Source: Gemmatimonadota bacterium (GTDB lineage: Bacteria; Gemmatimonadota; Gemmatimonadetes; Gemmatimonadales; GWC2-71-9). From it: a stretch of DNA of 46,813 nt. How positions within the stretch are numbered: the first letter of the stretch is position 1; every line of letters starts with the position of its first letter. The notes below the pieces were generated by a model, which saw only the letters and a list, made by a program, of their open reading frames with translations, was not told where the DNA came from and searched no databases. Location of the stretch: assembly GCA_039591655.1 (NCBI GenBank), contig JBDHDE010000017.1, positions 1 through 46,813 on the forward strand, read 5' to 3'. Shown one piece after another: positions 1-46,813 of the stretch. The position numbers and the translations under genes were made by a program.

Positions 1-384
1 GGCTTCCTCGCTCGACTGTTCATCACGGCCTTCGGCCTGTGGATGGCGGATACCATCCTGGGGAACATCCGCTTCGAGGGCGTGTTCTCGCTGTGGCTCG
101 CCGCCTTCCTGCTGGGGGTGGTTAACGCCTTCGTGCGACCGGTTGTCGTGTTCCTCACGTTCCCCATCACCCTCATAACGCTGGGGCTGTTCCTCTTCGT
201 GGTGAACGGCGCCATGTTGATGCTGGTCGCCTGGATAATGCCCTCGTTCCAGGTGGAGGGCCTCGGCTCTGCGATCCTCGCCTCCGTCATCGTGGGTCTG
301 ACCGCGTGGGCGGCGAACGCCTTCGTGGGGAACCAGCGTGTCGAGGTGTGGAAGGTCCGGGCGAAGCAGAAGCCAAACCAGTAG
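1..384 (+). CDS. YvlD/DUF360 (4-TMS phage-holin-like) membrane protein, 5' partial
   Basis: Frame is open from base 1 (GFLARLFITAFGLWMAD...). Hydrophobic, with family motif LGVVNAFVRPVVVFLTFPITLITLGLFLFVVNG. Confidence 0.85.
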   Translation, partial: GFLARLFITAFGLWMADTILGNIRFEGVFSLWLAAFLLGVVNAFVRPVVVFLTFPITLITLGLFLFVVNGAMLMLVAWIMPSFQVEGLGSAILASVIVGLTAWAANAFVGNQRVEVWKVRAKQKPNQ

Positions 385-405
385 CGCACCGCCCCTCACT
401 ACCCA

Positions 406-822
406 TTACGAACCCACCACCACCGCCACCACGTCCCGCGTGCGGCGTCGATTGTCGAGGTTGAGCAGCAGGATCTCCTGCCAGGTACCCAGCTGCAGCT
501 CACCGTCGACGATGGGAACCGCGATGCTGGTCCCCATGAGGGCCGAGCGCACGTGGGAGAAGCCGTTCCCATCCCCGTAGGCCTTGTTGTGCTCGTAATC
601 CAGGGTAGCCGGCGCGATCTGGTCCAGGGCGCGCCGCAGATCCTGGAGGGCACCCGGTTCGTACTCGATGGTGGTGATGGCGCCGGTGGAGCCCGGCAGG
701 TGCACCGTCACGATCCCCGTACGCACGCCCGCCTCCTGCACCAGCGTGCTCACTTCCGGTGAGATGTTGCGGTGGCCGAACTCCTCCTCCAGCGTGAACG
801 TCCAGCGACATGCCATGGTCAT
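406..822 (-). CDS. yjbQ: YjbQ/UPF0047 family protein (secondary thiamine-phosphate synthase-like)
   Basis: Motifs GSTGAITTIEYEPG, DGNGFSHVRSALMG, LGTWQEI. ATG at 822 is preceded by GGAGG. Confidence 0.85.
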   Translation of the reverse strand: MTMACRWTFTLEEEFGHRNISPEVSTLVQEAGVRTGIVTVHLPGSTGAITTIEYEPGALQDLRRALDQIAPATLDYEHNKAYGDGNGFSHVRSALMGTSIAVPIVDGELQLGTWQEILLLNLDNRRRTRDVVAVVVGS

Positions 823-1066
823 GGCGGCTGCCTCCGTGTTTCGATCTGAGCGCGTTCGGGCGCTCGCGCGCCCACCATTCCCGACGCCGAGTCTTCGGTA
901 ACCTAGCACCCGCCTGAGAGGGGCGACACCAAATGGCGCGGCAGGAGTCGCGCGTGATCCGGCTCGCCGCCGGTTCGCTGCCTTCGGCACGGATCCGAGG
1001 TGGGCGGGGTCACAGCGGTTCGACCCCGGAGGCTTCTAGATTGCCGCTTGAACGCCGGACCCGAGA

Positions 1067-1084
1067 GTGTGACGCAGATCACAC
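1067..1084. promoter_or_regulatory. CRP/FNR-family operator (TGTGA-N6-TCACA)
   Basis: GTGTGA-CGCAGA-TCACAC is a perfect match to the CRP consensus, in a divergent intergenic region about 65 nt upstream of the ATG at 1148. Confidence 0.6.
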
Positions 1085-1147
1085 CTCCGTCCCGCACCGA
1101 AACGATGCAAACAAACCACGCCGGGGATGACCCCAAGGAGACCAATC

Positions 1148-2245
1148 ATGACAACCGAGACTCGTAAGCCGCGCCGGACGCTATGGATGACCGGGTGGGC
1201 CGTTGCCAGCCTGGTCGCGTTCGCGCTGGCCGGCTGCTCGGACGGTACGGATCAGGGCGACCCGTACGACCCCGACACGGCGCAGGAAGCGGCGCAGAGC
1301 GTCGTGGACGAGCTGGAGGGCAACCCCGCCCTGCTGAGCCTCAGCATCATGGGCGACGCGCTCCCCAGCTTCGCTGCTGCGCCCCTGGCCGCCACCCTCC
1401 CGGTGGCGCCGCCGGCCCCCGGAGAGGCCAAGCACTGGCTCGACCAGCGGCGTCAGGTCATGGACGACTGGGTGCCGTACGAGGGCGAAGGAATGCTGGA
1501 GGTCGTGTTCCCGCAGGACGTGCTGGGGAAGACGTTCGTGTATGACTCGGCCACGGCCATGTACGTCGTGGACGATGGGGCGACCGGCGCGCCCGCCGAC
1601 GGCATCCGGGTCATCCTCTACGCGGTGGATCCGATCCTGGAGCGGGTGGTCTTCCCGCTGATGGCCATCGGCCATCTGGACCTCGAGGACGCCTCCACGC
1701 CCAGCGCCGACGCCCTCCAGATCACCGCGGTGGTCCAGGGCACCACGGTGCTCGACTACCTGGCCAGCGCCGAAGTCACCACCAGCAGCATTACGTTCAG
1801 CGCCGTTGGCGAGCTGACCGACGGCTCGACCGTGGTCACTTTCAACCTGTCTTCGACCTTCTCGGAGACGACGGGCGCGTCGGTCGACTGGACCGTTACC
1901 GCGCCGAACGCCTCGGTGCGACTCCAGGTCACGGCCCAGCTGAACGCCATCGCCCTCACAATGACCCTCACCCACGGCAACAACTCGCTGGTGTTGCACG
2001 TGGAGGGTGACGATACCTCGTTCGGCGGCACGATCCGCCACAACGGAGAGCTGATCGCCAACATCACGGAGGACATCGAGGGTGGCGTCATCTTCACCGA
2101 TCCGGACGGCAACCCCCTCGAGGGCGCAGAGCTCTTCGCCCTGGCCGTGATCTTCGAGGCCGCCGGCGACGTGCTGGACCATTTCGAGGACCTGTTGGAG
2201 CCGGCCGTGGCCGTGCTACAGATTCCGGTCTTCGCGCTGGACTGA
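1148..2245 (+). CDS. Hypothetical acidic beta-rich lipoprotein
   Basis: AAGGAG RBS before ATG 1148. Basic N-terminus, hydrophobic stretch and lipobox LAG-C. Mature part is Thr/Val/Asp-rich. Confidence 0.75.
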   Translation: MTTETRKPRRTLWMTGWAVASLVAFALAGCSDGTDQGDPYDPDTAQEAAQSVVDELEGNPALLSLSIMGDALPSFAAAPLAATLPVAPPAPGEAKHWLDQRRQVMDDWVPYEGEGMLEVVFPQDVLGKTFVYDSATAMYVVDDGATGAPADGIRVILYAVDPILERVVFPLMAIGHLDLEDASTPSADALQITAVVQGTTVLDYLASAEVTTSSITFSAVGELTDGSTVVTFNLSSTFSETTGASVDWTVTAPNASVRLQVTAQLNAIALTMTLTHGNNSLVLHVEGDDTSFGGTIRHNGELIANITEDIEGGVIFTDPDGNPLEGAELFALAVIFEAAGDVLDHFEDLLEPAVAVLQIPVFALD

Positions 2246-2258
2246 TAAGATGTAGGGC

Positions 2259-3080
2259 ATGCGCCTGATCCGACCGGCCCTCGGCGTGCTCGCAGCCGCT
2301 TTCGCGGCGGGCTGCGGCCCGTCGGGGCCCTCGGAGGCGCTGATCTTCATCGATGGGCGAGCAGTGGCCGCCGCAGGCGACACGCTGCTCGCCTTCTCAC
2401 GTCAGGGCTCCCCGGACGTGACGGTGCGGGACCGCCGCACCGGAGCCGTGTACGCCCGGGGGGTGAACGTGCTCAGCGGTCCCCACCACATCCAGCAAGA
2501 CGCCGGGCGGTGGTACGTCTCGGACATAGAGCAGGGCAGAGCCTCCGTCGCGGTGTTCTCAGCCCGATGGGAGCTGGAGCGGCGCATCCCACTGGAGGGA
2601 ATCGCGTCGGCGCCCCACCAGTTCGCCGTGCTCCCCGACCAACGGATCGTGGTCGAGGCCCCGGACGGGCGGCTCGTGGGCGTCGGCCCGGACAGCGTCC
2701 GGACCTTCGCCCTGGTCGAGCAGAGCTCCCGCACCGGGCTCGTCATGGGCGCGCGCGGCGGGGTGCTCCATGCGGTCCCATCCCATGCCATCACGCTGTA
2801 CAACGAGCGGGGGAACATCCGGTGGCGCCTCCCCTGGCCGTGGCACGAGCGCGCATACGTCAGCGACATCGCGGAGGACGGCCAGGGACGGATCCACGTG
2901 CTGGCCGGGGAGGGGGGCGAAGGAGGACGCGACCAATTCGTCGCCTTCTCGCTCTCGCCGACGACGGGCGAGGTGATTCGCTGGTCGGAGCCAGGTCTCT
3001 CCGCCACGTTCGTGGTGGCACGGTTGGGAGAGTACTCGCAGGACAGCCCGGAGAGATGGCTGCGACAACCTGAGGACTAG
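2259..3080 (+). CDS. Hypothetical lipoprotein, probable beta-propeller (NHL-like)
   Basis: Lipobox AAG-C and repeated blade-like motifs ([34 protein letters not shown]). Stop overlaps the dnaJ stop (CTAG). Confidence 0.7.
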
Positions 3081-4168
3081 TACTTCATCCCCACCGCATC
3101 GGCGAACTGCTTGAGGGCCTTCTCCTGGTCCTTGGTGAGCTTGTCCGGCACGGTAATGGCGATCTCCACGAACTGATCCCCGCGCCGCCGGTTCTTCTCG
3201 ATCCCCTGCCCCTTGATGCGGAACCTGCGCCCCGGCTGGCTGCCCGCGGGGATCTTGAGCACCACGTGCCGCCCATCGATGGTCCGCACCTTGAGCTTGG
3301 TGCCCAGCGCCGCTTGTGCCAGGTTCACCGGCACCGTGCAGTAGAGATCCACCCCCTCGCGCCGGAAGAACCGATCGGGCTGCACCTGGAAGGTCACCAG
3401 CAAATCCCCTGCGGCGGCGCCCCCGGGGTCGCGCTGCCCCTGGCCCTTGAGGCGCACCCGCTGGCCAGAATCGGTACCCGGGGGGACGGTCACGAGTAGA
3501 CGCTTGCTGACGGAGACCTCTCCCTGCCCAGCGCACTTGCCGCAGGCCTCGCTGGGGATCTTGCCCCGGCCGCGGCACGCCGGGCAGGGACGCGTCACGG
3601 CGAAGCCGCCCTGTCCGAAGGTGACTGCACCCCGCCCCTTGCACTCCTGACACTGATTCAGCTGGGCCCCCGGGGCCGCGCCTGACCCGCCGCACGTGGG
3701 GCAGGCCTCCGTCACCCCCACGGTGACCGGGACCTTGCCGCCCAGCGCCGCCGTCCGGAAGGGGATCTCGGCCACCACCTCGATGGGCTCCGCCGCGGCC
3801 GCCCGCTTGCCCTTGCCGAAGATGGACGAGAAGAGATCACCCAGCCCGCCGAACCCCGGGAACCCTCCGAAGTCGAACTCCTCGAAGCGCTGCGAGCCAG
3901 CGCCCTGCGTGCCGCCGCGAGGCTGAAACCCTCCCGCGCCGAACGCCCCGAACCGGCGCATCGTGTCATACTGCCTGCGCTTGTCCTTGTCGCTCAGCAC
4001 CGAGTGCGCCTCCGAGATCTCCTTGAAGCGCTCGGAGGCCGCCTTGTTGTTGGGATTGGCATCAGGGTGGTACTGCTTGGCGAGGCGGCGATACGCCTTC
4101 TTGATCTCCGCCGGCGTCGCCTTGTCCGGCACGCCCAGAACCTGGTAGTAGTCCTTGGCCGCAGGCAT
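3077..4168 (-). CDS. dnaJ: Molecular chaperone DnaJ
   Basis: J domain with HPD, G/F-rich linker, four CxxCxGxG repeats and a C-terminal substrate domain. Confidence 0.97.
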
Positions 4169-4171
4169 GGC

Positions 4172-4849
4172 CTAGGCCTCGCTCTCCGCAGCCATGAAGA
4201 CCACCACCCGGGCCGGTCGAAGGAGCATGCCGCCGAAGCGGTAGCCCACCTGGAGCACCGCGCCCACGGTGCCGTCCTGCTCCGCGGCGGGCGCTGGCAT
4301 CGTCCCGACGGCCTCGTGCTCGTTGGGGTCGAAAGTCACGCCCTCGGTGCCGACCCGCTCGAGACCCATGCGCTCCAGCTCGGCCATCAACTTCCGCTCC
4401 ACCAGGTCCACTCCGGCGATCACGTCGTCGACCTTCCCATGGTTCGCATCGTGGCTCGTCACCCGGGCCAGGTCGTCCACCGCCTCCAGCACGTCCCGCA
4501 CGAGATCCGCCTGGGCCTGGGTGCGCATTTGGGTGCGCTCCCGCGTGACCCGCTTGCGGTAGTTGTCGAACTCCGCCGCCAACCGGAGGTGGCGGTCGTT
4601 GAACGCGTCGAGCTCCTCCGTGAGGCGGCGGATGGTCTCCTCCGGAGCCTCCACCACCCCGCCGGCCGGAGCGCCCGCTGCGGCGCCCTCCACGGCCTGC
4701 GAGGGCCCCCCCTCGGGCTCTACCGCGGCGCCCGGCGCCACCTCAGGATCCACCGTGGGCTCCCCCGGGTCGGCCGGCGGCACTTCCGTGCCCTCCGGCC
4801 CCGGAGTCCGCGCCTGCTTCGCTTTGTGTGACTTCTTTCTTCTTGGCAT
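4172..4849 (-). CDS. grpE: Nucleotide exchange factor GrpE
   Basis: LRLAAEFDNYRKR, FDPNEHEAV, QVGYRFGGMLLRPARVVV. Lies directly upstream of dnaJ. Confidence 0.96.
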   Translation of the reverse strand: MPRRKKSHKAKQARTPGPEGTEVPPADPGEPTVDPEVAPGAAVEPEGGPSQAVEGAAAGAPAGGVVEAPEETIRRLTEELDAFNDRHLRLAAEFDNYRKRVTRERTQMRTQAQADLVRDVLEAVDDLARVTSHDANHGKVDDVIAGVDLVERKLMAELERMGLERVGTEGVTFDPNEHEAVGTMPAPAAEQDGTVGAVLQVGYRFGGMLLRPARVVVFMAAESEA

Positions 4850-4923
4850 GCTCTCGTGACGTTGACGTTCGTGAGTTCACCGTGGCCGGCCCCGCGCGGG
4901 GCCCCCGAAGAATAGCGTGAAAG

Positions 4924-4938
4924 ACAAGAACCGTACCA
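4924..4938 (-). promoter_or_regulatory. Possible sigma54 (-24/-12) promoter for grpE-dnaJ
   Basis: Minus strand TGGTACG-GTTC-TTGT versus consensus TGGCACG-N4-TTGC. Spacing is correct but there are two mismatches, including the -12 C. Confidence 0.35.
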
Positions 4939-4974
4939 AAATCCGCTGCCGAATCGGCACACCGTCCCCGGGAC

Positions 4975-6234
4975 CTATGCCTCCTGGAGCACGCGCCGCA
5001 GCAGGTCCAGCGCCGCCTGAGCGCTGCGCCGCCGCACTTCGTAGCGCCCCCCGGGCAGCCGGCGTGTCACGGCGCGCTCGCGCTCACCGGCGCAGGCGGC
5101 GAGCCACACCGTCCCCGGGGGCTTCTCCGGCGTCCCGCCGGCGGGCCCGGCGATCCCCGTGACCGCTATCCCAGCTCCGGCATCGAACCGCCGGACCACA
5201 CCCCCGACCATCGCCCGGACCACCGGCTCGCTCACTGCTCCATGGGCTCGAATCAGGTCCGCCGGCACCTCGAGGTCCCGGACCTTGGACTCGTCGGCGT
5301 AGCAGATCACGCCGCCCAGGAAGACCTCCGACGAGCCCGGCACCGCCGTCAGACGTCCGCCGAGGAGACCCCCGGTGCACGACTCCGCCACGGCCAGCGT
5401 CATGCCACGGGCCCGGAGCGACTGCAGCACGACGGCTGCCAGGTCGGTATCCCCTGTGCCGTAGTAGTGCACCCCCAAGGCCGGAAGCAGCACCTCGACG
5501 GCGCCCGCCAGCGCCGCTTCGGCCTCGGTCTCGGGAAGCCCCCACGCCGTGAGCCTAAGGTCCACGCCGATCCCCTGGGGCAGATACGCCAGGGTCACCG
5601 GGGCGAGCCGCTCCTCCAGGTGCCCCAGCGCCGTCTGCAGACCCGATTCGGTGATGCCGGTGGTCTTGAGGGTGCGGGACCGGGTCACTCGCGGCGTCTC
5701 CCCGCCACCCGCCACCCGGGCGCGGAGCCGAGGCACCACCTCATCCTCCAGCAGACGCCGCATCTCGCGGGGCACCCCAGGCAGCAGCACCGCGACCCCG
5801 GGGGCACCCTCCAGCCACAGCCCCGGGGCTGTGCCATGCGGGTTGGGCAGGATCTCGGCCCCGCGAGGAACCTCAGCCTGGCCCCGATTGCTGGGAGGCA
5901 TCGGCCGCCCCGGCCTGAGCTCACCCCAGCGCCGCTCCATGGCGGCGAGGTACGCCTCGTCGAGCTCCAGAGGCGCGTCGAACAGCTCGGCCACGGCCGG
6001 CTTGGTGACGTCGTCGCTGGTGGGCCCCAGGCCACCCGTCAGGATCACGCAGCCGGTGCGCTCCAGCGCTCCCGCCACGGCTTCGCGGATGGCCGGCGGG
6101 TGGTCCCCCACGGTGGTCTTGCGCACCACACTGGCTCCCACGTCGGCCAGGGCGCGGGCTATTGCGGCGGCGTTGCTGTCGAGGGTGTAGCCGAGGAGGA
6201 GCTCCGTACCTACGGTGACGACCTCAACTTCCAT
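4975..6234 (-). CDS. cinA: Competence/damage-inducible protein CinA (MocF-like domain + NMN deamidase domain)
   Basis: VGTELLLG, TGGLGPTSDDVT, LPGVPREM, AESCTGGLLG, GAVSEPV, TGIAGP. ATG 6234 overlaps the end of pgsA. Confidence 0.93.
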   Translation of the reverse strand: MEVEVVTVGTELLLGYTLDSNAAAIARALADVGASVVRKTTVGDHPPAIREAVAGALERTGCVILTGGLGPTSDDVTKPAVAELFDAPLELDEAYLAAMERRWGELRPGRPMPPSNRGQAEVPRGAEILPNPHGTAPGLWLEGAPGVAVLLPGVPREMRRLLEDEVVPRLRARVAGGGETPRVTRSRTLKTTGITESGLQTALGHLEERLAPVTLAYLPQGIGVDLRLTAWGLPETEAEAALAGAVEVLLPALGVHYYGTGDTDLAAVVLQSLRARGMTLAVAESCTGGLLGGRLTAVPGSSEVFLGGVICYADESKVRDLEVPADLIRAHGAVSEPVVRAMVGGVVRRFDAGAGIAVTGIAGPAGGTPEKPPGTVWLAACAGERERAVTRRLPGGRYEVRRRSAQAALDLLRRVLQEA

Positions 6235-6889
6235 CGCCGCTGGCACTGGAGGCGGTGGGCGTTCCCCGGAAGAGCGACCGGTACCGGTAGATGTACACGC
6301 CGAGGGAGTAGGCGGTCAGCAGAACGGCAATGGCCAGCGTGATCGCCACCACGGTGCCGTGGAAGCGCTCCCAGAAGGAGCCCATCCATCCCCGCTCCCA
6401 CCCGAACGAGGTCCGCATGTCCTGCCAGGCGAACCAGGCGATCGTCGCGCCGATGAAGATATCCTGTACGATGGTCTTGATCTTCCCGGCGCCCCCGGCG
6501 GCGATCACCACACCGCGCTTCTGCGCCACGTGGCGAAACACCGTCATCGCCACCTCACGCCCGATCAGCAAGATGGCGACCCACAGCGGGAAGCTGCCCC
6601 ACCAGGGGATCTCGTACTGCACCATCCTGCGGGTGATGAAGAAGATCGGGATGAGTGTGGCGATCAGCAGGAGCTTGTCGGCCAGGGGGTCCAGCATCTT
6701 GCCGAGATCGGTGGTCTCGCCGCGACTGCGGGCCAGCTTGCCGTCGTAGATGTCGCTGATGGCGGCGGCCACGAAGACCAGGAACGCAAGGAGTTTGGGA
6801 ACCCAGCCGTCGATGAAAGGCAGCAGGGCGATGACCGGGGCCAGCGCGATCCGGGTGACCGTGAGGATGTTCGGGAGGGTCCAGACCAT
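6224..6889 (-). CDS. pgsA: CDP-diacylglycerol--glycerol-3-phosphate 3-phosphatidyltransferase
   Basis: LPNILTVTRI and the CDP-alcohol motif DIYDGKLAR...GKMLDPLADK. Typical pgsA-cinA linkage. Confidence 0.9.
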   Translation of the reverse strand: MVWTLPNILTVTRIALAPVIALLPFIDGWVPKLLAFLVFVAAAISDIYDGKLARSRGETTDLGKMLDPLADKLLLIATLIPIFFITRRMVQYEIPWWGSFPLWVAILLIGREVAMTVFRHVAQKRGVVIAAGGAGKIKTIVQDIFIGATIAWFAWQDMRTSFGWERGWMGSFWERFHGTVVAITLAIAVLLTAYSLGVYIYRYRSLFRGTPTASSASGDGS

Positions 6890-6900
6890 GTCCCTGCTCC

Positions 6901-7575
6901 CTAGCTCAGCGCCTTGAGCACCAGCTTCGCTGCCGCTTTCAGGGTATCGAACACGCCGTCGCCCGTCGTCGCCACCGACTCGAAGTACGGCGCTCGCTCC
7001 ACCCACGTTCCGTCTACCTGATGGATCAGCATCTCACCCTGATGCCACGGATCGGCCATGGGGCGCTGCCGCGCCGGCTGCTCCACCGGCCACCCGGGGT
7101 TGAGCTGCGCCTGGAGGTCCCTGATGGGAGCGGCGTTGGGCAGATCGCGCTTGTTGTACTGGACCACGAACGGGATCTTGGTCACATCGTACGAGTACTC
7201 GCGCATGTTGTCGTACAGGTTCTGCATCGACTCGAGGTTCGCTTCCATCCGCTCGATCTGACTGTCGGCGACGAAGATGACACCGTCCACACCCTTGAGG
7301 ATGAGCTTCCGCGAGGCGTTGTAGTACACCTGGCCGGGCACGGTGTAGAGGTGGAATCGGGTCTTGAACCCGCGGATGGTACCGAGATCCACGGGCAGGA
7401 AATCGAAGAACAGGGTACGCTCGGTCTCCGTCGCCAGAGACACCATCTTGCCCCGGGTATCGGGCGAGACCTTGTTGAACACGTGCTCCAGGTTCGTGGT
7501 CTTGCCACCCAACCCGGGCCCGTAGTACACGAGCTTGCAGTTGATCTCGCGGGAAGCGTAGTTGATCATCGACAT
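6901..7575 (-). CDS. mglA: MglA family small GTPase
   Basis: [45 protein letters not shown]. Closely resembles Myxococcus MglA. Confidence 0.96.
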
Positions 7576-7590
7576 ATCGGCCGCGCCTCC

Positions 7591-8082
7591 CTAATCCCCG
7601 AACAGCTTGTCGATCTCGTCCTCCGCTCCCTCGAGCACCCGTGGTGGCCGCTCCGGGCCGGACGGTGCTGCACGACTGAACATCTCCTCGAAAACATTAC
7701 TGAGCTCACCCACCGTTTGCCTGACCCGCAGTCGCACCATGCCTACGGTCGTCCTTTGGTCGAATAACACCACCAGGATCACCCGCCTCGCCACGTCGGC
7801 CAGGTACATGGACTCCCTCTCGCCCTGGTGGAACAGGGACGCGAACTCCGGCTCCCCGATCATCTTCGCTAGCTGGTCGTTGGCGCTGAAATCGGCGGCC
7901 GTGAGCGAGGCGAAGGCCGCCGGATCGAAGGAGAGCTGCTCGCCGGCATTCGCCAGCAGCTGACCGGTGCGGTCCACCAGCAGGGCGCACCGGGCATTCG
8001 ACTCCCGCAGCAGGGCGGTCAAATGCTCCGTGATGCGGTGGTAGTCGCTTTCGTTCAGCGACCACGTGCCGGCACCCGTCAT
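7591..8082 (-). CDS. mglB: MglB Roadblock/LC7 protein (GAP for MglA)
   Basis: LLVDRTGQL, FASLFHQGERES, LVVLFDQRTTVGMVRL and acidic C-terminal helix EDEIDKLF. Upstream of mglA. Confidence 0.93.
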   Translation of the reverse strand: MTGAGTWSLNESDYHRITEHLTALLRESNARCALLVDRTGQLLANAGEQLSFDPAAFASLTAADFSANDQLAKMIGEPEFASLFHQGERESMYLADVARRVILVVLFDQRTTVGMVRLRVRQTVGELSNVFEEMFSRAAPSGPERPPRVLEGAEDEIDKLFGD

Positions 8083-8094
8083 CGGCTCCTCGTC

Positions 8095-8364
8095 CTAGCC
8101 AAGTCTCGCCTCCATGCGCCGTACGATTCCTTCGGCGCGGCGCCGCAGCATCGGATGCTGCTCCCACGCGAGATAATCTCTCAGGAGGCGCACCGCCTCC
8201 ACGCTGGGATGCCCGTTGAGATAGCCCAGGGCCGACAGCCGGCGCAAGGGGTGTGCGCTGAACAAGTCCCGGCGGTGCCGGCCCATCGAATGCTGGGCCA
8301 ACGCCGCCCCCACGGCCGCACCCAGTCCCAGCCCAACGAGCAGGGCCCGTCCCCGAGGTCCCAT
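8095..8364 (-). CDS. Small hypothetical protein: N-terminal hydrophobic anchor + HEAT-like helices
   Basis: TGATG coupling to the recR stop. ALLVGLGLGAAVGAALA is followed by RRLSALGYL...LLRDYLAWE. Confidence 0.7.
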   Translation of the reverse strand: MGPRGRALLVGLGLGAAVGAALAQHSMGRHRRDLFSAHPLRRLSALGYLNGHPSVEAVRLLRDYLAWEQHPMLRRRAEGIVRRMEARLG

Positions 8365-8960
8365 CACGTAGTCATCTCCCGACGGGCGGCCAGCGCCTGA
8401 GCGATCGTCACGCCGTCCGCGTACTCAAGATCGCCGCCCACCGGCAATCCCAATGCGATGCGCGTCACACGCAGCTCAGGGCGCTCGATCACACCGCGGA
8501 CATAGGTCGCCGTGACCTCCCCCTCCATGGAGGGATTGGTGGCCACGATCACCTCACGCACCGTGGTGCCGTTCGCGAGGCGGGACTCGAGCCCGGCAAT
8601 CCGCAAATCGTCCGGCCCCACACCGTCCAGGGGCGAGAGGTGGCCGCCCAGCACGTGGTACAGGCCGCGGTACTCTCCGGTCCGCTCGATGGCCCCGATG
8701 TCCGATGCCTCTTCCACGACGCAGACGACGCTCTTGTCGCGGCGCGGGTCTGCGCAGATGGCGCAGGACTCGCCCTCGCCGAGGTTGCCGCACTCGGCAC
8801 AGGGCCGCACCCGCTCCGCCAGCGTCACGAGCGAGGTAGCCAGCCGACGTACGGTCTCCGCCGGTTGCTTGAGCAGATAGTAGGTGAGGCGCGTCGCCGT
8901 CTTCCTCCCGATCCCCGGGAGCTTCGTCAACTCGCCGATCAGCTCGTCGATCGCCGACAC
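8364..8960 (-). CDS. recR: Recombination mediator RecR
   Basis: HhH LPGIGRKTA, C4 zinc finger, Toprim domain (YHVLGGHLSPLDG, ATNPSMEGE, GGDLEYAD). Confidence 0.98.
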   Translation of the reverse strand: MSAIDELIGELTKLPGIGRKTATRLTYYLLKQPAETVRRLATSLVTLAERVRPCAECGNLGEGESCAICADPRRDKSVVCVVEEASDIGAIERTGEYRGLYHVLGGHLSPLDGVGPDDLRIAGLESRLANGTTVREVIVATNPSMEGEVTATYVRGVIERPELRVTRIALGLPVGGDLEYADGVTIAQALAARREMTT

Positions 8961-8965
8961 GGCTC

Positions 8966-9283
8966 TTACAGCGGGAATTGAAACGGTAGCGGCAATCCGC
9001 CGGTGAGTTTCTTCAGCTCGCTGCGGTAGAGCTCATCCGCCTTGCGCTGCGCGTCGCTCACGGCGGCCAGCACGAGGTCCTCCAGCATCTCGATGTCACC
9101 GTCCGCCGCCGCGGCCGGGTCGATGGTGATGCTGCGGACCTGGCCCCGCCCATCGGCGGTGACCTTGACCATGCCACCGCCGGCCGAGCCCGTCACGCTC
9201 TGCTCGGCGAGCTCCGTCTGCATTTGGGTCAGCCGGCCCTGGACCTGCTGACCGAGTTGAAACAACTGCGAGAGATCGGCCAT
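8966..9283 (-). CDS. ybaB: YbaB/EbfC nucleoid-associated protein
   Basis: GSAGGGMVKVTADG, DIEMLEDLVLAAVSDA. Lies between dnaX and recR. Confidence 0.95.
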   Translation of the reverse strand: MADLSQLFQLGQQVQGRLTQMQTELAEQSVTGSAGGGMVKVTADGRGQVRSITIDPAAAADGDIEMLEDLVLAAVSDAQRKADELYRSELKKLTGGLPLPFQFPL

Positions 9284-9330
9284 ATCCCTGTCAATCCAAG
9301 AGTTACGCGTCCAACGGCCCTCGTCGCTGC

Positions 9331-9359
9331 AAGCTACGTGGGGGACGATAGTGCCGCAA
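9331..9359 (-). promoter_or_regulatory. Putative internal sigma70-type promoter for ybaB-recR-mglBA
   Basis: Minus strand TTGCGG-17 nt-TAGCTT in the dnaX/ybaB gap. Confidence 0.5.
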
Positions 9360-9360
9360 G

Positions 9361-11031
9361 CTACTCGAGTAGCTCCAGATCGAGGGCATCCGCCATCGCG
9401 TCGAGTGCGGCGTCCTGCGACCGGTACTGCTTGAGCCGCTGCTCGCGATCCCCGTCGCGATCCAGGCGCCGGGGCTCCTCGAGGGGCGGCGCCTCGACCG
9501 CCGCCGCGGCCGGACGGTAGCCGATCCGCGCCTGCTTGCCCAGCACCTCCCCGATCGCGGCGGCCAACAGGTCGCGGCTCCGCTCGAGCCCCTCCAGGTG
9601 GACCTCGCTGTCTGAGACGTCGAGGGTCACCTCACTCCCCTGAACCGCCGCGGGGGTGGCGTGGCTCAGCGCCTCCCGCACCATGCGGCGCCGCTTCCCC
9701 ACCGCCTCAACGACGGCCGGCCACGCTTCCACCAGAGCCTCCAGGGTTAGGGGACCCTCCAGCGGCCGTGCTCGCGGCGGGGCGGGCGGGCGCTCCGCTG
9801 CGGGGGCCGGCCCACCTCCCTTAGCTCGATCGCGGCGCGGCGGCGCTGCGGGTGCTGGGTTCCCGGCGGGCGGCGCCGTGCCGCCCCGCAGGGCTGCCAT
9901 CACCTCGTCGAGCTCCACGGTTCGATCGAGCAGCGTCCACTGCAGCAGGAGGGTCTCCACGTGCAGGCGGGCGTGAGGGCTGCGCCGGATGGCCCCCTCG
10001 GCGTCCCGCAGCAGCCTGAGCATGCGCAGCACGTCGCCCTCCCGGTACTGCGGCGCGTGCCGCTCCACGGCCACCCGGAGGGCATCGGTCAGCCCCTCCG
10101 GCTCGCCGCCCAGGATCTTGACGAGCAGCGCGCGCAGGGCCTCCCCGGCCCCACCTATGAACTCCGCCAGGTCCGCTCCCCCCTCCACCAGGCGCGCGAC
10201 GAACGGGAACACATCCTGGCGGCGGCGCTCCGCCACTAGGCCGAGGAGCTCGGCGTAGAGCTCGTCGTCGATCAGGCCCAGGGCGTCGCGCACCCGGGCG
10301 GCGGTGACCGGCCCCTCACCGAAGGCCAGCAGTTGGTCCAGCACGGAGAGCGCGTCGCGCATCCCCCCGTGGGCAACCCGGGCGATCAGCAGCAGGGCGT
10401 CGTCCTCGACCTCGATGCCTTCCTGTGCCGACACGTACTCGAGGCGCTCGATGATGGTGTGGGGACCGAGGCGGCGGAAATCGAAGCGCTGCAGCCGGCT
10501 CATGACCGGGGCGGCGGTATTGGCGATCTTCTGCGGCTCCGTGGTGGCAAACACGAAGACGACCCGGGGCGGCGGCTCCTCCAGGATCTTGAGGAGTGCG
10601 TTCCAGGCCTCCCGGGTGAGCATGTGCGCTTCGTCGATGATGTACACCTTGTGCCGCTCGGGACCGCTGGCGGCATACATCGCCCTCTCGCGCAGATCCC
10701 GGGCGTCGTCGACCCCCCGGTTGCTCGCGGCGTCGATCTCGACGACGTCGAGGTTGGCGGCGCCGGACCAGATGCGCCGGCAGGAGTCGCAGGTACCGCA
10801 GGGCTCGCCCGCGTGGGTCCCCTCCGTCTTCCGCTCCTCGCAATTGAGCGCCATCGCCAGGATGCGCGCCGCGCTGGTCTTGCCCACACCCCGTGGGCCA
10901 GTCAGCAGATAGGCGTGCGCCACTCGGTTCTTGGCCAGCGCGCCGGCGAGCCCAGCCGCGACGTGGGACTGCGCAACCAGATCCGAGAAACGGGTGGGTC
11001 GGTACTTCCGGGCGAGTGCGGTATGGATCAT
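9361..11031 (-). CDS. dnaX: DNA polymerase III subunit gamma/tau
   Basis: LARKYRP, GPRGVGKTS, zinc cysteines, EIDAASNRGVDD, IIDEAHML, LLKILEEPP, GGMRDALS. Confidence 0.98.
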   Translation of the reverse strand: MIHTALARKYRPTRFSDLVAQSHVAAGLAGALAKNRVAHAYLLTGPRGVGKTSAARILAMALNCEERKTEGTHAGEPCGTCDSCRRIWSGAANLDVVEIDAASNRGVDDARDLRERAMYAASGPERHKVYIIDEAHMLTREAWNALLKILEEPPPRVVFVFATTEPQKIANTAAPVMSRLQRFDFRRLGPHTIIERLEYVSAQEGIEVEDDALLLIARVAHGGMRDALSVLDQLLAFGEGPVTAARVRDALGLIDDELYAELLGLVAERRRQDVFPFVARLVEGGADLAEFIGGAGEALRALLVKILGGEPEGLTDALRVAVERHAPQYREGDVLRMLRLLRDAEGAIRRSPHARLHVETLLLQWTLLDRTVELDEVMAALRGGTAPPAGNPAPAAPPRRDRAKGGGPAPAAERPPAPPRARPLEGPLTLEALVEAWPAVVEAVGKRRRMVREALSHATPAAVQGSEVTLDVSDSEVHLEGLERSRDLLAAAIGEVLGKQARIGYRPAAAAVEAPPLEEPRRLDRDGDREQRLKQYRSQDAALDAMADALDLELLE

Positions 11032-11044
11032 GGCAAGGAAGTAA

Positions 11045-11146
11045 GTGCCCCAGGCACCCCGAGGCGACGCGCGACATCGCTTAGCGCTGCTACCTTCACG
11101 GTCCTGACGCGGTTCACGCGCGCGAGCCCCTCGGACCTGGGGCTCC
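11045..11146 (-). ncRNA. ffs: Signal recognition particle RNA (small 4.5S type)
   Basis: Minus strand GCCCCAGG...GTGAACCGCGTCAGGACCGTGAAGGTAGCAGCGC...CCTGGGGC. Has the helix-8 CAGG/AGCA loop and a paired terminal stem, and sits immediately upstream of dnaX. TAGCTT -10-like box at 11149-11154. Confidence 0.93.
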
Positions 11147-11253
11147 GTAAGCTACCCAGCCCGCCCTCCCAACACCACCGGGAAACGGCAAACGGGATAG
11201 GGGAAGCGGTCACCCCGACGCTACGGGAAGGGGGAGGGCCGTTCCCCCCTCCC

Positions 11254-12702
11254 CTATCGATGTCCTCCCCACCGCTGCCAGGTCGAGGGAATGAGCAGCA
11301 CCAGCAGGGTGTAGAACTCCAGCCGCCCCAACAGCATCAGCACCGACAGCACCAGGTGCTCCGGCGCACCCATGAGCCCGTAGTGCGAGGCAGGGCCGAC
11401 GGCGCCGAGCCCCGGGCCGATCGACGACAGCGCCGCGAGGGCAGCGCTCAGGGAGGTCACCAGGTCGACACCCAGCGCGGCAAGCACGAGCGTCCCGACC
11501 CAGTGGGTGAGCACGTAGAGGGCGAGGTACGCCAACACGTTGTGGAGCGCGTCCTGGCGGACGGGACGCCGTCCGAGCTTCGTGACCACCACCGCCCGGG
11601 GATGCAGGATCTTGCGGATCTCGCCGAGCACGTGCTTCACCACCACAGCCGAGCGTACGACCTTGAACCCGCCTCCCGTGGAGCCGCCCATCCCCCCCAC
11701 GAACATCAGGCCGAGGAGCAGCACCTGGCAGACGGCGGGCCACACGGAAAAATCGGCGGTGGCGAAGCCCGTCGTGGTGTGCACCGCGGTCACGTTGAAC
11801 ACCGTGCGGCGCGCCAGCTCCTCACCCCACCCCCCGTCGAACAGCCCCAGGAAGAGGAACACAACCACGTAGCCGGCCCCCAGGGTCGCCACATACCACT
11901 GCCACTCGTGATCGGCCCAGTAGCTGCGCCACCGGCCGGACAGGAAGCGGTAGTGCAGGGTGAAGTTCGTGCCGGCGACCACCATGAAGATCACCGTGAC
12001 CCATTGAATCGCGCCCGAGAACGCGCCGACCGAGGCCGTCCGCGTGGAGAAGCCGCCGGTCGCCAGACAGCTCATGGCGTGGTTCACGGCGTCGAACGCG
12101 GACATCCCCAACAGCAGGTAGATGACGGCCAGCACCGCGGTGAACAGGGCGTAGACCCCCCACAGGAGCCTCGCCGTCTGCGCGATGCGGGGCTTCAGCC
12201 GGTCGCTGGGAATGCCCGGCGCTTCCGCCTGGAACAGCTGCGCCCCGCCCATCCCCAACAGCGGCAGGATCGCCACGCCCAGGACGATGATGCCCATACC
12301 GCCCAACCAGTGCGTGGTGCTGCGCCACAGCATGATGCTGCGTGGCAGCTCCTCGATGGCTGGGAACACGGTGGCGCCGGTGGTGGTGAACCCGGACACC
12401 GACTCGAAGAACGCGGCGGTCGCCGTAGGCACCACCCCGGTGAGCACGAACGGCACGGCGCCCGCCACCACCACCGCGATCCACCCCATCCCCACGACGG
12501 CGATGCCCTCGCGCATGTTGATCGAGTAGCGCTTCGGCGTGAGCCACCAGAGGACGCCACCCACGAGCGCGGTACCGAACATGGCCACGAGCCAGGGCCC
12601 GCCCAGGCCCTCGGTCATGCCGAACACCACGGCGGGCGCCATAGCCGCCGCGGTCCATACCAGGAGCGCCCCGACCAGGTGGAGGACTTCGAGGATGTTC
12701 AC
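11254..12702 (-). CDS. trkH: Trk potassium uptake permease TrkH
   Basis: FFESVSGFTTTGAT, WLGGMGIIV, ATGGFS, TTTGF, GGMGGSTGGGFK, IGPGLG, MLLGRLE. Confidence 0.96.
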   Translation of the reverse strand: MNILEVLHLVGALLVWTAAAMAPAVVFGMTEGLGGPWLVAMFGTALVGGVLWWLTPKRYSINMREGIAVVGMGWIAVVVAGAVPFVLTGVVPTATAAFFESVSGFTTTGATVFPAIEELPRSIMLWRSTTHWLGGMGIIVLGVAILPLLGMGGAQLFQAEAPGIPSDRLKPRIAQTARLLWGVYALFTAVLAVIYLLLGMSAFDAVNHAMSCLATGGFSTRTASVGAFSGAIQWVTVIFMVVAGTNFTLHYRFLSGRWRSYWADHEWQWYVATLGAGYVVVFLFLGLFDGGWGEELARRTVFNVTAVHTTTGFATADFSVWPAVCQVLLLGLMFVGGMGGSTGGGFKVVRSAVVVKHVLGEIRKILHPRAVVVTKLGRRPVRQDALHNVLAYLALYVLTHWVGTLVLAALGVDLVTSLSAALAALSSIGPGLGAVGPASHYGLMGAPEHLVLSVLMLLGRLEFYTLLVLLIPSTWQRWGGHR

Positions 12703-14045
12703 GAAGGGAACAGGGTGCTCACCGCTGGCAGGGCGTCGGGCAGCACGAAGAGGATCGCGGAGTCACCCGCCTCCAGCGTGTCGGTCCCGCGGGGCACGGT
12801 GACCTCGGTGCCCCGCACGATGGCCGCTACGATGGCGCCCTGGGGAAGGTTGGCATCCGCCAGGCGCTTGCCCGCCACGGGCGAGCGCTCCGAGACCTCG
12901 TACGCGATCGCCTCGGCGTCACTCCCCTTGAAGGTGGCCACCCGGGTCACGCTCCCCCGGCGCACGTAGCGCAGGATCGCGTTGGACGCCGACAGCCGCG
13001 GACTCACCGCCGCATCCAAACCGATTCGGCGCGCCAGCGGGATGTAGTCCCGCTTGTTCACCAGGGTTATTACCTGCCTGGCACCGGCCTGCTTCGCCAC
13101 CAGGGACGAGAGGATGTTCTTGTCGTCCCCCTCGGTGAGGGCCACGAACCCGTCTACGCCGCTCACCCCCTCCAGCTCCATGAGCTCCACGTCGGTGGCA
13201 TCGCCGTGGAGCACGAGGGCCCCGTCCAGCTTCTCCGCCAGCTCCTGCGCCCTGACCCGGTCCGCCACCAGCATCGTGACCTGGACCCGGTGCTGGTGCA
13301 GCAGCTGCGCCAGATAGAACGCCTCCACGCTGCCGCCGGCGATCATCACCCGCCGGACCTCGGCCTGCTCATACCCCAACAGCTCGATGGCCCGAGGAAT
13401 CTCGGCCGGCGTCGCCGCCACGTAGATCTGGTCCCCCACCCGGATCTCGGTATCGCCCGTGGGAATGATCGTCTCGCCGTTGCGCTCGATGGCCACGGTG
13501 AGGAGCGGCCGGTCGCCCTCCTCCGCCGCGATCGCCGCCAGCCGGCGGCCGGCGATGGGGGCTTGCTCGGAGACGGTGAACCCCAGCAGCTGCACGGCAC
13601 CGCCCGCGAATACGGCGATGTCGGTGGCGGCGGTGGACTGGAGCAGGCGGACGGTCTCGAGCGCCAGCTCCCGCTCGGGGTTGATCAGCATGTCCACGCC
13701 GAAGACGTCGGGCTTGAGATTCCTGGCGTCCCGGTAGAAGTCGGGGTTCGAGACGCGCGCCACCTTGAAGATGCCGGGGTGGGTTCGGGCGCTCATGCAG
13801 CTGACGAGATTCACCTCGTCGATGTTGGTGACGGCGAGGAGCAGCCCGGCGCGCTTGATCCCGGCACGCTCCAGCACGGCTGGGCTCGTCCCACTCCCCT
13901 CGACTACCGCGACGTCGATGTGGTTGGCGACGTACTCCAACCGGCCGGGCTCGACATCGACGACGACGACGTCGTGCTGCAGGTTGGACAGGCGCTCGGC
14001 GACGTAATACCCCACCTCACCGGCGCCTACGACCACGATGTGCAT
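12699..14045 (-). CDS. trkA: Trk system NAD-binding gating subunit TrkA
   Basis: Two RCK_N/RCK_C pairs (VVGAGEVG, INPE, IAGGS, GDATD, AVSPR). GTGA overlap with trkH. Confidence 0.96.
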   Translation of the reverse strand: MHIVVVGAGEVGYYVAERLSNLQHDVVVVDVEPGRLEYVANHIDVAVVEGSGTSPAVLERAGIKRAGLLLAVTNIDEVNLVSCMSARTHPGIFKVARVSNPDFYRDARNLKPDVFGVDMLINPERELALETVRLLQSTAATDIAVFAGGAVQLLGFTVSEQAPIAGRRLAAIAAEEGDRPLLTVAIERNGETIIPTGDTEIRVGDQIYVAATPAEIPRAIELLGYEQAEVRRVMIAGGSVEAFYLAQLLHQHRVQVTMLVADRVRAQELAEKLDGALVLHGDATDVELMELEGVSGVDGFVALTEGDDKNILSSLVAKQAGARQVITLVNKRDYIPLARRIGLDAAVSPRLSASNAILRYVRRGSVTRVATFKGSDAEAIAYEVSERSPVAGKRLADANLPQGAIVAAIVRGTEVTVPRGTDTLEAGDSAILFVLPDALPAVSTLFPS

Positions 14046-14129
14046 GGCAGCCTTTCTAGCGACAAGCGACGCCCCAATTAGGCACGCGGCGTCGCGTTGG
14101 GCAACACTTGGCCCCGCCGCTGATCCGGT

Positions 14130-15164
14130 TCACTGCAAGACTCGAGCGACGGTCTCCGCCGCCCACAGGACCTCCTCCCGGGAGACGTCGAGATGGGTGA
14201 CCGCCCGCAGCCGGGTGGGGCTGAACGGCACCAGGAGCACCCCGGCCTGCGCGAGCCGGGGCAGCACGGTGTCGACGGTCAGGCCGGCGCCCACCAGGTC
14301 CAGCATGATGATATTGCTGTCCGGCGCCAGCGGCTGCACCGCCGGGTGGCCCTCGAGGTGGCCGGCGAACAGGCGGGCGTTGGCGTGATCCTCCGTGAGA
14401 CGTGACATGTTGTGCTCCAGGGCGTACAGCCCCGCCGCGGCCAGGATGCCCGACTGACGCATCGCGCCGCCCAGCCGCGTGCGCACCTCACGCCCCCGAC
14501 CCATCAGCTCCGCGCTCCCCGCGAGGCAGCTCCCCACGGGGCAGCCCAGCCCCTTGGACAGGCAGGTCATGACGCTGCTCGCGCCCCGGGCCAACCGCGC
14601 GGGCGCCACCGCCTGTGCCGCCGCCGCGTGCCACAGCCGCGCGCCGTCGAGGTGCAGCGGCACCTCCCGCTCCCGGGCCAGCGCAACCAGTCCGTCCCAC
14701 ACATCCACGGGCATCACCTTGCCCCCCGCCGCGTTGTGCGTGTTCTCCGCCGCCACGACGCTCACCCGGGGCACATGGGACGACGCCGGACGAAACGCCT
14801 GCTCGGCGAGCGCGGGCGTCAGCAGACCGTCCGGCGTCGCCACCGGGCGGATCTGGGCACCCGTGAGCCCCGCCACCCCTGCCATCTCGTAGTGCACCAG
14901 GTGGGCCTCGGCCTCGAGAATGACTTCGGTCCCGGCCTCGGCGTGCAGCCAGATGGCGGTCTGGTTGGCCTGGATTCCCGAGGGGAAGAACAGGGCCGCC
15001 TCCATACCCAACAATTCCGCGATCCACGTTTCCAACCGGCCGGTCGTGGGATCGCCGTCGAGCACGTCGTCCCCCACCTCGGCCTCGGCCATGGCGCGGC
15101 GCATGGCCGCCGATGGGCGGGTGACGGTGTCGCTCCGCAGGTCGATCACGCGATCGGGTGCCAT
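14130..15164 (-). CDS. ltaE: Low-specificity L-threonine aldolase
   Basis: DLRSDTVTRP, VGDDV, ENTHN, HLDGARLW, PLP lysine motif CLSKGLG, GGAMRQSG. Confidence 0.93.
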   Translation of the reverse strand: MAPDRVIDLRSDTVTRPSAAMRRAMAEAEVGDDVLDGDPTTGRLETWIAELLGMEAALFFPSGIQANQTAIWLHAEAGTEVILEAEAHLVHYEMAGVAGLTGAQIRPVATPDGLLTPALAEQAFRPASSHVPRVSVVAAENTHNAAGGKVMPVDVWDGLVALAREREVPLHLDGARLWHAAAAQAVAPARLARGASSVMTCLSKGLGCPVGSCLAGSAELMGRGREVRTRLGGAMRQSGILAAAGLYALEHNMSRLTEDHANARLFAGHLEGHPAVQPLAPDSNIIMLDLVGAGLTVDTVLPRLAQAGVLLVPFSPTRLRAVTHLDVSREEVLWAAETVARVLQ

Positions 15165-15214
15165 GCCAGGCCTCCGTCAGGGCCGGGGACGCCGTACGCC
15201 GGCGCCGGGCCCCA

Positions 15215-16072
15215 TCACTCGAGAATGGCGCGCTGCTCCCGCTGCCGGCGCATCAGGTCGTACGTCTCGGCCACTTCCCCACCCAACAGGAAGAGACAGG
15301 ACATGAAATAGAGCCAGACCACGAACAGGAGGAGCGCGATGGCGTTGGCGTTGGAGATCAGCCGATCGATCGTGGCGAACTCCGTCAGGTACAGGCTGAA
15401 CAGCTTCTTCGCGATCTCGAACCCGAGGGAGGCCACAGCCGCCGCCACTACCGCAGTGTCCCACCGCATCAGGCGGGTAGGCGCGATGATGTAGATGATG
15501 AAGAACAGGAACAGGCCCACCAGGTAGGTCGAGATTCCCACCACGAATCGACCGACGAACGGATAGTCCGCCACGATTACGGTGAGGAGCGCATTCGCGG
15601 TGAACATCACCAGCGTCACGATCACCAGGAAGAGGTCCAGCCCCTTTCCGACCAGGTAGGAGCGGGACTCATGCGTATCGAAGATCTCGTTGAGGGCCGA
15701 CCGGACGGCGCTGAAGAACCTGGTAGCGAACCAGACAAAGAGCGGGATACCGTAGATGGTCAGCTCGGCACGGCTGTCCACGACGCCGGTGACCAACTCC
15801 TCGGCGCGCTCCAGGGGGCCCTGCACACCGGTGCCCTGCGGGAGCATCTGGTCGAGCAGCCCGAGGATGTCCGCCATGGCATCCGCGCCGCTGTGCACGA
15901 AGTAGCCCAGCGCGGCAAGCAGCAGCAGGACGAACGGGAGAGCCGCCAGGAGCGCGTCGAACGTGAGCGCGCTCCCCAGAAACAGGATCTGGTCTTCGTA
16001 CGCGCCGATGAACACTCGGCGCAGGAAGCCGAGGGGGGACGAGGCCCACCCTCGGCGCGGGGGGGCACCCAC
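15215..16072 (-). CDS. YihY/virulence factor BrkB family membrane protein
   Basis: Six hydrophobic segments, SALNEIF, C-terminal WLYFMSCLFLLGGE. Start uncertain. Confidence 0.85.
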   Translation of the reverse strand: MGAPPRRGWASSPLGFLRRVFIGAYEDQILFLGSALTFDALLAALPFVLLLLAALGYFVHSGADAMADILGLLDQMLPQGTGVQGPLERAEELVTGVVDSRAELTIYGIPLFVWFATRFFSAVRSALNEIFDTHESRSYLVGKGLDLFLVIVTLVMFTANALLTVIVADYPFVGRFVVGISTYLVGLFLFFIIYIIAPTRLMRWDTAVVAAAVASLGFEIAKKLFSLYLTEFATIDRLISNANAIALLLFVVWLYFMSCLFLLGGEVAETYDLMRRQREQRAILE

Positions 16073-16094
16073 GCCTTATGCCGTGGGGTGCCGC

Positions 16095-16523
16095 CTACGC
16101 CTTCTCGTCCTCGGACTCGTCGCTTCGCCGCGAGCCCCGCGGCGACCGCGAGTCGGCGAGCCGGCGCTCCAGCTCGTCACGCGCGGAGGACACGGCTGCC
16201 TTGCCCGCATCGAGCGCATCCTGGGCGCCGGCGCGCTTGTCCCTGACTGTGCGCCGCGCTGTCTCGAAGCCCTCCTCGAGCCGCTCCTTGGCCCGATCGT
16301 AGCCTTCCTCCACGCGCTCCTGCCAGTCCTCGGCCCGGGTCTGCGCCTCGTCCCTGAGCTGCCGTCCCCGATCCCGGATCACCCGGCGGGTCACCTCACC
16401 GCTCTGGGGAGCGAAGAGCAGGGCCGCACCGGCACCGAGGAGGAGTCCCAGCAGGAACCCGCCAACGCCCCCGCTCGACTTCTCGACGATGATCACCGCT
16501 CCGTCGTCACGCACCTGTGGCAT
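16095..16523 (-). CDS. YtxH domain-containing protein
   Basis: FLLGLLLGAGAALLFAPQSGEVTR followed by a charged helical region. GGAGG RBS before ATG 16523. Confidence 0.88.
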   Translation of the reverse strand: MPQVRDDGAVIIVEKSSGGVGGFLLGLLLGAGAALLFAPQSGEVTRRVIRDRGRQLRDEAQTRAEDWQERVEEGYDRAKERLEEGFETARRTVRDKRAGAQDALDAGKAAVSSARDELERRLADSRSPRGSRRSDESEDEKA

Positions 16524-16558
16524 GGTTCCTCCATGGCCGTACACGGTTGTCCATCTTG

Positions 16559-16587
16559 ATATTACCACCCCCGGGAAACGCCGTCAA
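16559..16587 (-). promoter_or_regulatory. Sigma70-type promoter for ytxH-yihY(-ltaE)
   Basis: Minus strand TTGACG-17 nt-TAATAT with an extended -10 TG. The -35 overlaps the stop codon of the upstream MBL gene. Confidence 0.7.
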
Positions 16588-17360
16588 AACGGCACCGTCA
16601 CCCCGTCGTACGCTGGTGATACCCCCTCCGGGAGCCGGGCTTCCAGGTCGGCGTGGGAGAAGCGGTGGGTGAGGTGGGTGAGAAGCGTGCGGCGCGCCCC
16701 CAATTCGCGGGCGAACTCAACGGCCTCCGGAATCGACAGGTGGGTGGGGTGCGGCCGGTCGAACAGCGCGTTCACCACCAGGACCTCGACCCCCCGCAGC
16801 TGCTCCACGGTGCGGGGCGGCGCGAGCTTCACGTCGGTGAGGTACGCCGCCGGGCCGAAGCGATACCCGAACACCCGGGAGCCGCCGTGGTCGCACTCCA
16901 GGGGGAGCACGGCGACCCCGGCCACCTCGATCTCCCGGCTCGGCTCCACCGCCTCGGGGACGAGCTCCGGCTTGCTGGTCCCCGGCGGCACCTCCACGCG
17001 GTCGTCGAAGATGTACGCGAACCGCCGCTCGAGCCCGGCAATGGTCTCGGCGGGTCCGTACACGGGGATCCGCCCTCGCTTGACGGACATCGCCCGCAGG
17101 TCGTCGATCCCGTGGATGTGGTCGGCGTGATCGTGGGTGTAGAGCACCGCGTCCACGGCACCGATGCCGGCGGCGACGAGCTGCAGCCTCAGCTCCGGCG
17201 GTGTGTCGATCAGGATCCGGATGTCCCCGACCTCCACCACCGCCGCCGTTCTGGTACGTCGGTCCCTCGGGTCGGAGGAGGTGCACACCGCGCAGTCGCA
17301 CCCGATGACGGGAACGCCGAACGACGTCCCCGACCCCAGGACCACCAGGCGGCCCGTCAC
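16584..17360 (-). CDS. MBL-fold metallo-hydrolase, PhnP-like
   Basis: LGSGTSFGVPVIGCDCAVC, THDHADHIHGIDDLR, YLTD, HPTH, THLTH. GTGA overlap with the pyk stop. Confidence 0.9.
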   Translation of the reverse strand: MTGRLVVLGSGTSFGVPVIGCDCAVCTSSDPRDRRTRTAAVVEVGDIRILIDTPPELRLQLVAAGIGAVDAVLYTHDHADHIHGIDDLRAMSVKRGRIPVYGPAETIAGLERRFAYIFDDRVEVPPGTSKPELVPEAVEPSREIEVAGVAVLPLECDHGGSRVFGYRFGPAAYLTDVKLAPPRTVEQLRGVEVLVVNALFDRPHPTHLSIPEAVEFARELGARRTLLTHLTHRFSHADLEARLPEGVSPAYDGVTVPF

Positions 17361-18787
17361 ATGGTCTCGACTTGGAGGAGGTTGGTCATCCCCGGCACGT
17401 CGAACGGCACCCCGGCGGTGACCACGATCCGGTCGCCGCGCTGCACCAAGTCCCGCGCCAGCAGTCGCTCCCGGGCGCTGTCCACCATCGCTTCGTAGGT
17501 CGGGGCGTGCTCGGCCAGCACCGGACGCACCCCCCAGACGAGGGTGAGGCCGCGGCAAGTGGCGGTCTCGGTCGAGACCCCGACGATGGGGGTCACCGGG
17601 CGGTGGGCGGCGATCTTACGGGCCGTGAACCCGCTCTTGGTGAGGCACACGATGAGCGGCGCGCCCAGCATCCCGGCCGCAATCCCAGTCGCGTAGGCGA
17701 TGGCGTCGTCGCTGGAGCGGGGCCCCTCGGGGCCGGGCGCCGCACGGGGGGGCGCCTGCAGATCCCCCTCGGCGAGCGCCGCCCCCTCCACTTCCCGGAT
17801 GATCCGCGCCATGGCCCGCACCGCGGCAACGGGGTGGGCGCCGATGGCAGTCTCGGCGGAGAGCATCACGGCATCGGTGCCGTCCAGGATAGCGTTGGCC
17901 ACGTCGGAGGCCTCGGCGCGGGTCGGTCGCGGGCTCCGCACCATCGATTCGAGCATCTGGGTCGCGGTGATCACCGGGCGGGCCCTCTCCCGCGCCCGGG
18001 CGATGAGGCGCTTCTGGGTAAGCGGCACCTCCTCGAAGGGGAGCTCCACCCCCAGGTCGCCCCGGGCCACCATCAGCGCATCCGCTGCTTCCAGGATGCG
18101 GGGTAGATCCTGGATGGCTTCGGCCTTCTCGATCTTGGCCACCAGCTGCACCTCGGACGGCACCAGCGCCCGCACCTCCGCGACATCCTCGGCCCGCCGC
18201 ACGAACGAGATCGCGATGAAGTCGACGCCGTGCTCCAGGGCGATGCGCAGATTGTCACGATCGCGCTGCGTGACGGTGGGGGCGCTCACCTGCACCCCCG
18301 GGAGGTTCATCCCCTTGTGGCTCCTGAGAAGGCCGCCGTGGCGCACCACGCCGTGCACCCGGGTCCCCTTCACCCGCATGACATCCACCGCCAACAGCCC
18401 GTCGTCCATCAGGATGCGGGCCTCGGGCCCCACGTCCTGGGCCAGGGCGCCGTAGGTCGTGGGGAGCTCTCCCCCCCGGGCCTCACCTTGCGGCGCGAAC
18501 ACCACCTCGGCGCCCTCCTCCAGCGTCACGGGCTCGGCCAGCGCCCCCACACGGATCCGCGGCCCCTGGAGGTCCAGCAGCACACTCACGAACCGCCCCA
18601 CCCGCTCGGCTACCGACCGGACCCGGCCGATCCACTGGCTCCACTCCGCCGGGTCGCCGTGGGAGCTGTTGATCCGGACGACGCCGACACCGGATTCAAT
18701 GAGCTGAGTGAGTACTCGCTCCTCACACGAGGCCGGCCCGAGGGTGGCTACTATCTTGGTCCTGCAGAAGTGGTTGCGTTGCATCAT
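17357..18787 (-). CDS. pyk: Pyruvate kinase
   Basis: TKIVATLGP, AKIEK, MVARGDLGVE, ATQMLESM, PTRAEASDVANA, DAVMLSAET. Confidence 0.97.
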   Translation of the reverse strand: MMQRNHFCRTKIVATLGPASCEERVLTQLIESGVGVVRINSSHGDPAEWSQWIGRVRSVAERVGRFVSVLLDLQGPRIRVGALAEPVTLEEGAEVVFAPQGEARGGELPTTYGALAQDVGPEARILMDDGLLAVDVMRVKGTRVHGVVRHGGLLRSHKGMNLPGVQVSAPTVTQRDRDNLRIALEHGVDFIAISFVRRAEDVAEVRALVPSEVQLVAKIEKAEAIQDLPRILEAADALMVARGDLGVELPFEEVPLTQKRLIARARERARPVITATQMLESMVRSPRPTRAEASDVANAILDGTDAVMLSAETAIGAHPVAAVRAMARIIREVEGAALAEGDLQAPPRAAPGPEGPRSSDDAIAYATGIAAGMLGAPLIVCLTKSGFTARKIAAHRPVTPIVGVSTETATCRGLTLVWGVRPVLAEHAPTYEAMVDSARERLLARDLVQRGDRIVVTAGVPFDVPGMTNLLQVETM

Positions 18788-19554
18788 CACCGGGTCACCG
18801 GTCGTCCCAGGGCCTCTGCCAGCGCCGGCAAGGCGACGCCTGCCGCCGCGGGCCACCACAGATCTGCCCGGGGGGTGAGGGGCGTCTGTTGCGGGTTGAT
18901 TTCGATCACCGTGGCGCCCCCTGCCAGGGCCACACTGGGCAGATCGGCGGCCGGGTAGACCACCGAGGACGTGCCGATGACGAGCATAGCGTCGCACTGC
19001 CCTGCCAGCGCCCAGGCCCGCTCCACCGCCTGAGGCGGCAGCGACTCCCCGAACCACACCACCCCGGGGCGCACCGGGCCGCCGCACACCTCGCAGGCGA
19101 GCGGCTCGATATCGCCCTCTGCTGGGAGGTCCAGGGCCTCGAGGCGGTCGGCCTCGAACGGGTGCCCCTCTGGACAGCGGAACGCCTCCAGCGATCCGTG
19201 GAGCTCTACGATATCCCGGCTCCCCGCACGCCGGTGCAGCCCGTCGACGTTCTGCGTTACCACCACGAGGCTGTCGAACGTGCCATCCAGCGACGCCAGG
19301 GCCAGGTGCCCTGCGTGCGGCTCGACCCGGCGCGCCAGACGCCAGCGGTACACGTACCAGCCGAACACACGTGCGGGATCACTGCGGTAGGCCTGCGGGG
19401 TGGCGAGCTGCATGGGATCGTAGCGTGCCCACCAGCCGGTGAGAGCGTCCCGGAAGGTGGGCACCCCGGACTCCTGGGACATCCCGGCTCCCGTGAGTGC
19501 CACCACCCGCTGGACACCGCTTACGAGCTCGGCGGCGCGCCGGCACTCATCCAT
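18787..19554 (-). CDS. cobB: NAD-dependent protein deacylase (sirtuin, CobB/class III)
   Basis: TGAGMSQESGVPTFR, TQNVDGLH, ELHGS, RPGVVWFGE, GTSSVVYPAA. GGAGG RBS. Confidence 0.92.
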   Translation of the reverse strand: MDECRRAAELVSGVQRVVALTGAGMSQESGVPTFRDALTGWWARYDPMQLATPQAYRSDPARVFGWYVYRWRLARRVEPHAGHLALASLDGTFDSLVVVTQNVDGLHRRAGSRDIVELHGSLEAFRCPEGHPFEADRLEALDLPAEGDIEPLACEVCGGPVRPGVVWFGESLPPQAVERAWALAGQCDAMLVIGTSSVVYPAADLPSVALAGGATVIEINPQQTPLTPRADLWWPAAAGVALPALAEALGRPVTR

Positions 19555-19637
19555 GGTTGCCGCCTCCGGTAGGGTATTCCACGTGCCCACAAAGCGTCCA
19601 CACGGGCTCTCAACATGCGTGTGGATTGCCGCAGGCG

Positions 19638-20702
19638 CTATGGTGGGAGCTCCATGAGCCAGAGGTTGGCGGGACCGCCGAATTGGTCGACTGGCTGCTC
19701 CACCTCCGCGACCAACCGGCGACTCCCGGGCACGGCGGCGATGCGCAGCACCCAGCCCCAGCCCGGGGGCACGCTGGCGGAGTCCAGTACCCCGGTGGAG
19801 GGGTCGAGCACCTCGACCCAGGAGCTGTCGGTGAGGACCGCCACGGCCAGACCGTCCACCTGCACCAGATCCAACACGCCGCGGGAAAAGAACCCCACCT
19901 CCACCCACTCCGACGATCCCAGAGCCTGGTGCAGCAGACGCGTGCGGTCGGACTCCACCACCAACCAGGTGCCGCCGTCGGGCGCGGGCGCGTACGCGAC
20001 TGCCGAGTCCGCACCCGGGACCACAGTGGCCTCGCCGGTCACCAGGTTCACGTCCATCAGGGCCTTGGGTACGAGGGTGGTGTCGGTGAAGCGCTCGGCC
20101 CCACCACCCTTAACCTTGGGGATGTAGTCCTCGGCGGCGAGGAACCGGATCGTGACCGAGTCGCGCCACGACGGGTTCATGACGGCATTGACGAGACGGT
20201 TATCAGGCAGGCGCAGATACGTCTCCCAGCTGAACTCGACGTCCGCCGGATCGTCAATCGGGGCCACCCGCAGCTCGCGGTCGCTGGCGGCGAGGACGGC
20301 GAACTGGTAGCTCTTCTCGTACACGTAGGCGATGCGCGCGCCGTCGGGGGAAACGACCGGCTCGACCCAGGTCACCACCGAGTCGTCCGGCACCGGAGGC
20401 GGCGGCGGGCAGAGTGTCGCCAGCAGCGTGCCCCCCTCCGGCGGGAGCAGCGCTATGCACCGCTCCCGGCTGCCGACCTCATCGGACAGGCGGGAGTAGG
20501 CCAGCACCCCTGCCGCCACCGACGGACTGCGGTCGGCTCCGCCGACGCCGTCGAACGTCAGGCGCCGGGGCATGCCGGCACTTACGGGGGGCAGGGCCTC
20601 CGGTGGCTCGTAGTCCGGCGGCGTCGTGTGCTCGCACGCCACCGGCCCGGCGAGGCCGAGCAGCAGTGCAGACAGCGCCGGCCGGATCGTGCGGCGGCGC
20701 AT
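19638..20702 (-). CDS. Lipoprotein with PD40/TolB-like beta-propeller
   Basis: Signal peptide ending PVA-C. Motifs RRLTF, PVVSPDGARIAY, NPSW. TGATG-coupled to the TBDR. Confidence 0.7.
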   Translation of the reverse strand: MRRRTIRPALSALLLGLAGPVACEHTTPPDYEPPEALPPVSAGMPRRLTFDGVGGADRSPSVAAGVLAYSRLSDEVGSRERCIALLPPEGGTLLATLCPPPPPVPDDSVVTWVEPVVSPDGARIAYVYEKSYQFAVLAASDRELRVAPIDDPADVEFSWETYLRLPDNRLVNAVMNPSWRDSVTIRFLAAEDYIPKVKGGGAERFTDTTLVPKALMDVNLVTGEATVVPGADSAVAYAPAPDGGTWLVVESDRTRLLHQALGSSEWVEVGFFSRGVLDLVQVDGLAVAVLTDSSWVEVLDPSTGVLDSASVPPGWGWVLRIAAVPGSRRLVAEVEQPVDQFGGPANLWLMELPP

Positions 20703-23500
20703 CAGAACGCCACCTCAACGCCCAGGCGCAACAGCCGCGGCGCCCCGTAGGCAAAGATCGGTTGGAGGAAATCCTGTGCCGCCCGGCGGTACATCGGCAA
20801 CAGCTCCCCCTCTCCTGCTATCAGACCGTCCCCGTTGAGGTCGGCATGGGGCCGGTACCGTGGCGACTCGTACGCAATCGACCCGGGATTGGCATCGTAG
20901 GCGTCTCGGGCCGCCTCCTCGATCTGCGGCTCTCCGGCGTGCGGCGTTCCCGACTCCCGGCGCACCGCCACCACGTTCCGGTGGTTGGTCACGTTGCGCA
21001 CGTCCACGTAGACTCCGAGGCTCAGGCCGCCCAACCTAAAGGCACGGCGGATCAGCAGGTCCAGCGCGTACTGGCCGGGCAGGCGTTCGCTGTTGGGGGA
21101 GCCGATAATCGAGTCGCCGCCCGGCGTGGTGCGGCTGTAGGGGAGACCGGACCCCCAGCGGAGCACCATCCCGCCTTCGAACCCGCCGAGCACCGGGCCG
21201 AGCCGCTCGGGGATCCGTCCCCTGGCGGTCACTATCAGTGAGTGCCGCCGGTCGAAATCCAGGGGGAAGGTCACGCCAGCCGGCAAGACCGTGTCGCCCA
21301 CCGGCGTGATGCGCAGCCGGCGGAAGAAGTCCTCAGCATTGGTGGCCGTGGCCTCCGCCTTCTGCAGCACGTACGAGACGCTCCCTCCCCACCCGCCGAC
21401 GTAGTCCCGCTCCAGGGAGAACTCGATGCCCCGTACGTCTCCGAAGTCGGCGTTCCCGAACACGGCGCTGTCCACATCGACTCCGATGGGCACAGATGCC
21501 ACCAGCCCATCTAGGCGTCTCACGTAGACCCCGAGCCGGATGCCGGTGTTGAGTGCGGGCCGCACGCGCACCTGGAGCTCGTATTGGGTGGCGGTCTCGA
21601 ACCCCAGCGCGGGGTTGCCCCGGCGAAACCGGCCGGTGCGCAGGGTGTCGTCGAAGGCGGCGTCTGTGAGGTACTGGTAGTCCGGCGGCTGGGCGAAGCG
21701 TCCCCAGCTCGCCACCACCAGCGCCCCCTTCAGTATGGCGGAGAATCCCACGCGCGGCCCGAGGGCCACCTTCGTACGCAAGTCTAGAGTGGTATCCAGC
21801 TGGGCGCGGGGATTGAAGGCGTCCACCCGGAGCCCAACGGTGAAGGCGACGTCCTTGAGGCGCTGCATCCACTCGCCATAGCCCGAGGCGTGGAACGGAG
21901 AGAACTCCGAGCTCACCGGGGCCGGCGCTCCCCGTGCCACCGTCTCGTACGCCTCGAGCCGAGTGAACGTCTGCACCTTCTGGCTCACATACTCTCCGCC
22001 CAACCTGATGTCTGTGTTCCGGCCGGGGCCTAGAAAGACGTCGAGGCGGGCCCGTCCCTCGCGAAAGCGGTTCCAGGCGAGCTCGCCCCGCGGCGAGTCG
22101 GTCATGAAGAACGCCGGTACGCCCCAGGGCGTCTGCTGCGCGAAGGCCGGGATAGCGAATCCCGGAATGCGTCCGAGGGCGGCCACCGTATCCCGCGTAC
22201 GGGCGATCTCTTCGCCGGCGAAGTCCCACTTCGAGAACGTGAATGCCCCGTAGCGGAAGTCCGGCGGCGAGAGGAGCGGTGCCCGGTGGGATTCCTTGTC
22301 GAAGTAGCTGGCCCTCAAGTCCACCACTGCGGTACGCGTAGCCTGCGGCCGGGTGACGTGCTGGAAGTGCGCCATGGCGAACCCGCCATCCGTGCGCTGG
22401 GCCAGCCCGCGCCCGGACTCGTACTTGAGCACCGGGTCGAACAGCTGCCGCTGCACCTGGGAGAGGACGCCCTCGACGCGCAGGGTGTTTCGAGCGCCCA
22501 CCGGAACCGTGAGCTTGCCGAACAGATCGTAGCGCTCCCCGGCATTGTTGGGGAGCACCCAGGGCTCCGCGGCACGGGGGTCCAGCGCGTCGGGGGGGGC
22601 CGGCGCATTCACCGGCTCGTGGTCCAGCCGCCCCTGGGCGTCGATGGCGGCGAAGAACCTAACACCTCCGAAGACGGGGCCTCCGAGGGCCGCAACCAAG
22701 CGGTCGAGCCCGTAGTCCCACCCGTTGCCCAGAGGCCGATCGGTCTCGAGGGCGACGGTCCCCTCCAGCCGCTCGCCGCCCTCCCGGGTCACGGCCAGCA
22801 GCATGCCCGAGAGCGCCTGCCCGTACTGGGCCGAGAAGCCGTTGGTGACCAGGGTGGCTTCCCGGATCGCGATGGCCGGGATGGCGATGCCGGTGAGCCC
22901 GGATGCCGCATCCAACTGGTTCTTCACCGGCATGCCGTCGAGCACGAAGACCTCCTGCCCGGCCCTGCCGCCGCGAATGGACGCCTGCACCACTCCCGCC
23001 TTGAGAGCGATGGCCTCATCGAGACTGGTGACGGGAAGCTGCCGCAGGTCCGCCGCGGTGACCTGCTGTACAGTGGCGGCAATGCGGGGATCGAGTAGAG
23101 GATCCGGTTCGGCCTCCACCGCTATCCCCGGGAGCTCAACCGCCTCCGGCGCGAGCTGAACGTCCAGAACCAGCGTGGCGCCCCCGACCACGACGAGGCT
23201 GTCCCGCACCACCGGTCGGTAGCCCACGGCACGGACGGTGACGCGGTGGACGCCGGGGCGCACTTCGCGGACGCGGTACCGGCCGTCGGCGTCGGTGAGC
23301 CCGCCGTACTGACCGCGGCCCACCTCCACCCTCGCGCCCGGGATCGGCTCTCCGCTCACCGCGTTCGTCACGCGTCCCGCGACAACACCCCCGGTTTGCG
23401 CCGCGAGCTCTACAGGCAGCAACACGGCGCCCAGGAGGACGAGCGCGAACGCGAACCTCACCGCGAACCCCCAACTGCCATCCGTGTCCCCCTCGCTCAT
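20702..23500 (-). CDS. TonB-dependent outer membrane receptor with N-terminal carboxypeptidase-regulatory-like domain
   Basis: Signal peptide, GRVTNAVSGEPIPGARV, plug motifs (IRGGR, DGMPV, GFSAQYGQALSG), GNPAL, C-terminal GVEVAF. The start may be GTG 23461. Confidence 0.9.
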   Translation of the reverse strand: MSEGDTDGSWGFAVRFAFALVLLGAVLLPVELAAQTGGVVAGRVTNAVSGEPIPGARVEVGRGQYGGLTDADGRYRVREVRPGVHRVTVRAVGYRPVVRDSLVVVGGATLVLDVQLAPEAVELPGIAVEAEPDPLLDPRIAATVQQVTAADLRQLPVTSLDEAIALKAGVVQASIRGGRAGQEVFVLDGMPVKNQLDAASGLTGIAIPAIAIREATLVTNGFSAQYGQALSGMLLAVTREGGERLEGTVALETDRPLGNGWDYGLDRLVAALGGPVFGGVRFFAAIDAQGRLDHEPVNAPAPPDALDPRAAEPWVLPNNAGERYDLFGKLTVPVGARNTLRVEGVLSQVQRQLFDPVLKYESGRGLAQRTDGGFAMAHFQHVTRPQATRTAVVDLRASYFDKESHRAPLLSPPDFRYGAFTFSKWDFAGEEIARTRDTVAALGRIPGFAIPAFAQQTPWGVPAFFMTDSPRGELAWNRFREGRARLDVFLGPGRNTDIRLGGEYVSQKVQTFTRLEAYETVARGAPAPVSSEFSPFHASGYGEWMQRLKDVAFTVGLRVDAFNPRAQLDTTLDLRTKVALGPRVGFSAILKGALVVASWGRFAQPPDYQYLTDAAFDDTLRTGRFRRGNPALGFETATQYELQVRVRPALNTGIRLGVYVRRLDGLVASVPIGVDVDSAVFGNADFGDVRGIEFSLERDYVGGWGGSVSYVLQKAEATATNAEDFFRRLRITPVGDTVLPAGVTFPLDFDRRHSLIVTARGRIPERLGPVLGGFEGGMVLRWGSGLPYSRTTPGGDSIIGSPNSERLPGQYALDLLIRRAFRLGGLSLGVYVDVRNVTNHRNVVAVRRESGTPHAGEPQIEEAARDAYDANPGSIAYESPRYRPHADLNGDGLIAGEGELLPMYRRAAQDFLQPIFAYGAPRLLRLGVEVAF

Positions 23501-23561
23501 CGCCCTGCGGTCCCTACGGTGGCTCGATGGGCTCTACCCCGGAACGGTCGAGGAGATCGCT

Positions 23562-24794
23562 CTAGGACCGCCCGGCGGCCGTCACGGGATACGTTCGGGC
23601 GACGTAGTCGTTCAGGATCTCGAGGAACTCCTCCACGATCCTGTCCCCCTTGAGCGTGATCCTGAGCTCGCCGTCGACGTACACCGGTGCTTTGGGCTCT
23701 TCGAAGGTGCCCGGGAGGGAGATCCCGATGTTGGCGTGCTTCGACTCGCCCGGGCCGTTCACCACACACCCCATCACCGCGACCCGCATCTCCTCCACTC
23801 CGGGATGGTCCCGCTGCCACACGGGCATCTGCTCGCGCAGATACGACTGGATCTGCTCGGCCATCTCCTGGAAGAAGGTGCTGGTGGTGCGGCCGCACCC
23901 GGGGCACGCCGTCACCTGCGGCATAAACGACCTCAAATCCATCGCCTGGAGAATCTGCTGGGCCACGCGGACTTCTTCGGTGCGGTCGCCGCCGGGGGCC
24001 GGCGTGAGGGAGATGCGGATGGTGTCGCCGATTCCCTCCTGCAGCAGGATGGCGAGCCCGGCGGTGCTCCCCACGACCCCCTTGGCCCCCATGCCCGCCT
24101 CCGTGAGCCCCAGGTGCAGCGGGTAGTCCGAGAGGGGCGCGAGCTTGCGGTACACGGCCACCAGATCCTGTACCTGGGACATCTTGACCGAGAGGATGAT
24201 GCGGTCGTGCGGCAATCCGACGTCCTCGGCGAAGGCGGCCGAGCGCATCGCGCTCTCGACCATGGCGCCCAGCGTGACGTCCCGCGCATCCAGCGGCTCG
24301 TCGAGCGAGGCGTTCTCGTCCATCAGCTCCGTGAGGAGATTCTGGTCCAGGGAGCCCCAGTTCACCCCGATGCGGATCGGTTTGTCGTTGGCGACCGCCA
24401 CTTCCAGGATCTGCTTGAAGTGCTCGTCGCGCCGCCTAGCGCCCACGTTGCCGGGGTTGATGCGGTACTTGGCAAGAGCCGTCGCCATGTCGGGGAACTT
24501 GGGCAGCAGGATGTGCCCATTGTAGTGGAAGTCGCCGATGATGGGCACGGTAACGCCCTGGTCCGCCAGCCGCTGCACGATCTCCGGCACAGCCCGGGCC
24601 GCCGGCTCGTTGTTCACCGTCACGCGCACCAGCTCGCTGCCGGCTTGGGCCAACGCGGCGACCTGCTCCACCGTCGCGGCCACATCGGCCGTTTCGGTGT
24701 TGGTCATGGACTGGACCACGATGGGGTGGCAGGACCCCACCGGCACGTCCCCCACCCAGGTGGTGACGGTTGTGCGGCGTACTACTGGACACAT
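23562..24794 (-). CDS. ispG: 4-hydroxy-3-methylbut-2-en-1-yl diphosphate synthase
   Basis: [40 protein letters not shown], Fe-S ligands CPGC and GCVVNGPGE. Confidence 0.97.
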
Positions 24795-24821
24795 GGGGCG
24801 AAATGAGACATGGGGCGAAAT
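24791..24821. repeat. 14-bp direct repeat with 17-bp period at the ispG start
   Basis: ACATGGGGCGAAAT occurs at 24791-24804 and 24808-24821. Confidence 0.9.
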
Positions 24822-24945
24822 ATAGGCGCGGGCGGCGCTGGGCGTATCCAACCCGCCCGCCGATGGCCGACGTGCGACCGAGAGCGGCGACACTCCTGTG
24901 GGGCGGCGCTTCCCCTTTCCCCGTTTCCCCCTCCCTAGCGCCGCC

Positions 24946-26115
24946 TCACACCAGCAAGTGGCACAGGAACGCCGTTGCGACCCCCAGGTAGTTCCCCAGC
25001 GCGTACCCGATCAGCGCCAGCATGATGGACACCGGCACCAGCTCTTCGCGGTGGAACGCGGCGGCGACCGGCGCCGAGGCGGCGCCCCCCACCGACGACA
25101 CGCTGGCGACCGCCGCCATGCTGACGTCGATGCGGAACAGCTTGGCGCCTGCGATGACGAACACGAAGTGGATCGCAACGCAGATGAATCCCGCGATGAT
25201 GAACCACTGCGCGCCGCCCAGCTCCCTCAGGTCCGCCTGGGCGCCCATCATCGTCATGTAGATGTAAACGAAGGTCATGGAGAGCGGTTCGGTGCCGGGG
25301 ACGTTCTTGAGCTTCGTCGCAGAGAGCCCGATGCCGAAAGTGGTCACCAGCAAGATGGCCCAGGTGCGCTCGGTGAACACCGGCTGCAACTCGGGGAAGA
25401 GGCGCGCGAGCTGGGTTGCCGCGAGTATGGCGATGAAGCCCCACCCTAACAGCGTGAGCGCGTCACGGAAGTGCACCTCGTGGGTCTTCTTCTCCACTTG
25501 CTTGGCCGCGTCCGAGAAGTGGGCCACCTGCTTAGCGGACACCCCCGTGAATCGGTTGAACGAATCGGCCCAGCGCTTGCACGTGATGATCAGCGGGAAG
25601 TAGAAGACGTAGACGAGGTTGTCCACCAATACGACCATTCCCACCATCTCGCCCGGTGTGTTCAGGCTGTCGGCCACGGCCGCGAGGTTCCCCGTGCCGC
25701 CGATCCAGCTGCCGGCAAGCGCCCCGAAGCCCATCCAGGTTCCTTCCGGCACCCCGCTGCGGAACATCGCGAAGGCGATCACGGCGCCCGCCACGATCCC
25801 CACCGCCCCCATCACCATCACCGCCGCCCCGCGCCACGCCACTCGCATCGCCTCCCGGACGTTGATGTCCAACAGCATCAGCACGATGAACATCGGCACG
25901 GCGAAGGACCGGAACGTGGTGTAGATCGGGCTGGACCTGGGAATCACGTTCAGGTTCGAGAGGACGATGGGCGCGATGAAGATCCATACTATGGCCGGAA
26001 GGATGTCGAAGATCTTCCACCGGGTCGTGCGCTCGAGCCAGAGGAAGAACACCGGGACCATGATGATCACGGTCATCACGCCGACGAGATCGTCGAACAG
26101 CGGTTGGGATTCCAT
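24946..26115 (-). CDS. DUF819 family integral membrane protein
   Basis: About 10 TM segments. Motifs [36 protein letters not shown]. Confidence 0.85.
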
Positions 26116-26177
26116 CACTCCCCTCGAATCAGTGTGGTCTCGCTTGGTGCATCACCGGTGGACGGCGCGCCGCAGGT

Positions 26178-26211
26178 AAGAACGGCGCCCCGGAGCAGGT
26201 CCGGGGCGCCG
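26178..26211 (-). terminator. Putative intrinsic terminator
   Basis: 12-bp perfect stem CGGCGCCCCGGA/TCCGGGGCGCCG followed by TTCTT on the minus strand, 30 nt after the stop at 26242. Confidence 0.6.
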
Positions 26212-26241
26212 CAGTGGTATCCCGGGCACGTCATCCGGGGC

Positions 26242-26607
26242 TCAGCAGGTGTGCTCCCAATCGATCCGGAACTCGCCGCCGCACTCCTCGCAGGTCATCT
26301 GGAGAGCATCCGCCGGCTCGATGTGCTGCCGGCCGCGGCAGGCGGGACACACGCAGTATGTCATGCTCATGTTCATATCGCTGGCCCGCCGGGCACCGCG
26401 CTCGGTCTCCCTCCAGGACACGACGCTCCACCTCTCCGGCTTCGCCTCGGCGAGCTCCAGCAGGCCGCGGTTCACCGGTACGGCGCGCTTGTTGACGTCG
26501 AGGATCACCAGCTCCGGCTTGTTGTTGTTCACAACGGCGTACCACGCTCCCCGTCGCAGCCCGTGAGCGCCCACCTGCTTGACCCGTGCCCAAAGCTTGG
26601 ATTCCAC
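26242..26607 (-). CDS. Hypothetical protein with C-terminal zinc ribbon
   Basis: GAGGGGGAG RBS + GTG. Beta-rich N-terminal part (LRRGAWYAVV) and CPAC...CEEC. Confidence 0.72.
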   Translation of the reverse strand: MESKLWARVKQVGAHGLRRGAWYAVVNNNKPELVILDVNKRAVPVNRGLLELAEAKPERWSVVSWRETERGARRASDMNMSMTYCVCPACRGRQHIEPADALQMTCEECGGEFRIDWEHTC

Positions 26608-26624
26608 GGCCGCTCCCCCTCGAG

Positions 26625-26810
26625 CTAGCGTGCCAACCCCATCACGATGGCGAGCGGAATGGCCACGTACAGCACCAGGTCCCGCACCAGGTAGAATGCC
26701 ACCACCAGCAGCACCAGGCTCCACCCCCGCTTGCGCAGGAGCCCCCGCCAGCCGAGGGACCGCCGCTCCCCGCGCAGCGTGCGTAGGAACCCCACCAGGC
26801 GGCGCCTCAT
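26625..26810 (-). CDS. Small basic membrane protein (61 aa)
   Basis: Arg-rich N-terminus then LVLLVVAFYLVRDLVLYVAIPLAIV. Fills the gap between the nrdJ terminator and the next gene on the same strand. Confidence 0.6.
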   Translation of the reverse strand: MRRRLVGFLRTLRGERRSLGWRGLLRKRGWSLVLLVVAFYLVRDLVLYVAIPLAIVMGLAR

Positions 26811-26876
26811 GGCCTATCCATCACCGTATGGACGCGATTCCATCCCGACCAAGATACGCGCATGCCGGTGCCGACG

Positions 26877-26903
26877 AAAAGGGGCGCGCCGACTGCGCGC
26901 CCC
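26877..26903 (-). terminator. Intrinsic terminator of nrdJ
   Basis: Minus strand GGGGCGCGC-AGTCG-GCGCGCCCC-TTTT. Confidence 0.7.
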
Positions 26904-26933
26904 CGACCAATAGCGTCCCGCGCGGTAGCCGCG

Positions 26934-29453
26934 CTAGCCGCACTCGCTGTAGCCGCATACGTGGCATTTGACGCACCCTTCGGCGAACTCGAGCTGTGAG
27001 CCGCAGTCAGGGCACGCACCGGCGAGCTGCTCCGCTTCGAGGTGCTGGAACTCGAACATGATGCCGCCGTCCCCAGGGACGGGGCCGCGGCCGGCCGGCG
27101 CCGCCGCATCGCGCCCGGCCGCCTGGGCGTCCAGCAGATCCTGCTGTACGCCCTGCTTTTCCTGCATCCACCGCTCGATGGCGATACCGATGGCGTCGGG
27201 CACGGACAGCACCTTGTTGGGGCCCAGCCCCACTGCCCGGTCGGAAGAGATCATCCGGAGCTGCCGGTGGATCTCGGCGAGGGGAATCCCGGACCGCAGG
27301 CCCAGGGAGATGAGCCGGCCGATGGCTTCCACGTCCGCCATCAGCGCGCCGCCGGCCTTCCCGAGGCTCATGAAGATCTCGAAAGGCTGGCCGAGGTCGT
27401 CCTCGGTGAGGGTGACGTAGAGTGTGCCCAGCGGGGTCTCCAGGCGCCGCGTCGTGCCCTTGAGCAGCTCGGGTCGAGACCGCTTGGCGCGGCGCTGCAG
27501 GTTCTCCGACTCGACCTCGTGCAGTTGCTTCTTGGTGCGGAGCAATTCGGCTTCGAGCTCGGCGACGGTTGCCTTGAGCTCCACGACCTGGTTCTTGAGA
27601 GCCGCGGCCTCCTCGGGCACGACGGACTCGGCGGCGTCTCCGGCAGCCTGCTCCTTGACCTTCTTGGCGGTCTTCCCGGTGGACAGCACCTGCATCTCCC
27701 GGCTGCCGTCACGGTACACCGTCACGCCCTTGCAGCCGAGCTCGAACGCGAGCTCGTAGATCTCGCGGACGTCGTCCTCGGTCGCCTGGTGCGGGAAGTT
27801 GCACGTCTTGCTGATGGCGCTGTCCGTGTGCTCCTGGAATGCCGCCTGCATGCGGATGTGCCACTCGGGCGACACGTCGTGGGCGGTCACGAACACCCGG
27901 CGCCACTGCTCAGGCACCTCGGGGAAGTCGATGTGGCCCTCCTCCGCGATGCGGCGAACCAGCTCCTCGGAGTACCAGCCTTCACGCGTGGCGATCTCCA
28001 CGAAGTCGTCGTTCACGTCCGGCATCAGGACGCCCGCCTGATTCCGCATGAAGGCCACGGCGAAGAGGGGCTCGATGCCCGAAGAGCAGCCGGCGATGAT
28101 CGAGATCGTCCCGGTGGGTGCCACCGTGGTCATGTTGCAGTTGCGCAGCCGGCGCATTGGCCGAATGCGCTGCCCCGTCACGTCCCTGGCGCAGTCCCCG
28201 TCCGGCCCCCAAATGCTGTGCTCCCACTCGGGGAAGACGCCCCGTTCCTGCGCCAAGCGTTCGCTCTCGACCTTCGATTCCTCGTCCACGAACCGCATCA
28301 GACGGCGCGCCCACTCGATGGCCTCATCGGAGTTGTAGGGCACACCGAGGCGAGCTACGAAGTCCGCCCAGCCCATCACTCCGAGACCGATTCGGCGGAT
28401 GCGGTTGGCGAGGTCGGTGATCTCCGGCAGCGGATACTTGTTGACGTCGATGACGTTGTCGAGGAAGTGCGTGCACAGGTGTACCGCGCGCCGCAGACCG
28501 TCCCAGTCGACTTCGCCGTTCTTCACGAACACCCCGACATTGATGGAGCCGAGGTTGCACACGTCGTACGGCAGGAGCGGCTGCTCACCACACGGGTTGG
28601 TGGCCTCGTAGCTCCCCAAGTGCGGCACCGGGTTGTAATGGTTCGCCTGGTCGATGAAGAACACTCCCGGCTCGCCCGTCTTCCAGGCACCGTGCACGAT
28701 CTTGGCGAACACCGCGCGGGCATCCAGCGTGCCGACCGCCGCGCCGCTCCGGGGGTGAATCAGCTCGTACTCGCTTCCCGCCTCCACGGCCTTCATGAAG
28801 GCGTCGGTCACGGCCACCGAGATGTTGAAGTTCGTGATCCTGGTGATGTCGTCCTTGCAGGTGATGAACTCGAGAATGTCCGGGTGATCCACCCGCAGGA
28901 TGCCCATGTTGGCGCCGCGACGCGTCCCCCCCTGCTTCACCACGTCGGTCGAAGCGTCGTACAGCGACATGAACGACACCGGCCCGGAGGCTACCCCCAT
29001 CGTGGACCGCACGATGTCGTTCTGGGGCCGCAGCCGCGAGAAGCCGAAGCCGGTACCGCCGCCGGACTGATGGACCAGGGCCATGTTGCGCAGCGTGTCG
29101 TAGATCCCCGCCTTGCCCGTGGAGAGCGCATCCTCCACCGGCAGCACGAAGCACGCCGAGAGTTGCCCCAAGGGCCGACCCGCGTTCATCAGAGTGGGGC
29201 TGTTGGGCATCCACACCCGAGTGGCCATCAGCTCGTAGAACGTCTCCGCCACGGCCTCCACCGCCCCCGGGCTGGCCCCGTAGGTCGCGTCGGCTGCGGC
29301 TATGGTCCGAGCGACCCGCCAGAAGAGGTCCTCGGGCCCCTCCACGGGCTCGCCCTGGTCGTCCTTGACCAAGTAGCGGCGCCTGAGGACCGTGATCGCG
29401 TTCTCACTGAGTTGCGGCGTCACATGCCGCTCCGATTCACCCGCAAAGCCCAT
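26934..29453 (-). CDS. nrdJ: Class II (adenosylcobalamin-dependent) ribonucleotide reductase
   Basis: PNSPTLMNAG, LSACFV, RRGANMG, ATNPCGEQPL...CNLGS, APTGTIS, AISKT, TVYRDGSR. C-terminal TSCPD-like domain and CPDC/CHVC zinc ribbon. No beta-subunit gene nearby. Confidence 0.95.
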   Translation of the reverse strand: MGFAGESERHVTPQLSENAITVLRRRYLVKDDQGEPVEGPEDLFWRVARTIAAADATYGASPGAVEAVAETFYELMATRVWMPNSPTLMNAGRPLGQLSACFVLPVEDALSTGKAGIYDTLRNMALVHQSGGGTGFGFSRLRPQNDIVRSTMGVASGPVSFMSLYDASTDVVKQGGTRRGANMGILRVDHPDILEFITCKDDITRITNFNISVAVTDAFMKAVEAGSEYELIHPRSGAAVGTLDARAVFAKIVHGAWKTGEPGVFFIDQANHYNPVPHLGSYEATNPCGEQPLLPYDVCNLGSINVGVFVKNGEVDWDGLRRAVHLCTHFLDNVIDVNKYPLPEITDLANRIRRIGLGVMGWADFVARLGVPYNSDEAIEWARRLMRFVDEESKVESERLAQERGVFPEWEHSIWGPDGDCARDVTGQRIRPMRRLRNCNMTTVAPTGTISIIAGCSSGIEPLFAVAFMRNQAGVLMPDVNDDFVEIATREGWYSEELVRRIAEEGHIDFPEVPEQWRRVFVTAHDVSPEWHIRMQAAFQEHTDSAISKTCNFPHQATEDDVREIYELAFELGCKGVTVYRDGSREMQVLSTGKTAKKVKEQAAGDAAESVVPEEAAALKNQVVELKATVAELEAELLRTKKQLHEVESENLQRRAKRSRPELLKGTTRRLETPLGTLYVTLTEDDLGQPFEIFMSLGKAGGALMADVEAIGRLISLGLRSGIPLAEIHRQLRMISSDRAVGLGPNKVLSVPDAIGIAIERWMQEKQGVQQDLLDAQAAGRDAAAPAGRGPVPGDGGIMFEFQHLEAEQLAGACPDCGSQLEFAEGCVKCHVCGYSECG

Positions 29454-29633
29454 GGAATCCCCACCTTGAGGTGTTAGCCGATCCAGCTAATAAAGCTAAT
29501 GCACAACCTTGAAGAGCAGTACGGCCGGAAATGCGGCGCGGAGTGGCAAGGTAGGAGTGTACCGTGCGCCTCGCAAGTGGCCGGAAGCGCCCTCACCGGG
29601 CGGGACTTCCGCGTTTTGCACATCACATAGCTG

Positions 29634-29744
29634 TTATTGTGCCTCGGGTGGCCGCTCGAACGCTCCGGCGATGCTGGCGTCCGCGCCCAAAGAAACATCC
29701 CCGAGGACCACGGCCCCCGGGGCGATGTAGGCGCTGGGATGGAT
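29634..29744 (-). pseudogene. Truncated relic of a gamma-carbonic anhydrase/YrdA-like gene
   Basis: IHPSAYIAPGAVVLGDVSLGADASI matches the family N-terminus. Homology breaks where WFxAVLRGD is expected and a stop follows 11 residues later. No nearby start codon. Confidence 0.65.
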
Positions 29745-29761
29745 GCGGCCGCGGATCGGGA

Positions 29762-31723
29762 TTACCGGGGCCGCGGCTGGATGGTGAGCCGGAGCCAGGC
29801 GTCCACCGGCCGCCCGTTCTTGGTGGCGGGCTGGTAGGTCATCTGCTCCAGGGCGAAGTGGCCGGCGGCCCTGGTGAACTGCGGGACGTTGGAGTAGCGG
29901 TGCCACTGGATCGTCTCTGCCGTGCCGTCCGCCCGGACCTTAACCCACAGGACCACCGGGTCCGGCCGCTGCTGCACCCCCTCGGGGATCAAGACCCGCG
30001 GCACCAATGTGCCCCGCGGCTCGGTGTCGAAGCAGCTGCCGTCCTGGTTGTACTCGGCACCGGGCTGCGAGCAGTAGTCCACCGGCTCGCGCTGCGCCGG
30101 GGCCTGCGGTTGGGACGGCGGCGCCTGGGCCACCTGGAGGGGCCGGAGCGTGACGGGCACCCGCACCGTGTCGCCCCGGGCCACCGCCACAGTGGTGTCG
30201 AAGTCCTCGGAGCCGGTCTTCCGCACCCTGATTCTCACGCTTCCCGGCGGCACCGGGAACGTGGTGCCCTCCTGCTGGTCGCCGTCCACGAACGCCTGGG
30301 CCAGGGGGGGAACGCCGCGCAGCACCACCAGGCCGGTGGGCGGCAGCTCGCTGACGGGCGTGGCCGCCGTATCCCCGGCGGCTCCCGTGTCCGCCGCCGC
30401 CAGGCCGGCGGAATCCGCGGCGGCGATCCCCAGCGAGTCCTGCGCCGCACCCAAGGAGTCCTCGCCGGCCACGGCGGTGGACTCGGCGGGCAAACCCTGC
30501 TGCGGCTGTAGGAACGGGAGGGGCCACTGGGCCCCCATCCCGAAGTACCAATAGCCGCCGGCCCCGCCGGCACCCAGGGCGAGCATGGTCAGCATCCCGA
30601 CGAGGACGCCGCTGCGCTTCCTCCTCTCGGGCTTGACCTGCGCCGCCGGGATCGGAGTAGTGGGCGTGCTGGGTCGCGCGTCCGCCGGGATGCTCCTGGG
30701 GGTCGTGGGTGGCGGCGCCGGCACCTCCGACGTTGCCACCTCGGAGGCCGCGGTGGATGGCGTGGCCCTGCGCTGCGGCGTTCTGAACCGGCCCTCCATC
30801 GCCGCGATCAGCTCTCCGGCGTCCTGGAACCGCTCGTCGGCGGACTTCGACAGCATGCGCCGGATGACGCCCATCAGCGAGCGTTCCTCGGAGGTGTGCA
30901 GCTCGGGCGTCGGCACCTCCTCCATGATGTGCTTGTACCCGATGGAGAAGGCGTCCTCACCGTCGAACGGCACCTGACCCGTGAGGCACTGGTACGCCAC
31001 GACGCCGAGTGAGTAGATGTCGCTCCGCCCATCCAGGGGCTGCGCCCGCGCCTGCTCCGGGCTCATGTAGTGCGGGGTGCCTATGGACATCCCGGTGCCG
31101 GTGAGTCGCGAGCCGGTCGCCGCCTTGGCAATGCCGAAGTCGGTGAGGACGGAGTGCCCCAGCTCGTCGAACATGATGTTGTCCGGCTTGATGTCCCGGT
31201 GCACGATGCTGTGCTGGTGCGCGTAGCCCAGCGCGCCGCCTGCTTGCACCAGGATCTGCCGGATCTGGGCCGGCGTGAGGGTGCCCCGCTGGGTGAGGAG
31301 CGTCGACAGAGCGCCGCCCCTCAGGAACTTCATCACGAAGTAGATGACACGACCCGTCTTCCCGACGCGATAGATCGGAATGATGTGGGGGTGCTCGAGC
31401 TTCGCCGCTGTACGGGCCTCGCGTTGGAAACGCTCGACGAACTCCGCGTCGAACGCGAGTGAGAAGGGAAGGACCTTGATCGCGACTTCGCGTTCGAGGT
31501 GCCTGTCGCGGGCCCTGAACACGATGGCCATGCCCCCGCGACCCAGCTCCTTCTGGATCTCCCACTCGTCGGCCAGCGCGTCGCGGACGACGTCGAACTC
31601 GCTCTCGTCGGAGCGGTCGGGCTGCACTGCCGCGAGGGGCGTAGTCGTAGCGAGGTCCAGCCCGCAGGAGGGGCAGAACCTAGCCTGATTGTCGACTTCC
31701 GTACCGCAACGCGAACAGTACAT
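29762..31723 (-). CDS. Membrane Ser/Thr kinase: Zn-ribbon - kinase - TM - PEGA-like - TonB C-terminal-like domain
   Basis: CSRC/CPSC, GRGGMA, VAIK, HRDIKPDN, DFG, GTPHYMSPE. TM VLVGMLTMLALG. C-terminus VKVRADG...YQPATKNGRPVDAW. Confidence 0.9.
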   Translation of the reverse strand: MYCSRCGTEVDNQARFCPSCGLDLATTTPLAAVQPDRSDESEFDVVRDALADEWEIQKELGRGGMAIVFRARDRHLEREVAIKVLPFSLAFDAEFVERFQREARTAAKLEHPHIIPIYRVGKTGRVIYFVMKFLRGGALSTLLTQRGTLTPAQIRQILVQAGGALGYAHQHSIVHRDIKPDNIMFDELGHSVLTDFGIAKAATGSRLTGTGMSIGTPHYMSPEQARAQPLDGRSDIYSLGVVAYQCLTGQVPFDGEDAFSIGYKHIMEEVPTPELHTSEERSLMGVIRRMLSKSADERFQDAGELIAAMEGRFRTPQRRATPSTAASEVATSEVPAPPPTTPRSIPADARPSTPTTPIPAAQVKPERRKRSGVLVGMLTMLALGAGGAGGYWYFGMGAQWPLPFLQPQQGLPAESTAVAGEDSLGAAQDSLGIAAADSAGLAAADTGAAGDTAATPVSELPPTGLVVLRGVPPLAQAFVDGDQQEGTTFPVPPGSVRIRVRKTGSEDFDTTVAVARGDTVRVPVTLRPLQVAQAPPSQPQAPAQREPVDYCSQPGAEYNQDGSCFDTEPRGTLVPRVLIPEGVQQRPDPVVLWVKVRADGTAETIQWHRYSNVPQFTRAAGHFALEQMTYQPATKNGRPVDAWLRLTIQPRPR

Positions 31724-31769
31724 CCATCTCTCCCAGAATTCTCAACCTACGGCCCGCGGCAAAACACTG

Positions 31770-34016
31770 TCAACCGCCGACCTGCACTACCTCCAACGGT
31801 GCTTCCCGCTCGATCTCGACCTCGCCGGCCGGGTCCTCCACCACGATACGCAGCGTGTATTGCCCCGGCTTCAGGTCGCTTATGTCCACTGTCTGGAACA
31901 CCGGCGTGTACCGGCTCTCGGCCACGCCTTCGAACGTCAACGCGATGGGCGGTCCGCCGCCGCCGAACAGACGCCCTATCCAGCTGAAGATCGAGCCGCC
32001 CCCCTCCTTGCGAACCTCGAGTCGCGTCCGGTAGGTCGCGCCCCGCTCGAGACCGTGCACCTCGTAGTAGACCTGCAGGTTCGCCGCCACCGGGTAACCC
32101 GGCAGCGGGTTGAGACTGACCTGGAGCTCACCCGTGGCCCACGTGAGGCCGGATCCAGCCCGGCCCACGACCAGGTCGCTCATCACCAGCGAATCCGCCC
32201 CGAAGTCCGGCACTACGACGCTGTCACCGGTATGCACCTCGCCCGCCCCGCGCCACGGCTGCCCGATGGCGACCCGCAACGCATAGTCCCCCTCGGGAAC
32301 CGGCGCGGTCAGGAAGCCCGCCAGGTACTGGCCTTCGACCAACGGCTCGGCCACGCTGAACACGCGCAGCGTATCGACGTACGTCACCGCGGCTTCGCCG
32401 GGCTGCGCCACCACCAGGCGCATTTGCACCGGGTAGGCGACGCGATCACCCAAGGGCTGCGAGGCGACCGAGGTCGCCGGGACGGCGAACACCACCAGCA
32501 CCCGCCCGTCCCCGGTCGCCGAGTCACCCAGCACGAAGTACTGGACCCTCGCGTCCATGGGGACATCGAACCGCAGCCGATAGCTGTCGGTGGTGGTCCC
32601 GATCCCGATGGAGCGATCACCCATCTGTCGTTCCTCGGCAAGCACGCGGCCCTGTCCCGCAGCGCTGGTGGTCGTCAGACGTTGGTAGACCGGATCCATC
32701 GTCATACGGGATTCGAACAGGCCGTGGAACCGGGGATCGTTCCGCCCCGCCGCCTGTAGCTCGATGGAGGCCTCCAACCCGAACACGTCGGTGAGGCTCT
32801 CTACCAGCTTGTAGTCCTGCACGTCGGCGTGCGCCACGAAGTGGAACAGCAGATTTCCGTCCGACCGGAGGTACATCCACGACTCGTTCGGATCCACGTT
32901 CGGCGCGTTGTAAACCGCCCGCTCGTCGGGCTCGCCATGCCGCATGTACACGACCCCGCGGTCGTCGAACACCTGCTGCTCGGTCCGATAGGGGTTGACG
33001 ACGTCGTAGCGCCGGTGCCGGCTCACCAGCCGGAAGTCCCGCAGCGAGCGGAAGTACCGCCGGTAGTGCTCTGTCAGCCGCTCCCCCGGGGCGCGGGCGT
33101 CGGCCGCCTCGCGGCGCTCCCAAAACTGATGGAGCCACGCGGACCGGTCCTCCGCCGGCACGAGGTCGAACTGCGCCAGCTCCTCGGGCGTCGCGACCCA
33201 GGAGATGTCCTGGCGATGCAGGGCCACGGCGTCCGGTGTATGGGCGAGCGGCGCCCCCTCGTAGTACGTGTATTCCGCCTCCTCCGGCTCGTTCACGAAG
33301 TACAGCGTCCGAGCCACCTCCAGAAACCCGATCCCCGAATCCCCGCCCAGCTCCAGGTAATCGCCGAATGCGACCAGGGCTGAGTCGCCCTCTCCCATCG
33401 CGCGCTCGACCCTGCCGCGAGCCAGCTGGAGGGCGGGTACGTCGGCCGCCTCCGTCCGCGCAGCTTCCCGCACCGCTTCCAGCGCCAGCTCCATTCGAGG
33501 CCTGATCCGCTGCCGCATCGCGGTCTCTGCCAGGTCCACGACCGCGTCGGCGAATGCGGGATCGGCCCGAGCCGCCCGCCCGAACGCCTGGGCCGCTTTG
33601 GAGAGATAGTCCAATCCCAGCACCTGCCGGATGTTCTCCAGCGCGATGAAGGAGTGCTCCCCCATCGACAACTCGGCGAGGCCCAGCCCATACCAGGCAT
33701 ACGGCCACTCCGGCTCCAGTTCGGCAGCCCACTCGAACTCGGAGCCCGCGTCGTCGTAGTGCTGCTTCTCTCCGGTGATCTCGCCGAGTCGATAGGCCAG
33801 AAAGCCGAGCTTGACGTGCAGCAGCGCGCTGTCCCGTTCGATCCGCGCCACATCGATCATCGCAGACTCCAGTTGCCGCAGCTCGAGGCTGTCCTCGACA
33901 GCCGCGATCGAGTCACGGAACCACTCGATCGAGTCCCGCTGCGCCGGAGTCTGGGCGGCGGCGGTCACCGCTCCAATTAGCCCAGAAAAAGCCATCAAAA
34001 CCGTGCGGAAGCTCAC
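31770..34016 (-). CDS. GWxTD domain-containing exported protein with TPR-like N-terminus
   Basis: Signal peptide ending AAA-Q, TPR-like helices, FWERR...EHYRR, DDRGVVYMRHGEPD, NESWMY and a C-terminal beta-sandwich. Start estimated at GTG 34016. Confidence 0.8.
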   Translation of the reverse strand: MSFRTVLMAFSGLIGAVTAAAQTPAQRDSIEWFRDSIAAVEDSLELRQLESAMIDVARIERDSALLHVKLGFLAYRLGEITGEKQHYDDAGSEFEWAAELEPEWPYAWYGLGLAELSMGEHSFIALENIRQVLGLDYLSKAAQAFGRAARADPAFADAVVDLAETAMRQRIRPRMELALEAVREAARTEAADVPALQLARGRVERAMGEGDSALVAFGDYLELGGDSGIGFLEVARTLYFVNEPEEAEYTYYEGAPLAHTPDAVALHRQDISWVATPEELAQFDLVPAEDRSAWLHQFWERREAADARAPGERLTEHYRRYFRSLRDFRLVSRHRRYDVVNPYRTEQQVFDDRGVVYMRHGEPDERAVYNAPNVDPNESWMYLRSDGNLLFHFVAHADVQDYKLVESLTDVFGLEASIELQAAGRNDPRFHGLFESRMTMDPVYQRLTTTSAAGQGRVLAEERQMGDRSIGIGTTTDSYRLRFDVPMDARVQYFVLGDSATGDGRVLVVFAVPATSVASQPLGDRVAYPVQMRLVVAQPGEAAVTYVDTLRVFSVAEPLVEGQYLAGFLTAPVPEGDYALRVAIGQPWRGAGEVHTGDSVVVPDFGADSLVMSDLVVGRAGSGLTWATGELQVSLNPLPGYPVAANLQVYYEVHGLERGATYRTRLEVRKEGGGSIFSWIGRLFGGGGPPIALTFEGVAESRYTPVFQTVDISDLKPGQYTLRIVVEDPAGEVEIEREAPLEVVQVGG

Positions 34017-34175
34017 ACCGATATATACCCGAAGATTGGCCACCCGTTCAGCTCTCTGAGACCGTATGCGACGGCAGAATCGCGCTGACGCGACTGTGTC
34101 TGTGGAACCCACAGCGAACGCGGCCCGTTCCAGATTCCGCGCTCCCCGCAACGCCCCGCGGGGGGCATCGCCGGC

Positions 34176-36143
34176 TCAGCGACCCTCGGTCGACCGGGAG
34201 GAGAGGAACGCACGGAGCCCCTCCACGATGCCCCTGGCGTAGCGCTGCTGACCCTCCCGGCTCGCGAGGACCGCCTCTTGGTCGGGGAGCATCAGGAACA
34301 GCCCCTCGGTGAGGGCCGCCGGCATCCAGGTGGGCCTCACCAGGGCCAGGTCGCCGCGTCCCACACCCAGGTCGCGGAAACCGAGCTGGGCCACGAGGGC
34401 CCGGTCCAGCGCCCGGGCGAGAGGCACGCTGCGGGGGTGGAAGAAGTAGACGCTGGTGCCGTTGTTCACGAACGGGTTGACCCCGTCGGGCAGCGCGTTG
34501 GCGTGCACCGACACGAGGACGTCGGCATCCGCCAACTCGGGGCCCCGGGTTCGCGCCGCGAGGCCCAGGGAAGATTCCGTGGCCCGCGTGAGGTACACGC
34601 GGGCACCGCGGGCCTCCAGCATCGCCTTGGCCGCGAGGGCGACCGCCAGATTGACCTGGGACTCCGGCGTCCCTGTCGGCCCCACGGCCCCTCCCGGCGG
34701 ATGCCCCGGATCGAGGGCGATGAGCCGGCCCCGCAACGGATGCCGGCGATCGATCGATGGCGGCCGGCGGATCTCGAGCACCAGGTCGCGTCCCGACCAC
34801 CGCGTGCGGTACCCCCACACCTGCTCGCGCAGCGCAACCCGCACGACGGTCACGTCCTCGGCGGGCTGCTCAAAGGTGACCAGCTCTACAAACCGGTCTG
34901 TTCCGGAGTACTGGATCCAGTCAACGTCGGCCGCCACACCGTAGAGGGTCACGCTCAGCTCCCGCGCCGTCTCGTCCACCCGATACGGAATGCGGCCCGG
35001 GAGCGGCATGCGGAGCACCACCGAGCGCTCTCCCGGAACGATCCTGAGTGACTCAAGCGTACCGTGGGACGCAGGGTAGCCGACGGGGATGGGCTGCACG
35101 TCAGCGGCGTCCACCCACGCCACCGTGCTCCGGGCGAGCTGCAGTCGCAGTTGGCGGTTCCACCGGCCGCTCACCGCGGCGACGGTGCCGGTAGGAAAGA
35201 ACCAGTGATACGTGCCATAGGGTGAGGGGCGCCCCGCCACGATGCTGTCGGTCGCGCCCGTCCCGGCCGAATCGTCATTCACCACCACGAGCCTGGGGAC
35301 CGCCGGATCGAGCACCCCGAGCCTCAGGGGCCAGCGGGCCCGGGCCGTGTCGGCCCCCAGTGCCACCTGGAGCCAACCCCAGGCGGTGTCGGCGGCGGCC
35401 GGGGCGCTGTCCGGGGCCAGGACGTTTCCCGGGTCCGGCCCCAGCGGTCCCGCGAGCCAGCCCACATAGCGGGTGCGGTTCACCGGCCGCTCCCCAGGGT
35501 ACACCGTGCCGAAGGCACGCTCGCCCCAGGGGAGCTCCTCGGGGACCGGGTCGGGGATGAGCCGCACGGCGACGCTGTCACTCACCCACAGCCGCACGTC
35601 GGCGCCCGGTGCCGCCTGCACCGCCAGCGGCACGCCCTCACCGGCGCGCACCCAGCGATCCCCCGCCGGCCGGAACGAGGTGGTGTCGATCCACACCGAA
35701 TCCCGAGCCGGCTGGAACCCGCGGCGAATGGGAGCGAGGAACGTCATGCGGGCCGTATCGGCCCCGGCCGATGCCACCAACTCGAAGCGGGCGAGCGAGT
35801 CATCGGGCAGGGGGACCCACGCGATCCAGCCACCGGTGGGATAGACCGCCACCGGCCGGCCGTTCACAGTGAGGCGGGCATCGCCCCGCCCCGTGGAGCC
35901 GAGTATGAAGGCCGAGTCACGAGCGCCGACGGCATAGGTGGAGTCCGCCGGCACCACGAGCCACGTGTCGGGCCCCGCCCGCAGCGGGACCTGTGGGCGG
36001 GGATAGGCAACGCGCAGCGCGAGGGGCCCGGTCACGACGGGGGGTGGGGGTAGCGGGTCGTGGGGCCCCAGGGCGCCCCCGGCACATGCAGCGCCGAGGG
36101 AACCGACGACCCAGACCACGGCGGCGCGGAGGGTGCGCTGCAT
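34176..36143 (-). CDS. N-acetylmuramoyl-L-alanine amidase (Amidase_3), lipoprotein
   Basis: Lipobox GAA-C. Zn/catalytic motifs LDPGH, ESQVN, SVHANA, LTEGLF. Confidence 0.92.
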   Translation of the reverse strand: MQRTLRAAVVWVVGSLGAACAGGALGPHDPLPPPPVVTGPLALRVAYPRPQVPLRAGPDTWLVVPADSTYAVGARDSAFILGSTGRGDARLTVNGRPVAVYPTGGWIAWVPLPDDSLARFELVASAGADTARMTFLAPIRRGFQPARDSVWIDTTSFRPAGDRWVRAGEGVPLAVQAAPGADVRLWVSDSVAVRLIPDPVPEELPWGERAFGTVYPGERPVNRTRYVGWLAGPLGPDPGNVLAPDSAPAAADTAWGWLQVALGADTARARWPLRLGVLDPAVPRLVVVNDDSAGTGATDSIVAGRPSPYGTYHWFFPTGTVAAVSGRWNRQLRLQLARSTVAWVDAADVQPIPVGYPASHGTLESLRIVPGERSVVLRMPLPGRIPYRVDETARELSVTLYGVAADVDWIQYSGTDRFVELVTFEQPAEDVTVVRVALREQVWGYRTRWSGRDLVLEIRRPPSIDRRHPLRGRLIALDPGHPPGGAVGPTGTPESQVNLAVALAAKAMLEARGARVYLTRATESSLGLAARTRGPELADADVLVSVHANALPDGVNPFVNNGTSVYFFHPRSVPLARALDRALVAQLGFRDLGVGRGDLALVRPTWMPAALTEGLFLMLPDQEAVLASREGQQRYARGIVEGLRAFLSSRSTEGR

Positions 36144-36151
36144 GGTGGCGG

Positions 36152-36181
36152 AACCTAAACTGTACCAACGAGCTACGTCAA
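36152..36181 (-). promoter_or_regulatory. Sigma70-type promoter for the amidase (near-leaderless)
   Basis: Minus strand TTGACG-18 nt-TAGGTT, 8 nt before the ATG. No SD sequence. Confidence 0.6.
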
Positions 36182-36191
36182 TTTCGCTTGG

Positions 36192-36220
36192 TTGACCCCT
36201 ATTTTGGCGGCGTGTAGATT
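36192..36220 (+). promoter_or_regulatory. Sigma70-type promoter for the FHA-kinase-phosphatase-protease operon
   Basis: TTGACC-17 nt-TAGATT. Confidence 0.65.
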
Positions 36221-36269
36221 GGCTGACCGCCGCGCTAAGCGAGCGCCTCGCCGGATGGGAGCACTAACC

Positions 36270-37190
36270 GTGACGGGACCCGCCGATAAGCCCCCACTGG
36301 GCGCCACTGCCCCGCGCCGCTCCGCCGAGACCGTGTGCCCTGCATGCGGCGGCGCCGTGGTGCAAGGCCTCCCCTACTGTCCGTACTGCGGTGCGCGCGT
36401 TCGGACCGCCCCCGTCGGTTCCGCCTGTCCCCGCTGTGGAGCGGCGACCGCCGATTACATGAAGTTCTGCCCGGCGTGTGGGCAGGAGACGGCGGCGCGA
36501 CCGTCGCACCCGGCTGCGCCTCCTGCCGTCCCCGAGGGACCGCCGTCGCAGTTCGCCCTGGCGCTGGTCGACGAGTCGGGAACGGAGGTGGCCAGGTACA
36601 ATCTCTCCCAGGGCGACACGACGATCGGGCGGGAGGGTGCCCTCCTGGTGTTCCCGGATGACGTCTTCATGTCGCCGCTGCACGTGCGGCTCACCATCCG
36701 GGGCGACGAGCTCGTGGCCCGGGACCTGGGCAGCCGCAACGGGACCTGGCTATTCATCGCCGAGCCGCACCTCCTGGTCGACGGCGACCGGCTCCTGATC
36801 GGCTCGCAGGTCCTCGAGTACCGCCGGCTCGGCTACCCCGGGCCGCACCCCCCGGAGAGCGACGCCACCAGGCGCATGGGAAGCCTGGTGCCGAGCGCCG
36901 ACATCGCCTGCCTCACCCAACTCAGGAGCGACGGCTCCACGCGCGACACCATCCACCTCTCGCCCGGCAGGAACCTGCGGCTGGGGCGGGACCAGGGCGA
37001 CTACACCTTCCCCTACGACCCCTCGATGAGCGGAGCCCACGCCGAGATCCGCTCGGAGGATGCGGACTTCGTGGCGGTCGATCTCGAGAGCCGCAACGGC
37101 GTCGGGGTCGCCGCACGGGGTGAGGCGGTCCTCGCCGCGGGCTCGCGGTTCCTGGTTGGCGACAAGATGCTGCGCGTGGAGAGCCGGTGA
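36270..37190 (+). CDS. Double zinc-ribbon + tandem FHA domain protein
   Basis: CPAC/CPYC/CPRC/CPAC. FHA1 IGR...MSPLH...DLGSRNGT and FHA2 LGR...MSGAH...DLESRNG. GGGAG RBS before GTG 36270. Confidence 0.88.
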   Translation: MTGPADKPPLGATAPRRSAETVCPACGGAVVQGLPYCPYCGARVRTAPVGSACPRCGAATADYMKFCPACGQETAARPSHPAAPPAVPEGPPSQFALALVDESGTEVARYNLSQGDTTIGREGALLVFPDDVFMSPLHVRLTIRGDELVARDLGSRNGTWLFIAEPHLLVDGDRLLIGSQVLEYRRLGYPGPHPPESDATRRMGSLVPSADIACLTQLRSDGSTRDTIHLSPGRNLRLGRDQGDYTFPYDPSMSGAHAEIRSEDADFVAVDLESRNGVGVAARGEAVLAAGSRFLVGDKMLRVESR

Positions 37191-38830
37191 AGAGCTGCCC
37201 GGTCTGCGGGTCGGAGTGGCCCGACGACACCCGGTTCTGCCCCAAGGACGGCTCCACGCTGCGCGGCACCGAAGGCACCGACCTCGTGGGGAGCGTCATC
37301 GCCGACCGCTATCACATCGAGGAGAAACTCGGCGAGGGTGGCATGGGCACCGTATACCTCGGCGAGCACGTGAAGATGGGCCGCAAGAGCGCCATCAAGG
37401 TGATGGCCAAGTCCACGACCGGCGACGCGGAGGCCGTGGCGCGATTCAATCGGGAGGCCGCGAACGCAGCGCGTATCGGTCACCCCAACGTGTGCGCCAT
37501 TTACGACTTCGGGGAGACCGACGACGGCACCATCTACCTCGCCATGGAGTTCATCTCCGGCGAGTCGCTCAACGATCTGCTGAAGCGGGAAGGGGTGCTG
37601 CCTCCGGCCCGGATCGCGCCCATTCTCGAGCAGGTCGGCGCCGCCCTGGAGGCCGCACACGATCTGGGGATCGTCCATCGCGACCTCAAGCCGGACAACA
37701 TCATGCTCGCTGCCGGGCGGGACGGCACCGACGTCGTGAAGGTCGTGGACTTCGGCATCGCCAAGGCGATGAGGGGCGAGGAGGGCCAGAAGGTCACCCG
37801 CACGGGGCTCGTGGTGGGGACCCCGGAGTACATGAGCCCGGAGCAGCTCTCGGGCGACGTGCTCGACGGGCGCAGTGACATCTACTCCCTGGGACTGCTG
37901 TTCTACCGCATGCTCACCGGCGTACTCCCGTTCCAGGCCGACAGCGCCCAGGAGATGATGATCAAGCGGCTCACCGACGCCCCGCAGTCGCTGGCAGCGG
38001 CGGCTCCAGGCGCTGTGTTCCCCGCGCGGGTGCAGCAGGTGGTAGATCATGCGCTCCAGCGGATGCCGGCCGACCGCTACACCAGCGCCACCGAGATGGT
38101 GCGGGACGCGGTGGACGCGCTGTGCGGGATGTCGGCGACGGCGGCCGCTGTCGATACGGAGATCGCCACGGAGGTCATGGACTCCGCCGGCCTGGCCCGG
38201 ACGCGGGTCTCCGGAAGCGGCGCGCCGACGACCCCGAGAACACCGGCGCCGATCCAGAATCCTACAGTGCGCCGCAGGCGGCGACCCGTAGTGGCCCTCG
38301 CCGCTGCCGCCATCGTCGTGGCGGGCGGCGGCATCGCCGTCGTAGTGTCGGGCGGCGGCGAGCAGGCACCGGTCGGAGCGGACGACGCGGGCAGCGTCCC
38401 GCCTGCCACGCCGGACAGCGGCGAGCCTACGGCGGGACGGGCGGGCGGAGCACCGGCTGAGACCCGCGCGGATCCGGCGCCGCAGCGGCCCACCCGGCAG
38501 CAGCAGCAGGAGGCGGCAGGAGAAACCGACCGGCCACATGTGACCGGCATCGTTGACAGCGCTGCGGTGGACGGCGAATTACTTGATATGATCGAACTGA
38601 TCGACGATCGTGCGACACGCGCCGGCGCGATGCATCGGGCCGAGGAGATCTACGACACGCCGAACATGCCGCCCGTGCTGCGGGCGTCCGCTGCGAGCAT
38701 GCTCGGCTTCGGCCACCAGCTGGACGGAGGCACCTCGGAGGCTTGCCGTTGGCTGGGCGAAGCGATGCGGCTGGCGCCCGACAACACCGGATACCGCAAC
38801 CTGCACCAAAGGACGGGCTGCGCCTCGTGA
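37187..38830 (+). CDS. Membrane Ser/Thr protein kinase with N-terminal Zn-ribbon and C-terminal TPR-like helices
   Basis: CPVC...CPKD, GEGGMG, AIK, HRDLKPDN, DFG, GTPEYMSPE, DIYSLG. TM VVALAAAAIVVAGGGIAVVV. GTGA overlap. Confidence 0.93.
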   Translation: MKSCPVCGSEWPDDTRFCPKDGSTLRGTEGTDLVGSVIADRYHIEEKLGEGGMGTVYLGEHVKMGRKSAIKVMAKSTTGDAEAVARFNREAANAARIGHPNVCAIYDFGETDDGTIYLAMEFISGESLNDLLKREGVLPPARIAPILEQVGAALEAAHDLGIVHRDLKPDNIMLAAGRDGTDVVKVVDFGIAKAMRGEEGQKVTRTGLVVGTPEYMSPEQLSGDVLDGRSDIYSLGLLFYRMLTGVLPFQADSAQEMMIKRLTDAPQSLAAAAPGAVFPARVQQVVDHALQRMPADRYTSATEMVRDAVDALCGMSATAAAVDTEIATEVMDSAGLARTRVSGSGAPTTPRTPAPIQNPTVRRRRRPVVALAAAAIVVAGGGIAVVVSGGGEQAPVGADDAGSVPPATPDSGEPTAGRAGGAPAETRADPAPQRPTRQQQQEAAGETDRPHVTGIVDSAAVDGELLDMIELIDDRATRAGAMHRAEEIYDTPNMPPVLRASAASMLGFGHQLDGGTSEACRWLGEAMRLAPDNTGYRNLHQRTGCAS

Positions 38831-39861
38831 GATTCTTCGGCTCGAAGGGCTCCGGAATCCGCGTGACCCTGTTCGGCAAGACCGACGTGGGACGCACGCG
38901 GGAGCACAACGAGGACACGTTCCTCGTCGCCGACCTCTCGACGAAGGACGCCTCACTGCTTCCCAACGTCCGAGATCACGAGATCGGGCCCAAGGGCTCG
39001 CTGCTGGTGGTGGCGGACGGCATGGGCGGCGCCGCTGCGGGTGAGGTGGCAAGCAGGATGGCCACGGAGACCATCTTCGAGCACATGGTGCGGTCGTGGG
39101 CACACGACACGGAGAACACGCCGCAGCAGTTCGCCTATCGCCTCAAGGAGGCGGTCGAGGAGGCCAACACACGGATTCACAGCCACGCCAAGACGCACCC
39201 GGAGATGCGGGGCATGGGCACCACCACTACCGCAGTCGGCGTGCTGGGCGATCAACTCTATATCACCCAGGTGGGCGACTCACGGGCCTATCTGATCCGG
39301 TCAGGCGATGGCATCCAGCTCACCAAGGACCAGTCATTGATGCAGCGGCTGGTGGACGCAGGGGAGATCACCGAGGAGGAGGCCGAGAAGAGCGAGCGCC
39401 GCAACATCATCCTCCAGGCCCTCGGCCCGGACCCCAAGGTGCGGGTCGACCTCACCAACCAACAGGTCCGGCGTGGCGATCTCCTGGTGCTGTGCTCTGA
39501 CGGCCTCTCCGGCCAGGTGACGCGGGAGGAGATCGCCGAGATGGTCTCGAATCCGGGCAAGGACCTGCCAGACATGTGCGCCGAGCTCATCGACCTGGCC
39601 AACGAGCGCGGCGGTCCGGACAACATCACGGTGGTGGTCGCCCGGCTCACCGGTGAGGGGCTGCTCGAGGCCGAGGGTGAAGACTCCGTGGGCCACCAGG
39701 TCTACCCGCTCCTCGATCCGGAGTCCACCACGGAGCCGGTTCCGGTCTACAAGGGCTCCCAACCCCCCGTACCCGAGAACAAGGCCCGTATGATCGCCGC
39801 GGGCGTGGCGGCCGCGGCGATCGCCGCCCTCGCCCTCTTCGTCGCCGCGAGCGGCTTTTAG
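38827..39861 (+). CDS. PP2C-type Ser/Thr phosphatase (Stp1/IreP family), C-terminal membrane anchor
   Basis: TDVGRTREHNED, VADGMGG, QVGDSRAY, CSDGL, GGPDNIT. Hydrophobic tail. GTGA overlap with the kinase. Confidence 0.93.
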   Translation: MRFFGSKGSGIRVTLFGKTDVGRTREHNEDTFLVADLSTKDASLLPNVRDHEIGPKGSLLVVADGMGGAAAGEVASRMATETIFEHMVRSWAHDTENTPQQFAYRLKEAVEEANTRIHSHAKTHPEMRGMGTTTTAVGVLGDQLYITQVGDSRAYLIRSGDGIQLTKDQSLMQRLVDAGEITEEEAEKSERRNIILQALGPDPKVRVDLTNQQVRRGDLLVLCSDGLSGQVTREEIAEMVSNPGKDLPDMCAELIDLANERGGPDNITVVVARLTGEGLLEAEGEDSVGHQVYPLLDPESTTEPVPVYKGSQPPVPENKARMIAAGVAAAAIAALALFVAASGF

Positions 39862-39869
39862 ATCCCGCC

Positions 39870-41264
39870 GTGAAGGCCCAGGTCAAAGTCCTCACGGGCG
39901 CCCGGGCCGGGTATACCGAGGTATTCTCGAAGCCGTACATCGGCTTCGGCCGTCACCCCGCCTGCGACCTGCGCTTCGATCCGGAGCGTGACCTGGACGT
40001 CTCGGCGCGACACGCCGCAATCGTCGGCCAGGACGACCGCTGGCTCGTGCGGGACCTTGGGAGCCGCAACGGCACCCTGGTGAATGGGCACCGCATCACC
40101 CGCGACACCAAGCTCGACGACACGGACCAGATCCGGCTCGGCGAAGAGGGCCCCATTCTGGAGTTCCGGCTCGTGGCCGACGGCACGCCCGACGGGGTGA
40201 TGGCCGCCGGAACGCGGGCGGCGCACTCGCCGGCCGCCGCCGCCGTGGACCAGGGTCAGGGCCGGGTCAGCACCACGGAGCGCATCCGCGTCGAGGTGGG
40301 CCGCCAGACCCGCAAGCTCCGCGGGGTGGTGTTCGGCCTGCTGGCCTCGATCGTCGTGGTCGCTGCCGTCTTCATGTTCGCGAGCCACCAGCAGGAGCGG
40401 CGACGGGCGGCGGAGATGGCGGGGATCCAGGCGCGCACGGACAGCCTCCTCGGCGCCGCCGACGACGCGATGCATGCGTTGCAGGGAAAGGTCGAGGGGC
40501 TGGCCGGAGCGCTGCGCCACTCGCAGACCGAGGTCGGACGGCTCCGCGAGCTCCTCGCTTCCGCCCAGCAAGGGGGCAGCGACGAAGAGGTCGAGGCCCT
40601 CAAGCAGCAACTGGCGGACGCGTCGCAGGCACTGCAGTACCAGCAGACGGCGGCGTTCGTCGACTACGGCGGCATAGTGGAGCGCAACCAAAGGGCCGTG
40701 GCCATGATCTGGGTGGAGTTCGCGCCGGGAGAGGTCGTCACGGCCACGGCCTTCGCGGTGCGCTCCGACGGCGTGCTGCTCACCAACCGGCACGTCGTGA
40801 CCGGCCAGGACGGCTCCCGCCGGCCAGACCGCATTGCGGTGCGCTTCGCGGACTCCAGGCAGAACTGGCGGGCGCAGATCGTGGGCCTCTCTCCCGAGGC
40901 CGACATCGCGGCCATCAAGGTGGACATCACTGGCGGCGTGCCGACGGTGCAGCTCAACGCCCGCTCTGATACCGTCCGCCAGGGCGACCCCATCGCCCTC
41001 ATTGGCTTTCCGCTGGGGACCGAGCTGCCCATGTCGGGGGAGTTCGCCCGGACCAGCTTCTGGGCCGGGTCGGTGAGCAAGATCCTGGACGACCTGCTCC
41101 AGGTGGACGCCTACGGCGCCGAGGGTGCCAGTGGCAGCCCGATCTTCGACCGCAACGGCGAGGTGGTGGGAGTCCTCTACGGCGGGCAGGAAGGCTCGGG
41201 CGGCAGGATCGTTTTCGGCGTGCCGTCGCGCTACGCGGTTGGGTTGCTGGAGACGATCGACTAG
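39870..41264 (+). CDS. FHA - TM - coiled coil - trypsin-like serine protease
   Basis: FHA (FGR, VSARHA, DLGSRNGT). TM VVFGLLASIVVVAAVFMF. Heptad region. Triad motifs TNRHVV, DIAAI, GASGSP. No PDZ domain. Confidence 0.9.
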   Translation: MKAQVKVLTGARAGYTEVFSKPYIGFGRHPACDLRFDPERDLDVSARHAAIVGQDDRWLVRDLGSRNGTLVNGHRITRDTKLDDTDQIRLGEEGPILEFRLVADGTPDGVMAAGTRAAHSPAAAAVDQGQGRVSTTERIRVEVGRQTRKLRGVVFGLLASIVVVAAVFMFASHQQERRRAAEMAGIQARTDSLLGAADDAMHALQGKVEGLAGALRHSQTEVGRLRELLASAQQGGSDEEVEALKQQLADASQALQYQQTAAFVDYGGIVERNQRAVAMIWVEFAPGEVVTATAFAVRSDGVLLTNRHVVTGQDGSRRPDRIAVRFADSRQNWRAQIVGLSPEADIAAIKVDITGGVPTVQLNARSDTVRQGDPIALIGFPLGTELPMSGEFARTSFWAGSVSKILDDLLQVDAYGAEGASGSPIFDRNGEVVGVLYGGQEGSGGRIVFGVPSRYAVGLLETID

Positions 41265-41269
41265 CGCAG

Positions 41270-42391
41270 TCAGCCCAAGGTCACCGTCCCCAGCACCCGG
41301 GGGGCCCGGGCCCCGGTGGCGCTCGGCACGTTCCCCTCCAACCCCTCCAGGCTGCGCCACCCGAGGTAGGCGAACACCGCAGCCTCTTTGGCGTCGCCGT
41401 CGAAGAATTCGTCGTCGAACCGCCGCACCGTCCAGCCGTCGAGCAGCTCGGCGAGACGGGTCATCAGCGTCGGGTTGCGCGCCCCACCGCCGGAGACGAG
41501 CACGTCCCGCTCCCCTGCCGCGGGGAGCCACCGTGTGAGACCGAGGGCCACCGAGCGTACGGTGAGCTCCAGCGCCGTGGCGATGGCGTCCTCGCCGGTG
41601 GCGCTCCCGCGGCGCTCCCGCACCCGGCGCAACAGTGCCGCCGCATACGCGTCGCCGAACGCCTCCCGCCCCGTGCTCTTGGGCGGCGGAGCCGCGAAGT
41701 AGGGGTGCGCCAGAAGCTCAGCGAGCACACCCTCGTCGGCCGTTCCCCGGGCCGCGCGGCGCCCACCCTCATCGAACGCGGCATGGGGATCGAGCAGCCG
41801 CACCCCCGCGTCGATCACCGCCATACCGGGGCCGGTGTCGAACGCCACGACGCCGTCGGTGACGCCCCGGCGCGGCACCCATGTGACGTTGGCCATACCT
41901 CCCAGGTTCAGCAGCGCCCGACCGCGCTCCCCATGGCCGAAGAGCACGGCGTCGGCCAGGGGAACCAGGGGAGCCCCCTGCCCTCCGGCCGCCACGTCGC
42001 GACTGCGAAAATCGCTCACCACGCGGACGCCGAGGCGCTCCGCGATGGTGGCGGGACAGCCCAGCTGCAACGTCGCGCGACCCGGCTCGTGCCACACCGT
42101 CTGTCCGTGGGAGGCCGCCAGGGCGATGTCCCGGACTGAGCTCCCCGCCGCCTCGAGCGCATCGAGCGCGGCATCGGCGATCCAGTCCCCCAGATCTCTG
42201 TGGAGCAGAGCGAGGTGGCGCGCCGTGCCCTGCGAGACGGCCTCGAGAATCGCGCTGCGCTGCTCGGCCGTGTACGGTCGCGTGTGGAACGCCACGAGGC
42301 GCAGCGACCCGGGGTCCTGGATCTCGACGAGCGCCGCGTCGACGCCGTCGAGCGACGTACCCGACATCAGCCCCAGGACCAGCGCACTCAT
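41270..42391 (-). CDS. anmK: Anhydro-N-acetylmuramic acid kinase
   Basis: GLMSGTSLDGVD, SHGQTVWH, DFRSRDVAAGGQGAPLVP, FDTGPG, PPKSTGRE, KEA. Confidence 0.96.
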   Translation of the reverse strand: MSALVLGLMSGTSLDGVDAALVEIQDPGSLRLVAFHTRPYTAEQRSAILEAVSQGTARHLALLHRDLGDWIADAALDALEAAGSSVRDIALAASHGQTVWHEPGRATLQLGCPATIAERLGVRVVSDFRSRDVAAGGQGAPLVPLADAVLFGHGERGRALLNLGGMANVTWVPRRGVTDGVVAFDTGPGMAVIDAGVRLLDPHAAFDEGGRRAARGTADEGVLAELLAHPYFAAPPPKSTGREAFGDAYAAALLRRVRERRGSATGEDAIATALELTVRSVALGLTRWLPAAGERDVLVSGGGARNPTLMTRLAELLDGWTVRRFDDEFFDGDAKEAAVFAYLGWRSLEGLEGNVPSATGARAPRVLGTVTLG

Positions 42392-43314
42392 GTGATCACC
42401 GGGGGTGGGTCCCCCGCGGCGCGGCGCACCCATCCCTCGGCCTCGGCCAGGAGCTCTCGGGCCCGGTCGGCTCCGACTTCGCGGCGCACCATTACGATGG
42501 CAAGCTTCACATCGCCGCCCGCCCCCTCGATGGCCCCCCGGGCCTCTTCCCGGCCCACCGCACACGCTTCCATCACGATCCGCTCGCCGCGGTCGCGCAG
42601 CTTCTCGCTCAGCGCCATGAGGTCCACCATCAGGTTGCCGTACGCCCTACCGCTCCTGATCATGGCGCCGGTCGTGATCGTGTTGAGGGCCAGCTTGGTC
42701 GCCGTGCCCGCCTTGAGCCGCGTCGAGCCGGTGAGCACCTCGGGGCCCGCGCGCAGCACGATGGCGACGTCGCACGTCGTCGCCAGCTCCTGCGGCGGAT
42801 CCGAGCAGGTGAGGAACACGGTGCGCGCCTCGAGCTCCCGGCCCCGGCGGAGTGCGGCCTGGACGAACGGAGTCGTACCGCTGGCGGCGATCCCCATCAC
42901 CACGTCCCGCGCCGACACGCCGTGCTGGTCCATCGCCCGGGCACCGGCGGGGCCGTCGTCCTCGGCACCCTCCTGACTGCGGTCCAGGGCCGGGCGCCCG
43001 CCGGCGATGACGCCAACGACCATCTCGGGCGGCGTGCCGAACGTGGGCGGGCACTCGGTGGCGTCCAACACGCCTAGCCGACCGCTGGTTCCCGCGCCGA
43101 CGTACACCAGGCGGCCGCCCGCCCGGAAGGCGTCCACCACCAGCTCGATGACGTGGGCGATCTCCTCCCGCGCCCGGTGCACCACCTCCGGCACCGTGCG
43201 ATCCTCGGCGTTCAACAGATCGACGATCTCCAGAACGGAGGCCACGTCGATGCGCTCGGTGCGGGGATTGCGCCGCTCGGTCAGGCGCGGATCCAGGAAG
43301 TCGGGCGTCGGCAT
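42388..43314 (-). CDS. murQ: N-acetylmuramic acid 6-phosphate etherase
   Basis: TERRNP, GAGTSGRLGVLDATECPPTFG, GPEVLTGSTRLKAGTA, GNLMVD. ATGA overlap with anmK. Confidence 0.97.
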   Translation of the reverse strand: MPTPDFLDPRLTERRNPRTERIDVASVLEIVDLLNAEDRTVPEVVHRAREEIAHVIELVVDAFRAGGRLVYVGAGTSGRLGVLDATECPPTFGTPPEMVVGVIAGGRPALDRSQEGAEDDGPAGARAMDQHGVSARDVVMGIAASGTTPFVQAALRRGRELEARTVFLTCSDPPQELATTCDVAIVLRAGPEVLTGSTRLKAGTATKLALNTITTGAMIRSGRAYGNLMVDLMALSEKLRDRGERIVMEACAVGREEARGAIEGAGGDVKLAIVMVRREVGADRARELLAEAEGWVRRAAGDPPPVIT

Positions 43315-43386
43315 CGTGCTCCCGGGTGAAGTGCTACATTTGGATTCAATCTCCACGGGGCTCGCGCCCCGGTCAACGAGGCACGC

Positions 43387-45144
43387 ATGCGACGACAGAG
43401 CTTCTGGGGACGGGCGGTGTGCTGGGCGGTGCTGGCGGCCGTCGTCGTCCCTGCCTGCGGCCGGCACAGCCCTGCCCCGGCAGTGGCGCTCCCCTCGCCC
43501 CACATCCCCACCGACTGGCCGGTGATCGCGGAGGCGCATGCGGTCCCCGCCTCCCGGGCGGTGGTCTCATCGATGCATCCCATTGCCAGCGAGGTGGGAG
43601 CGCAGGTCCTGCACCGCGGCGGCAACGCCGTTGACGCGGCGGTGGCGGTGGGCTTCGCGCTCGCGGTGGTGCACCCGTCGGCCGGCAACATCGGGGGCGG
43701 GGGGTTCATGGTGATCCGCTTTGCCGACGGCTCGGTGCAGACCCTGGACTACCGCGAGGCCGCCCCGGGCCGCGCCACCCGCGACATGTACCTCGACTCC
43801 GCCGGCAACCTCACCGACAAGGGCGTGATCGGCCATCTGGCCGCCGGCGTGCCCGGAAGCGTGGCAGGGCTCACCGAGGCACAGCACCGCTTCGGGACGC
43901 TCCCGCTGGCCGAGGTGCTGGCGCCGGCCATCCGGCTGGCGCGGGACGGTCACGTGCTGGACGAGCCCCGCGCCCGGGGCCTCAGCCGCGCCGCGGAGCA
44001 CCTGCGGCGCTTCCAGGGCTCGCGCGAGACGTTCCTGCTGCCCGGCGGGGAAGCGCCCCCCGAGGGCTACCTCTTCGTCCAGCCGGACCTCGCCCGCACG
44101 CTCCAGGCCATCTCCGACAGCGGTCCCCGGGTGTTCTACGAGGGGTACATCGCCGATCTGATCGTCGCTGAGATGGAGCAGGGCGGCGGGCTGATCTCGA
44201 GGCGGGACCTGGCAGCCTACGAGGCCGTCTGGCGCGACCCCGTCGAGATCCGCTACCGCGGCCATACGGTCTACTCGATGGCTCCGGTGAGCTCGGGTGG
44301 GGTCACGATGGGCGAGATACTGAACATCCTGGAGGGGTACGATACGCTGCCGGAGTTCGGCAGTGCCGAGCAGGTTCACCTGCTGGCCGAGGCCATGCGG
44401 CGCGCCTTCGTGGATCGCAACCACTATCTGGGCGACCCGGCCTTCGTCGAGATGCCCCTCGAGCAGCTGCTCTCCAAGTCCTACGCCGCCGAGCGGCGCC
44501 GCTCCATCGACGCGACCCGTGCCAGCGCCACGCCCGAGCTGCGCCCCGGCGCGGGCGATGGGAACCACACAACGCACTACTCCGTGGTAGACGCCGCGGG
44601 GAACGCAGTCAGCGTGACGACGACCCTCAACTTCGGCTACGGCAGCAAGGTCACCGTGTCCGGCGCGGGATTCCTGCTCAACGACGAGATGGACGACTTT
44701 ACGAGCGCGCCGGGGCGGCCGAACATGTACGGGCTCATCCAGGGGGAGGCCAACGCTATCGTGCCCGGCAAGCGCATGCTCTCGTCGATGACGCCATCCA
44801 TCGTGCTGGCCCCCGACGGCGAGCTCATGATGGTGGTGGGCACGCCGGGCGGCCCCACGATCATCACCACGGTTACCCAGGTCATCTCCAACGTCATCGA
44901 CCACGGCATGAGCCTCGCCGAAGCCATAGGCGCGCCGCGGATCCACCACCAGGCGCTCCCCGACACGATCCGCTACGAGCGGGGAGGGCTCGCACCGGCG
45001 GTGGCGGCGCGCCTCGAGGCGATGGGCCACGCCCTCGCCGAGCGCGACGGCTACAGCGGGGAGGTGGCAGGGATCATCCGGTCCGCCGAGAGCTGGATCG
45101 CGGTGGCCGACCCGCGCTCGGGAGGAGGTTCGGCGGGCTACTGA
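43387..45144 (+). CDS. ggt: Gamma-glutamyltransferase (probable lipoprotein)
   Basis: GGNAVDAAVA, GNIGGGGF, DYRE, autocleavage HTTHYSVVD, LNDEMDDF, PGKRMLSSMTP, GTPGG. Confidence 0.95.
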   Translation: MRRQSFWGRAVCWAVLAAVVVPACGRHSPAPAVALPSPHIPTDWPVIAEAHAVPASRAVVSSMHPIASEVGAQVLHRGGNAVDAAVAVGFALAVVHPSAGNIGGGGFMVIRFADGSVQTLDYREAAPGRATRDMYLDSAGNLTDKGVIGHLAAGVPGSVAGLTEAQHRFGTLPLAEVLAPAIRLARDGHVLDEPRARGLSRAAEHLRRFQGSRETFLLPGGEAPPEGYLFVQPDLARTLQAISDSGPRVFYEGYIADLIVAEMEQGGGLISRRDLAAYEAVWRDPVEIRYRGHTVYSMAPVSSGGVTMGEILNILEGYDTLPEFGSAEQVHLLAEAMRRAFVDRNHYLGDPAFVEMPLEQLLSKSYAAERRRSIDATRASATPELRPGAGDGNHTTHYSVVDAAGNAVSVTTTLNFGYGSKVTVSGAGFLLNDEMDDFTSAPGRPNMYGLIQGEANAIVPGKRMLSSMTPSIVLAPDGELMMVVGTPGGPTIITTVTQVISNVIDHGMSLAEAIGAPRIHHQALPDTIRYERGGLAPAVAARLEAMGHALAERDGYSGEVAGIIRSAESWIAVADPRSGGGSAGY

Positions 45145-45377
45145 CCGGGGCGGGCCAACCCGGGTGCGCTGCACCGGCAGTGCACGCCCCTGTGAGGCTC
45201 GTTGCTCACGCAGCCGGTGCGGCGAGGTGCCGCCTGGCGCGAGCCGTGCAGCCCCGGTAACTTCTCTACCCGGCGTCGTATGTCGTTCATTCGGTGAGGG
45301 TTACACGACGCCGCCCCGCGAGGGTCAACGAGCTGTATGGCATTCAGGGCAGCAGCGGTGAGAGAGGTCGATATCCC

Positions 45378-46397
45378 ATGAACATCGAAGCACTGGCATC
45401 CACGGCGCAGGAGATCGTCTCCCCGGGCCGGGGCATCCTGGCCGCCGACGAGAGTTCCTCGACAATTGCGAAGCGGTTCAAGTCCATCAAGGTGGAGTCC
45501 ACCGAGGAGAACCGGCGCTCCTACCGCGAGCTGCTGTTCACCACGAAGGGCACCGGCGAGTTCATCGGCGGGGTGATCCTGTTCGACGAAACCATACGGC
45601 AGAGCGCCAAGGACGGCACGCGGTTCGTCGAGGTGCTGCGGAAGGCAGGGAGCATTCCGGGGATCAAGGTGGACACCGGTGCCAAGGCGCTGGCGGGATT
45701 CCCCGGCGAGAAGATCACCGAGGGGCTCGACGGGCTGCGGGACCGGTTGAACGAGTACTACGACCTCGGCGCCCGGTTCACCAAATGGCGCGCCGTGATC
45801 ACCATCGGTGACGGAATTCCCACCCGGTTCTGCATCGACGCCAACGCCCACGCCCTGGCGCGCTACGCCGCGCTGTCCCAGGAGGCGGGACTCGTGCCCA
45901 TAGTGGAGCCCGAAGTGCTCATGGACGGCGACCACACCATCGACGTCATGGAGCACGTCACGGCCACCGCGCTGGAGAGCGTGTACTTCCACCTGCACGC
46001 GCACCGGGTGGTGCTCGAGGGCACGCTACTCAAGCCCAACATGGTGCTCTCGGGTAAGGACTGCCCCACCCAGGCGGGGGTGCAGCAGGTCGCGCAAGCG
46101 ACGATCCGAACGCTCAAGCGTTGTGTTCCGGCTGACGTGCCCGGCATCGTGTTCCTCTCGGGCGGCCAGACCGACGAGAAGGCAACGGCCCACCTGAACG
46201 CCATGAACCGGATGGGCAAGCACCCCTGGGAGGTGAGCTTCAGCTACGGACGTGCGTTGCAGGCACCGGCGCTCAAGGCGTGGGTTGGCAAGAAGGAGAA
46301 CGTCCCGGCGGCCCAGCAGGCGTACTACCACCGCGCCAAGCTCAACGGCGCCGCGCGGTTCGGCAAGTACACTGCCGCTATGGAGGGCGCCGCGTAG
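45378..46397 (+). CDS. Class I fructose-bisphosphate aldolase (eukaryote-like glycolytic family)
   Basis: GILAADES, GIKVD, KWRAV, PIVEPEV, Schiff-base LKPNM, FLSGGQ, FSYGRALQ. Confidence 0.95.
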   Translation: MNIEALASTAQEIVSPGRGILAADESSSTIAKRFKSIKVESTEENRRSYRELLFTTKGTGEFIGGVILFDETIRQSAKDGTRFVEVLRKAGSIPGIKVDTGAKALAGFPGEKITEGLDGLRDRLNEYYDLGARFTKWRAVITIGDGIPTRFCIDANAHALARYAALSQEAGLVPIVEPEVLMDGDHTIDVMEHVTATALESVYFHLHAHRVVLEGTLLKPNMVLSGKDCPTQAGVQQVAQATIRTLKRCVPADVPGIVFLSGGQTDEKATAHLNAMNRMGKHPWEVSFSYGRALQAPALKAWVGKKENVPAAQQAYYHRAKLNGAARFGKYTAAMEGAA

Positions 46398-46400
46398 GGC

Positions 46401-46813
46401 CTACAACCGCTCCCTGAGGACCTCCGGCGTGAAGCCCTGCAGCCAGCCGGCCAGCAGGGTGAAGTAGCCCGTGACGAGGAGGACGCCGACGAACACCAGG
46501 ATGCCGCCGGCGATCTTTGTGGTGAGCGGGATGTACATGCGGAACTTCTTGAACCAGTCGATGAACTTCTCGACGGCGACCGCCGCCACCAGGAACGGCA
46601 CGGCGAGCCCCAGCGAGTACGCCAGCAGCAGCAGCAGCCCCTCCCCCAGCGTGGATTGGACGCCGGTGTACATGAGGATCGATCCCAGAATGGGGCCGAT
46701 GCACGGCGTCCAGCCGGCGCCGAAGGCAATTCCCACCAGCACGCTGCCGAGGTAGCCCACCGGCTTGTCCTGCAGGTGGACCCGGCCCTCCCGGGCCAGC
46801 GGCCCCCAGCGGA
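46401..46813 (-). CDS. ccdA: Cytochrome c biogenesis protein CcdA (DsbD TM domain), 5' partial
   Basis: AFGAGWTPCIGPILGSIL, YSLGLAVPF. Frame runs off the window end. Confidence 0.9.
   Translation of the reverse strand, partial: RWGPLAREGRVHLQDKPVGYLGSVLVGIAFGAGWTPCIGPILGSILMYTGVQSTLGEGLLLLLAYSLGLAVPFLVAAVAVEKFIDWFKKFRMYIPLTTKIAGGILVFVGVLLVTGYFTLLAGWLQGFTPEVLRERL

Follow-up and report, generated by a model that had tools for sequence, protein, structure and literature searches.

The block of genes at 29762-43314 of the window (the whole 46,813-nucleotide stretch of Gemmatimonadales DNA analysed here) fairly probably comprises two layers, a self-contained phospho-threonine switch operon whose output is a protease predicted to be periplasmic, and a recycling operon of earlier origin, which are neighbours by history. 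This reading builds on direct observations of gene content, intact active sites, overlapping start and stop codons, taxon range and patterns of co-loss. An earlier note had described the block as a single signalling circuit; what stands of that proposal is a kinase/PP2C/FHA module that spans the order and has a protease as its output, while its wiring to wall cleavage and recycling was not supported.

All nine genes of the block were found to be real, with catalytic motifs intact, by Pfam/NCBIfam profile searches and motif inspection, and the profiles agreed with the gene sets first assigned to the leftward (amidase, GWxTD/TPR, kinase-TonB_C) and rightward (ZnFHA2, kinase, PP2C, FHA-protease) units. 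The rightward operon, whose start and stop codons overlap, encodes on the plus strand ZnFHA2 (36270..37190), a double zinc ribbon and tandem FHA adaptor whose GTG at 36270 is the start used genus-wide; kin2 (37187..38830), with a zinc ribbon, a Hanks kinase domain, a Thr-bearing juxtamembrane linker, one TM helix and a small C-terminal domain for which TPR-likeness is a lead only; a PP2C/Stp1-type phosphatase (38827..39861) with a C-terminal membrane anchor (NF033484, 248 bits, cut-off 230); and the FHA-protease (39870..41264), in which an FHA domain is followed by a TM segment, a helical stalk and an HtrA-like trypsin domain.

Both kinases of the block retain the G-loop, VAIK/SAIK, HRD(I/L)KPDN, DFG and GTPxYMSPE motifs. 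Pfam/NCBIfam profiles detected no PASTA domain in either; they scored 327 and 330 bits on NF033483 (cut-off 450), with only the kinase part aligned, and the PASTA matches of the genome sit on other contigs. N-terminal Cys ribbons are present as claimed, yet they are not special to the locus, being found in 10/89 kinases of this 3.3-Mb genome, and a locus-specific wiring code was rejected on that count. The metal-binding motifs of the PP2C are invariant, and its tail carries the motif TTEPVPVY (residues 301-308, 39727-39750). The nearly invariant linker between the FHA domains of ZnFHA2 bears Thr200 (DATRRMGS, 36861-36884); an AlphaFold model of the FHA pair had a pLDDT of 89, and a structure search with it returned FHA matches. 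The phospho-Thr binding residues GR, SxxH and N are conserved across all three FHA domains of the operon. In the FHA-protease the triad H308/D345/S421 is intact and the chain terminates directly after the protease domain, with no C-terminal PDZ; all HtrA family models scored under cut-off, and the best solved relatives of the domain, which is predicted to face the periplasm, are HtrA1, mycobacterial HtrA, DegP and DegS. The genome also encodes a second gene of FHA-FHA-trypsin architecture, adjoining a kinase.

The members of this operon vary together across relatives, in a set of loci that was hand-picked, partly to enrich for losses. kin2 and the FHA-protease were both present in 55 genomes and both absent from 31, with kin2 alone in one and the protease alone in five (86/92 concordant). 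Joint loss of adjacent genes can reflect a single deletion, but the PP2C lying between these two remains. The PP2C tail motif, defined post hoc after the sequences had been inspected, occurred in 50/56 genomes with kin2 and 0/38 without, and all 50 have both kin2 and the protease; a generic T-x-P-hydrophobic pattern in the tail gave 53/56 versus 4/38. Phylogenetically corrected tests agree in direction with the raw co-variation and point the same way, although they are underpowered, since supported branches yielded only six independent pairs (4.1 in the same direction, 0 in the opposite, median p 0.125). The protease triad (H, D/E, S) was intact in 55/57 genomes with kin2, the remaining two being frameshifted, while catalytic His and Ser were lost in 4/5 kinase-less proteases; these four dead proteases represent two lineages, and the fifth, in genome G026, keeps its triad. 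The ZnFHA2 linker Thr was present in 47/47 genomes with kin2. A juxtamembrane TQ/TE motif of kin2 was found in 35/47 genomes with ZnFHA2 and 0/6 without, which is weak evidence, as comparable variants are found whether or not ZnFHA2 is present.

We propose that the membrane kinase kin2 would autophosphorylate Thr sites of its own juxtamembrane linker and would also phosphorylate the ZnFHA2 linker and the PP2C tail. The cytoplasmic FHA domain of the protease would dock on such phospho-sites, gathering protease molecules in the membrane, and this gathering may activate the PDZ-less HtrA-like domain across the membrane, with the PP2C, recruited via its own phosphorylated tail, resetting the switch. 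The PP2C probably has a wider, order-wide role too, since these organisms encode about 90 kinases and 5 PP2Cs and it persists in 96/98 genomes, many of which lack its partners. It is possible, and put forward tentatively, that the whole would form an inside-out device, in which Thr phosphorylation in the cytoplasm activates an HtrA-like protease in the periplasm by way of an FHA domain standing in for the PDZ sensor, and the main phosphatase of the order is recruited to the complex by its own phosphorylated tail; that the substrates of such a protease would be envelope or wall proteins is very doubtful.

The second layer is taken as the older of the two. In other orders of the class the murQ-anmK-nagZ-SSS/MFS-amidase genes form a cluster on a single strand, for the most part closely packed, and no kinase, PP2C or FHA gene was found in the recycling clusters of these outgroup orders (20 regions, 17 genomes). 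In Gemmatimonadales the ZnFHA2-kinase-PP2C-FHA/protease operon sits on the opposite strand within that cluster, single-copy, at one fixed site and following the species tree; orthologues of the PP2C were found in 96/98 genomes of the order and those of ZnFHA2 in 52/98, and none of the 42 genomes outside it held either gene or the FHA-protease. The signalling operon was thus probably inserted once into the recycling cluster, in the ancestor of the order; the outgroup orders may themselves be a single clade, and therefore one loss there is also possible in place of one gain. In the window, anmK (anhydro-N-acetylmuramic acid kinase, 41270..42391, NF007148 421/387 bits) and murQ (MurNAc-6-phosphate etherase, 42388..43314, TIGR00274 350/302 bits) lie on the minus strand, each a profile match above its family cut-off. 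The nagZ and permease genes, present at the locus in many relatives, are absent from it here, and distant homologues (35-41%) lie on other contigs of this genome. The stops of the FHA-protease (41264) and anmK (41270) are indeed 5 nt apart, as had been noted; as a designed feature this convergent junction was rejected, given that nagZ with or without the permease intervenes in 24/45 relatives, and by comparison with these it is a derived state.

On the far side, the minus-strand amidase (34176..36143) is by profile match and motifs an exported Amidase_3 N-acetylmuramoyl-L-alanine amidase with an intact Zn-ligand motif, and is best seen as a remnant of the older recycling operon. Its description as a lipoprotein calls for caution, the lipobox LGAA-C20 being non-canonical and the Cys missing in some relatives. 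The GWxTD protein (31770..33995, minus strand; start possibly at 34043) has a signal peptide, a TPR superhelix, a GWxTD alpha/beta domain (TIGR04514, 34.8 bits, cut-off 28) and two Ig-like sandwiches. Inspection of the protein revealed no catalytic motif, fold searches returned TPR and Ig-like matches only (the GWxTD domain was not folded alone), and a literature search for 'GWxTD' found nothing relevant. kinTonB (29762..31723, minus strand) combines a zinc ribbon, a Hanks kinase domain, a TM segment and a periplasmic part; the kinase half of the supposed kinase-TonB_C fusion was upheld, while its terminal domain is only TonB_C-like (22.5 bits, below the 24.6 cut-off). The gene is restricted to two families of the order (f1/f3), and neither it nor the GWxTD gene tracks the amidase or the rightward unit in presence and absence across relatives; both probably joined the leftward unit later. 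A role for the juxtamembrane PTTP motif of kinTonB in linking it to the FHA proteins of the rightward operon was rejected, the motif being kept in 5/8 genomes without a local FHA gene versus 29/38 with one.

The divergent units do share a 126-nt gap (36144..36269), from the amidase ATG at 36143 to the ZnFHA2 GTG at 36270, with two back-to-back sigma70-type promoter matches. The rightward match is TTGACC-17-TAGATT at 36192-36220 and the leftward one TTGACG-18-TAGGTT at 36181-36152, which ends 8 nt before the amidase ATG, so that the amidase transcript is probably leaderless. An apparent palindrome proved to be the two -35 boxes, which stand back to back and 10 nt apart, and RNA polymerases could for that reason interfere. 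Both matches were present in 21/88 gaps, visual inspection of an alignment of 17 gaps revealed nothing operator-like apart from the promoter boxes, and an Rfam search of 26000-46813 gave zero matches.

A circuit in which the signalling genes read the state of the envelope or of its muropeptides and govern how the wall is cleaved and recycled, for instance through action of the protease on the amidase or phosphorylation of AnmK/MurQ, with the shared promoter region as an aid, is distinctly unlikely. The cassette does sit within the recycling operon and its place is kept across the order, the PP2C remaining at the amidase/anmK site in 73/73 genomes (within 20 kb of the amidase) and its orientation in 84/84; constant placement would also follow from a functional link. 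The facing promoters, and the precedent of mycobacterial PstP, described in available sections of one report as phospho-regulated and acting on wall regulators (10.1101/2022.02.28.482390), speak for such control too. The earlier note had named unrelated neighbours in most relatives as the sign of a wrong circuit; relatives in fact have the amidase on one side and anmK-murQ on the other, a literal test passed because the operon's neighbours are non-random. However, nrdJ (B12-dependent ribonucleotide reductase, 26934..29453, minus strand), a control gene on the same conserved backbone, equals the amidase in the tightness of its linkage to the PP2C (72/73), and nrdJ and anmK share one contig, within 12 kb, in 13/13 cases in other orders without the signalling genes. 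Genomes with neither amidase nor kin2 are rare (1/93), yet the two are lost separately, with both in 42, amidase without kin2 in 37 and kin2 without amidase in 13. The co-occurrence check that had been suggested came out against the wiring, with 0/10 independent amidase-differing pairs differing in kin2 or protease and about 12 amidase state changes on the tree leaving kin2, protease, tail motif and kinTonB all unchanged. Moreover, where the amidase is deleted (G001) the same leftward leader now serves the next gene, and neither kinase nor the protease has a wall-binding domain, PASTA or other, that we could find. Since relatives lose the two parts separately, the signalling operon and the recycling genes, amidase and anmK-murQ alike, are probably neighbours by history and not one circuit, and wall control is unsupported.

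We also consider it unlikely that the PP2C alone matters, as a general housekeeping phosphatase, with ZnFHA2, kin2 and the protease as accessory genes under its promoter and the protease a constitutive quality-control enzyme free of phosphorylation control. The near-universal PP2C, the persistence of the rightward promoter match where ZnFHA2 and kin2 are deleted, the intact protease of G026 and the 88 other kinases that could supply phosphosites would all fit; the absence of the tail motif from every kinase-less genome, the loss of the triad in most kinase-less proteases and the retention of FHA residues R28/S45/H48/N67 of the protease in every kinase-bearing orthologue except one argue against it. 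A conflict or anti-phage module in which the protease is the effector, along the lines of the prophage kinase-kinase-phosphatase (KKP) system or of ternary systems that include a trypsin, is highly improbable. Kinase/PP2C/FHA sets do occur in defence, according to available parts of PMC11341870, and both kinases match PADLOC PD-T4-6 models, with a weak RT-Protease_XI match for the protease, but these matches span generic kinase and trypsin domains only, vWA, MoxR and GTPase partners are absent, and the operon holds its fixed site in the company of the housekeeping genes nrdJ and ggt.

Common in soils and sediments, the Gemmatimonadales have a very large kinome, and our literature searches found no described Ser/Thr pathway for them, no Gemmatimonadota paper on a threonine kinase with an FHA domain or a Hanks-type kinase (the protein-kinase matches were unrelated) and no anmK/murQ/nagZ paper mentioning Gemmatimona-. 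The available part of PMC7159879 does not describe the layout of the operon, and the main texts of PMC2887360 and PMC11032199, in the parts available, hold nothing on it, though their supplements could list such architectures. The order-wide PP2C and its operon thus offer a first handle on Ser/Thr signalling in the order, with named candidate phosphosites, among them T301/T302 of the PP2C and T200 of ZnFHA2. Control of the wall would have mattered more, and is left without comparative support; the case shows that tight synteny in this phylum can reflect backbone history.

The Actinobacterial cluster runs fhaA-fhaB-pstP-rodA-pbpA-pknA-pknB. The present operon likewise places a membrane Hanks kinase, a membrane-anchored PP2C and FHA proteins together near wall genes, but it has no PASTA domain, and rodA and pbpA are absent from the gene lists of the window and relatives, as had been stated; nor is there a T6SS sheath gene in this 95% complete genome (VipB 0 matches, ClpV1 under and TIGR03354 far under cut-off). 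Here the neighbouring wall genes serve recycling, occupy the opposite strand and are lost independently, the output is a fused protease and the candidate phosphosite lies in a C-terminal phosphatase tail. The phosphatase is probably itself a kinase target, as available sections on PstP describe (10.1101/2022.02.28.482390). The vWA-kinase-FHA-PP2C operon DRA0331-0334 of Deinococcus radiodurans also keeps writer, reader and eraser together with FHA docking as the switch, whereas here there is no vWA, FHA is fused to a protease and not to the phosphatase, and the tandem FHA domains carry zinc ribbons (10.64898/2026.01.23.701218, in part). The recycling genes resemble the E. coli-type MurNAc route (NagZ, amidase, AnmK, MurQ), with murQ, anmK, nagZ, an AmpG-like MFS or SSS permease and the amidase clustered across the class; unlike that route, the amidase here is an exported Amidase_3 and not AmpD, and nagZ and the permease have gone from the locus. 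Double-zinc-ribbon tandem-FHA proteins of Myxococcota, uncharacterised as far as we found, share the architecture of ZnFHA2 and a Thr..GS linker. FHA-trypsin fusion is itself already on record, in the FHA-FHA-trypsin protein NP_811686.1 of Bacteroides thetaiotaomicron, which the part of a domain survey available to us gives as architecture only, without function, operon or topology (PMC2605481). The protease shares with DegS/HtrA (S1C) the His-Asp-Ser trypsin fold, a single N-terminal TM segment and a predicted periplasmic catalytic domain, but it lacks a PDZ, and its cytoplasmic FHA domain would give control from the cell interior. DegS is controlled by periplasmic peptides, and if phosphorylation truly gates this protease across the inner membrane, it would do so by the reverse of the DegS route.

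Profile searches found all nine genes of the earlier note as described, with the named domains. Catalytic motifs of both kinases and of the PP2C, zinc ligands of the amidase, binding residues of all three FHA domains and the His-Asp-Ser triad of the protease were intact. Rightward, ZnFHA2 (double zinc ribbon and two FHA domains, 36270..37190) overlaps the kinase gene kin2 (37187..38830) by 4 nt, as does kin2 the PP2C gene (38827..39861), and the PP2C stop lies 8 nt before the start of the FHA-protease (39870..41264); the unit thus reads as one operon. Each of kin2, PP2C and the protease has a single strong hydrophobic helix; that of the leftward kinase kinTonB (29762..31723) was Gly-rich and weak in this genome and clear in orthologues. 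As signal peptides were absent, N-terminal domains cytoplasmic and K/R residues in excess before the helix (3.2 vs 2.3 after it in the protease), the C-terminal parts would be periplasmic. KinTonB may contact outer-membrane proteins via its TonB_C-like end, a match below cut-off.

The same assembly encodes 89 kinases (10 with an N-terminal Cys ribbon), five FHA proteins and five PP2Cs. A second FHA-FHA-trypsin gene (L158:9029-12914 on its contig C18, and locus L164:9353-14544) adjoins a double-kinase-domain gene near a GH38 glycosidase, with unrelated neighbours in three further genomes (L162, L163, L165). On contig C14 (L159:5994-8295) a triple-FHA gene lies immediately upstream of a second PP2C, and on contig C16 (L161:7388-13371) three tandem TPR/GWxTD-like genes lie near dnaA, yidC and mnmE. 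Positions 6901-11031 of the window carry dnaX, ybaB, recR, a short gene and mglB/mglA-like genes (named by translation), a layout known from myxobacteria.

Range was surveyed in 140 genomes of the phylum, all at least 90% complete (98 in Gemmatimonadales, 42 outside), an absence meaning no match to the query used. The PP2C orthologue occurred in 96/98 genomes of the order and 0/42 outside (E 1e-55), the FHA-protease family in 60 (58 once two paralogue-only matches are discounted) and 0, ZnFHA2 in 52 and 0, the GWxTD protein (31770..33995) in 47 and 1, the amidase (34176..36143) in 82 and 8, and anmK (41270..42391) in 96 and 19.

The earlier note had proposed that the phospho-Thr signalling genes are wired to cell-wall cleavage and recycling as one circuit. 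Loci were fetched from about 100 genomes of the order, hand-picked by best protease matches and then for losses; 94 entered a marker tree, from which G139 had been pruned and which omitted G040, G048 and G055 for insufficient marker sequence, and loci truncated by contig ends were set aside trait by trait. Amidase and kin2 occurred together in 42 genomes, amidase alone in 37, kin2 alone in 13 and neither in one. Co-retention lent the proposed wiring no support: none of 10 independent pairs differing in amidase differed in kin2 or protease, and kinTonB differed in 0/9; nor did GWxTD or the PP2C tail motif track amidase among tree-placed genomes. Kin2 and protease were both present in 55 genomes, with 1 kin2 only, 5 protease only and 31 neither; for kin2 and ZnFHA2 the counts were 48, 6, 3 and 35. 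We regard the operon as a real, uncharacterised, order-wide unit that likely works as a phospho-switch with protease output.

Conserved neighbours were borne out, without being specific to wall genes. Among genomes with both genes on one contig (G051 was scored by the amidase fragment that shares a contig with PP2C), PP2C and amidase were divergent and within 20 kb in 73/73 (8 more on separate contigs) and PP2C and anmK within that distance in 81/84 (11 more split), but the control gene nrdJ (B12-dependent ribonucleotide reductase, 26934..29453) was linked to PP2C just as closely, at 72/73 (20 more split). In most loci ggt flanks the opposite side. A rearrangement splits kin2 in G005 (loci L038 and L090), leaving the halves of the block about 35 kb apart.

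Outside the order, nrdJ and anmK lay within 12 kb in 13/15 genomes, the remaining two being split by contig ends. Twenty outgroup regions from 17 genomes held no kinase, PP2C or FHA gene; several ran on one strand as murQ-anmK-nagZ (GH3)-SSS permease or AmpG-like MFS-amidase-(PD40 protein)-(hexapeptide protein)-nrdJ, often with overlapping codons between genes. Within the order the signalling genes sit between permease and amidase on the opposite strand, for which the simplest account is a single insertion into a recycling operon. Alternatively, they may have been lost once in a sister clade, as would suit outgroup orders that may form one clade. KinTonB and GWxTD are restricted to families f1 and f3 of the order. 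In 24/45 relatives the protease and anmK genes are separated by nagZ; in the window's genome nagZ, permease, PD40 and hexapeptide genes have all gone from the locus, and the loss of nagZ and permease explains the 5 nt separating the convergent protease and anmK stops (anmK preceded by murQ, 42388..43314). An exported PD40-repeat protein of ~950 aa, absent from the window, immediately follows the amidase throughout the class and is kept even where amidase is lost (L070:3178-6030 plus 32 further loci, forming cluster c10; Pfam match weak only).

The 126-nt gap (36144..36269) holds two back-to-back sigma70-type matches, the leftward -10 ending 8 nt upstream of the amidase ATG. The rightward match recurred in 62/88 gaps, the leftward in 25 and both in 21, against ~0.5-0.7 in shuffles; in G001 the same leftward leader now precedes a PD40 gene. 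The matches show two conserved putative promoters and allow interference, but they do not show a shared regulator. The GWxTD model (pLDDT 89) comprises a TPR superhelix, an alpha/beta domain and two Ig-like sandwiches, and on this predicted fold the protein is likely a non-enzymatic periplasmic scaffold. Some relatives (L122, L125) carry up to four GWxTD copies at this locus.

Within the operon, a PP2C tail motif (T[EDQ]PVP[VI] in f1/f3; R[AT]T-x-P-hydrophobic in family f2), defined only after the sequences were viewed, occurred in 50 of the 56 kin2-bearing genomes and in none of the 38 lacking kin2; generic T-x-P-hydrophobic gave 53/56 vs 4/38. All carriers had kin2 and protease, and three lacked ZnFHA2. 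By independent pairs, 4.1 of 6 changed in the same direction as kin2 and 0 opposite (median p 0.125, not significant). Of 57 kin2-bearing genomes, 55 had an intact triad, 5 of them with Glu replacing Asp, and the other 2 had a frameshifted gene. Among kinase-less proteases, His and Ser were lost in 4/5, from two lineages, and G026 was intact; G040, cut upstream, was excluded. Pseudo-protease loci L067, L127, L128 and L069 keep a whole gene with catalytic His and Ser replaced, kin2 being lost from the genome. Thr200 of ZnFHA2, predicted in a flexible linker joining two well-folded FHA domains, was kept in 47/47 genomes with kin2; among three without, it was lost in one, the linker remodelled in one and Thr200 kept in one. 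These patterns fit a scheme in which kin2 would be the writer, the protease FHA and ZnFHA2 readers and PP2C a recruited eraser. In L046:9159-10247 and many f1/f3 relatives, ZnFHA2 tends to carry a third zinc ribbon at its N-terminus and a linker of PxTRV type, both absent in the window's genus. In f3 (L049, L050, L052, L053, L055, L056, L062, L068, L070) the PP2C has no membrane anchor of the usual kind but ends in a short KKKWWPF/KKKWWKF sequence, which probably attaches it peripherally to the membrane, and eight f3 loci carry two extra genes after the protease, one a DUF5723 outer-membrane protein.

Literature searches found no paper on this four-gene operon; the ancestral recycling operon, nrdJ control, PP2C tail motif and decay of kinase-less proteases are added here. 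By profile searches the operon matched neither the PASTA kinase cluster nor, genome-wide, the T6SS pathway. It would work like the Hanks kinase/PP2C/FHA operons outlined in 10.64898/2026.01.23.701218 and 10.1101/2022.02.28.482390. Relatives of ZnFHA2 were found in Myxococcota. The protease resembles HtrA but lacks PDZ, and an FHA-trypsin fusion is on record for B. thetaiotaomicron (PMC2605481).
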